From Thalia democratica (lineage: Eukaryota): a DNA stretch of 64,000 bases. Position 1 is the first letter of the stretch; the number at the start of each line of letters is the position of its first letter. Position numbers and translations under genes: made by a program. The stretch covers positions 63,240,001 to 63,304,000 of the forward strand of contig OZ241829.1 of NCBI GenBank assembly GCA_965202585.1. The letters run 5' to 3'. Shown in pieces: positions 1-64,000 of this stretch. Below the pieces are notes generated by a model. That model made no database searches. It saw only the letters and a list, made by a program, of their open reading frames with translations, and was not told the origin of the DNA.

Positions 1-1372
1 CTTAAGTGATTAGTTAGATTGCTGTAAAAAAACATTCAAAAAAACTTTAGATTGTTTACATAGTCTGTTTACTTTCTGTTTACATAGTTCAGTTTTTATA
101 AAGTTAAATATAAATTTAGGTGTATGTTTATTTACTCTCGTTTTTAGATGGTTTTGTTTTTGGTTTTTATATTTCACTAAACGAAATAAAACTAGTACAA
201 TGTTAAGCAATTTTTTACTTTTGTATTGAGCAGTTTTTAAAATCAAAATAAAAACAAAATATAACATTTTAAATGATCTTCCACCAACTAAAACTAAACC
301 CTAGATGAATTTTAACAAACAAAAAACTTTCAAAAAACTGTTAATTTCAGTAGTTTGTTTAGCGAAAAATATTTATCTCCAGTGTTTTACTTGTCTAAAA
401 CGCTTTTAGTAATGCACTTAGTGGTTATTCATGCCTTAATTTTCACCAACTTAACAATAGTAGTTTTTTTTTGAACAGCGTTTCAAATATTCAAGCGTCA
501 GCAGTTTTGTTTCTAAATCGTCTAGGGAATTTACTGTTTTACTAATTGAAAATTAAAACGCAAAAACATCGATTGAATTTTACCCCGAGTTGACTTTGTT
601 ACTGACATTTGTTTCTGGTTTGAATTAACTTTTCAATCTGTTTAATGGAATTTGTCTTGGTTTGGAAAATGGTAAACTGCTTAAGTTGATTGGTTGGAAA
701 AAAATTGCCTGAACAGATGTTTGATTTGTTAAAAAGATTAAAGAATTGATAAATGAAGTGTAGAAAATATATTGTACTTTGTTACAGTACAACAATGGTT
801 TTTTATTTAGTTATCGAATTAAAAAAAAACAAACCTAAATTTGGATGATAGTTTATCTAATAACAGTTTATGTAAACTTAAATATATATTTTGCATTTTT
901 TATTAACTAGTAGATGTAAATTCAAAAATCTGGTGCGTTTAGCTTTAATTAGTCAATAAAAATAAAGTTACAAACTATACTAAACTGCCATAGAAAAAGG
1001 TCTAATAAAATCCTTAAGTAGATGTGATATTTAAGTGAGTTGTAGCATTTGTTATATTTGTAACACCCTATTTAAAAGTTACACTTAAACGAATATTTTA
1101 GAGTACATCCATATTTATATACATAATTTACTTTTCAAATTCTGTAAATACAAGTAAAAATCTTGTGAAAAATGGCACGAAAAGTTTTTTCGACCTGTAA
1201 TTAGTTGTAAAAACTTTTATCGATGTTTGCTTCAACGAGTGGTTAAAATTAGTACGTTATGTACATAAGAAAATAAACACTATGGAGAAAAATTACCGGT
1301 AAAAGGAATGAAAGTTATGAATGATTTATACGCTACGTAAATTTTTTAATGATTTTCTCTTTTCTAATGTTA

Positions 1373-1386
1373 GTTACCATAGTAAC
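1373..1386. promoter_or_regulatory. RFX X-box-like palindrome GTTACCATAGTAAC
   Basis: Fits the consensus GTNRCC-N(0-3)-RGYAAC. It is embedded in a 22-bp near-palindrome (1369-1390). The core is conserved at 20681-20694 and 45254-45267 although copy B flanks differ. Confidence 0.5.
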
Positions 1387-1663
1387 TAACTCAAGTTTAT
1401 ATTAAACAAGATCAAAAGGTTAGGTTGATTCCGCCCGGCTTTAATACTTTATTGTTTTTATTTTTAAAACAAAATAGCTTCTTTTTTGACGAATATGTAG
1501 TTTACTTACTAGAAAACTAGCTAATATGAATTTCTTAAATGTTGTCAAAAGGTCAAAAAAAACTTATTTGTTTGAATATAAACTTATTTTTGTATCATTA
1601 AGCTTAAGTTATTTGTAAACAAAAAAGTCGCACACAGTAAATAAAAACTCAAAAGATAAGATT

Positions 1664-2861
1664 TTAACACTTATGTTGAAATATGACTAGTGTATGTGTC
1701 TTATAGTATGGTTTTAAGAAAATACTCAAGTAGTTATAAACCATCTGGGATGAGAACCTTTTAAAGCTCAATACTGCGGTTCTACTCTAATGTACAAAAA
1801 AAACAAAAAAGAATTATAGCCTTTCTTATTTACTAATGTGTCTTAGAAATATTTTTCATATTAAACTCAAGTTATTAGCTTATTATTATTTTTATTACCT
1901 TAAAAAACAAAAAAATAATAACTTTACCTCTCTCTTTAAAACTTTTGATCTGAAAAAATCAACGTCTACTGCATTGTGCTCATTATGAAGTTGCATGGAA
2001 ACTTTTAAATATTCATCCAACTTGTAACTGTTTAAAATGAATTTGATTAAATATTAGCTAACGAAGTTGAACAAACTAGCAAAAATCAATTAAGGCCGTT
2101 GACGATAGTAAAAATGTAAGAGACCTAGTAAATAATTGTTATATGCTTAAAAAAAAACGAGTTACTATAAGTTTTTAAGTTGTGTATAAATTTTTATATT
2201 AGTTGTGGTAACAAATATTATTTCAATTAAATGTAGTTTAAACTTGTTTCGAAGGTGATATAGCTGATGTATGTTTATTAAAACATTTTAAAATTATCAG
2301 ATGTGTTATTGCAAACAATTTTTTAACTATTTACCAATTAAGAGTTGTAAAATTCAATAACACGAAATATTTTGTTCAGCTACTTTTTGAGATAAATATT
2401 ATTTTTTCTCAAACAGTAAGTAAACGAGTATAAAAATTCAATTAACTGTTTTCTTGAGGTTGAAACAAAATATTTTTTTTATTGTTGTTACAACTTTTAG
2501 CTATGTAAAAAAAAGTACATCAATATATGGTCTTTTGTCTCAAAATATAAAAATTCTTAATAATATTAGAATTAAATTTATAGCATAGTTTTATCTTTAG
2601 CTTATAACAAACTTTATTTGGTTATACGAAACCAAAACATATTAAAAATAATATTCATACATGATAATACTTTTCTTTTCAAATAACTTACGAGAAATGA
2701 GTTGTGTTGGTCTGTTTATAAAGAGCCATTTTGAAATCGTCCTCGGCCCCACAAGCTTTATTGAAAAAATTTGTGTACTTTGGTTTCACCGCATGGCCAG
2801 CCTTGTCTTTTTTATTTCTATCATCATGTTTTTCAGCCAACTTCTTTGAGGTCTGAGTCAT
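1664..2861 (-). CDS. Spliced orphan gene 'B', copy A (exons 2861-2692, 2027-1928, 1786-1664); MTQTSKKLAEKHDDRNKK...
   Basis: Not in ORF track. ATG is preceded by an in-frame TAA. Donors are GTAAGT and GTAAAG, acceptors CAG and TAG, phases 2 and 0 are consistent. All three exon-2 differences vs copy B are synonymous (CAT/CAC, GAG/GAA, GAC/GAT). The last exon is less certain. Confidence 0.72.
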
Positions 2862-3175
2862 TTTTTGTTTTTATTTTACATTGGTACAAAATTAAAACGA
2901 TTTGTTAAGTAGATAGAAGTATAAAAAAAATGATACCTACACAATTTAAACTTTAATGCATGATTAATTCGAAAAAGTTTGTTGTTTTAATTAATTTCAT
3001 TATATAAAATAAATTGTTTTAACGTTTTGAAAGATTTATTTTTTGTAGTTAAATATTATTTTCTTATAAAATCTAATATGTAAACTTATTTTCTTTGAAA
3101 ATAACTGATCGTATAAATAAATAGTTTCAAAACAAAGTAAAAGACTTATGTATTGTAAAATTAAACCGAATAATG

Positions 3176-6100
3176 CTAATCAAGTCTCACAGTGTTAGCA
3201 AGAACATCGACGTCAATGGATTTTGAACTTTTAACGCAATCAGCATTGGATGAAGTTGTGTTTTCCGTTGTGAATTCGATGACGTTCGTTGACTTTACTA
3301 TTTTCATATCAGCGTTAGTCGTTGCTTTTGTAAAAAGATTAAATTAAGCGTCAATTTTTCTAACCAAATTCACTTAACTATTTATAATAAGTGGCTTTGG
3401 TTTATGAATCTATACTTTCTGTGCATTAAAGAATTAATTCATATCACATTAAATTGAAATGCTTCAAAGCAAGTAGAATAAATCATCGTTGGTTTTTTAA
3501 ACAAAATGAATAATTAATAAGTTTGAAGACAATAAACAACAAAAGCTTTTTAGCTTTAGAATTTAAAACTACTTTTTACATTTCTTTGACAGTTTGACAG
3601 CTGAAATGTTATAAATATGAATATAAATCGTTTATAAAATCAACAAATTGAAATTGCACATAAATAGAAAATAAAAATTAATAAAAATATTATTGAATGA
3701 TTCATTAAAAACTTTAAAACTACAATTTTATTAAAATAGGAATTTAGTAAATATTGATTACAATCTTAGCTCAATGCAGCATATAGCTACTTATTGAAAA
3801 CCTCCAAGCCATAAGGTTTTTGCATAAAACTGCTTTACTAATTACTTGATTAACGTTAAAATTTACCCGCTTTGATTTTAATGCTAAAGAAACAAAACTT
3901 TTATTAACAATTGAATCATAGTTAACTAGCTCTTTATTTTGTGTTTAGGCCTCTGCAAAATAATTAAAAATATATAAATCTCATAAAACAAAATGTTTTA
4001 AATACGTAAGTCTAAGAAGCAAAAAAAGACTTTGCATATTTTAAATACTTTTAGTTTGTTTAAACATAAATTGCAAAAACAGACTACAAAGATTTATACC
4101 ACAGCAATGTTCTTATAGTGTTTATAACAATTTAATTACTAAAACGTATAAAATTAGTAACTAACGTTTTACCAATTAAATACTAGCATAGTAAGTGCCT
4201 GTAAAATCTTCAACATAACAAGATATTGCTCCATTTTTCAAATTTTCTTCTTCAACTGTCACAGTAGATTTTGAAATCGTGTAGTTTTCAGTGACTCCAA
4301 TCGAGAACGAAACACCTTTTTGAATTTACTATTTCAGGGGTCGGCTTAGTTTTAAGAATTGAAAGCGGTGAAAAAATTGTTGTAATAAAATTGTATTGTA
4401 AAAATTATTAAGCTTCATGGTGCAAAATAACAAAATATTTAACTTTTTTTTGATAATTGAAATCAAACTAAAAACTAACTTTTCATACAATTATTACTTT
4501 TAAACAATTAATGATAACTTTAAGCATTTTAAAAAACCAACCGAACACGGATATTTTCAGATAAGTGGTATCGGCCATCCGGGGCCTCCTGTCAACCAGG
4601 CAGTTGAAGGTCACGCTGCTGTTGGCAACCAGGGTCTGGTTCACGATCCCCCACCCCTCTAAGCTCTCCCCCCTCTTGAATATGACGTACACTCGGGGGC
4701 GGTAGCAAACACTGTTCTCGTACACGTCTGAGTGGTTGAGAGACGGGAATTCGGGGTGGAGATTCTCGCTTTTGCTCTTGCACCCCAGTTTCGTCCACCT
4801 GGCGACGAACTCCTCGTCGCTCGTTGCTAGGTAACGGGCAAACGCAATGACGTCACAATCACAACGAAGGTTGTCGTTTGGGTGCAGCCCAAGATCGGTG
4901 AGGTGACTCAGCCGCGTCATGACGACGTCGTCGTTGCCGGGCAACGTCAGGAGGCGGTTGTTGTTGAGGCTGAGGTGGGTGAGATTGGGGAGGTCTTCGA
5001 GGCAGCTCCAAGGAAAATGTTCGATTAAGTTGTCGGTGAGGTACAACCTAAACAATAAATTTGTACACTTGGATAAAATTTTAACCAACTGAAACTGAGT
5101 CGGTATTGATAAAATATCAAATAATGTATGTTTTAAAATTAAGTTTATTAAAACTTAGATTTAGAAAAATTACTAACCCAGAGAACATAAATAAGATTCA
5201 GCTAGTTATTTTAAATGAATTTGATATCATTAATTTTCAAATATTATATCTATTTTTCAATGTTTTTAAATTCAAGCCTTCTAACCAACTTTCTTAATAA
5301 GCCAAGATTTTTAAATGCACTTTCGTTTATGCTGACTATTTGATTGTCTTCTAGTTTCAAAATAAGAACATTTGGCAGATCTTTAAACATCTGTAATTTT
5401 TATTTTACTGTTACATTTAATTTGTATCTAATTTATTTAAATTTTGTTTTTTTACTAAAATTCATGTAGAAAATAACATTCCATTCTATTAAGGATAATC
5501 AAGTTAACAAGTAAAAAAAAATATCCTGGACAAGACCTTAAAAAGTATCCGTGGTGTTCGACTCGATTAGCGAAAGGTTTTTTCGAACACTAGGTCCAAG
5601 GACCAAAAATTTTGAGCAGTTTCTTTTTTGTCCTTAAATAAACAACATATGAATAGCCAAAAAAACCCTATTTCTAGTTTAAAAAGTATTGACTTATTAT
5701 TTTTTAAATTTTCGTAAAGCTATTATTTTTACGATTTTGTACACATACTTCTTGTTAACATTATATTTGGCAAAACTAAACTTATACTTTTTATTTATTT
5801 TTTCATCAAGTTTTATACTTTTAAGAAACTTTAATCATATACTATTTGTGGGCATAAACTAATTCTGATTAAATATAAAACGTTTTGAAATTGAGATTTT
5901 ATTTCATGTTTAGGCATAAAGTTTATTCGAACAAATTTTTGATCTAACAGAAAATCTTTAAAAAATAAGCTTGTTAGAGTAAATAAAACTTGATCAAGTA
6001 AAAAAATACTTACATTTGCGGTTAAATTTCTCATATTTTCTTGTCTCAGTCTGAACATTGTCACATTTGACGGAACATCTTTAAAATAGTTTGTGCTTTT

Positions 6101-6399
6101 GTAACTAGAGCAACTGACATAAAATCCTTTTTTTGTATCCGTTTCTGAATAGTTCTTACAACTGTTAAAAAAAAAAAAATAATCGATATATCTTTCTACT
6201 TGGCGGGAAACTTGTATAAATATTTAATACGATTTCAAAACTGTCTTAAAATATCCAAATGTGCTTAAAATAAAAAAACTATTAAAAACAAATAGTTAAA
6301 CTAAACAGAAAGTTACCTGCAGTTTGTTAAGCAAGATTCACAAAACTTTACATACAAGTTTGTTAAAATGAACAGCACATGATAATCAAATAACTTCAT
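3176..6399 (-). pseudogene. LRR-Ig gene, copy A, with premature TAA in exon 5 (exons 6399-6317, 6161-6014, 5390-5290, 5047-4542, 4315-4166, 3324-3176)
   Basis: Same splice sites as the intact copies. Codon 4178-4176 is TAA where copies B and A' have CAA (Gln), giving 325 aa instead of 378 aa. It could still make a truncated secreted protein. Confidence 0.78.
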
Positions 6400-9300
6400 G
6401 TTTAAGAGAATGGCTTAAGCTGTAATAAGCAGTTTTTACTTTAGATAATTTTGAAAACTATACCTTTAATAATTAAGATTTTTATATGCAATCCGCTATA
6501 ACATATTTAAAACAAAATTTTAATTTTGAAGTTTTTTTCAAACTGAATAGAACTATAAAAAATAACTACTTTACTGAGAATGTACTTGATTTACCTCAAA
6601 AAAAAAAAAACACTTCATAGCTTTGAACAAACAGTTTTAGCTAACATAAATGCTTCTAATGATTGCAAGACAGATCAACTTGTGATTTTGTAAACACATC
6701 AAAGTACTTGAGAGTTTAAACTATTGATTTTACAAGAAGTAACGTAGCGGCTTATTTAAATCCCTTTTTTTAAGTTATACGCTTTAAATGATGTTTTCTT
6801 AGCAAGCTTATTTCTAAAATGTTCTAAATCTTCACTGACTTAAATTTTACTTTTAAAAAACTAATCACCGAAATAAATATGCTCTAAATATTAGTAGTTT
6901 AATTGAAGTAATAGACAAATTTATAAACTATATTCTCTGCAACGATAATTTTTTGTTCTACTTATATTTATTGATTTATTTTTGTTTACAAACCAAGCTT
7001 TTGATTTGAAAAAACTATTCTTAAAACAAAAGTCTTTGTATAAATAAGTAATATTATAGCTAAAAACTAAAACAGTTAAATTTTTCTTAAATTTATAAAC
7101 ATTTTTAATAATTTTTAGTAGCTTAATTTTGATGTTTTTGTAGTCTAAGTTTTTTATTGTAGTTTTATTTTGTATGTAAAACATAAGTCTGTATTCAAAA
7201 ATAATCATAAACTTAAAAAGTTTTGAAACTAACGTAAAAAACTAGTATTAAATTGATTATATCTTAATTTTCAGATAAAATAATTTTCAATTCTTGTAAT
7301 TCATTACCAGTTTGTTAGTAAAAAGAAACTGAGCTCATGCGATCAAAAAATATCGGTACTAAAACACAAAACTTTTTATACCCAGCTTTACTCTAAAGTA
7401 AATTCTCGCCTAAAAAAAATTCATTAAACCGAAGAAAAAAAGCGTGATAAAAGTTTAAACAAAAAATAATTAAAACGAACAAAAAAAGCGTGTTGAAAGT
7501 TAAAACACGCTTTTTTTTTCTTTCTTCCAACTGATTAAGGCAAACAAACAAAATTATGGAGATGTGAAGTTGCTTACATGTTCGCGTTAAGACTTGTGTT
7601 GACTTTATTAAATATTCATATTGATTTTCCTTGTTTTATTGTTGGCAACTGACTGACTCTTGGATGGTGTCAATTGTTAAAGTAGAAGTTAATAAATCAC
7701 GGTCAGAATGTTTGTCAATAGATAAAATATTTTTTTTCGGTTGTTTTTTTTTTTCAGCGTGAACTCGGAAATGAGCTACCTAATTGACAATTTGTGATTA
7801 TATACGATTAGGAAAATTTTTCAAATGAGTGTTTTTCATTGGTGAAATTTAAATGAAGTATTAAGTAAAAAATACATTAAATCAACTTTATCTTTGTCAG
7901 TAATTTATGATTGAGATTCTTGTTGATGACATAATAAAATATTAAGTGTTTTGAATTTTTAAATAAAGAGTAAATTTTAAAATAAAAAACTTTAATCAAT
8001 TCTTATACAATCGTTTAATTTTTTAAAAGTTTTAGTTAACATTTTTTTAGAATAGAGTTAAAAATTTTAATAAAAACATTTGGATAAATATAAATTTTGA
8101 TAATAAAATTAAGTCATAAGTAGACAAAATATAATGTTTTGGTTTACTGTATTTTTTTAGCAGTATATTTAATTTTTAAGCAACTTGTGAATTTTAAAAC
8201 GTGTCCGGTCTTTTTGTTTTTTTAACACAAAAAAATTTATTATTACTACTTATTTACTAAAAATGATATTTAAATGTTGTAAAAATATAACTTTTGTATC
8301 ATATTATGTTTTTTATGTTTTATTTTATGCTTCACCTTTTTATCATTTTTATTTTCAACATTAATTTTAGTTAGTTTTTCTCCATATTATTAGTGTTTTA
8401 TTAAAAAAGATTTAAGGATTATATGTTTCAAAATTATTAAGTACAAAAATTTAAATCTCAATTGAATAATTTATCGAACAACTTAAACCTTGGTTAAATA
8501 GTCATGTATTAAAACGGGTTACATCATTCTTGAATAAGATTTGATTAACTTACCCTAAACTCGGGTTTCTGATTTACTTTATTGATACCTAGTTTAAACT
8601 TAAAAAAATTACGTTCATGTGGACCGCATTTAACCCTAAATGGGCAGAGGACCGCAACCGAGTCTTAATTAGAACTTAAATTGAAAAAGTAAAATGATAA
8701 AAAATGTTTACATAGTTTTTATTAGTTTGTTATTTATCATCTTTACGTATTATATTTTATACTCTCAGTCATATAATTAATTTAATAAGCGTGTTTAAAT
8801 GCTAATTTTGCTTTAACATTGTTCTTATATTACATACGGTTATAAAAAACACAAAACTATATTAAACTATATAAAGAACTGCGAATTTTTAAGACAAATA
8901 AAAATTTTAAAGCTATATTGCGAACAATATGCTAAAAACTTTAGATAAGTCTAAGTGTTTTTATAATTTTCATTCTATCCAGATTCTTTAAATTGCAAAA
9001 GTTTTTTGTACACCAAGTCCTTGGACCAAACTTTTTAAGCGTATCTTTTGTCGTTCAATAAATAATAATTCAATTTTTATTATACAAAATTTATGACATT
9101 CATGACTAATTGCAAATAATTAATCTAAGTTAGTGCTTGACTATTTTTGAAAATCATTAAACTAATTTATTGATTGGTGCAATATTAGTTTTCTCGTAAT
9201 TTTATATACTTATTTTTATAAACATAACAGCTGTTTTAAAATTTTATAGAGCTTTATTTAAAAAAATTTAAAAATTTAAAACATATAAATTTTTAAAATC

Positions 9301-11061
9301 TTTGTTATTGCTGAAATCGAAAACAAAAACATTCTTCTAAAACTGTATTATAAATTTGCATATTATTTAAAAAAAACATTTTATAAGAGCTTTTTAATTA
9401 CTAAATTTGAACGAAATCAAGCATTGATATTTAAGATAATCAAGTATGAAGCTTAATAATCATATTTATTTTACACAAAAGTACAACAATAAATTATATT
9501 GTTAAACTCACTTAAAAATAGCTTGTTTTGAACTAATACTTAGGTACGAATAACTTGGATAAGCACTTTTTAGCCCAAAACTGCTGAGTTCAAAATGCAA
9601 TATTTTTACTTTGAAATTAAAAAACAAATCTAAAAGTATAAAAAATCAATTATACTGTATTAAGTTTAGATAAGATATAACTAAAGGAGCGAGAAAAAAG
9701 TTATGAACTTACAAAGTGTATACTAAATCAAACATTTAAAACATAATCAGTGCAGTTTATTTAACTAAAATGAGGAACAGTGCAACTTAAATTTGCACAC
9801 CCCATGATTAAAACATGAAAAATATTTTTTTGAAAGATCGTACAAAACTTAGATTTAAAAATAATTAATTAACTTTCAAATACCCAATGATTGAAAAATA
9901 AATGTAAAAAGCATATGAAAAACGATGTTTATGAAAATAAAGAACATAGCAACTAAAACTTGTTTAAAACTAAGTGCTTTTAAAACATGTCTATTAGTTT
10001 AGCTTGTCGTTTGGTTTAGCAGAAATTTTTTGTTGCTCGCTATGGGAATCACAATCTACAATAATCACCTTTTCTTCTTTAGAGCAACCACCATTTTATC
10101 CTTTACTATTGTGTAGACTACCAAGACAAATAGTTTAAACGCAAAAAAAATGATAATGATAAGTAGGTAGGAGTAAAGCTCTAAAACCTCAAACAAGCTT
10201 TTTTGAGTGAACACAAGTTAACAAAAACATAATAAATATTTTCAGAAATCTCTATTTATTAAAGAATTATAACTAACTATACTATGCAATTGTTAAAGGT
10301 ACAAGAAAATAATAGATACACTAAAAAATGTTGTGATTAAAAAACAAATATACACATAAAATTACATACATAAAGTCTGAAAACTGCTAAATCTTTAAAC
10401 AAATCTTCTAAATCTTTAAATTATGCTGAAAGTATTTGTTTTGGGGGATTTTGGAGTAATAGTCAACTGTAAACTTTAGTGGCTTTTAACATTTTTGTGT
10501 TAGGTTAAGTAAAGTTAATAAAAGACTAAAATTTATTGGGTAAGCATTGCCGGTTGGGTACGCACTTTTGCGCTATATTCAAAATGCGTACCTAAGTTTC
10601 AGGTTACTGAATTACTCTAATCCTCAATTAATTTGGAGAAAATTTTCGAAAGTACTACAAACTTCTATTTATAAAAAAATCTTTAGATATTTTTAATAAC
10701 AATCCTTGATTCTTTATTTATCTGATGACAGTTAAAAAAACGTCACAAAACATTTTTACTGTATTCGATGAAGATTTACTAACTATATTTTTTTATAAAT
10801 CATACTATTTCAATAATGAGGTTTGACACAATTCTTTTTTTCATAGGTGAGTAGAAATTTGTAAGAAACTTCGGTAAACGTTTGTTGGTAAAACTAAAAA
10901 GTAATTTAATCAACCGTTGGTTTAATTTTGAGATTTAGCTTCGTCCATATTTCAATTTTCAAAGCAGTACCTTTCCTCTATAAATCATGAGTACTTTTTA
11001 AAGAGTTTAATGATTATTTATCTGGCCAGTCTATTGTTAAAGTGCTTGGGTCTTTAGGTTT

Positions 11062-11063
<2 letters not shown>

Positions 11064-11132
<69 letters not shown>
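11064..11132. repeat. (GTT)23 microsatellite
   Basis: Direct read. The paralogous site at 60008-60049 has (GTT)14. Absent from copy B. Confidence 0.97.
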
Positions 11133-12337
11133 AGTCAACGCATTTAAATATTTAATGTGTATCGTTCTACATCAATAAGTAGTAATAAATAACTATAAGT
11201 TTGTTGTTTAAAACTTTGCTTTATATGTTAATGTATAAATTTTGTATATAACATGTTTTTTTCTTTGTTTTAAACACAATGAACTTTTTGTGTTGTTTTT
11301 ATGGTTTATTTTTTTAATTATTTCGTTATGTGTCTTTTTTCTGTTTAAAGGTTCTAGATTTTGATGCATAGATCCATCATATGGACAATAAACTTACAAT
11401 AATAATAACAATATAAAAACTTATGTAATATTTTTATTATTTTTTTGTGCTACTTCTGCTATTAAGCCTATAAAAAGTCCTTCGGCAATTGGAGGTCATT
11501 TACTTAAGTATACGGAATGCTACAAGTATTATAATGATAATATATTTAAAACTTTTACTAAAGTAAGTATTATATTTCACTTCAGTTATAAGAATCCCTT
11601 TTTATAAAAACATTTAAGACAAAGTTGTGAAAACAAAATTTTGTTTAACTTTACACCACTGATTTGCATAAATTGTAATATATATCGTTTTTTTAAATTT
11701 TAATATTATTTAAACTTTTTACTTGGTTTAGTTTAAAAACTTTTTTTTTAATTGCGTAAGCATATTTTATTGTAGATGATCAGAAACTTTAAGTTTTTTA
11801 TAATATAGTTTATTCCTTTCTATGTGTACATCAACTAAATTCTGATAGTAATATATTACTTCAAACGTTTTCATAGCAGATTTTTTAATTTTAGTTTATA
11901 TAATTTTTAAACATGTATGTATATATGTTATTGTAATATCCTTTTACCATCTTAAGTTTCTATTTACTTGCTTATGCTTAAAAAAGTATAGTTTGTTTAA
12001 TTTTACCGATTTCTTAACTAAACAGTATTTATTTCACATTTTTTATTTAAACTAGTTATGAAATATCTATTATCAAGCTTTCATAAACATTAAAAATAAA
12101 TTCTTTATTTTAGCTTTAATTGTACACAAAGATTGTAAAAAAGGGTGTTTCAAATTTTTTACTTCAATAATAAATGCAAAGTATATGTCCTTAATCTTAA
12201 AAAATTATTTAATGATTTTTGTGAGGAAAAAAAGAATAAAATTCTAAACCAATTATTACGTCAATAAAATATCGATGTATAAATTTTAATTAATTTCAAA
12301 CTATCTTTTTTCAAAACAACACGTTTTAGAAAACGCA

Positions 12338-13347
12338 ATGGAAAACGCATTTATTATAAATGATCTTATGAATGCAATGCTGACTGCAGTAGAAGAAAAC
12401 TTGTCAACTAATAGTTTCAATGCTATTCAGGAGCAAACTAGCTTTGAAAAAGCGAATGAGATTGTTGTGTATAATAATGATGTACCAACTCAAACTTCTG
12501 AGCTTTGTAGTGGAAACAAAACTGACTCTAATTTGAAAAATGAGTTTGAGTTCTTAGATGTTCCTTCGTTGGTACAAAACGAAAGGAAAGACAGCCTTAT
12601 AACGGAGAACTTTTATGAAGTTAAAGATGATGACGCTTCTTTCAATATGGTGATTGACTCCAATGAGAACAATGAAATGGAAAGCATCATTCCTGAAAAC
12701 GAGCAACAATATGACATTGTTTCTATTGATGCAGCAAAAGGCTGTCTAATGTTGTTGAAAACAAAATCAAGCATTAAAGTCTCTACGGAGCTGGGAAATC
12801 AAAGAAACTTTGACATGGGAGATAACGATGCACAAGTTTCTGTAAAGAAAAACAATGAGGTAATGAAACTTGAAAGAGAAATGTTAATTGATAATAAATT
12901 ATCTGAAAAAGACAAAGATATTGAAGAAGTGTTTAGTTTCAGCTCACTCGAAAGAGAACTGACGCCAGATTACGAAATCTTGTCTGATGGTAGTGAGTTT
13001 TTTCTCACTAAAGTCCTTGCATTGAAAGTTACTTTCAATCAGAAATTAAAAGTTGCAGCTCAGTAAAATCGTCCAACAGCAAAACATCGAAGAAGACTTT
13101 TGAAGTTATCTATGAACGACAGATGAAATCAAAAAATAAAAAGTTCAGATGGTTTAGATCAAATCGAGTTTCTCCCGACCAGCTGCAACAAGAAGTAAAA
13201 ACAAAGTCAAAGGCGAAGAGGCTAGCTTCGAGCTTTGCTAAAGGACTGAGAAGTTCATTCAACAATGCAAGGAAAGCTTATAAAAGCAGAAGACGATTAA
13301 ATTTGATGGTTTTATGTCCAGTACCTTTGTTTTTCATGCATTTGTAA
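12338..13347 (+). pseudogene. Orphan gene 'C', copy A, split by a 1-nt deletion
   Basis: ORFs 12338-13066 and 13123-13347 join into the 336-aa frame of copy B if CACTAAAGTCC (~13010) is restored to CACTAAAAGTCC. This is a homopolymer, so a sequencing error is possible. Confidence 0.8.
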
Positions 13348-15116
13348 TAATGCATTTCTTAATAAAATTGATACAACTGGTATTTGTTTCTTTTTTTTTT
13401 TGAATCGGCAATTAGAAAAATCTAATACAAATTAATATTTGATTTAGCAGTTAATCTATGACAACATCTAAATAAAGAGTTTTGAAATCAAGCTAAACTG
13501 TTTTGCAACTAGAAACAAGTTCAGTAAAGAAAAGTTTATTGAAATGCTTAATCTTATTTTGATATTTTATTACAATTTGGTTTGATAGCATTTTAATATC
13601 AAACCTTACAATGAGTTAAATAAACATTTTATCAAAGCGTGTTATATTAATAAAAAAAGCTGTAGATCTTACTTAGTCTTCAACTTTTTAAAACTTCATG
13701 TCAGTGTAGTATTAGGTAAGCTTACGAACAGTAAAAATTTCAAAACATTAGTATTTATAAAGTAAAAACGTTAGTGTAAGTAGAGATAGGTATGAATATA
13801 GTAGAATATATATTGTTAACTGAGTATGTGATAAACGCAGTTACATGAAATGTAAAATTTAAACAATTCAAATCCTTAAACAACGTTTAAAGGGCACAAT
13901 TCGGAAAATTATATATTGGAAAAATAATACACTCCTTTAAATTTAAATAATAAGATTATGAAAGCGAAAAAAGGATAAAAAATAGAAATTAATATCTACT
14001 AAAAAAAAACTTCATTTTAGTAACTTTTGAAAGTTAAAGACATATCTCAAAAAATAGTTAGCATTTTTATAAAATAAGAGACGTTAACTATTTTTTTTAG
14101 ATTAGTTAAAAGATTATGAAGGCAAAATACAACCTTTAATAAGAAACTTGTACAATTTTTTTAAGTTATGCTTTAAAAGCTACACAGTAATCAAAAAGTC
14201 TAAATGATTTACTACTGTCACTTTAATACTTTAATATTTTTTTGTTTAATCAGATAAGATATTAATCATTTTGTTAAAATACCTTTAATTATTTTAAGTT
14301 TTTTTAAGAGCTTTGATATAAAGCTACTTTAGCGAGGAATTTTAAAGAGAATTATAAATTATTACTTTAATCATTGTTAAAACGAAGTTTGTACATAATA
14401 ATAAGTTTAGTTTTAAAGTTTAGTCTACAAAAACTTTAAATAACTTTCTGATTTTATATAGTAGACATTAAAACAGAATTTGAAACCTGATCGTTTAGTT
14501 TTTCTTAATTCTGATATTTGCAATTCTTTGTTTGGCAATTGTATAAAGCATTACTTTTAATAATAAATTAATTAGACCCCGAATTCGAAAGTATTTTAAA
14601 TAAAGTGTATATGAAATGTAAAGTTTTTTCAGCATATAAATAGTTTTCTACTAGAGCACCACAAGTCATTAGTAAAAGTTAATAAAGGCAAAGGAATAGA
14701 ATAAAAGTAGTTATAACAAAAAAATACTTGTTGAATCTTTTCTATTTTAAATAAAAAAATTATCAAAACTGACTTAAAGTACCTTGGCGATAAAACATTT
14801 GTTCAACTTACTAGTTTTAATAATATTCTTAAGAAAAACAGTTTAATCCTGTGTAATGTATAGATTTTTAAAAAACAACACTAAAGCAATTTTAAAGAAA
14901 AAAAAAAGTAATAATTGAAAGCTAGCATGAAATGTATTTATTTCAGTAATAAAGTTTAACAAACACATTTAAAAAAATGTTATCAAACTTCTGAAAAAAA
15001 GAAAGTTGTAACAAAATTAATCGTTTTTTTGATCTAAAATGGAATAAAGAGCGAAAATTTATACTTAAGAGCTAATATGGGCAGTGTTTTGAAATTTTTG
15101 TAATTGTTTTAAACAG

Positions 15117-16526
15117 TCAAAAAGACTGATGTAGTTTTTCCAATTCTTCATTAGAGCTGCATGAAGATATTTGCAGGTTGGATCTCGTTCCTAGACTTTG
15201 AGTTTTCTTCAGCTCAGTTTTCTTTCTTTCGTAGGCTCTGCAGAGTTACGATTTAGTTTTTAAGCGGACTTGAGAACTAGCAATTTAAAAATAACTTAAT
15301 TCTTAGTTTTTGATTTTTACAATTATACTGTATAACTTACTCGTAAGTTATCTATATAAATAACAAAGTTATAAGCGATCTTTTTTAATACTTTTGTTTA
15401 AATACTTGCTATGTTCGAGTATGATTATTTGTTCCAATGCAAGTAAATTTATGGAGAAAGATGCTCAAGTGTTAGCTAGAAAATATGAACGTCATTAGCA
15501 AGAATTTAAAACACAACATTTCCAATTAGTTAAAACTTTTTATCACTTAATAAATTTTTACTTTTATTGATATTTTGTGACTATTATCTACAATCTATTT
15601 GAACAAGAGTCACAATTTGAAAATCCGTTCGCGCTGAAACTCAGCAACCTTATATATTCTTCAACATTTATTTTTTTAATTATTTACAACAACCTTGCAG
15701 TCTTGGCTCTTTGCTGCCTCTTGTCCCACACGTGGTAGGAAGTTGCGACGGCCAGCGGCACAACCCCGAGACCCAACAAAAAACCCCCTACTACGAACAT
15801 GACGAAGACGCTGTCGTGGGTCGAAGTCTTTTGCACTTTGAACTGGCCGCAAACCTTTAAGTTAAAATTCGGTTTTGATCGAATAAATGTATATCTTTTT
15901 CATCACGGCAAGATTTGAAGAAATGAACTATTTTTTTTCTACTCATTAGTGCTAGTTTGTTACATAAATAGGTCTAAACAACTTAAAAAAAAAAAGCATT
16001 GTTATGTTAAAAACATTTAATCGTGATTCTTGACTGCTTTTTTAGATTTTAAGGGTTTATTCAACAAGAAATTCATTCTTTAAAACCTTTAAAAACAAAA
16101 AAGAATGAAATAAATTTAAATGTTTAATTTATGTATTTTAATAAACAGTAATGAACAATAAAGTTCTATAACTGTAAACATTAAAATGCTAGTCTTCACT
16201 AACTTAAGATGTACAAAATTTCACTATAGGTTTTTCACATAAAAATATTTTTATACTTAACAACATGATTCGAAATCATGGACAGATATTAAAGCCTTAC
16301 ACTGGGTCTTTAATAATTGCTAGAATACATAATAACGATTGGCATAAAATTTAACAAAAAATACCCCTCTTTTCTTTTCAGGTAATAAGACGCAACAAAT
16401 GAACGAGGATGAGTGAGAATTGATCATTATTGAGTAAATTTGTCTTTTCTTCCTTTTTTTCAGGTTCACTCTCATCATCTTAGATCCGAATGTGTGGCAA
16501 ACTGTCATCTGTAACATTACGTACAT
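15117..16526 (-). CDS. Spliced single-pass membrane protein gene 'E', copy 1 (exons ~16526-16365, 15854-15694 or 15688, 15237-15117)
   Basis: The middle exon encodes VCGQFKVQKTSTHD-SVFVMFVVGGFLLGLGVVPLAVATSY-HVWDKRQQRAKTAR (TM plus basic stop-transfer). Last exon is AYERKKTELKKTQSLG...LHQSF*. Its differences vs the second copy are synonymous (GAG/GAA, CTG/TTG, TCT/TCC, CTA/TTA). The 5' end is uncertain. Confidence 0.7.
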
Positions 16527-17518
16527 TATGACACCATACCTACTTTTAATGTTTAAACAAGGTATAAAATTATATTAAAAAAGGTTTGGCTGGATAAAAA
16601 CTATTTTAAAAGATAGTGTGTTTTTTCATGCTTGTTAATTAATACAGTTTAGAAACAACTAATTGGATAAAAGTTTGTTTTAGATTCACTTTCAATGTGA
16701 AAACAAACATAATCCGTTATGTTTAAGTATTTAAGTTAACATCTTTTTAGTTTAGCTTTGTTTTAAAAACATACTTTTAGGTTTTAGCTTTCAACATGCA
16801 TTTAAATGACAAAAAATATCAATATTTAGTTAAGTGCAAGTATTTTCCTTATAGGCTAGACAAAACCTATGTAAGTCTCTAGTCACTGAAATATTTATAT
16901 TGATCAGTATATATCTTTCCCAACTAAATTATAAATTTTTAATGTTAAATGAAATTGACGTAAAAATTTATTAGTAAAACGTCTTTAAGGTATTAGAAAG
17001 AAAAAAAATGACTAGAAGTTTTACTTTTTATAAAAATTTCTTATAGTTTCTTGGATTTAGTTTTTTTTAATATCAATTTTTAATACATAAGTATGTACAT
17101 AAAATTAAAAATAAGTAATTAAAAAAAATACTATAAATTTTTTTTTGAAAAGTTCAAATAGTTTAGAAGCTTTTTTTTTAATCTGGTAACGTTTTTAAAA
17201 TATTGTTTTTAAGTTAAATTACTAGATTACTTCTCACTATATGTAACTAACAATAGTAATTTAGAAAGTTTGTGAATATTTACAGTACACTATACATATA
17301 AACTAAGCGGAAAAAAAAACATATAAATTATATAAATTAAATTATATATATATATAAATAAATATATAAATTCCACTAACTAAAACTAAACCCTAGAATA
17401 ATTTTAAAAATCAAAACTTTCAAACAATTGCCGAGGTTAAAAGTTTGTTCAGCGACAAATATTTATTTCCAGTGTTTTACTTGTCTAAAACGCTTTTAGT
17501 GTTGCACTTAGTGGTTAT

Positions 17519-17816
17519 TCATGCCTTAAATTTCGTCAACTTAACATAATAGTTTTTTTTTGAATAGCGTTTCCAATATTCAAGCGTCAGCAGTTTTGTT
17601 TCTAAAACGTCTAGGGAATTTAAATTGCTAGTTGAAAATTAAAACGCAAAAAACATCGATTGATTTTTACCCCGAGTTAACTTTGCTGCAGACATTTGTT
17701 TCTAGTTTGAATTCACTTTTCAATCTCTTTGATGGGATTTGTTTTGGTTTGGAAAATAGTAAACTGCTTGAACTGATTGCTTGGAAAAAAATTGGACCGA
17801 GCAGATGTTTAATTTG
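17519..17816 (-). other. Candidate exon pair 'D' (17816-17671, 43-nt intron, 17627-17519), open only in copy B
   Basis: AG/GT boundaries and an open frame QIKHLLGPIFFQ...NSG / NLNSLDVLETKLL...FKA*. The A-type copies have a frameshift and a TAA, and substitutions are mostly non-synonymous, so coding status is doubtful. Confidence 0.3.
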
Positions 17817-19469
17817 CTAAAAAGATCAAAGAATTGATAAAACAAGTATAGAAAACGTGTTGTACTTAGTTACAGTACAACAATCGTTTTTATATTTAGT
17901 TATCGAATTTAAAAATCCAAGCAAAATTTGGATGATAGTTGGTCTAATAATCGTTTATGTAAACCTAAATACATTACAAAATAAAGATAGTATATTAAAA
18001 ACTGCAACAAACTAAAAGTATGAGTTATTTTGAGTTTAATATAATTCTTTTTGTTGATATAAAATAGATACTGAACATTATCTAGAAATCGCACAGAGAA
18101 AAATGTTTATAGGTATTAATTATTATACTTAGTTGACTAATTATTTGTAGTTTAAGGCCATAGGGGGGTAACCATGTTTTTTTAGAAGTTGATCTTATGT
18201 CATAGAATTCTTTCTAAGCTTTAAGATGCTTTTTATGGTTTTAAAAAATTGAAATTATTTTTTGAGATTTGACCAGTCAAAGTCGGGCTACATAATTGGT
18301 TCCCTATGGAAAGGGAAAACTAAAACAGCAAAAAAGACTGTTTTGTTTAAAATTTATCTCCTCTTACATTTTTCAAGTTATCTTCTTCAAACTTTCACAG
18401 TCTAATCTTTATACAATAACAAAAAAAAACATTACTTGTGAATTTAAAAAATTTCTAGTAAAAAATATATGTTAAAAAAAATAAAAACTATTTTTTTTTT
18501 AATTTTTTTTTTTTTTTTTTAATTTTGCAAAGCTTAGGCCAGAAGTAGATGTTTTGTATAACGTAATGCAAAGCACTAATTTAATTGTGCAAAAAGTTAA
18601 ACAACATGTGAAAAATTTCCAATATGCTGTTAAAAGAGTTCGTAATTCTAGTGTTACAGATCATGCAAAAATATGCCTCTTTTCTTCCGCAAAAGAAGTT
18701 TGTGACAGTGTAAAGGTAAATGTTGCTAAAAGATTTAACTTTTCAGAACACTTGAGAATATCGCAGTTATTTTAGAAAACTTGTATTCGTTTTATTCCAA
18801 ATTTTTTCCTTCTGACCTTATCGAAGCAGTGAACAACTTTTATTTTGTTGTAGATTGTAAAAAGCTATAAACCGAATTAATAGTTATTTACAATCGACAA
18901 GAAATGCACAAAAGGGAATTAGTAAAAACTCTGCTGTACATTAAGAATAACATTCTTTCTGATAGTTTTTGTGAAAGTATAAAACTTCTAGAAACTCTAA
19001 TAACTATACCTATAAGTTCAACTGAAGCTGAAAGGACATTTTTATCTTTAAAGAGAATAAAACGTCAGCAGTCAAGCGTCAGCAGTTTTGTTTCTAAATC
19101 GTCTAGGGAATTTACTGTTTTACTAGTTAAAAATTAGAACGCAAAAACATAGATTGATTTTTTCCCCGAGTTAACTTTGTTGCAGACATTTGTTTCTAGT
19201 TTGAATTCACTTTTCAATCTCTTTAATGGGATTTGTTTTGGTTTGGAAAATAGTAAACTGCTTGAACTGATTGCTTGGAAAAAAAATGGACCGAGCAGAT
19301 GTTTAATTTGCTAAAAAGATCAAAGAATTGATAAAACAAGTATAGAAAATGTGTTGTACTTAGTTACAGTACAACAATCGTTTTTATATTTAGTTATCGA
19401 ATTTAAAAATCCAAGCAAAATTTGGATGATAGTTGGTCTAATAATCGTTTATGTAAACCTAAATACATT
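17580..19469. repeat. ~396-bp direct repeats (17580-17975 and 19072-19469) flanking a ~1.1-kb foreign insert
   Basis: TCAAGCGTCAGCAGTTTTG...AAACCTAAATACATT is present twice with a few differences. It is single-copy in units A and A'. Confidence 0.88.
18525..19062 (+). mobile_element. Decayed hAT transposase C-terminal fragment (ZMYM1/PRKRIR-like), truncated inside the dimerization domain
   Basis: Translates to ...VDVLYNVMQ...AKEVCDSV...RFNFSEHL... and ...FCESIKLLETLITIPISSTEAERTFLSLKRIK, the hAT dimerization motif. It has stops and frameshifts. Confidence 0.8.
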
Positions 19470-19719
19470 TTGGATTGTTCAGTAATTAGTAGCTGTAAAC
19501 TCAAAAATCTGGTACGTTTAGCTTTAATTAGTCAATAAAAACAAAGTTACAAACTATACTAAACTGCCATAGAAAAAGTTCTAATAAAATCCTTAAGTAG
19601 ATTTAATGTTTAAGTAAGTTGTAACGTTTGTTATAATTGTAATACCTTATTTAAAAGTTACACTTAAACGTATAATTTCGAGTATAATAACATAATTTAA
19701 TTTTCAGAATCTATAAATA

Positions 19720-20449
19720 CATTGCTTATTCACTTATCCGGACGCTCACTTATCCGGACAGTTTTGGTCAGAAGAAAATTTAAATAAATTTCAAAAGTAA
19801 ACACAAAGATTTATTCAAACAGTTTCGCAACTTCTTAAAATCCGTGAGTTTTCTGCGGAAGGAAAACTATAAAACAAACGTCTATTATTTCTAATTTTAG
19901 TAAAACTTTCGATAAAAACTAGTTTGTTAGGAGTGATATGTTTCCGTTAAATTGACTTTAAACTTAGTAAAAGTTTCCTGTTTTCTTTCTGCCTGTTTTT
20001 TTTTAATTAAAAAAAGTCTTTCATTTCATTTAAAGAGATAGGTTTACATTATTTTTTGTTTTTAAAGATAAATTTAATTTATATTTTCTCTTGAATAAAA
20101 ATTAATATTTTCAAAATTAATAGTTAGGGCAAAAGGAATAACAAATGATGAATTTTACTTGCTTGACTTATAAAAAATGTATATATTTGCAGAGGATTAG
20201 TAAGTCTATTGTTTTTCTACCATAGAAAAAATAAACTAATTAACCTTAAGCTTAGCTTTTATTATTTATCATTTTGTTATATAAAACTTACAATTACTAT
20301 GTATTTGTTTTTACCATAACACTTTTATTATGCATTGCAGGATATGCAGCAGTTAAATTATTATATGAAAAAAATAATTTTTTGTAGTTATCCGGACACG
20401 TTTACAGAAAAATCTTGCCCAACGTGTCCGGATAAGTGATTAAGCACTG
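19720..20449. mobile_element. 730-bp MITE, Tc1/mariner-pogo type
   Basis: 24-bp TIRs match at 22/24 (CATTGCTTATTCACTTATCCGGAC vs reverse complement CAGTGCTTAATCACTTATCCGGAC). Inserted at a TA; empty site AAATACAAG in copies A and A' (~1147-1155). No ORF. Confidence 0.85.
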
Positions 20450-21030
20450 TGACATTACAACTAAGAAATCTTGTGAAAAATGGCACGAAAGTTTTTTCGA
20501 CCTGTAATTAGTTGTAAAAAACTTTTATCGATGTTTGCTTCAACGAGTGGTTAAAATTCGTACGTTATGTACATAAGAAAATAAACACTATGGAGAAAAA
20601 ATACAGGTAAAAGGAATGAAAGTTATGAATGATTTATACGCTACGTAAATTTCTTAATGATTTTCTTTTTTCTAACGCTAGTTACCATAGTAACTAATTC
20701 AAGTGTATATTAAACTAGATCAAAAGGTTAGGTTTATTCCGCCCGGCTTTAGTACTTTATTGTTTTTATTTTCGAAACAAAATAGCTTCTATTTTGACAA
20801 ATATGTAGTTAAGATACTATAATATATATTTTAGACATTATAAAAAGGTCAAAAAGTCTTATTGTTTTAATAAAAACTTATTTTTGTATTACAAAGCTTA
20901 AGTTATTGTGAACAAAAAAAGTCGCACAGAGTTAATAAAAATACAAAAGATGACATTTTAAGACTTATGTTAAAATATGACTAATATAGGTGGTGTCTTA
21001 TAGTATGGTTTTAAGAAAATACTCAAGTAG

Positions 21031-22177
21031 TTATAAACCATCTGGGAATAAGAACCTTTTAAAGCTCAATGCTGCGGTTCTACTCTAATGTATGAAAAAA
21101 TCCATATAAAAGTTTAATTAGTGACTTATTTATTTACTAATGCTTCTTTTTTTTTTAACTCAATTAAACTAGCTCTTAATTGGTTTAGTATTTTTCGTTA
21201 CTTTAGAAAACAAAAAATTAATAATTTTACCTCTCTCTTTAAAACTTTTGATCTGAAAAAATCAACATCTACTGCATTGTGTTCATTGTGAAGTTGCATG
21301 GAAACTTTTAAATATTCATCCAACTTGTAACTGTTTGAAATAAACTAAACTAATTGATAGCTAACAAAGTTGAACAAAATAAAAATTAAAGTATGATCTT
21401 TGAAGATAGTAAGAATAGAAAAAATATGTAAATAAATGTTACATCCTCTAAAAATAAAAAAGAGCTACTATAAGTTTTTTAGTTGTATATAAATTTTTAT
21501 ATTAATTGTGGTTACAAATATTATTCTAATTGAATATAATTTAATTTTTTTCCAAAGCTAATATAAATGATGAGTATTCTAATTTTTTTTTTTTTTTCAA
21601 TTATGAGAAATATTAATGCAGCATCAAACTTTTCAAAACTTATTAAAACTTAAAATTAAAAAGTATTTATAACACGAAATATTTTTTTCAATTATCAAAG
21701 AAAAACTATTCTGTTTTCTCAAACAAACAATTAGCAACTTAAAAGATCCAATAAAACTGACTTTTTAAGTCTATATAAAGTACATGTTTTTAATCAATGT
21801 TAGGTTTTATTAATATTTAGTTTTGTAAAACCTTAAAAGTAGCAACTGGTGGTCTTATGTCTCAATTTATAAGATATCTTTTAATATTGTTGAAGTTAAA
21901 TTTTCAGCATAACGTCATCTTTAGTTTATAGCAAACTTTATTTTATTTGAACAAAATAAACCATATGTTAATATTCATAATTTTACTTTTCTTTTCAAAT
22001 AACTTACAAGAAATGAGTTGTGTTTGTCTGTTTATAAAGAGCCATTTTGAAATCGTCCTCGGCCCCACAAGCTTTATTGAAAAAATTTGTGTACTTTGGT
22101 TTCACCGCATGGCCAGCCTTGTCTTTTTTATTTCTATCATCATGTTTTTCAGCCAACTTCTTTGAGGTCTGAGTCAT
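21031..22177 (-). CDS. Spliced orphan gene 'B', copy B (exons 22177-22008, 21330-21231, 21084-21031); ends SRTAALSFKRFLFPDGL*
   Basis: Same splice sites and exon lengths (170 and 100 nt) as copy A. The last exon differs by +1 nt. Confidence 0.72.
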
Positions 22178-22490
22178 TTTTTGTTTTTATTTTACATTGG
22201 TACAAAATTAAAACGATTTGTTAAGTAGATAGAAGTATAAAAAAAATGATACCTACACAATTTAAACTTTAATGCATGATTAATTCGAAAAAGTTTGTTA
22301 TTTTAATTAGTTTTATTATATAAAATAAATTGTTTTAACGTTTTGAAAGACTATTTTTTTGTAGTTAATAGTATTTTCTTATAAAATCTAATATGTAAAC
22401 TTATTTTCTTTGAAAATAACTGATCGTATAAATAAATAGTTTCAAAACAAAGTAAAAGACTTATGTATTGTAAAATTAAATCAAATCATG

Positions 22491-25400
22491 CTAATCAAGT
22501 CTCACAATGTTAGCAAGAACATCGACGTCAATGGAATTTGAACTTTCAACGCAATCAGCATTGAATGAAGTTGTGTTTTCCGTTGTGAATTCGATGACGT
22601 TCGTTGACTTTACTATTTTCATATCAGCGTTAGTCATTGCTTTGGTGAAAAGATTAAATTAAGCGTCAATTTTTCTAACCAAATTCACTTAACTATTTAT
22701 AATAAGTGGCTTTGGTTTATGAATCTATACTTTCTGTGCATTAAAGAATTAATTCATATCACATAAAATTGAAATGCTTCAAAGCAATTAGAATAAATCA
22801 TTTTTGGTTTTTTAAACAAAATGAATAATTAATAAGTTTGAAGACAATAAACAACAAAAGCTTTTTAGCTTTAGAATTTAAAACTACTTTTTACATTTCT
22901 TTGACAGTTTGACAGCTGAAATGTTATAAATATGAATATAAATCGTTTATAAAATCAACAAATTGAAATTGCACATAAATAGAAAATAAAAATTTTAATA
23001 AAAACTTTATAGAATGATTCATTAAAAACTTTAAAACTAAAAGTTTATTAAAATAGGAATTCAGTAAATATTGATTACAATCTTAGCTCAATACAGCATA
23101 CAGATACTTATTGAAAACCTCCAAGCTACCTAGTTTTTGCATAAAACTACTTTACTAATTACTGGATTAACGTTAAAATTTACCCGTTTTGATTTTAATG
23201 CTAAAGAAACAAAACTTTTATTAACAATTGAATTATAACTAATTAGTTTTTAATTAGTATATAGGCCTCTGCAAAATAATTAAACGTATATAAATCTCAT
23301 AAAACAAAATGTTATAAATACGTAAGTCTAAGAAGCAAAAAAAGACTTTGTATATTTTAAATACTTTTAGTTTGTTTAAACATAACTTGCAAAAACAGAC
23401 TACAAAGATTTATACCACAGCGATGTTCTTATAGTGTTTATAACAATTTAATTACTAAAACGTATAAAATTAGTAACTAACGTTTTACCAATTGAATACT
23501 AGCATAGTAAGTGCCTGTAAAATCTTCAACATAACAAGATATTGTTCCATTTTTCAAATTTTCTTCTTCAACTGTCACAGTAGATTTTGAAATCGTGTAG
23601 TTTTCAGTGACTCCAATCGAGAACGAAACACCTTTTTGAATTTACTATTTCAGGGGTCGGCTTGAAAGCAGTGAAAAAATTGTTGTAATAAAATTGTATT
23701 GTAAAAATTATTAAGCTTCATGGTGCAAAATAACAAAATATTTAACTTTTTTTTGATAATTGAAATCAAACTAAAAACTAGCTTTTCATACAATTATTAC
23801 TTTTAAACAATTAATGATAACTTTAAACATTTTTCAAAACCAACCGAACACGGATAATTTCAGATAAGTGGTATCGGCCATCCGGGGCCTCCTGTCAACC
23901 AGGCAGTTGAAGGTCACGCTGCTGTTGGCAACCAGGGTCTGGTTCACGATCCCCCACCCCTCTAAGCTCTCCCCCCTCTTGAATATGACGTACACTCGGG
24001 GGCGGTAGCAAACACCGTTCTCGTACACGTCTGAGTGGTTGAGAGACGGGAATTCGGGGTGGAGATTCTCGCTTTTGCTCTTGCACCCCAGTTTCATCCA
24101 CCTGGCGACGAACTCCTCGTCGCTCGTTGCTAGGTAACGGGAAAACGCAATGACGTCACAATCACAACGAAGGTTGTCGTTGGGGTGCAGCCCGAGATCG
24201 GTGAGGTGGCTCAGTCGCGTCATGACGACGTCGTCGTTGCCGGGCAACGTCAGGAGGCGGTTGTTGTTGAGGCTGAGGTGGGTGAGATTGGGGAGGTCTT
24301 CGAGGCAGCTCCAAGGAAAATGTTCGATTAAGTTGTCGGTGAGGTACAACCTAAATAATAAATTTGTAGGCTTGGATAAAATTTTAACCAACTGAAACTG
24401 AGTCGGTATTGATAAAAGATCAAATAATGTATGTTTTAAAATTAAGTTTATTAAAACTTAGATTTAGAAAAATTACTAACTCAGAGAACATAAATAAGAT
24501 TCAGCTAGTTGTTTTAAATGAATTTGATATCTTTAATTTTCAAATATTATATATATTTTTCACTGGTTTTAAATTCAAGCCTTCTAACCAACTTTTTTAA
24601 TAAGCCAATATTTTTAAATGAACTTTCATTTATGCTGACTATTTGATTGTCTTCTAGTTTCAAAATAAGAACATTTGGCAGATCTTTAAACATCTGTAAT
24701 TTTTATTTTACTGTTACATTTAATTTGTATCTAATTTATTTAAAGTTTGTTTTTTTACTAAAATTCATGTAAAAAATAACACTCCATTCTATTAAGGATA
24801 ATCAAGTTAATAAGTAAAAATAAATATCCTGGACAAGACCTTAAAAAGTATCCGTGGTGTTCGACTCGATTAGCGAAAGGTTTTTTCGAACACTAGGTCC
24901 AAGGACCAAAAATTTTGAGCAGTTTCTTTTTTGTCCTTAAATAAACAACATATGAATAGCCAAATTAACCCTATGTCTAGTGTAAAAAGTATTGATTTAT
25001 TATTTTTTAAATTTCGGTAAAGCTATTATTTTTACAATTTTGTACACATACTTCTTTTTAACATTATATTTGGCAAAACTAAACTTATACTTTTTATTTA
25101 TTTTTTCATCAAGTTTTATACTTTTAAGAAACTTTAATCATATACTATTTGTGGGCATAAACTAATTCTGATTAAGTATAAAACGTTTTGAAATTGAGAT
25201 TTTATTTCATGTTTAGGGATAAAGTTTATTCGAACAAATTTTTGATCTAACAGAAAATATTTAAAAAATAAGCTTCTTAGAGTAAATAAAACTTGATCAA
25301 GTAAAAAAATACTTACATTTGCAGTTAAATTTCTCATATTTTCTTGTCTCAGTCTGAACATTGTCACATTTGACGGAACATCTTTAAAATAGTTTGTGCT

Positions 25401-25702
25401 TTTGTAACTAGAGCAACTGACATAAAATCCTTTTTCTGTATCCGTTTCTGAATAGTTCTTACAACTGTTAAAAAAAATAAAATAATCGATATATCTTTCT
25501 ACTTGGCGGGAAATTTGTATAAATATTTAATACGGCTTCAAAACTGTCTTAAAATATCCAAATATTCTTAAAATAAAAAAACTATTAAAAACAAATAGTA
25601 AAACTAAACAGAAAGTTACCTGCAGTTTGTTAAGCAAGATTCACAAAACTTTACATACAAGTTTGTTAAAATGAACAGCACATGATAATCAAATGACTTC
25701 AT
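22491..25702 (-). CDS. LRR-Ig protein, copy B, intact 378 aa: signal peptide, LRRNT, ~4-5 LRRs, LRRCT, one Ig domain, Ser/Thr-rich tail (ISLR/LRIT-like architecture)
   Basis: Exons 25702-25620, 25464-25317, 24693-24593, 24350-23845, 23631-23482, 22639-22491 (83+148+101+506+150+149=1137 nt) with GT-AG and matching phases. Motifs include CLTNCSC...VSCS...VPSNVT, LxLxDNQI, FPWSCLEDLPNL, NLRCDC, TFNCLV and GAISCYV. Confidence 0.88.
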
Positions 25703-26720
25703 ATTTAAGAGAATGGCTTAAGCTGTAATAAGCAGTTTTTACTTTAGATAATTTTGAAAACTATACCTTTAATAATTAAGATTTTTATATGCAATCCGCT
25801 ATAACATATTTAAAACAAAATTTTAATTTTGAAGTTTTTTTCAAACTGAATAGAACTATAAAAAATAACTACTTTACTGAGAATGTACTTGATTTACCTA
25901 AAAAAAAAAACACTTCATAGCTTTGAACAAATAGTTTTAACTAACATAAATGCTTTTAAACATTGCAAGACAGATCAACTTGTGATTTTGTAAACACATC
26001 AAAATACTTGAGAGTTTAAACTATTGATTTTACAAGAAGTAACGTAGCGGCTTATTTAAATCCCTTTTTTAAGTTATACGCTTTAAATGATGTTTTCTTA
26101 GCAAGCTTATTTCTAAAATGTTCTAAATCTTCACTGACTTAAAATATTAATTTAAAAATAACTAATCACTGAAATAAATATGCTGTAAATATAAGTTGTT
26201 TAATTGAAGTAGTAGACAAGTTTATAAACTTTATTCTCTGTAACGATAATTTTTGGTTCTACTTATTGAATTTTTTATTTTTGTTTACAAACCAAGCTTT
26301 TGATTAGCAAAAACTATTCTTAAAACAAAAGTCTTTGTATAAATAAGTTATATTATAGCTAAAAACTAACACAGTTAAGTTTTGCTTAATTTTATAAATA
26401 TTTTTAATAATTTTTATTAGCATAACTTTGATTTTTTGTAGTCTAAATTTTATTTTGTAGTTTTTTTTTTGTATTTAAAGCATAAGTCTGTATACAAAAA
26501 ATAATCATAAACTTAACAAGTTTTAAAACTAAAGTAAAAAACTAGTATTTAATTGATTATATTTTAATTTTCAGATAAAACAATTTTCAATTCTTGTAAT
26601 TCCTTACCAATTTATTAGTAAAAAGAAACTGAGCTCATGCGATCAAAAAACATCGGTACTAAAACACAAAACTTTCTATACCCAGCTTTACTCTAAAGTA
26701 AATTCTCGCCTAAAAAAGTT

Positions 26721-26812
26721 CATTAAACCGAACAAATAAAGCGTGATAAAAGTTTAAACAAAAAATCATTAAACCGAACAAATAAAGCGTGATAAAAGTT
26801 TAAACAAAAAAT
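26721..26812. repeat. 46-bp perfect tandem duplication unique to copy B
   Basis: CATTAAACCGAACAAATAAAGCGTGATAAAAGTTTAAACAAAAAAT x2. Confidence 0.9.
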
Positions 26813-29577
26813 AATTAAAAGGAAAAAAAAAGCGTACTGAAAGTTAAAACACGATTTTTTTTTTCTAACTGATTAGGGTAAACAAACAAAAGTGTGAAGA
26901 GGCGAAGTTGCTTGCATGTTGAAGACTTCTGTTGACTTTATTAAATATTCATATTGATTTTCTCTGTTTTATTGTTGGCAACCGACTGACTCTTGGATGG
27001 TGTCAACTGTTGAAGTAGAGGTTAATAAATCACGATTAGAATATGTGTCAATAAATAAATTATTTTTTCGGTTGTTTTTTTTTTCAGAGTAAACTCGGAA
27101 ATGATCTCCTAATTGACAATTTGTGATTATAAATGTTTAGGAAAAATTTTCAAATGAGTGTTTCTCATTGGTGAAATTTTAGTGAAAAATTAATTAAAAA
27201 TACATTAAATAAACTTTATCTTTGTCAGTAATTTATGATTGAGATTCTTTTTGATGACATAATAAAATTTAAAGTGTTTTGAAGTTTTTCAATAAAGAGT
27301 AAATTTAAAAATATAAACTTTAATCAAGTTCTATACTATCATTTAATTTTTTTTAAGTTTTATTTAACATTTTTTTAGAATACAGTTAAAAATGTTAATA
27401 AAAACATTTTGATAAATATAAATTTTTTAATAAAATTAAGTCATAAGTAGACAAAATGTAATGTTTTGATTTACAGTTTTTTTTAGCAGTGTATTTAATT
27501 TTTAAGCAACTTGTAAATTTTAAAACGCGTCCGGTCTTTTTGTTTTTTTAACTTAATTTTTTTTTGTTATTTATTTACTAATAATGATATTTAAATATTG
27601 TAAAAATATCATTTTTGTATCATATCTTTACTTCTTTTATGTTTTATTTTATGCTTATCATTTTTATTTTATTTCAATTTTAATTAGTTCTTCCATATTA
27701 TTAGTGTTTTATTAGAAAACATTTAACGATTATATGTTTCAAATTATTATGTACAAAAAATTAAATCTAAATGGAATAATTTATCGAACAACTTAAACCT
27801 TGGTTAAGTAGTCATGTATTAAAACATGTTAAATTATTCTTGAATAAGATTTGATTAACTAACACTAACCTTGGGTTTCTGATTTTTTTTATTGATACCT
27901 AGTTTAAACTTTAAAAATTTAGTATCATGTGGGCCGCATATAACCCTTAATGGGCAGAGAACCGCAACCGAGTCCTAATTAAAACTTAAATTGAAAAAGT
28001 AAAATGATAAAAAATGTTTATATAGTTTGTTATTAGTTTGTTATGTAACATCTTTACGTGTTATATTTTATACTCTCAGTCATATAATAAATTTAATAAG
28101 CGTATTTAAGTGCTAATTTTGCTTTAACATTGTTCTTATATTACATACGGTTATAAAAAACACAAAAATATATTCAACAATAAAAAGAACTGCAAGTTTT
28201 TAAGGCAAATTTAAATTTTAAAGCTAAATTGCAAAAAATATGCTAAAATTTTTAGATAAATCAAAGCGTTTTTATACTTTTCATTCTATCCAGATTCTTA
28301 AAACTGTAAAAGTTTTTTGTACACCAAGTCCTTGGACCAAACTTTTTAAGCGTATCTTTTTGCGTTCAATAAATAATAATTCAATTTTTGTTATACAAAA
28401 TAACTTATGACATTCATGACTAATCGCAAATAATAAAATTAAATTAGTGCTTGACTATTTTTGAAAATGATTTAACTAACTAACTTATTGGTGCAATTAA
28501 AATTTTTCTCGTAGTTTGATATATATATTTTTATAAACATAACAGCTGTTTTGAAATTTTATAATGCTTTATTGCAAAAAAATTTAAAAACGTAACACAT
28601 ATCAATTTTAAAAATCTTTATTAATGCTGAAATCGAAAACAAAAACATTATTCTATTACTGTATTATAAATTTGCTCATTATTTAAAAAAAAAAAATTAT
28701 GAGCTTTTTAACTACTAAATTTGAACAAAATCAAGCATTGATATTTAACATAATCAAGTATGAAGCTTAAAAATCATACTTATTTTACACAAAAGTACAA
28801 CAATAAGTTATATTGTTAAACTCAGTTAGAAATAGCTTGTTATAAACTAATACATTAACCTTCCACTTAGGTACGAATAACTTGGGTACGCATTTTATAG
28901 CCAAAAACTGCTGTGTTCAAAATTCAATATTTTTACTTTGAAATTAAAAAACAAATCTAAAAGTATTATAATGAAAATAAATTATACTGTATCAAGTTTA
29001 GATAAATTACAACTAAAGGAGCCAGAAAAAAGTTATGAACTTACAAAGTGTATACTAAATCAAACATTTAAAACAAAATCAGTGCAGTTTATTTAACTAA
29101 AATGAGGAACAGTGCAACTTAAATTTGCACACCCCATGATTAAAACATGAAAAATATTTTTTTGAAAGATCGTACAAAATTTATATTTAAAAATAATTAA
29201 TTAACTTTTAAATACCCAATGATAAAATAAAAATAAATGTAAAAATCATATGAAAAACGATATTTATGAAAATAAAGAACATAGCAACTAAAGTTTGTTT
29301 AAAACTAAGTGCTTTTAAAACATGTCTATTAGTTTAGCTTGTCGCTTGGTTTAGCAGAAACTTTTTGTTGCTCGCTATGGGAATCACAATCTACAATAAT
29401 CACCTTTTCTTCTTTAGAGCAACCACCATTTTATCCTTTACTATTTAAAATTACTATTGTGTAGACTACCAAGACAAACAGTTTAAACTCAAAAAATTGA
29501 TAATGATAAGTAGGTAGAAGTAAAATTGTATAACCTCAAATTAGCTTTTTTAAGTAAACACAAACTAACAAAAACAT

Positions 29578-30311
29578 TGAAACCAGAGGAGGTTGGCTAG
29601 CCAACTTCCAAGGGTTTGTTTAGGAGGGTAGGAGGGTCAATGGTTGACTCATGGCTAAGAGATCTTTGGCTCTGAATGCGAGCACTCTTAGCCCGAGTTT
29701 GAATCCTAGTGTCTGGAAGACACTCTGGATTTGGACTGACCCGTGACATAGTTTAAATTTACTTTAATAAAAATTATTTAATAATATAAAATAAAAAGCA
29801 GTTGGGATAAATTTATATACTAAAAATTTAATAGTAAACCAATTTGTAACAAAATATAAAAAACTTAAAATGAATAAAGTAGTTAAAATTAGACAAAAAT
29901 TACAATAAAAAACTCAGGTATGAAAAAATCAATAAAATTTTATAAACTGTTATAAAATTTTATACAATGTTAACAAAATTCAAGAAAATACTTAAATTTG
30001 TCTAAAAACAATTTAAGTATCTTGCTTATAAAAAAAGTCAATAAAATTAGCCACTAGCACACAGGAAAAGGTGATTCTACTGGAAGACAATAAACTTCAC
30101 TCCAATTCTTTCCTCAGAACTCAGACTACTATCTCTAACAATGACCCAAGCTTACAATAGTCCTTTCCTTGACTGAAGACTATTGTTATAGCAACAATTT
30201 CAAATTTCTTGTACTATAACTTGTCAGCATCTCATTTGTTGTTGTTTTAAGCTTTCCCAACAACAAATTGTTTCCAATTAAAAAATAGAAATTAAATAAC
30301 GTATCGTTACA
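29578..30311 (-). repeat. 3' LTR (734 bp)
   Basis: About 5 substitutions vs the 5' LTR by eye. Preceded on the minus strand by a polypurine tract. Confidence 0.96.
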
Positions 30312-30314
30312 TTA

Positions 30315-30343
30315 CCTTTCCTCTCTTTTTTTTTTTTTTTTTT
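30315..30343 (-). other. Polypurine tract A18-GAGAGGAAAGG
   Basis: Lies 3 nt upstream of the 3' LTR on the element sense strand. Confidence 0.88.
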
Positions 30344-31226
30344 CAGTATTATTCTCAAAACAGTAAAATATATAAAAACACGCTAGTAAAGATGTGCAGT
30401 AACATCCCGCTTTCCTTCCTCACTCTCTTCAAGGAAAGAAAAGAATACATAGGTAACAAAAAACAAAATATGTATAAATAACGTCATACTAAGATTATCG
30501 ACAAAATAAATAAACTAAAATAACAATCATGGCGAGAAAACCCATAAAATCAAATACAGTTACACATAACATTACGGTCATGTAAAATGTCAAACTTCTG
30601 AACATAAATCAATAAATTCCATAGAACAGCAATTAATAAAGTTTTCATTTTTTTGTTGTGTTTTAGGGAATTTTTTTAATGTTTACAGTTGTTGTTAAAT
30701 TTGCTTGGTTACTGTAAGTTACACAAGCAAGATTTCATTATTTATTTAAACTTCCCGACACAATAAAAGCAAACAGAAAATTAGTTTTTTTATAAAATAA
30801 AATGTTAGAATAAATCTTTATTTTTGATATGTTTTTTTTTCTCGTGTGTTAATAAAATAATCTTAAAGCCAAAATTTAAGATTTTGTTTCAAAAAATGTC
30901 ATAAATTTAACAAGCAATAATTGTATTTAATAGTTCAACTTAGATATAAAAAAGTAAGAATAAATAAAATAAAAGTAAAAAAAATCTTATTATCTTGTTA
31001 TAAGTTAGTTTATATTTAGATAAACAAATCAACTCAAAAACAAAGCACATTTAAAACACAGAATTTTTTTTTTATCCCAAATTACATATAACTTGTTTAA
31101 CATTTTTTTAAATAATTATAAGGTTAAATAGCTCAAAAAGAAATATTAATAATATTGGATATTAAATAAAAAAAATAATTATTACAGTCCAAACCCAAAA
31201 TAATCCACCATACCATTGAACATGTC

Positions 31227-32828
31227 CTACTCCTCTGAACTATGGGTCTCTGCATAATTAACAGGCCCATGTGGCCTTAAATTATAACTATTAATACCTT
31301 CCAATTCATCAGTAAGATTTAACGGACCAACATAAGCTTTAGTATTTCTAATTGATACTTTCACAACCTGGGAATTTTTTATTATGTACAAAGAATGTTC
31401 TGTTGATTTATTTCTTACCACTATGTATGGTCCTTCATACAACTTATCTAATTTCTTTCTGTTATTTTTTTTTAACCAAATATATCTACAATTAAAAAGG
31501 CCTGGCTGATAAAAAGGTGCATCATTTTTAGTTTTTCTGAACTTGCGGCTGATATCTGCCATGGAATTTACAAAGACCGCACATTCAAAAGGAGATGGTC
31601 TGGTGATTTGATGAATTTCATCAACTTCATCAAAAAGGAGTCTGCCACTTAAATTTAAAGAGCATCCAAATGCATACTGGGCCGGGGTGTAGGGGGAACC
31701 TTCAATAAATGAGTTGTTAATGGTGCAAGTAATTAATGGGAGGTGAAGAGCCCAATTTGTTATGTCTCCAAGTGAACGAAAAGCCACATTGATTGTTCTA
31801 TTCTGTCTTTCAACATAACCATTTGTCTGAGGCGTTCTTGAAGAGGTAAACCTTTGCTCAATTCCCAATTGTTTACACGCCTCTTGCAATAAAAATTTTT
31901 TAAATTCTTTACCGTTATCTGTAAGAACAACCTGAGGTACTCCATAATGCCCTACCCAGTTTTGTATAAAGGCATTCCTAACAGTTATTGCTGTTTTATC
32001 TGGTATGGGAGCCGTTACCAATAACCCAGTTGCTCTATCTTTTATCATTAGAACATATTGATAGTCAACTGACTTATCCAATGGACCTATAAGGTCTAAA
32101 TGTAAAAATTGGAAACGTTGCGTGTTATTGGGAAAAAAACCTATGTTTGGCCTGTTATGTCTAGAAACTTTTGTCTGCTGACACGTGGCGCAGTTATTAA
32201 CCCAGTGACTGATGTCATTCCTTAACTTAGGCCACCAGAAAGTTCTTGCTATGGCTTCTATGGACTTCTCAATACCCAAGTGAAGCCTGTTATGGGCTGC
32301 GTTGTACGCAGTCAGACGCAACGACTCAGGCAATATGACACGTTTAATTCCATCTTCTATAAAGAAAGCCATGTTTTCGTTTGTTGTGAACTGGACTTCT
32401 TTCTTTAAGAGGCGTGCTTGGTCAATAAGGCCTGGCTCCCTCCTTTGGAAAATTGCAATTGCCTCCCTATCCAAAGTTTTAGGGCTAACAGATTCTACAT
32501 CTGAGCTTGAAATATTCAAATCATAAACTTCTGGAGTTATTAATTGCTCACTGTTATCAAAATCATCTATGTCCAGCTCACTGTCACTAGAGTCAGATTC
32601 CGAACTACAGAAGTAATCCGGATCCTCTTGGTGTGCTCTAACATGCATGACTGTAATCTGAGGCGGCCTGCTTAGAGCATCTGCAACTGTGTTGTTGGAT
32701 CCGGCTATGTGTGCTACTTCTGGATCAAACTCTTTTATCAGCATGATGTACCGTTGTTCCATAGGTGACTGATCTTTTAGATTATTGTTAATGGCCCCAA
32801 CCAATGCCTTGTTATCCGTCCTTATCAA
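31227..32828 (-). CDS. pol: Gypsy pol 3' part: RNase H end, acidic linker, integrase (HHCC, DDE, GPY)
   Basis: IRTDNKAL, HNRLHLG...CATC, LHLDL...TDNG...ERQN, YEGPY. Same frame as the upstream pol ORF, separated by one TAG. Confidence 0.92.
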   Translation of the reverse strand: MIRTDNKALVGAINNNLKDQSPMEQRYIMLIKEFDPEVAHIAGSNNTVADALSRPPQITVMHVRAHQEDPDYFCSSESDSSDSELDIDDFDNSEQLITPEVYDLNISSSDVESVSPKTLDREAIAIFQRREPGLIDQARLLKKEVQFTTNENMAFFIEDGIKRVILPESLRLTAYNAAHNRLHLGIEKSIEAIARTFWWPKLRNDISHWVNNCATCQQTKVSRHNRPNIGFFPNNTQRFQFLHLDLIGPLDKSVDYQYVLMIKDRATGLLVTAPIPDKTAITVRNAFIQNWVGHYGVPQVVLTDNGKEFKKFLLQEACKQLGIEQRFTSSRTPQTNGYVERQNRTINVAFRSLGDITNWALHLPLITCTINNSFIEGSPYTPAQYAFGCSLNLSGRLLFDEVDEIHQITRPSPFECAVFVNSMADISRKFRKTKNDAPFYQPGLFNCRYIWLKKNNRKKLDKLYEGPYIVVRNKSTEHSLYIIKNSQVVKVSIRNTKAYVGPLNLTDELEGINSYNLRPHGPVNYAETHSSEE

Positions 32829-34634
32829 CTACCTCCTGCCAAGAATTCTATATTGAAAGTGTTTAAAGCTTAAATAAAGGGCACGAAGTTCCTTATAAAA
32901 AGTTGACCTAACAGTCTTAAGTGGTGGCAATTTCTTTGAAAAAAATGCCAAAGGACGCATCTCCCCATTCTTGCCTTCCTGCTCGAGGACTGCGCCAACA
33001 TGGGTATCAGATGCATCTGAAAATAGCATAAGTGGTTTGTTATGATCTTCATAAGACAAGGTAGTCGTATGTGCTAAAATAGCCTTTGTGTTTTTAAAGG
33101 CTTGAATATGCCTATCTTTAAGGTTAATTTTAGCACGATTAGTAGATTTTGGACCTCCAGATAACTCATTGAGAGGTGCAGTTATTTCAGCAATCTTTGG
33201 AACAAAACGATGATAGTAATTCGCAAGACCTAAAAAACGTTTTAGGTCTCTTCGTGTAGTGGGAATAGGGTATTCCCGAATAGCCTCAACCTTTGAGTCT
33301 AAGACATTAAGTCCTTCAATGCTAACAGAATGACCTAAAAAATCTAGTTTTGTTTTAGCAAGATTGCATTTGTTTGTATTTAGATATAATCCATTGTCAG
33401 ACAATATCTTAAAAACTGTCTTCAAATGAGAGATATGATCTTCCTCAGTTTTGGAAAAAATCAATATGTCATCCAGATAAATAAATGTAAAAGTTTGACA
33501 AGAAATAAAAATACTTTCCATCATCTGCTGAAATCTGGTAGGGGCATTTTTCAAGCCAAACGTGCAACGTTTTGGAATGAAAACTCCTTTATGCGTGATT
33601 ATTGCAGCATACTTTTGAGAACTTATTTCTATTGGCAAGCTGTAATAAGCTTCTTTTAGATCCAGGGTAGAGAAAACACATGTACCTCCTGGAATGATTT
33701 CAGACAGTTCGTCTATACGAGGTAGCGGATAAGATAAAGGACGTGTATGTGAATTTAGAATAGTGTAGTCAATGCAGACACGATAAGTCTTATCTTTCTT
33801 GGGTACACAAGTAACTGGAGAAGCACATGTATCCCCACTACCCCGGACTACAGCACCTCTCTCTAATAGATCAAAGAAATGATCTTTAATTACTTCTCTT
33901 GTACCACCGCATCTCCTGGCCTTGGTCATTTTAGGACAATAATTATCGACTATTATCTCTAGGGAATGATTGTGCTTTGGTGGTACAGTATAGTCAGGTT
34001 TCTTAGTAATTTCTGGAAATTTAGCAAGTAAGGCCTTACATCTTTCTTCTAAAGAATTTTTGCCTGAGTTTATCAGTTCGACACTGTTGATTGATGCAAC
34101 TACAGGGCTGGGAAAGTCTGAAGCCACAAGGAGTTTTGTCTTCCGGCCTGAAATTGCTGAGCGTAATTGTGACTTGGCTGGCAGTATTTCTAATTCATTC
34201 GCTTTTAGAAAATCAAGTCCAATGATACCATAACCCCTTGACTCTGGAGTTATCCAAAAGGTATGTGTGAAATTACCTAGTTCACTAACATTAACTTCTA
34301 TATCTGCACTCCCAACTGGGTGAATTACTGAGTCGCCTATTCCTTGGATACTCTTGCTATTAGGGAGAAAATATTTGTTAATACCATTAGTTAAAGACTT
34401 GGGTAAAAGTGATATCTCACTTCCAGAATCAATTAAAAATAAAACATTTGTATTCAAATCTGCAACAAACTGAAGATTTTGTGGCAAATTATTAGGGTCA
34501 ACAAAAGAGTTTTTGACCAATTTGAAAGTCCAGCGCAATGGACGCTCGGGAGACTGTTTAACAGTCTCTGTAAGAGGACTTTTAATCCCACCATCTGATC
34601 CTCTCACTGCGACGAAGACGGGAAGTCGTTTTTT
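32829..34634 (-). CDS. pol: Gypsy pol 5' part: protease, reverse transcriptase, RNase H (entered by -1 frameshift)
   Basis: LIDSGSEIS, LDLKEAYY, FGLKNAP, YLDDILI, FLGLANYY, SDASDTHVGAVL. Slippery site A AAA AAC at 34634-34628. Confidence 0.94.
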   Translation of the reverse strand, partial: KKRLPVFVAVRGSDGGIKSPLTETVKQSPERPLRWTFKLVKNSFVDPNNLPQNLQFVADLNTNVLFLIDSGSEISLLPKSLTNGINKYFLPNSKSIQGIGDSVIHPVGSADIEVNVSELGNFTHTFWITPESRGYGIIGLDFLKANELEILPAKSQLRSAISGRKTKLLVASDFPSPVVASINSVELINSGKNSLEERCKALLAKFPEITKKPDYTVPPKHNHSLEIIVDNYCPKMTKARRCGGTREVIKDHFFDLLERGAVVRGSGDTCASPVTCVPKKDKTYRVCIDYTILNSHTRPLSYPLPRIDELSEIIPGGTCVFSTLDLKEAYYSLPIEISSQKYAAIITHKGVFIPKRCTFGLKNAPTRFQQMMESIFISCQTFTFIYLDDILIFSKTEEDHISHLKTVFKILSDNGLYLNTNKCNLAKTKLDFLGHSVSIEGLNVLDSKVEAIREYPIPTTRRDLKRFLGLANYYHRFVPKIAEITAPLNELSGGPKSTNRAKINLKDRHIQAFKNTKAILAHTTTLSYEDHNKPLMLFSDASDTHVGAVLEQEGKNGEMRPLAFFSKKLPPLKTVRSTFYKELRALYLSFKHFQYRILGRR

Positions 34635-36567
34635 GTTGGACGTTGAGCTCTGATACCTGCCATTTCACACGTACCCGGGGCAGCGCATTCATAGGCGTTA
34701 TTCCCAAACTTTCTATGTCTGTGACAGAGAGTACTTAAAGTCCCATTGTTGCCTGTATTGTTGTGATTGCTATTTTGTCTGCCTTGATACCCATTGGCAA
34801 CAGGGGTATTGTTTTGGTGTGTCCGACCCTGGAAATTATCTATAGGTTGGCCAATGACTCTAGTATCAGGAATAAAATTACAATCTTGATGGCCAAAATA
34901 GTTGTTTGCATTATTTTGGTAGCCAGAGTTTCGGTCTATATGTCTATAGCTATTCATGTGATAGTTAGATTTACTCTTTCTTTGACTTGGTCTATTAACA
35001 TTGTAATTAATATTTCTTGATGCCTCTATACTACGTTGGTGGTTTGCATCACAAATGTCCCTACAACGACGCTTAAAATTTTCTATATCTAAGCTTAAGA
35101 TTTCTCTCATTTTACCTTTTAAGTGTTCAGGAGCTAGGTGAATGTATAAAAACTTTCTTAAAGTGTTAGAGTCTTTCATTTCTGCCTCCCACTTCGTGAC
35201 TTCTAGTTCCAAATCTTGGCCGTTTAGATTGTTGAAATCAGGTCTAGGCAGAAGAACTCTACCAAGCTGACCATCCCTATTTGACAAGTAATCAATAAGA
35301 CTCTTGTAACAACGTCTCCCATACTCGACAGTAGTGTAAAAATTACTTATATCTTTATGTGGCCAGACTGAAGTCAAAATTTGGTAGCGCAATTGAGAGT
35401 CAAAAATTTCAAGACTTCGGCACATATCTTCAAAATAGCTTATTTCATCTCTAGGGTTAGCGGTAATATCTATCTTAATAATAGATTTAAGTTCAGAGAT
35501 CCTATTGCTTAAATTGAATCCCCTATAACCACCCCCTGGCAAGTTAACAATGTTATTGAAATTTGAGTCAGGCTTGGAAGTTGTCCTCATTGAGTTATTA
35601 TCAATATGATTATATTCACCCCTGGCATTCACTAACCCATTGATTATTTTAGTTCTACTAGGACAGGTCTGCTGTAGAGGATCTCTGCAACTGGCTTGCA
35701 TGTCAAGCTCAAGTTCATGTGCTTCTTTGTTTATTGACAACAAAGATTTTTTCTTTTTTGTAACTTTAACTCTTTGAGACGTTTAGCTTGACGCTCAGTT
35801 TCTAACTCAACCATCTGTAATTCTTGCTCAGTTGTTGCAGATGCTAAGTTGTCTGAGTTTATGGCTTGACTAGTGTCTCGTACCTCACTGGACACTTGGT
35901 AGGGTAGACAGACCTTAGTACCTAAGTGGGGAGAATTAGTTGTGTTGTGATACCCACCTATATTATGCATGCTTGAATTAACCTTGATGTCAGGCTGAAA
36001 CTGGCCCACTATGGCTTGTTGACTGTAATTTTGATTGTGATTTATTTTAGTATTACTATTAATGGTATATGGTATATAATCATTATGGGTATCATGCATA
36101 AAGCTAGCCATGGTATGATCTGTGTGAAAATGTTGAGGGTCTTTACAACTTATGTTAGGGTTTGGTAAGTTGTCTTTTTGTGTCAGATGTGACTTACTTT
36201 CCCCTACTATTGTTTGTACATTGTTAATATCATTTTTAGTAAATAACAAATTGCTCTGAGTTGTGATGGCCAAATCTGAATTTGGTGAAAAACATGGATC
36301 AATTTGACTGGTATGGTAAGACCCACTTAAACTTATGTTAGGTTGATGTGTATGACTGACCGAAAGGTCGTTATTCTTGTTCTCGAGGACGCCAATGAAA
36401 CCAGAGGAGGTTGGCATGCCAACTTCCAAGGGTTTGTTTAGGAGGGTAGGAGGGTCAATGGTTGACTCATGGCTAAGAGATCTTTGGCTCTGAATGCGAG
36501 CACTCTTAGCCCGAGTTTGAATCCTAGTGTCTGGAAGACACTCTGGATTTGGACTGACCCGTGACAT
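34604..36567 (-). CDS. gag: Gypsy gag, in two overlapping ORFs (36567-35731 and 35743-34604) offset by -1
   Basis: The C-terminal LCHRHRKFGNNAYECAAPGTC zinc motif is present. A coiled-coil-like segment appears continuous across the junction. Confidence 0.78.
36377..36394 (-). other. Primer-binding-site candidate TGGCGTCCTCGAGAACAA
   Basis: Begins TGG one base after the 5' LTR. Cognate tRNA not assigned. Confidence 0.75.
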
Positions 36568-37129
36568 AGTTTAAATTTACTTTAATAAAAATTATTTAAT
36601 AATATAAAATAAAAAGCAGTTGGGATAAATTTATATACTAAAAATTTAATAGTAAACCAATTTGTAACAAAATATAAAAAACTTAAAATGAATAAAGTAG
36701 TTAAAATTAGACAAAAATTACAATAAAAAACTCAGGTATGAAAAAATCAATAAAATTTTATAAACTGTTATAAAATTTTATACAATGTTAACAAAATTCA
36801 AGAAAATACTTAAATTTGTCTAAAAACAATTTAAGTATCTTGCTTATAAAAAAAGTCAATAAAATTAGCCACTAGCACACAGGAAAAGGTGATTCTACTG
36901 GAAGACAATAAACTTCACTCCAATTCTTTCCTCAGAACTCAGACTACTCTCTCTAACAATGACCCAAGCTTACAATAGTCCTTTCCTTGACTGAAGACTA
37001 TTGTTATAGCAACAATTTCAAATTTCTTGTACTATAACTTGTCAACATCTCATTTGTTGTTGTTTTAAGCTTTCCCAACAACAAATTGTTTCCAATTAAA
37101 AAATAGAAATAAAATAACGTATCGTTACA
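36396..37129 (-). repeat. 5' LTR (734 bp)
   Basis: TGTAACGATACG...GGTTTCA on the minus strand. Matches 29578-30311. Confidence 0.96.
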
Positions 37130-37742
37130 ACATAATCAATATTTTCATAAATATTTATTTATTCAAAAATTATAACTAATTATATTATGCAATTGTTTAA
37201 GAAACAAGGAAATAAAAGATACACTAAAAACATTTGTCATTAAAAACAAATATACACATAAAATATAATCCATAAAGTCTGAAGACTTTTATTTTAAATT
37301 ATATAATTTCAAAACATGTATGTTTATATTTTATTGTAATATCCGTTTACCATCTTAAGTTTCTAATTACTTACTTATGCTTAAAAAAGTATAGTTTATT
37401 TAATTTTACCGATTTCTTAACTAAACAAGATTTATTTGCATTTTTAATTTAAACTAGTTATGACATATCTATTATCAAGCTTAATGTTAATATTAATATT
37501 AAATTCTTTATTTTAGCTTTAATTTTACACAAAGATAATTTAAAAAAGGGTGTTTCAAACTTTTTACTTCCATAAAAAATGCAAATTATTTGTCCTTAAT
37601 CTTAGATAATAATTTAATGATATTTTCGAGGAAAAAAAGAATAAAATTTTAAACCAATTATTACGTCAATAAAATTTCGATGTATAATTTTTAATTAATT
37701 TCAAACTATCTTTTTTCAAAACAACACGTTTTAGAAAACGCA

Positions 37743-38753
37743 ATGGAAAACGCATTTATTATAAATGATCTTATGAATACAATGCTGACTGCAGTAGAAG
37801 AAAACTTGTCAGCTGACAGTTTCAATGCTATTCAGGAGCAAACTAGCTTTGAAAAAGCGAATGAGATTGTTGTACATAATAATGATGTACCAACTCAAAC
37901 TTCTGAGCTTTGTAGTGGAAATAAAACTGAGTCTAACATACAACATGAGTTTGAGTTCTTAAATGCTCCTTCGTTGGTACAAAACGAAAGGAAAGACAGC
38001 CTTATAATGGAGAACTTTGATGAAGTTAAAAATGATGATGCTTCTTTCAATATGGTGATTGACTCCACTGAAAACAATGAAGTGGAAAGCAAAATTCCTG
38101 AAAACGAGCAACAACATGGCATTGTTTCTATTGATGCAGCAAAAGACTGTCTAATGTCGTTGAAAACAAAATCAAGCATTAAAGTCTCTACGGAGCTGGG
38201 AAATCAAAGAAACCTTGACATGGGAGATAACGATGCACAAGTTTCTGTAAAGAAAAACAATGAGGTAATGAAACTTGAAAGAGAAATGTTAATTGATAAT
38301 AAATTATCTGAAAATGACAAAAATATTGAAGAAGTGTTTAGTTTTAGCTCACTCGAAAGAGAACTGACACCAGATTACGAAATCTTGTCTAATGATAGTG
38401 AGTTTTTTCTCACTAAAAGTCCTGGTATAGAAAGCAACTTTCAACAAGAGATTGAAATCTGTTGCTCAGTAAAATCATCCAATAGCAAAATACCGAAGAA
38501 GACTTTGGAAGTTAGCAATAAACGAAAGATGAAATCAAAATCTAAAAAGTTCAGATGGTTTAGATCAAATAGAGTTTCTCCCGACCAGCTACAACAAGAA
38601 GTAAAAACTAAGTCAAAGGCAAAGAGGCTGGCTTCGAACTTTGCTAAAGGACTGAGAAGTTCATTTAATAGTGTAAGGAAAGCTTACAAAAGCAGAAGAC
38701 GATTAAATTTGATGGTTTTATGTCCAGTACCTTTGTTTTTCATGCATTTGTAA
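37743..38753 (+). CDS. Orphan gene 'C', intact 336 aa; acidic low-complexity N-half, basic C-half with KKFRWFRSNRVSP and a hydrophobic tail
   Basis: Long ORF in AT-rich DNA, frame conserved across three copies. The acceptor-like TTTTAG just upstream means earlier exons are possible. No recognised domain. Confidence 0.8.
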   Translation: MENAFIINDLMNTMLTAVEENLSADSFNAIQEQTSFEKANEIVVHNNDVPTQTSELCSGNKTESNIQHEFEFLNAPSLVQNERKDSLIMENFDEVKNDDASFNMVIDSTENNEVESKIPENEQQHGIVSIDAAKDCLMSLKTKSSIKVSTELGNQRNLDMGDNDAQVSVKKNNEVMKLEREMLIDNKLSENDKNIEEVFSFSSLERELTPDYEILSNDSEFFLTKSPGIESNFQQEIEICCSVKSSNSKIPKKTLEVSNKRKMKSKSKKFRWFRSNRVSPDQLQQEVKTKSKAKRLASNFAKGLRSSFNSVRKAYKSRRRLNLMVLCPVPLFFMHL

Positions 38754-39266
38754 TATAATGCATTTCTTAATAAAATTGATACAACTGGTATTTGTTTCTT
38801 TTCTTTTATTTTAATTAGGCAATGATCAAAATCTGATGAAAATTAATACTGCTTTTAGTAGTTCATCTATGACAACATCTAAGTTCTAAATTAAAAGTTT
38901 CTAAATAAAATTTAACACTACTACAACTAGCAGTACTTTTTAATATTTATGTCGGTGTACTTTATGTTAGCATACGATAAAAACAAAAGTGATATTAGAG
39001 TGAAAAGACTTATATAAGTGGAGATAGATATGAATTTAGAAGAAGTTTATCTATAATAACATCCAGTTAAAGAGTTTTTAAACCAAGCTAAGCAGTATTA
39101 CAATTAGAAAAAAAAAATAGTAAAGAAAAGTATAGTGAAATGCTAAATTTTATATTGATATTTATTATAGGTTAGGCTTGTAACATTCTAGTATCAAATC
39201 TTATAATGAGGTTAAACAACTTTTTATCAAAGCGTTTTAAATTCATAACAAAAACTGAATATCAAA

Positions 39267-39296
39267 ACGAACAGTTACGAACAGTTACGAACAGTT
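39267..39296. repeat. 10-bp tandem triplication (ACGAACAGTT)3
   Basis: Direct read. Single copy at the paralogous site in unit A (~13724). Confidence 0.85.
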
Positions 39297-40763
39297 GAAA
39301 TATCAAAACAAAAGTGAATTTAAAGTTGAAAACACTAAAATGCAGGTAGATATGGGTGTAGAAGAATATATATTGTTTACTGCGTATCTGACAAAAGCAG
39401 TTACGTGAAGTTTCAAACTTCAACAATTTTAATTCTTAAACCATTGTTTGAAAGTCCACAACTAAAAAAGTAATATATATTGGAAAATAAAAACACTTTA
39501 GATTTAAAAAATAATATTATGATGGCGAAAAAAAATCAAAAACATATAGATAAAAGTAGAAAACTGATATCTACTAAAATAACTCCATTTTAGTAACTTT
39601 TGAAACTTTTTAAAGGTATATCTCAAAAAATAGTCAACATTTTTATAAAATAAAAGTTGTTTATGTAATAATTAAAGGATTATAACGGTAAAATACAACC
39701 ATTAATCAGAAACTTGTATAATTTTTTTGATTACGCATCGAAAGCTACATAGAAATTAAAAGTTCTAAATGTTTTACTACTGTCACTTGAAGTTTTTATT
39801 CATGTTTTTTTAATGTTTATTTAGTTAAGATATCAACCTTTTTGTTGAAATTCTTCTTAACTTTTTAAGTTTTCTTAAGAGCTTTAATAAAAAGCTACTT
39901 TAGCATTAAAAATTAAAAAGAAATATAAATAATTATTGTCGTCAAAACGAAAGTTTTACATAATAATAAGATTAATTAAAAAAAAATTTTTACAGTTTAG
40001 TTTACAAAAAATTAAATTAATTATCTAATTTTTTAATTGTACAAAAGTTTTAATTAGTTATCAAATTTTGTACAGCATGACATTAAAACAGAATTTGAAA
40101 CCTGATCGTTTAATTATTATTTATTTGAACAGCTGCAATTCTTTGTTTGGCATTTATAAAAAATATTATTTTTAACTAGTTCATTATTTCAAAAAAGAAA
40201 ACATCCATAATAAATTATTCAAATGCCGAACTCGAATGTATTTGAAATAAAATGTATATGAAACGTAAAGTTCTTTCAGCATATAAATAATTTTCTACTA
40301 GAACGTCACAAGTTATTAGCAAAAGTTAATAAAGGCAAAGGAATAGAAGTAGAGGTAGTTAAAATAATAAAAAACCACTTAATGAGTTTGTTCCATCTCA
40401 AGAAGAAAAAACATCATTAAAACTGAATTCAAGTATTTTGGCGATATAAAATTTGTGCAACTTACTAATTTTATAACTGTTCGATAAAAACAACAGTTTA
40501 ATTCTTAATTTATATAGTTTATAAAAACAACAACAGAGCAATTTTAATGAAACCATAAAAACTTTTGGTTAAGAAAAGCATGAAACTTTACTTAGTTTAG
40601 TCATAAAGTAAAACAAACAAATTCTAAAATTGTATTAATAAAACATTGAAAAAAAGTAACAAAACTAAATATGTTTTGACCTAAAAAATAAGATAGAGCG
40701 AAATGTTGTACTTTAAAGCTAATATGGGCAGTGTTTTGAAATTTTTGTAATTTCTTTAAACAC

Positions 40764-42532
40764 TCAAAAAGACTGATGTAATTTTTCCAATTCTTCATTG
40801 GAGCTGCATGAAGATATTTGCAGGTTGGATCTCGTTCCTAGACTTTGAGTTTTCTTCAATTCAGTTTTCTTTCTTTCGTAGGCTCTGCAGAGTTACGATT
40901 TAGTTTTAAGCGGACTTGAGTACTCGGCAATTAAAAAAAACTTTATTGTTTATTTTTAATTTTTACACATTTACTTCATAACTTACTTGTAGCTGATTTA
41001 TATGCATAACACAATTATAAGCGATATTTTTAAATATTTTCATTCTAAACACTCGTTTTACTCAAGAATAGCAGCAATTTTTTACTGCAAACATGTTTTT
41101 TAAAGATAACGCTCAAATATTATCTAAAAAATACCAATGTCATATTTTAAAACACAACAACTCGTACTAGTTAAAAATTTTCCATCAGTTATTTTTTTAC
41201 TTTTACGACAAGTGTCAACATTCTATTTGAACAAAAATCACGCTTTAAAAACCCGTTCGCGGTGAAACTCAGCAACCGTACAAATTTTTGAATAATTATT
41301 TTTTGGAATTATTTACAACAACGTCGCAATTTAAAAGAACTTAAATTTTAGTTTTTGATTTTTACAATTATACTGTACAACTTACTCGTAAGTTATTTAT
41401 ATAAATAACAAAGATATAAGCGATATTTTTTAATATTTTTGTTTTTAATACTTGCTATGTTCAATATGATTGTTTGATTCATTGCAAATAAATTTATGTA
41501 AAACGATGCTCAAGTGTTAGCTAGAAAAATGAATGTCATTAGCAAAATTTAAAACACAACATTTGCCACTAGTTTAAGTTTTCCATCAGTTATCAAATTC
41601 TTACTTTTTATATCAAGAATCTACTTTATTTTTGAACAAAAACACAGTTTAAAACTCGTTCGCGGTGAAATAACTATTTTTTTAATTATTTACAACAACC
41701 TTGTAGTCTTGGCTCTCTGCTGCCTCTTGTCCCACACGTAGTAGGAAGTTGCGACGGCCAGCGGCACGACCCCGAGACCAAACAAAAAACCCCCTACTAC
41801 GAACATGACGAATACGATGTCGTGGGTCGAAGTCTTTTGCACTTTGAACTGGCCGCAAACCTTAAATTGAAATTCGATTTTTGATCGAATTGATGTTTAT
41901 ATTTTTAATCACGGCAAGATTTGAAGAAATGAACTATTTTTTTCTACTTGTTTGTGCTAGTTTGTTACATAAATAGGTCTAAATACCTTAAACAAAATTT
42001 TTATGGTAAAAACATTTAATCGTGACTTTTTTTTTTAGTTTTTTAGGGTTTATTCAACAAGAAGTTCATTCTTTAAAGCCTTTATTAACAAAAAAGGATG
42101 AAATAAATTTAAATGTTTAATTCATGAACTTTAATAAACAGTAATGAACAATAAAATTCTATAACTGTAAAATTTTGAATTCCAATTTTCACTAACTTAA
42201 GATGTACGAATTTTCACTATAGGTTTTTCACATAAACATTTGTTTATACTTAACAACATGATTCGAAATCATGGACAGGTGTTAAATACACGAAACAGGT
42301 GCCTTGCACGGGTCTCTAATACTTGCGAGAATACATAATAACAATTTGCATAAAATTTAACAAAAAGTACCCCTCTTTTCTTTTCAGGCAGTATGACGCA
42401 ACAAATGGACGACTATGAGTGAGAATTGATCATTATTGAATAAATTTGTCTTTTCTTCCTCTTTTTCAAGTTCACTCTCATCATCTTAGATCCGAATGTG
42501 TGACAAACTGTCATCTGTAACATTACGTACAT
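40764..42532 (-). pseudogene. Membrane protein gene 'E', copy 2, with TAG in its first exon (exons 42532-42371, 41860-41700, 40884-40764)
   Basis: TM and tail exons are open. Codon 42415-42413 is TAG where copy 1 has TCC. Status depends on that upstream exon being real. Confidence 0.55.
40925..41700. repeat. Old ~400-bp intronic tandem duplication (~40925-41325 / ~41326-41700)
   Basis: Both halves align to unit A 15280-15690, including CGTTCGCGGTGAAA and ATTTACAACAAC. Confidence 0.75.
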
Positions 42533-45500
42533 TATGACATCATACCTACTTTTAATGTTTAAACAAGGTAAAAAATCATATTAAAAAAGGTTTGGCTGGA
42601 TAAAAACTATTTAAAAGATAGTGAGCTTTTTCATGCTTGTTAATTAATAATACAGTTTAGAAACAGTTAATTGGATAAAAGTTTGTTTTAGATTCACTTT
42701 CATTCTGAAAACAAACTTTGTCCGTTATGTTTAAATATATAAGTTAACTATCTTTGTAGTTTAGCTTTGTTTTAAAAACATATTTTAAAATTTTAGCTTT
42801 CAGCATGCATTTTAATAATAAAAAAATATCAATATTTAGTTAAGTAAAAGTATTTTCCTTTCAGGCTAGACAAAACCTATGTAAGTCTCTAGGCACTGAA
42901 ATATTTATATTGATCAGTATATATCTTTCCCAGCTAAATTATGAATTTTTAATGTTAAATGAAATTGACGTAAAAAATTATTAGTAAGACGTCTTTAAGT
43001 TATTAGAAAGAAAAAAAAAACTGGCTAGAAGTTTTACTTGTTATAAAAAATGCTTATAGTTTCTTGGATTTTTTTTTATTTTAAATAAATTTTTAATACA
43101 TAAGTACACAACAGTAAAATAAAAAATTTAAGTACAAGAGTTATGAAACTGTATTTTTTAATATCTTGGAAAACCTTGGAAGTATTAAGTTAAATTACTA
43201 CATTACTTCTTCTATATGTTTTTAACAATAGTAATTTAGAAAGTTTGTGAATATTTACAGTACACTATACGTATAAATTAAACGAAAGAAAAAATATATA
43301 GAATCAACTATTAGTAACATGGATGTATTTAGATGTTTAACTACAACTATGTTACTTACCTTGAATCGAAAACTATTGAGAAAAAGTCATTTAGAAAGTA
43401 AGCTTTATTAATATTTAACAATTAAGTTTATTTTAAATGCATAATAGACGAATAAATTAAAAGTAAAATAATAATAAAAAACAGCAGGTTAAGTGAAAAC
43501 ATCTTTAGTTGTACTCAGTATATAATTATATAACTTATCGAAATTTTTATCTTTAAACCACATTGAAGAGTTGCTTACAAAAGTAAATTTAAGACCCAGC
43601 ATAACAAATTAATTATACATTGTTTTTTTTGTTTGTAGATTTAAAAAAAAATTAATAAGGTGAGTTTTGAAAATAAGTTAAAATACTTTTACAAGTTACA
43701 ACACAAACAAAATAAAATATTTAAGTTTTTCTACAACTAATTCAAAATTTAAGTTTTTGTTTGTTACTAATATAAATAACAATCCAATACTTTTCATAAA
43801 AGTTTTAATATATTTTCACTGAAACTGTTCAGAAAACTACTGCAGACATTTAAAATAAAACAATAAACTTTAGAAAATTACTTAAGTGATTAGTTAGATT
43901 GCTGTAAAAAAAACATTCAAAAAAACTTTAGATTGTTTACATAGTCTGTTTACTTTCTGTTTACATAGTTCAGTTTTTATAAAGTTAAATATAAATTTAG
44001 GTGTATGTTTATTTACTCTCGTTTTTAGATGGTTTTGTTTTTGGTTTTTATATTTCACTAAACGAAATAAAACTAGTACAATGTTAAGCAATTTTTTACT
44101 TTTGTATTGAGCAGTTTTTAAAATCAAAATAAAAACAAAATATAACATTTTAAATGATCTTCCACCAACTAAAACTAAACCCTAGATGAATTTTAACAAA
44201 CAAAAAACTTTCAAAAAACTGTTAATTTCAGTAGTTTGTTTAGCGAAAAATATTTATCTCCAGTGTTTTACTTGTCTAAAACGCTTTTAGTAATGCACTT
44301 AGTGGTTATTCATGCCTTAATTTTCACCAACTTAACAATAGTAGTTTTTTTTTGAACAGCGTTTCAAATATTCAAGCGTCAGCAGTTTTGTTTCTAAATC
44401 GTCTAGGGAATTTACTGTTTTACTAATTGAAAATTAAAACGCAAAAACATCGATTGAATTTTACCCCGAGTTGACTTTGTTACTGACATTTGTTTCTGGT
44501 TTGAATTAACTTTTCAATCTGTTTAATGGAATTTGTCTTGGTTTGGAAAATGGTAAACTGCTTAAGTTGATTGGTTGGAAAAAAATTGCCTGAACAGATG
44601 TTTGATTTGTTAAAAAGATTAAAGAATTGATAAATGAAGTGTAGAAAATATATTGTACTTTGTTACAGTACAACAATGGTTTTTTATTTAGTTATCGAAT
44701 TAAAAAAAAACAAACCTAAATTTGGATGATAGTTGGTCTAATAACAGTTTATGTAAACTTAAATATATATTTTGCATTTTTTATTAACTAGTAGATGTAA
44801 ATTCAAAAATCTGGTGCGTTTAGCTTTAATTAGTCAATAAAAATAAAGTTACAAACTATACTAAACTGCCATAGAAAAAGTTCTAATAAAATCCTTAAGT
44901 AGATGTAATATTTAAGTGAGTTGTAGCATTTGTTATATTTGTAACACCCTATTTAAAAGTTACACTTAAACGAATATTTTAGAGTACATCCATATTTATA
45001 TACATAATTTACTTTTCAAAATCTGTAAATACAAGTAAAAATCTTGTGAAAAATGGCACGAAAAGTTTTTTCGACCTGTAATTAGTTGTAAAAACTTTTA
45101 TCGATGTTTGCTTCAACGAGTGGTTAAAATTAGTACGTTATGTACATAAGAAAATAAACACTATGGAGAAAAATTACCGGTAAAAGGAATGAAAGTTATG
45201 AATGATTTATACGCTACGTAAATTTTTTAATGATTTTCTCTTTTCTAATGTTAGTTACCATAGTAACTAACTCAAGTTTATATTAAACAAGATCAAAAGG
45301 TTAGGTTGATTCCGCCCGGCTTTAATACTTTATTGTTTTTATTTTTAAAACAAAATAGCTTCTATTTTGACGAATATGTAGTTTACTTACTAGAAAACTA
45401 GCTAATATGAATTTCTTAAATGTTGTCAAAAGGTCAAAAAAAACTTATTTGTTTGAATATAAACTTATTTTTGTATCATTAAGCTTAAGTTATTTGTAAA

Positions 45501-45544
45501 CAAAAAAGTCGCACACAGTAAATAAAAACTCAAAAGATAAGATT

Positions 45545-46744
45545 TTAACACTTATGTTGAAATATGACTAGTGTATGTGTCTTATAGTATGGTTTTAAGA
45601 AAATACTCAAGTAGTTATAAACCATCTGGGATGAGAACCTTTTAAAGCTCAATACTGCGGTTCTACTCTAATGTACGAAAAAAAAACAAAAAAGAATTAT
45701 AGCCTTTCTTATTTACTAATGTGTCTTAGAAATATTTTTCATATTAAACTCAAGTTATTAGCTTATTATTATTTTTTATTACCTTAAAAAACAAAAAAAA
45801 AAATTTAACCTCTCTCTTTAAAACTTTTGATCTGAAAAAATCAACGTCTACTGCATTGTGCTCATTATGAAGTTGCATGGAAACTTTTAAATATTCATTC
45901 AACTTGTAACTGTTTAAAATGAATTTTATTAAATATTAGCTAACGAAGTTGAACAAACTAGCAAAAATCAATTAAGGCCGTTGACGATAGTAAAAATGTA
46001 AGAGACCTAGTAAATAATTGTTATATGCTTTAAAAAAAAACGAGTTACTATAAGTTTTTAAGTTGTGTATAAATTTTTATATTAGTTGTGGTAACAAATA
46101 TTATTTCAATTAAATGTAGTTTAAACTTGTTTCGAAGGTGATATAGCTGATGTATGTTTATTAAAACATTTTAAAATTATCAGATGTGTTATTGCAAACA
46201 ATTTTTTAACTATTTACCAATTAAGAGTTGTAAAATTCAATAACACGAAATATTTTGTTCAGCTACTTTTTGAGATAAATATTATTTTTTCTCAAACAGT
46301 AAGTAAACGAGTATAAAAATTCAATTAACTGTTTTCTTGAGGTTGAAACAAAATATTTTTTTTATTGTTGTTACAACTTTTAGCTATGTAAAAAAAAGTA
46401 CATCAATATATGGTCTTTTGTCTCAAAATATAAAAATTCTTAATAATATTAGAATTAAATTTATAGCATAGTTTTATCTTTAGCTTATAACAAACTTTAT
46501 TTGGTTATACGAAACCAAAACATATTAAAAATAATATTCATACATGATAATACTTTTCTTTTCAAATAACTTACAAGAAATGAGTTGTGTTTGTCTGTTT
46601 ATAAAGAGCCATTTTGAAATCGTCCTCGGCCCCACAAGCTTTATTGAAAAAATTTGTGTACTTTGGTTTCACCGCATGGCCAGCCTTGTCTTTTTTATTT
46701 CTATCATCATGTTTTTCAGCCAACTTCTTTGAGGTCTGAGTCAT
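45545..46744 (-). CDS. Spliced orphan gene 'B', copy A' (exons 46744-46575, 45909-45810, 45667-45545)
   Basis: Same exon sizes and splice dinucleotides as copy A. Confidence 0.72.
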
Positions 46745-47058
46745 TTTTTGTTTTTATTTTACATTGGTACAAAATTAAAACGATTTGTTAAGTAGATAGA
46801 AGTATAAAAAAAATGATACCTACACAATTTAAACTTTAATGCATGATTAATTCGAAAAAGTTTGTTATTTTAATTAGTTTTGTTATATGAAATAAATTGT
46901 TTTAACGTTTTGAAAGACTAATTTTTTGTAATTAAACAGTATTTTCTTATAAAATCTAATATGTAAACTTATTTTCTTTGAAAATAACTGATCGTATAAA
47001 TAAATAGTTTTAAAACAAAGTAAAAGACTTATGTATTGTAAAATTAAACCGAATCATG

Positions 47059-50000
47059 CTAATCAAGTCTCACAGTGTTAGCAAGAACATCGACGTCAAT
47101 GGATTTTGAACTTTTAACGCAATCAGCATTGGATGAAGTTGTGTTTTCCGTTGTGAATTCGATGACGTTCGTTGACTTTACTATTTTCATATCAGCGTTA
47201 GTCGTTGCTTTTGTAAAAAGATTAAATTAAGCGTCAATTTGTCTAACCAAATTCACTTAACTAACTATAATAAGTGGCTTTGGTTTATGAATCTATACTT
47301 TCTGTGCATTAAAGAATTAATTCATATCACATTAAATTGAAATGCTTCAAAGCAAGTAGAATAAATCATTTTTGGTTTTTTAAACAAAATGAATAATTAA
47401 TAAGTTTGAAGACAATAAACAACAAAAGCTTTTTAGCTTTAGAATTTAAAACTACTTTTTACATTTCTTTGACAGTTTGACAGCTGAAATGTTATAAATA
47501 TGAATATAAATCGTTTATAAAATCAACAAATTGAAATTGCACATAAATAGAAAATAAAAATTAATAAAAATATTATTGAATGATTCATTAAAAACTTTAA
47601 AACTACAATTTTATTAAAATAGGAATTTAGTAAATATTGATTACAATCTTAGCTCAATGCAGCATATAGCTACTTATTGAAAACCTCCAAGCCATAAGGT
47701 TTTTGCATAAAACTGCTTTACTAATTACTTGATTAACGTTAAAATTTACCCGCTTTGATTTTAATGCTAAAGAAACAAAACTTTTATTAACAATTGAATC
47801 ATAGTTAACTAGCTCTTTATTTTGTGTTTAGGCCTCTGCAAAATAATTAAAAATATATAAATCTCATAAAACAAAATGTTTTAAATACGTAAGTCTAAGA
47901 AGCAAAAAAAGACTTTGTATATTTTAAATACTTTTAGTTTGTTTAAACATAAATTGCAAAAACAGACTACAAAGATTTATACCACAGCAATGTTCTTATA
48001 GTGTTTATAACAATTTAATTACTAAAACGTATAAAATTAGTAACTAACGTTTTACCAATTGAATACTAGCATAGTAAGTGCCTGTAAAATCTTCAACATA
48101 ACAAGATATTGTTCCATTTTTCAAATTTTCTTCTTCAACTGTCACAGTAGATTTTGAAATCGTGTAGTTTTCAGTGACTCCAATCGAGAACGAAACACCT
48201 TTTTGAATTTACTATTTCAGGGGTCGGCTTAGTTTTAAGAATTGAAAGCGGTGAAAAAATTGTTGTAATAAAATTGTATTGTAAAAATTATTAAGCTTCA
48301 TGGTGCAAAATAACAAAATATTTAACTTTTTTTTGATAATTGAAATCAAACTAAAAACTAACTTTTCATACAATTATTACTTTTTTACAATTAATGATAA
48401 CTTTAAACATTTTTCAAAACCAACCGAACACGGATATTTTCAGATAACTGGTATCGGCCATCCGGGGCCTCCTGTCAACCAGGCAGTTGAAGGTCACGCT
48501 GCTGTTGGCAACCAGGGTCTGGTTCACGATCCCCCACCCCTCTAAGCTCTCCCCCCTCTTGAATATGACGTACACTCGGGTGCGGTAGCAAACACTGTTC
48601 TCGTACACGTCTGAGTGGTTGAGAGACGGGAATTCGGGGTGGAGATTCTCGCTTTTGCTCTTGCACCCCAGTTTCGTCCACCTGGCGACGAACTCCTCGT
48701 CGCTCGTTGCTAGGTAACGGGCAAACGCAATGACGTCACAATCACAACGAAGGTTGTCGTTTGGGTGCAGCCCAAGATCGGTGAGGTGACTCAGCCGCGT
48801 CATGACGACGTCGTCGTTGCCGGGCAACGTCAGGAGGCGGTTGTTGTTGAGGCTGAGGTGGGTGAGATTGGGGAGGTCTTCGAGGCAGCTCCAAGGAAAA
48901 TGTTCGATTAAGTTGTCGGTGAGGTACAACCTAAACAATAAATTTGTACACTTGGATAAAATTTTAACCAACTGAAACTGAGTCGGTATTGATAAAATAT
49001 CAAATAATGTATGTTTTAAAATTAAGTTTATTAAAACTTAGATTTAGAAAAATTACTAACCCAGAGAACATAAATAAGATTCAGCTAGTTATTTTAAATG
49101 AATTTGATATCATTAATTTTCAAATATTATATCTATTTTTCAATGTTTTTAAATTCAAGCCTTCTAACCAACTTTCTTAATAAGCCAAGATTTTTAAATG
49201 CACTTTCGTTTATGCTGACTATTTGATTGTCTTCTAGTTTCAAAATAAGAACATTTGGCAGATCTTTAAACATCTGTAATTTTTATTTTACTGTTACATT
49301 TAATTTGTATCTAATTTATTTAAATTTTGTTTTTTTACTAAAATTCATGTAGAAAATAACACTCCATTCTATTAAGGATAATCAAGTTAACAAGTAAAAA
49401 AAAATATCCTGGACAAGACCTTAAAAAGTATCCGTGGTGTTCGACTCGATTAGCAAAAGGTTTTTTCGAACACTAGGTCCAAGGACCAAAAATTTTGAGC
49501 AGTTTCTTTTTTGTCCTTAAATAAACAACATATGAATAGCCAAAAAAACCCTATTTCTAGTGTAAAAAGTATTGACTTATTATTTTTTAAATTTTCGTAA
49601 AGCTATTATTTTTACGATTTTGTACACATACTTCTTGTTAACATTATATTTGGCAAAACTAAACTTATACTTTTTATTTATTTTTTCATCAAGTTTTATA
49701 CTTTTAAGAAACTTTAATCATATACTATTTGTGGGCATAAACTAATTCTGATTAAATATAAAACGTTTTGAAATTGAGATTTTATTTCATGTTTAGGGAT
49801 AAAGTTTATTCGAACAAATTTTTGATCTAACAGAAAATCTTTAAAAAATAAGCTTGTTAGAGTAAATAAAACTTGGTCAAGTAAAAAAAAACTTACATTT
49901 GCAGTTAAATTTCTCATATTTTCTTGTCTCAGTCTGAACATTGTCACATTTGACGGAACATCTTTAAAATAGTTTGTGCTTTTGTAACTAGAGCAACTGA

Positions 50001-50281
50001 CATAAAATCCTTTTTCTGTATCCGTTTCTGAATAGTTCTTACAACTGTTAAAAAAATAGATTAATCGATATATCTTTCTACTTGGCGGGAAATTTGTATA
50101 AATATTTAATACGATTTCAAAACTGTCTTAAAATATCCAAATATTCTTAAAATAAAAAAACTATTAAAAACAAATAGTAAAACTAAATAAAAAGTTACCT
50201 GCAGTTTGTTAAGCAAGATTCACAAAACTTTACATACAAGTTTGTTAAAATGAACAGCACATTATAATCAAATAACTTCAT
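47059..50281 (-). CDS. LRR-Ig protein, copy A', intact 378 aa
   Basis: Exons 50281-50199, 50044-49897, 49273-49173, 48930-48425, 48198-48049, 47207-47059. Has CAA at the codon that is TAA in copy A. Confidence 0.87.
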
Positions 50282-53158
50282 GTTTAAGAGAATGTATTCT
50301 AAGCTGTAATAAGCAGTTTTTATTTTAGATAATTTTGAAAACTATACCTTTAATAATTAAGATTTTTATATGCAATCCGCTATAAGATATTTAAAACAAA
50401 ATTTTAATTTTGAAGTTTTTTTCAAACTGAATAGAACTATAAAAAATAACTACTTTACTGAGAATGTACTTGATTTACCTCAAAAAAAACACTTCATAGC
50501 TTTGAACAAATAGTTTTAACTAACATATTTGCTTCTGAACATTGCAAGACAGATCAACTTGTGGTTTTGTTAACACATCAAAATACTTGAGAGTTTAAAC
50601 TATTGATTTTACAAGAAGTAACGTTGCGGCTTGTTTAAATCCCTTTTTTTTAAGTTATACGCTTTAAATGATGTTTTCTTAGCAAGCTTAATTCTAAACT
50701 ATTCTAAATCTTCACTGACTTAAAATTTTAATTTAAAAAAAACTAATCACCGAAATAAATATGCTGTAAATATTAGTAGTTTAATTGAAGTAGTAAACAA
50801 ATTTATAAACTATATTCTCTGTAACGATAACTTTTGGTTCTTGTTATTGAATTTTTGATGTTTGTTTACAAACTAAGATTTGATTTGAAAAAAGTATTCT
50901 TAAAACAAAAGTCTTTGTATAGATAAGTAATATTACAGCTAAAAACTAACACAGTTAAGTTTTGCTTATTTTTATAAACATTTTCAATAATGTTTAGTAG
51001 CATAATTTTGATTTTTTTGTAGTCTAAGTTTTATTTTGTAGTTTTATTTTGTATATAAAGCATAAGTCTGTATACAAAAAATAACCATAAACTTCAAAAA
51101 GTTTTGAAATTAACGTAAAAAACTAGTATTAAATTGATTATATTTTAATTTTCAGATAAAACAACTTTCAATTCTTGTAATTCCTTACCAACTTATTAGT
51201 AAAAAGAAACTGAGCTCATGCGATGAAAAAATATCGGTACTAAAACACAAAACTTTCTATACCCAGCTTTACTCTAAAGTAAATTCTCGCCTAAAAAAAT
51301 TCATTAAACCGAACAAAAAAAGCGTGATAAAATTTAAAACAAAAAATAATTAAAACGAACAAAAAAAGCGTGTTGAAAGTTAAAACACGCTTTTTCTTTT
51401 TCCAATTGATTAAGGTAAACAAACAAAATTGTGGAGATGTGAAACTGCTTGCATGTTGAGGCGAAGACTTGTGTTGACTTTATTAAATATTCATATTGAT
51501 TTTCTCTGTTTTATTGTTGGCAACCGACTGACTCTTGGATGGTGTCAACTGTTAAAGTAGAAGTTAATAAATCACGATCAGAATACTTGTCAATAGATAA
51601 AATATTTTTTTTCGGTTGTTTATTTTTTTCAGAGTGAACTCGGAAATGACCTACCCAATTGACAATTTGTGATTATATACGATTAGTTTTCAAATGAGTG
51701 TTTCTCATTGGTGAAATTTAAGTGAAAAGTTAAGTAAAAAATACATTAAATCAACTTTATCTTTGTCAGTAATTTATGATTGAGATTCTTGTTGATGACA
51801 TAATAAAATTCAAAGTGTTTTGAAGTTTGTAAATAAAGAGTAAATTTTAAAATATAAACTTTAATCTATTCTTAAACTATATTTTAATTTTTTAAAAGTT
51901 TTAGTTTTTATTGTTTTAAAATTTTATGAAAATGTTAATAAAAACATTTCAATAAATATAAATTTTGATATTAAATTCAAGTCATAAGTAGATAAAGTGT
52001 AATGTTTTGATTTTTAGTATTTTTTTAGCAGCACATTTAATTTTTAAGCAACTTGTAAATTTTAAAACGTGTCCGGTCTTTTTGTTTTTTTAACACAAAA
52101 AATATTATTTTTATTATTTATTTACTAAAAATGATATTTAAATGTTGTAAATATATCATTTTTGTATAATTTCATTTATGTTTTATTTTAGACTTTACTT
52201 TTTTATCATTTTTAATTCTAATTTGAATTTTAGTTAGTTCTTCTCCATATTATTAGTGTTTTATTAGAAAAGATTTAACGATTATATGTTTCAAAATTAT
52301 TATGTACAAAAATTTTAAATCTAAATTGAGTAATTTATTGAACAACTTAAACCTTGGTTAAATAGTCATGTATTAAAACGGGTTAAATTATTCTTGAATA
52401 AGATTTGATTAACTTACACTAACCTTGAAATTCTGATTTTTTTATTAATACCTAGTTTAAACTTTAAAAATTACGTTCATGTGGACTGCATTTAACCCTT
52501 AATAGGCAGAGGACCCCAACCGAGTCTTAATTAAAACTTAAATTGAATAAATAAAATGATAAAAAATGTTTACATAGTTTGTTATTAGTTTGTTTTGTAA
52601 TATCTTTACGTGTTATATTTTATACCCTCAGTCATATAAAAAGAATTAATAGGCGTATTTAAGTGCTAGTTTTGCTTTAATATTGTTCTTATATTACATA
52701 CGGTTATAAAAAACACAAAACTATATTCTAAAATAAAAAGAACTGCGAGTTTTTTAAGGCAAATAAAAATTATAAAGCGAAATTGCGAAAAATATGCTAA
52801 AACTTTAGATAAATCAAAGTGTTTTTATACTTTTCATTCTATCCAGATTCTTTAAACTGCAAAAGTTTTTTGTACACCAAGTCCTTGGACCAAACTTTTC
52901 AAGATTATCTTTTGTTGTTAAATAAATAATAGTTCAATTTTTATTATACAAAATAACTTATGACATTCATAACTAATTGCAAATAATTAATTTAAGTTAG
53001 TGCTTGACTATTTTTGAAAATGATTCAACTAACAAACTTATTGGTGCAATTAAAATTTTCTCGTAGTTTGATATATATATTTTTATAAACATAACAGCTG
53101 TTTTGAAATTTTATAGAGCTTTATTAAATAAAAACAAATGTTTAAGCACTGCTTTGGT

Positions 53159-53201
53159 TTATTACCGGTTTCGGTGGGCCTTAGCCGACCTTTTCAAATA
53201 A
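53159..53201 (-). ncRNA. Minimal type I hammerhead ribozyme (U3-A8 variant) at the 3' end of the left PLE arm
   Basis: Exact reverse complement of 58040-58082. Confidence 0.75.
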
Positions 53202-53465
53202 TTTCAAAACAGTAAATAACATTTAGACATTGGCAGTAATGTGAATCTGAACTCATTGATGCGTAAAAAAATAAATAAACATTAACTATTCAAATTTTAA
53301 TGAAAAATGCATAATAAGGTGAACTAAATATTGGTATTAATTAATAAATAAAAATAAAAGAAATTAAAAAACTAAATGCAGTAATATAAACGGAAACACA
53401 ACAAATTCTTAACAAAATTCTGAAAAAACTAACGGATGATTAAAATGCTAAAAATATTTAAATTA

Positions 53466-55637
53466 TTAGGTTTTAGACTCATTCCAATAGAATAATAAAA
53501 ATTTGTTTCTGTGCCTGCAAGAGCTCATTACTTCTGATCTTTTGTTAATACAGTTCTTATCTGCTTGTAGGATCTTTAATGCTTCTTTCAAGCACAACCT
53601 GCACGTCTCGATTCTCGGTCTTGATTCATATTCTTTTTCCAGTATTGTCCAAGTCAATTCATAATTCTTATTTTCGTTCTTCAATGTGTGGATGTATTTT
53701 GATAGCTCAGTTGCTTGTTTGTATTGAATATAATTTTTATCTTCTGGGTTGCTATTTATTGTCGTTCTGTGGGTTGCCACTCTTTTTTTAAATTGGTTGG
53801 CGCTTAGACCAATATATGATTTAGTTGCATTGTCAGTTTTTACTGTGGCTTGGTATATGACATTTTTTGCTCTACAGTTACCGCCTTTCAAAGGACATTT
53901 CTCTTTGTTTCTACAGTTACATGTTTCATCTTCATCATTCTTGTTGCAGTTTGTGAGCTTCTTGTTATGATTCTTTATGATTGTCTCAATGTTTGGCAAA
54001 CAGCTGTAACTTAATTTGATGTTGTTCTTATTCAAGTATTTTTTGAATTTACTGTCTACTCCGAAGTATTTGTTTATTATTTGGAGAAATTTCTTGCCAA
54101 TGTTTGTTTTTATTGATTTGCAGTATGGTGGATTAAACCATATTATTTTTCTTTTTCTTTTTCTAGGCTGTTTCTTTTCATCATCTTCATCTTTGAACTT
54201 TATTTTGTAATTATAGCCACTTAACTTTATTGCGTCATTGTAATCTTTACTTATTTCATTGAATAGATTTTCATTGCTAGAATTTTTGGAAAGTCTTTCT
54301 TCTATCATTTTTGGGATTTGTTTCAGTATTGCTGGAGGGTGGTTGGACTTTGAATTAATATATATAATTTTGCTGTTTTCTTTTCTATATGGTTGGAATG
54401 TGTGGTTGTATAGATTGAAGCTTAAGTCTAGATAGTTAATTTTACGTGAAGGATTTTCAATATCTAACTTTATTCCCATTTCTTTTGATATGTTGTGCAT
54501 GGATTTTTTAATTTTCTCTATATCAACATTACTTTTGTTTTTTTCTATGACCATTAAGCCATCGTCGCGGTACAATCCTGTTGTTAGGTTTGGGAGCGCA
54601 TTCCTGAGTTTATGAAGTATATAGAGACCTACTAGTTCGCATATTTCCGCTCCATGCTTACCTCCCATGGTGATGTCGAAAAGTTCATTCTCTTCTGTGT
54701 TACTCTTTCTTTTTACCCATACTTCTTCTTTGTTATGTAATACAGATTTAGATGCGTTTAAGATGATCTTAATTTCTTGTTCGCTTACTTTTGTACTTTC
54801 TTTTGCAAAAGCTAAGGCTTTACTTAATAGCTTTTCTGATATAGATGGGTAAAACTCCACAATGTCAAACTTCATGAACTTGTATTTGTGTTTTTTTAGT
54901 TTTTTGTACCAGTTTAAGACTTCTTGGGAACTTCGCCACTGTAGGTATTTGGTTGATTTTCTTAATACATTGTTGATTCTGTCAATTATACATTTGCTAA
55001 TTTGACCTATGTCTGAATAGCTAGGATTTATTAATCTTGTTTTGGGATTGCTGGCGAAATCCTTTTTGTGGTCTTTTAGCGTTATATAGCATTGTTGCTT
55101 AGGTAAGTGGTTTACTAATTTCTTTTCAAGTTTTAGATTTGTTACTATTTTTTTGGCTTCTTTATTTATCTCATTCATAACTGTTTTGTCACTTTTTTTA
55201 TATGATTTTCGGATCGATTTTAGTAATAGGCTGTCGTATTCTAATTTAGGAATCTTGTAGTAGTTGTTTGTCTTGTCGGCTGGTACTATTAGGCTTTTGG
55301 TTTTGCCTATTTGTCTTAAGTCTTTTTGAAGCTCTTGTTGGAATTTGTCTTTAGATTTTCTAAATTTAACTTGATTAATTAGATCGAACATTTCATTTTC
55401 AAAATTCTTGAGTTCTTCAGGTTGCTTAGGTGTGAATTTTGATTTGAAACCATATGTCTCTTTATTTTCTATCATGTCTGTGCTATCTTCATCATTGGTG
55501 CAGAAGTAAAGTTTGATTCTAATTCGTCTACAGAAACTTCTAATTTTTTCCATTAACTTTATTTTGTATTCTATCTTATTGCATAAAGGAATGTTCTTAG
55601 TTGAATAATTAAAATTCAGCTTTTCATATGCTGCCAT
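53466..55637 (-). CDS. Penelope-like RT + GIY-YIG endonuclease, full-length intact ORF (~723 aa from first ATG)
   Basis: DIVEFYPSI, ITMGGKHGAEICEL, YRDDGL, YLDL, HPP, WFNPPY, CNC..C zinc motif, VIYQAT...YIGLS. Confidence 0.95.
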   Translation of the reverse strand: MAAYEKLNFNYSTKNIPLCNKIEYKIKLMEKIRSFCRRIRIKLYFCTNDEDSTDMIENKETYGFKSKFTPKQPEELKNFENEMFDLINQVKFRKSKDKFQQELQKDLRQIGKTKSLIVPADKTNNYYKIPKLEYDSLLLKSIRKSYKKSDKTVMNEINKEAKKIVTNLKLEKKLVNHLPKQQCYITLKDHKKDFASNPKTRLINPSYSDIGQISKCIIDRINNVLRKSTKYLQWRSSQEVLNWYKKLKKHKYKFMKFDIVEFYPSISEKLLSKALAFAKESTKVSEQEIKIILNASKSVLHNKEEVWVKRKSNTEENELFDITMGGKHGAEICELVGLYILHKLRNALPNLTTGLYRDDGLMVIEKNKSNVDIEKIKKSMHNISKEMGIKLDIENPSRKINYLDLSFNLYNHTFQPYRKENSKIIYINSKSNHPPAILKQIPKMIEERLSKNSSNENLFNEISKDYNDAIKLSGYNYKIKFKDEDDEKKQPRKRKRKIIWFNPPYCKSIKTNIGKKFLQIINKYFGVDSKFKKYLNKNNIKLSYSCLPNIETIIKNHNKKLTNCNKNDEDETCNCRNKEKCPLKGGNCRAKNVIYQATVKTDNATKSYIGLSANQFKKRVATHRTTINSNPEDKNYIQYKQATELSKYIHTLKNENKNYELTWTILEKEYESRPRIETCRLCLKEALKILQADKNCINKRSEVMSSCRHRNKFLLFYWNESKT

Positions 55638-55793
55638 TGTCACTTTGTGTCAATTGAAGGTGGCTCAACTATTATTAGGGGCCTTGCTGTATTATTGAAA
55701 TTGACTGCAAAAAAAGTGCTCAACTTACACAATGTAAAGAGCTAAATATAATAAAAACAAATGTTTAAGCACTGCTTTGGTTTATTATTATTA

Positions 55794-57775
55794 TCAAATC
55801 AAAATTCACACCTAAGCAACCTGAAGAACTCAAGAATTTTGAAAATGAAATGTTCGATCTAATTAATCAAGTTAAATTTAGAAAATCTAAAGACAAATTC
55901 CAACAAGAGCTTCAAAAAGACTTAAGACAAATAGGCAAAACCAAAAGCCTAATAGTACCAGCCGACAAGACAAACAACTACTACAAGATTCCTAAATTAG
56001 AATACGACAGCCTATTACTAAAATCGATCCGAAAATCATATAAAAAAAGTGACAAAACAGTTATGAATGAGATAAATAAAGAAGCCAAAGAAATAGTAAC
56101 AAATCTAAAACTTGAAAAGAAATTAGTAAACCACTTACCTAAGCAACAATGCTATATAACGCTAAAAGACCACAAAAAGGATTTCGCCAGCAATCCCAAA
56201 ACAAGATTAATAAATCCTAGCTATTCAGACATAGGTCAAATTAGCAAATGTATAATTGACAGAATCAACAATGTATTAAGAAAATCAACCAAATACCTAC
56301 AGTGGCGAAGTTCCCAAGAAGTCTTAAACTGGTACAAAAAACTAAAAAAACACAAATACAAGTTCATGAAGTTTGACATTGTGGAGTTTTACCCATCTAT
56401 ATCAGAAAAGCTATTAAGTAAAGCCTTAGCTTTTGCAAAAGAAAGTACAAAAGTAAGCGAACAAGAAATTAAGATCATCTTAAACGCATCTAAATCTGTA
56501 TTACATAACAAAGAAGAAGTATGGGTAAAAAGAAAGAGTAACACAGAAGAGAATGAACTTTTCGACATCACCATGGGAGGTAAGCATGGAGCGGAAATAT
56601 GCGAACTAGTAGGTCTCTATATACTTCATAAACTCAGGAATGCGCTCCCAAACCTAATAACAGGATTGTACCGCGACGATGGCTTAATGGTCATAGAAAA
56701 AAACAAAAGTAATGTTGATATAGAGAAAATTAAAAAATCCATGCACAACATATCAAAAGAAATGGGAATAAAGTTAGATATTGAAAATCCTTCACGTAAA
56801 ATTAACTATCTAGACTTAAGCTTCAATCTATACAACCACACATTCCAACCATATAGAAAAGAAAACAGCAAAATTATATATATTAATTCAAAGTCCAACC
56901 ACCCTCCAGCAATACTGAAACAAATCCCAAAAATGATAGAAGAAAGACTTTCCAAAAATTCTAGCAATGAAAATCTATTCAATGAAATAAGTAAAGATTA
57001 CAATGACGCAATAAAGTTAAGTGGCTATAATTACAAAATAAAGTTCAAAGATGAAGATGATGAAAAGAAACAGCCTAGAAAAAGAAAAAGAAAAATAATA
57101 TGGTTTAATCCACCATACTGCAAATCAATAAAAACAAACATTGGCAAGAAATTTCTCCAAATAATAAACAAATACTTCGGAGTAGACAGTAAATTCAAAA
57201 AATACTTGAATAAGAACAACATCAAATTAAGTTACAGCTGTTTGCCAAACATTGAGACAATCATAAAGAATCATAACAAGAAGCTCACAAACTGCCACAA
57301 GAATGATGAAGATGAAACATGTAACTGTAGAAACAAAGAGAAATGTCCTTTGAAAGGCGGTAACTGTAGAGCAAAAAATGTCATATACCAAGCCACAGTA
57401 AAAACTGACAATGCAACTAAATCATATATTGGTCTAAGCGCCAACCAATTTAAAAAAAGAGTGGCAACCCACAGAACGACAATAAATAGCAACCCAGAAG
57501 ATAAAAATTATATTCAATACAAACAAGCAACTGAGCTATCAAAATACATCCACACATTGAAGAACGAAAATAAGAATTATGAATTGACTTGGACAATACT
57601 GGAAAAAGAATATGAATCAAGACCGAGAATCGAGACGTGCAGGTTGTGCTTGAAAGAAGCATTAAAGATCCTACAAGCAGATAAGAACTGTATTAACAAA
57701 AGATCAGAAGTAATGAGCTCTTGCAGGCACAGAAACAAATTTTTATTATTCTATTGGAATGAGTCTAAAACCTAA
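55794..57775 (+). CDS. Penelope-like RT + GIY-YIG, 5'-truncated second copy
   Basis: Identical to the minus-strand protein from KSKFTPKQ onward except K/E, T/I and N/H. Confidence 0.92.
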
Positions 57776-58039
57776 TAATTTAAATATTTTTAGCATTTTA
57801 ATCATCCGTTAGTTTTTTCAGAATTTTGTTAAGAATTTGTTGTGTTTCCGTTTATATTACTGCATTTAGTTTTTTAATTTCTTTTATTTTTATTTATTAA
57901 TTAATACCAATATTTAGTTCACCTTATTATGCATTTTTCATTAAAATTTGAATAGTTAATGTTTATTTATTTTTTTACGCATCAATGAGTTCAGATTCAC
58001 ATTACTGCCAATGTCTAAATGTTATTTACTGTTTTGAAA

Positions 58040-58082
58040 TTATTTGAAAAGGTCGGCTAAGGCCCACCGAAACCGGTAATAA
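58040..58082 (+). ncRNA. Minimal type I hammerhead ribozyme (U3-A8 variant) at the 3' end of the right PLE arm
   Basis: Stem I UUAU/AUAA; core UUGAAAA; stem II GGU-C-GGC(UAAG)GCC-C-ACC; GAAA; palindromic stem III ACCGGU; cleavage triplet GUA (after 58078). Confidence 0.75.
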
Positions 58083-60005
58083 ACCAAAGCAGTGCTTAAA
58101 CATTTGTTTTTATTATATTTAGCTCTTTACATTGTGTAAGTTGAGCACTTTTTTTGCAGTCAATTTCAATAATAGAGCTTTATTAAAAAAAATTTAAAAC
58201 GTAAAACATATAAATTAAAAAAAAATCTTTATTAATGCTGAAACCTAAAACAAAAACATTCTTCTAATACTGTACTATAAATTTGCTCATTATTTGAAAA
58301 AAAAACATTTTCTAAGAGTTTTTTAACTACTAAATTTGAACAAAATCAAGCATTTATATTTGATATAATTAAGTTTATTTATGAAGCTTAATAATCATAC
58401 TTATTTTACACATAAGTACAACAATAAATATTGTTAAACTCAATTAGAAATAGCTTGTTTTGAACTAATACACTAACCTTCCACTTAAGTACGAATAACT
58501 TCGGTACGCACTTTTTAGCCGAAAACTGCTGTGTTCAAAATGCAATATTTTTACTTTGAAATAAAAAAACAAATCTAAAAGTATTATATTGTAAAACTAA
58601 TTATACTGTATCAAGTTTAGATAAAACATAACTAAAGGAGCCAGAAAAAAGTTATGAACTTACAAAGTGTATACTAAATCAAACATTTAAAACAAAAACA
58701 GTGCAGTTTATTAAACGAAAATGAGGAACAGTGCAACTTAAATTTGCACACCCCATGATTAAAAGATGAAAAATATTTTTTTGAAAGATAGTACAAATTT
58801 TATATTTAAAAATAATCAATTAAATTTTAAATACCCAATGATTGAAAAATAAATGTAAAAAGCATATGAAAAACGATATTTATGAAAATAAAGAACATAG
58901 CAACTAAAGTTTGTTTAAAACTAAGTGCTTTTAAAACATGTCTATTAGTTTAGCTTGTCGTTTGGTTTAGCAGAAACTTTTTGTTGCTCGCTATGGAAAT
59001 CAAAATCTACAATAATCACCTTTTCTTCTTTAGAGCAACCACCATTTTATCCTTTACTATTGTGTAGACTACCAAGACAAACAGTTTAAACGCAATAAAT
59101 TGATAATGATAAGTAGGTAGGAGTAAAACTGTAAAACCTCAAATAAGCTTTTTTGAGTAAACACAAGTTAACAAAAACATAAGCAATATTTTCAGAAATA
59201 TTTATTTATTAAAGAATTATAACTAACTATACTATGCAATTGTTAAAGGTACAAGGAAATAACAGACACACTAAAAAATTTTGTGATTAAAAAACAAATG
59301 TACACATAAAGTCTGAAAACTGCTAAATCTTTAAACAAATCTTCTAAATCTTTAAATTATGCTGAAAGTTTTTGTTTTGGGGGATTTTAGAGTAATAATC
59401 AACTGTAAACTTTAGTGGCTTTTAACAATTTTGTGTTAGGTTAATTAAAGATAATAAAAGACCAAAACTTATTGGGTAAGCAGTAGGCATTGCCGGTTGG
59501 GTACGCACTTTTGCGCTGTGTTCAAAATGAGTACCTAAGTGAGAGGTTACTGTATTACTCTAATCCTCAATTAACTTGGAGTTGCATTTTCGAAAATACT
59601 ATAAACTTTCATGTATAAAAAATTTTTTACATATTTATAATAACAATCCTTGATTCTTTATTTATCTGACGACAGTTTAAAAAACGTCACAAAACATTTT
59701 TACTGTATCCGATAAAGATTTACTAACTATATTTTTTTATAAATCATACTATTTCAATAATGAGGTTTGACACAATTCTTTTTTTTATAGGTGAGTAGAA
59801 ATTTGTAAGAAACTTCGGTAAACGTTTGTTGGTAAAACTAATAAGTAATTTAATCAACCGTTGGTTTAATTTTGAGATTTAGCTTCGTCCATAGTTCAAT
59901 TTTCAAAGCAGTACCTTTCCTCTATAAATCAAGAGAACTTTTTAAAGAGTTTAATAATTATTTATCTGGCCAGTCTATTGTTAAAGTGCTTGGGTCTTTA
60001 GGTTT

Positions 60006-60007
<2 letters not shown>

Positions 60008-60049
<42 letters not shown>
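60008..60049. repeat. (GTT)14 microsatellite
   Basis: Direct read; paralog of 11064-11132. Confidence 0.97.
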
Positions 60050-61854
60050 AGTCAACGCATTTAAATATTTGCTGTGTATCGTTCTACATCAATAAGTAGT
60101 AATAAATAACTATAAGTTTGTTGTTTAAAACTTTGCTTTATATGTTAATGTATAAATTTTGTATATATCATATTAAAACATGTTTTTTTCTTTGTTTTAA
60201 ACACAATGAACTTTTTGTGTTGTTTTTATGGTTTATTTTTTTAATTATTTCGTTATGTGTCTTTTTTCTGTTTAAAGGTTCTAGATTTTGATGCATAGGT
60301 CCATCATATGGACAATAAACTTACAATAATAATAACAATATAAAAACTTATGTAATATTTTTATTATTTTTTGTGCTACTTCTGCTATTAAGCCTATAAA
60401 AAGTCCTTCGGCAATTGGAGGTCATTTACCTAAGTATACGGAATGCTACAAGTATTATAATGATAATATATTTAAAACTTTTACTAAAGTATGTATTATA
60501 TTTCACTTCAGTTATAAGAATCCCTTATTATAAAAACATTTAAGACAAAGTTGTGAAAACAAAACTTTGTTTAATTTTACACCACTGATTTGCATAAATT
60601 GTAATATATATCATTTTTTTCAATTTTAATATTATTTAAACTTTTTACTTAGTTTAGTTTAAAAACTTTTTTTTAATTGCGTAAGCATATTTTATTGTAG
60701 ATGATCAGAAACTTTAAGTTTTTTATAATATAGTTTATTCCTTTCTATGTGTACATCAACTAAATTCTGATAGTAATATATTACTTCAAACGTTTTCATA
60801 GCAGATTTTTTAATTTTAGTTTATATAATTTTTAAACATGTATGTATATATGTTATTGTAATACCCTTTTACCATCTTAAGTTTCTATTTACTTGCTTAT
60901 GCTTAAAAAAGTATAGTTTGTTTAATTTTACCGATTTCTTAACTAAACAGTATTTATTTTACATTTTTAATTTAAACTAGTTATGAAATATCTATTATCA
61001 AGCTTTCATAAACATTAAAAATAAATTCTTTATTTTAGCTTTAATTGTACACAAAGATTGTAAAAAAGGGTGTTTCAAATTTTTTACTTTAATAATAAAT
61101 GCAAAGTATATGTCCTTAATCTTAAACAATTATTTAATGATTTTTGTGAGGAAAAAAAGAATAAAATTACGTCAATAAAATATCGATGTATAATTTTTAA
61201 TTAATTTCAAACTATCTTTTTTCAAAACAACACGTTTTAGAAAACGCAATGGAAAATGCATTTATTATAAATGATCTTATGAATGCAATGCTGACTGCAG
61301 TAGAAGAAAACTTGTCAGCAAACAGTTTAAATGCTATTCAGCAGCAAACTAGCTTTGAAAAAGCGAATGAGATTGTTGTATATAATAATGACGTACCAAC
61401 TCAAACTTTTGAGCTTTGTAGTGGAAACAAAACTGAGTCTAATTTGAAAAATGAGTTTGAGTTCTTAAATGTTCCTTCGTTGGTACAAAACGAAAGGAAA
61501 GACAGCCTTATAACGGAGAACTTTGATGAAGTTAAAAATGTGGATGCTTCTTTCAAAATGGTGATTGACTCCACTGAAAACAATGAAGTGGAAAACAACA
61601 TTCCTGAAAACGAGCAACAATATGACATTGTTTCTATTGATGCAGGAAAAGACTGTCTAAGGAGTGTAAAAGCTGAATCAAGCATTGAAGTTTCTACTGA
61701 GCTAGGAAAGCAAAGAAACTTTGACATGGGAGATAACGATGCACAAGTTTCTGTAAAGAAAAACAATGAGGTAATGAAACTTGGAAGTGAAATGTTAATT
61801 GATAATAAATTATCTGAAAAAGACAAAAATATTGAAGAAGTGTTTAGTTTTAGC

Positions 61855-63626
61855 TAGTGATGTACCGGACTCACTATCCGGGTCCGGCCGGATATTGCCA
61901 CTTTTGTCTGATATCCGGATCCGGCCGGATTCTAATTTGAAAAAAAAATCCGGATCCGGTTCCGGCCGGACTCTAATTTGAAAAAAAAATCCGGATCCGG
62001 TTCCGGCCGGATTCTAATTTGAAAAAAAAGTCCGGATCCGGGTCCGGCCGGATCCTAACAGAGATCCGGCCGGACCCGGATCTTGTTAGTATAAAAGAGC
62101 ATACTGAAAAGTATGTTTTCAAAAACAAACCCTGTGTAAATTAATAAGAGTCATTTTTGTCAGTTAAAATTAAACACCTACCGTGATTGGCTCATTTTGT
62201 ACACGTGACTAATTTACATTTGTATACATTTAAACTATGAAATAAACATTTCAGAAATGCAACTCTTTATATATGTTGTAAAATTGAAAACTTTGGAATG
62301 AATACTTGCATTATTTATTGTTTAAATTTGAGCTCAGAGAATATTTAGAGTAAATACGGTTGAATGTACGAGCTAATGAGAATCATATGACGAAATGTTT
62401 CAAACTATATACTGATGCAACAAAACATCAGAACATGACAGGCAGATTATATGTAAGCAGTTAGTTAGTTTGCTTTGCAGCTTGAAGCAACAAAATATCT
62501 TGAACTTTTTTGTGAATGCTTATTGTAAGTAGTGTTTTGTTTTAAAAGTGAATATTTCAACTGGTGTTTAATTGTATAAATATTTAAGCCAGGTTTATAG
62601 TTTAATAGTTATTTAAAAATTTTACAGTTTTATTTAATTTTTAGTTTATTGTTTTAAGTCTTTTGATATAGACTTAAATAGCTTCCAGTTTTTAAAGTGT
62701 TACCAAATTAATTAATAGTTTTGTATATGCTAGTATTTCTTGTTGTGTTTTATATAAAAGATTTATCACTCAAAACTGTCGTGTCTGATTATAGAAAATA
62801 GTCTCAGTTAGAATTTAGAATTTTTTAGATATTAATTAAATAAGGTAAGATTTAGTTATGATGGGTAGTACTAATAAGTTAAGTGTACCACAATCAGTCC
62901 ACAACTTTACTACCAAATTGTCAACCTTTGCTAGCTGTTCTACTGATTATTAGGTTAAAGTATTTTTTTCAGTTTTTAAAAACCTCATTCTGACTCAGGC
63001 TGGTTTATACTCACTCTAGCTAGTTTTGTTGACTTAAACAGTAGCAACACTGCTAGTTTAAAAATTTTTGGGAATTTTAGAAAATCTTGGACTGCCTAAG
63101 GCTAGTTTAGTCTTTTATAAAACTCAGGCTAGTTTTCTTTTAGATTTTGAATGAGCTTGAGCTGATCCAGTTTTCAATATTTTGTAATTTTCTAGTGTAT
63201 TTTGTTCAAGAACTTGATTTCAGATTTTTAATTGTAAATAACACCTAAATTTGTAAACCTTGTGGCTAGCTGTTCTACTTATTATTAGATTAAAGTTCTT
63301 TTTTTTTTCAGTTTTTAAAAACCTCATTCTGGCTCAGGCTAGTTTATAGTCTAGTGATGTACCCGGACTCACTATCCGGGTCCGGGTGCGGCCGGATATT
63401 GCCATTTTTGTCTGATATCCGGATCCGGCCGGATTCTAATTTGAAAAAAAAGTCTGGATCCGGTTCCGGCCGGATTCTAATTTGAAAAAAAAGTCCGGAT
63501 CCGGTTCCGGCCGGATTCTAGTTTGAAAAAAAAGTCCGGATCCGGTTCCGGCCGGATTCTAATTTGAAAAAAAAGTCCGGATCCGGGTCCGGCCGGACCC
63601 GAAATTGTGGGTCCGGTACATCACTA
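61855..63626. mobile_element. Non-autonomous hAT element, 1,772 bp, composite
   Basis: Perfect 16-bp TIR TAGTGATGTACCGGAC / GTCCGGTACATCACTA, 8-bp TSD GTTTTAGC (61847-61854 / 63627-63634) and ~42-bp CCGG-rich subterminal tandem repeats. Confidence 0.95.
63352..63626. mobile_element. Internal complete 275-bp hAT MITE forming the right end of the composite
   Basis: Second left end TAGTGATGTACCCGGACTCACTATCCGGG at 63352. No TSD of its own (TTATAGTC vs GTTTTAGC). Confidence 0.88.
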
Positions 63627-64000
63627 GTTTTAGCTCACTCGAAAGAGAACTGACGCCAGATTATGAAAGCTTGTCTGATGATAGTGAGTTTTTTCTCACC
63701 AAAAGTCCTGGTATTGAAAGCCACTTTCAACAAGATACTGAAATCTGTAGCTCAGTAAAATCGTCCAACAGCAAAACATCTAAGAAGACTTTTGAAGTTA
63801 TCAATGAACGAAAGATAAAATCTAAATCTAAAAAGTTTAGATGCTTTAGATCAAATCGAGTTTCTCCCGACCAGATGAAACCAGAAGTAAAAACTAGATC
63901 AAAGGCGAAGAGGCTAGCATCGAGCTTTGCTAAAGGTTTGAGAAATTCATTCAACAATGTAAGGAAAGCTTATAAAAGCAGAAGACGATTAAATTTGATG

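Follow-up and report, generated by a model that had tools for sequence, protein, structure and literature searches.

A head-to-head pair of Penelope-like retrotransposon copies within one target-site duplication in Thalia democratica, and its probable origin by priming from both nicked target strands

We analysed a stretch of 64,000 nucleotides from Thalia democratica (contig OZ241829.1, forward-strand positions 63,240,001 to 63,304,000), hereafter referred to as the window. It contains a head-to-head pair of one Penelope-like element (PLE), which forms a 5,045-bp insert [53127-58171] flanked by two copies of a 14-bp target-site duplication (TSD). From left to right, the insert comprises a minus copy of full length, a filler of 6 nt and a plus copy truncated at its 5' end. 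Positions are given in the window, and positions in the element (ref) follow the minus copy. The features are the following:

53113-53126, no strand: left TSD copy, ATAGAGCTTTATTA, present as a single copy in each of five paralogous empty sites
53127-55787, minus strand: full-length PLE copy, one 2,623-nt unit and a short tail; used as reference, ref 1 being 55787
53127-53162, minus strand: short tail, reaching 36 nt beyond the predicted cleavage site, of the end class ref 38-45
53150-53211, minus strand: candidate type-I hammerhead of the minus copy, mirroring 58030-58091
53466-55643, minus strand: intact open reading frame (ORF) for a predicted telomerase-like reverse transcriptase (RT) and C-terminal GIY-YIG endonuclease
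55686-55787, minus strand: 5'-terminal 102 nt of the minus copy, equal to the plus-arm tail 58077-58178 with 1 mismatch
55788-55793, no strand: central filler TTATTA, between the 5' ends of the two copies
55794-58171, plus strand: 5'-truncated copy, beginning at ref 341, 63 codons inside the ORF
58030-58091, plus strand: candidate hammerhead of the plus copy
58079-58171, plus strand: long tail, extending 93 nt beyond the predicted cleavage site to family position ref 98
58172-58185, no strand: right TSD copy, 14 bp
9246-9259, no strand: empty target site of the closest flank paralog, in the same window

The initial annotation placed a single 14-bp TSD around a full-length minus copy and a truncated plus copy, and this is what we find. 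The 14-mer occurs exactly twice in the window, starting at 53113 and 58172 (its chance at a given site is 4e-8), and the one duplication encloses both arms, with no separate TSD for each. In alignments, five local paralogs of the flanking segment have an uninterrupted empty site, composed of the left flank, a single 14-mer with 0-2 substitutions, and the right flank. The closest paralog lies inside the window, where segment [1-9266] matches [43881-53134] at 96% and segment [9246-11105] matches [58172-60049].

The arms were detected as an inverted repeat [53112-55447 and 55794-58129]. The element overlap proper [53127-55447 and 55794-58114] spans 2,321 bp with exactly 3 mismatches (99.87% identity), located at 53945/57296, 54583/56658 and 55151/56090. 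All three are nonsynonymous (K165E, T354I and N567H), so the annotated overlap and its three amino-acid changes are correct. A stretch of 57 nt in the tail of the plus arm is absent from the minus arm, and 340 nt at the 5' end of the minus copy are absent from the plus arm. In the plus copy, a residual frame of 641 aa runs from an ATG at 55850 to 57775. The 102-nt repeat of the plus-arm tail at the 5' end of the minus copy is the usual terminal redundancy of the pLTR type.

Both outer junctions are 3' ends of the element and lie past the predicted cleavage site, by 36 nt (53127) and 93 nt (58171), which agrees with the distances annotated initially. The second distance rises to 100 nt when the long-tail end is extended to 58178 across a microhomology with the TSD (6 of 7, ATAcAGC/ATAGAGC). 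At the short-tail junction, the TSD and the would-be next element sequence are similar at 9 of 14 positions. The 5' end of the minus copy is at most 2 nt from the predicted cleavage site. The filler, read initially as TAT, is the hexamer TTATTA; its length becomes 8 nt when the start of the minus copy is placed exactly at the cleavage site. The hexamer is identical to the final 6 nt of the TSD, and likewise to the terminal hexamer of the minus copy [55782-55787]. In 24 public sequencing runs, available as Logan contigs, the contigs are short and break at the repeat. Pieces of the element are present in a metatranscriptome run, which is not proof of transcription.

The ORF of the minus copy encodes 725 aa when a GTG is taken as its start, or 723 aa when read from the ATG at 55637. 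Pfam RVT_1 did not match the ORF, Pfam gave no useful result on the ORF and 16 relatives, and sequence searches of the PDB found no match; the protein was identified by fold searches. The AF2 model of the RT domain (pLDDT 93) has as its top PDB fold matches the telomerase RTs 6zdq, 3du5, 7lma and 7trd, followed by other RTs, and the modelled RT has a telomerase-like fold. The YRDD motif C and the FDIVEFYPSI motif A are unchanged across 97 relatives. The C-terminal 166 aa were modelled with a pLDDT of 84.5. The best fold match of this endonuclease is the catalytic domain of I-TevI (Z 9.1, rmsd 2.3, 89 of 92 residues), with T4 EndoII (Z 7.6) and the GIY-YIG domain of UvrC (Z 5.8) as further matches, and the top Foldseek rows are GIY-YIG throughout. 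The conserved positions include VIY...YIG, R621, H625, E687 and N700. The models thus point to a GIY-YIG endonuclease joined to the RT in one ORF. Invariant or nearly so are D123-K124-T125, C575-x-C577-x5-C583, C681-xx-C684, E687, N700 and C709-x-H711. The relatives have an RWK motif, and the present copy has RIK.

The initial annotation referred to a ribozyme site. A candidate layout is indeed present, but it is not a canonical hammerhead. In the plus copy, the core UUGAAAA [58044-58050] is followed by helix II [58051-58068], GAAA [58069-58072], a palindromic CCGG and GUA, with predicted cleavage after 58078 and a helix I of 4+7 bp. All family copies have UUGAAAA where CUGANGA is expected, in a type-I layout with GAAA, a palindromic helix III and GUA. 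Rfam detected no hammerhead at the locus (E<=1) or in 20 relatives (gathering threshold). Rfam models miss minimal PLE ribozymes of this kind, and hammerheads were therefore sought by a motif scan, which found the canonical CUGANGA...GAAA on the sense strand in 64/80 metagenomic relatives. In the listed metagenomic relatives, CUGANGA...GAAA is followed by a palindrome and GUA/GUC, in the same order as in the Thalia element. Judged from its sequence, the Thalia hammerhead is a non-canonical candidate.

The Hydra clade of PLEs is described by the change of DKG to DKT, a linker CxCX5C, CxxC and CxH around the conserved E and N residues of the endonuclease, the absence of CCHH, and a unit below 3 kb (Craig et al. 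2021, PMC8557442). By its motifs and its 2,623-nt unit, the element appears to fit this clade of C-terminal EN+ PLEs. It shares with the clade the unit below 3 kb, the single ORF, DKT, CxCX5C, CxxC / CxH, an aquatic host and hammerheads in relatives. However, its hammerhead core is UUGAAAA (U3/A8) and not the canonical CUGANGA. Furthermore, its TSDs are AT-rich unique sequence and not a (TA)n microsatellite; insertion into (TA)n is reported for almost all Hydra-clade families but is not strictly defining.

The two arms differ from each other at 3 nt, from the nearest other copy at 6-8 nt and from the median copy at about 18 nt. If the arms had come from different source copies, their private variants might have been traced to them, as the initial annotation proposed to check, and this comparison was negative: each of the 3 differences is a singleton that none of about 35 other copies has. 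Moreover, 2 private variants are common to both arms, which are each other's closest relatives. The private singletons and the shared private variants argue against two different source copies, and we reject this origin. Both arms probably come from one source lineage, possibly from one RNA molecule. Neither arm can be copied from the other, as neither is nested in the other, and a snap-back (self-primed hairpin) cDNA is rejected on the same tail and 5' sequences.

A survey of the family for the same architecture, proposed with the initial annotation, found it at nine further loci, each with its own TSD and arm lengths. A single TSD of 10-16 bp encloses 9/10 of the head-to-head pairs, and TSDs across the family measure 10-20 bp, none being of 6. 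The outer end is at ref 38-45 or at ref 98-100 in every copy examined. Tail type and pairing are associated (Fisher p = 1.1e-6 in an unbiased sample of 7 against 20): the short-site end is found in 20/20 non-inverted copies, while the long-tail start site (+96) is found in 10/10 head-to-head pairs and in 0/20 of the non-inverted copies examined. The partner of the long-tail arm uses the short site in 9/10 pairs. The new observation is thus that, among the copies of this family examined, the +96 start occurs only in head-to-head pairs, with the partner arm at the short site in nine of them. Of the first 7 pairs surveyed, 4 have the long tail on their shorter arm. The inner junctions are scattered from ref 1 to ref 2588, with 3-22 nt of filler in 5/10 pairs and 0-8 nt of overlap in the others. 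The short-site junctions have 0-8 nt of microhomology, mostly 2-8, and the long-tail junctions, which end at ref 98-100, have 0-3 nt and filler at none. In the other pairs the arms overlap by 70-1,722 bp, and the fillers are absent or unrelated to the TSDs. Partial-tandem or pseudo-LTR organisation and 5' truncation are also present in the family: there are tandem arrays (L006/L008), full units behind partial units that begin at ref 1801-2612, and numerous copies truncated at the 5' end. The 5' ends of truncated sense copies cluster at ref 91-95.

We consider it probable that the locus was produced by one retrotransposition event of a Hydra-clade PLE, in which both staggered target nicks were used as primers. 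The GIY-YIG endonuclease would nick the two strands 14 bp apart. The 3' end of the top strand would prime a cDNA at a default internal start, about 36-43 nt past the ribozyme site, and this cDNA would reach the 5' end of the RNA, which coincides with the predicted hammerhead cleavage site. The 3' end of the bottom strand would prime a second cDNA at a second start, 96 nt past the ribozyme site, and this cDNA would halt 340 nt before the 5' end of the RNA. Finally, the two cDNAs would be joined centrally through their 3' ends with 6 nt of filler, each templating the second strand of the other. The order of these events, how many RNA molecules took part and the way in which the cDNAs were joined are inferred.

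Priming of its own cDNA by each nicked strand was already suggested by the initial annotation, and it remains the best reading. The one 14-bp TSD, the five empty sites and the single TSD around nearly all family pairs indicate a single event. The outer ends are taken as initiation sites because their positions are fixed in every copy, while the inner junctions vary and have filler or microhomology. By analogy, two-nick priming is supported by the biochemistry of a published PLE protein, which cleaves both strands and extends them, starting at two neighbouring internal sites of the RNA. The template would be a transcript exceeding one unit, since both tails extend beyond the ribozyme site. The multi-unit RNA proposed initially is therefore retained, whereas two source RNAs are not supported, the arm differences being absent from the other copies compared; a circular RNA is not needed. 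Against a single event, the final 6 nt of the TSD recur as the filler TTATTA, as they also would after a nested second insertion. Against two-nick priming, the start sites are alike on both strands in vitro, and the strict short-plus-long rule therefore needs an extra assumption, such as one RNA or an asymmetric dimer. The pair L032 has no recognisable TSD and one arm without a tail. In the pair L031, the inner 535 nt of one arm come from a divergent lineage, so more than one template can take part.

A strict division of labour, in which the +36-43 site serves the first or only primer and the +96 site is used only when the opposite strand also primes, is a tentative and rather doubtful extension. 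If it were true, both cDNAs would come from one longer-than-unit RNA in a dimeric RNP, the second RT using strand displacement to follow the first on the same RNA. Such a model would explain the near-identical arms and why the tail is always on one end of a PLE pair.

An origin of the pair as one continuous cDNA is unlikely, although it is the strongest of the alternatives. Target-primed reverse transcription (TPRT) would begin on sense RNA from the short-tail site, the RT would jump to an antisense template, and synthesis would run off the 5' end of that template at ref 98. The template would be either an antisense RNA transcribed from a bidirectional promoter in the pLTR or a second cDNA. 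Arkhipova et al. 2013 already proposed an antisense template (PMC3846280), and the present scheme is a variant of their self-priming or antisense-template idea. The short-plus-long rule would be explained without added assumptions, and the long-tail end, precise at ref 98-100 with 0-3 nt of microhomology, resembles a run-off. The clustered 5' ends of truncated sense copies (ref 91-95) adjoin it and could mark a promoter or start region. However, long-tail junctions are without filler while inner junctions often have it, and fixed clean ends are what is expected from initiation sites. Moreover, extension of both strands in vitro proceeds from two internal starts, the tail being the interval between them, which makes an antisense RNA unnecessary.

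Two successive insertions are very improbable. The truncated plus copy would have come first, with the 14-bp TSD, and the full-length minus copy later at its 5' junction, with TTATTA as a 6-bp TSD. The 6 nt between the arms do equal the last 6 nt of the left TSD, with a chance of about 0.002 at a given site. However, TTATTA is also the minus copy's own terminal hexamer, which leaves three possible sources for it. This identity and the 10-20 bp of the family TSDs lead us to reject a nested 6-bp TSD. Furthermore, the plus copy would be a unique exception among non-inverted insertions in its long tail, the fillers of other pairs do not match their TSDs, the arms are mutually closest with their shared private variants, and an exact strike at the junction is improbable in an 802-Mb genome.

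An inverted duplication at the DNA level, by replication template switch or hairpin repair of part of one earlier insertion, is hardly credible: fold-back repair can yield palindromes and the arms are nearly identical, but the 57-nt extra tail of the plus arm is contiguous with the unit end, an arrangement missing from the minus copy, the outer end lies exactly at the ref-98 site that recurs in 9 other pairs, and both arms are inside one TSD. Just as improbable is a chimeric long read formed by fold-back, or an assembly that wrongly joined two family copies; inverted PLE structures are known to trouble assemblies, but we reject an artefact on the unequal arms (340 nt extra at one 5' end, 57 nt at the other 3' end), the 3 differing sites, the non-inverted flanks, which form a TSD matching five empty paralogs, and the recurrence at nine loci with different arm lengths and their own TSDs.

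The locus can be compared with other known systems as well. In the twin priming of L1, reportedly described by Ostertag and Kazazian in 2001, the second nicked strand is said to prime on the RNA, so that one TSD comes to enclose an inverted segment, whose inversion junction has microhomology or filler. The segments are reportedly non-overlapping parts of one RNA, the second primer annealing upstream. The Thalia pair is alike in its probable second-strand priming, in the inverted segment within one TSD and in the junction filler or microhomology. However, its arms have 2,321 bp in common, each starting near the 3' region of the RNA, and L1-type twin priming is rejected on this overlap.

The shape of a typical EN+ PLE insertion is said to have been described by Evgen'ev and Arkhipova in 2005 and by Arkhipova in 2006. 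In such an insertion, an inverted 5'-truncated copy adjoins the 5' end of a full-length or truncated copy, with one TSD and a tail on one end only (Craig et al. 2021, PMC8557442; Arkhipova et al. 2013, PMC3846280). The Thalia locus and the nine others fit these descriptions, being head-to-head within one TSD with the tail on a single outward end, and the family has the same pLTR or partial-tandem copies and heavy 5' truncation. The locus is real, but its architecture is not novel, as had been implied; it is the standard published shape of a PLE insertion and ordinary for its element class. It differs in the tail interval, which is 57 nt here and usually quoted as 30-40 bp, and in the long inverted arm (2.3 kb), which makes the whole a 5-kb near-palindrome.

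The integration mechanism of PLEs is still termed undefined in the literature. In vitro, the protein of PAc, a Poseidon PLE of Anolis, nicks and extends both target strands (Frangieh 2024; PMC11167929). Its reverse transcription begins at two adjacent internal RNA sites, the genomic tail being the interval between them; the protein is a predicted dimer, and the top-strand and bottom-strand start sites are alike (PMC11167929). The Thalia element is similar in its two starts downstream of the hammerhead site, its AT-rich targets and its probable longer-than-unit RNA substrate. However, PAc is a member of the Penelope/Poseidon clade with start sites inside the ORF, whereas those of the Thalia element are upstream of the ORF. 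PAc starts are not homologous to the target, while the Thalia short-site junctions have their 0-8 nt of microhomology. Furthermore, PAc has no strand bias of starts in vitro, whereas in the Thalia family the second site is found only on the inverted arm. This young, high-copy family in a chromosome-scale assembly offers clean natural insertions, with exact TSDs, empty sites and arms that are 99.9% identical, and these agree with the single in vitro study of both-strand extension from two internal starts. They add to it the restriction of the second start to the inverted arm and the origin of the arms of a pair from one source lineage, and the tail-pairing rule makes it possible to test a specific model, in which a dimeric RNP copies one RNA twice.

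The head-to-head pair of Penelope-like element (PLE) copies at 53127-58171 is confirmed, and base-by-base comparison, together with a count of the repeated 14-mer, bears out the coordinates, overlap length, mismatch count and target-site duplication (TSD) of the initial annotation. The insert is composed of a full-length minus copy and a 5'-truncated plus copy, separated by a short filler.

Features of the head-to-head insert
53113 and 58172: 14-mer ATAGAGCTTTATTA, found within the window at these two positions only
53127-55787, minus: full-length copy, unit of 2,623 nt; 55787 is position 1 of the reference (ref)
53466-55643, minus: ORF of 725 aa, 1,245 relatives in a word search
55788-55793: filler TTATTA
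55794-58171, plus: 5'-truncated copy
58044-58078, plus arm: candidate type-I hammerhead layout, core UUGAAAA, helix II 3+3 bp, GAAA

A repeat search returned an inverted repeat of 2,336 nt (53112-55447 and 55794-58129), with its arms 346 nt apart, and a second inverted pair at 55686-55787 and 58077-58178. Identity of the element proper covers 2,321 bp (53127-55447 and 55794-58114) with three mismatches, all of which change an amino acid (K165E, T354I and N567H). The 346 nt are not a spacer; they consist of the extra 5' portion of the minus copy (55448-55787) and the filler. Together with the hexamer that terminates the minus copy, the filler forms a tandem repeat (55782-55793), and its sequence equals the final 6 nt of the TSD as well; it may have come from slippage at the RNA 5' end, from primer-end copying or by chance.

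When the assembly was searched with each flank, eight paralogs were found on the same chromosome in which the left and right flanks are contiguous. The five that were aligned run unbroken from the left flank through a single 14-mer into the right flank. Since these paralogs are uninterrupted, the 5,045 bp represent a single insert into a site that is empty in them, and since they hold one 14-mer, the 14 bp are a true duplication of the target. The nearest flank paralog lies inside the window (1-9266 against 43881-53134 at 96%, and 9246-11105 against 58172-60049); the insert flanks are part of a locally duplicated segment. This segmental duplication is large, with 91-96% identity (1-12944 against 43881-61855, and also 20456-29577), and no fewer than eight more copies lie on this chromosome within about 300 kb. 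Because the pair breaks one copy only, the PLE inserted after the duplication. A direct repeat of 737 bp (29575-30311 and 36393-37129, 99.2% identity, 6.8 kb apart), which is unrelated to the PLE, may stem from another young element, as its LTRs or ends.

A Pfam search of the 725-aa ORF gave no match. Its AlphaFold model (pLDDT 93) has telomerase reverse transcriptases as best fold matches, followed by other reverse transcriptases (RTs), and the C-terminal 166 residues, modelled alone, match the GIY-YIG nucleases I-TevI (Z 9.1), T4 EndoII (Z 7.6) and UvrC (Z 5.8). The ORF has the invariant motifs DKT, CxCX5C and CxxC / CxH around conserved E and N, which are those of the Hydra clade of PLEs (Craig et al. 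2021, PMC8557442); the unit length is also compatible with this clade. The closest Atlas protein clusters, from ctenophores and cnidarians, carry RVT_1, GIY-YIG and HTH_animal domains, and DNA of the element is present in marine metagenomes. The family adds a new and well-preserved member to the Hydra clade.

An Rfam search of the locus reported no hammerhead. In the candidate, a palindromic CCGG replaces helix III and is followed by GUA and a helix I of 4+7 bp, with cleavage predicted after 58078. The minus copy starts at most 2 nt from the predicted site, and the outer ends of the minus and plus arms lie 36 nt and 93 nt downstream of it. Every family copy has the UUGAAAA core (U3 and A8 for C3 and G8), including a 95%-divergent subfamily in which one additional position is altered; the U3/A8 double change is fixed, and the two core positions it affects pair with one another. 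Most metagenomic relatives (L058-L137; 37-45% amino-acid identity) were assembled as 2.4-2.7-kb units whose ends overlap directly, as in a tandem or pLTR structure. The canonical CUGANGA...GAAA is found on the sense strand in 64 of 80, and in the examples listed a palindrome and GUA or GUC come after it, close to the ORF; no Rfam model detects these type-I hammerheads at gathering score, as searched in 20 relatives. L121 and L128, among few such metagenome contigs, have inverted 3'-end fragments adjoining the 5' end.

The 802-Mb assembly holds hundreds of candidate family copies; forty were scored, and the minus copy served as reference in the analysis of 36 loci. Of the 20 non-inverted insertions, which are 5'-truncated, partial-tandem or tandem, all but a poorly aligned one at ref 53 stop at ref 38-45 beyond the unit boundary. 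Their TSDs, where recognisable, are 13-20 bp, and microhomology at the 3' junction is 0-8 nt (mostly 2-8). Seven loci, including the one studied, are head-to-head pairs, and a pattern search for the long-tail end added three long tails, all in such pairs. Each of the ten pairs has an arm that ends at ref 98-100, and in nine its partner ends at ref 38-45; the exception is L032, whose partner arm ends within the ribozyme and which has no visible TSD. A single TSD of 10-16 bp encloses nine of the ten. In the unbiased sample, the long tail was present in 7/7 pairs against 0/20 non-inverted copies (Fisher p = 1.1e-6). Inner junctions are spread over ref 1 to 2588, with filler of 3-22 nt in five pairs and overlaps of 0-8 nt in the rest, while none of the ten long-tail junctions has filler.

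Other features of the surveyed ends were noted. At the 5' junctions of truncated copies (L014, L015, L016, L018 and L022), the ends gather at ref 91-95, beside the ref-98 long-tail end, with others at ref 112-148. In two copies (L014:1458-1482 and L018:4058-4080) the 5' junction carries a direct duplication, 23-25 nt long, of ref 93-118. The pattern may reflect a transcription start, or a region bound by the RNP at which the RT stops. At L036:4315-4790 (G000 C7:56.75 Mb), the long-tail junction and about 160 nt of flank are repeated with a 347-bp period, which looks like a post-insertion tandem duplication.

Because the outer ends are fixed and the inner ends variable, we read the outer junctions as initiation sites and the centre as the place where synthesis ended and joining occurred. 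This geometry fits target-primed reverse transcription (TPRT) from both strands, in which a break with a 14-bp stagger would offer two 3' ends, each priming TPRT, and the two products would be joined centrally. The main rival, self-priming on an antisense template, is a version of the proposal of Arkhipova et al. 2013 (PMC3846280) and seems to us improbable. Neither arm was copied from the other, since tail and 5' sequences are not nested; this, together with the long-tail arm being the shorter one in four of the first seven pairs, excludes snap-back synthesis. L1-type twin priming is excluded by the 2.3-kb arm overlap.

The suggestion that each nicked strand primed its own cDNA is reasonable and agrees with published biochemistry; the idea of two source RNAs is unsupported. 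The arms differ by 3 nt, against 6-8 nt to the nearest other copy and about 18 nt to the median copy, and share two variants (ref 1173 and 2472) absent from every other copy compared. The check suggested initially, of arm-private SNPs against different source copies, comes out negative, as each of the three differences is private to one arm among about 35 copies. Both arms thus derive from a single source lineage, and the three differences fit RT errors or later mutation. Arms are mutually closest in other pairs too, as in L032 (10 nt apart, nearest other copy 14) and over the outer 1,175 nt of L031 (3 nt). One arm of the L031 pair (L031:3319-5034, G000 C1:113.07 Mb) is chimeric, with an inner stretch of 535 nt (ref 945-1480) that is at least 27 nt away from all copies sampled, which shows that another template can be drawn in. 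The chimera is consistent with the RT switching to a divergent RNA towards the end of cDNA synthesis, or with gene conversion afterwards.

The strict pairing of a short with a long tail suggests either that a single RNA carries both primers or that the dimer is asymmetric. A purified PLE protein cleaves and extends both strands, initiates RT at two adjacent internal RNA sites, the interval between which is the genomic tail, uses mainly unprocessed multimeric RNA and is a predicted dimer (Frangieh et al. 2024, PMC11167929); no difference in its start site was seen between strands, which leaves the strict pairing unexplained. The head-to-head architecture is already known. Typical PLEs have an inverted 5'-truncated copy adjoining the 5' end, most commonly head-to-head, with the entire insert enclosed by a single TSD and only one end bearing a tail, and their insertion mechanism was termed undefined (Craig et al. 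2021, PMC8557442; Arkhipova et al. 2013, PMC3846280). The pair studied here has exactly this arrangement.
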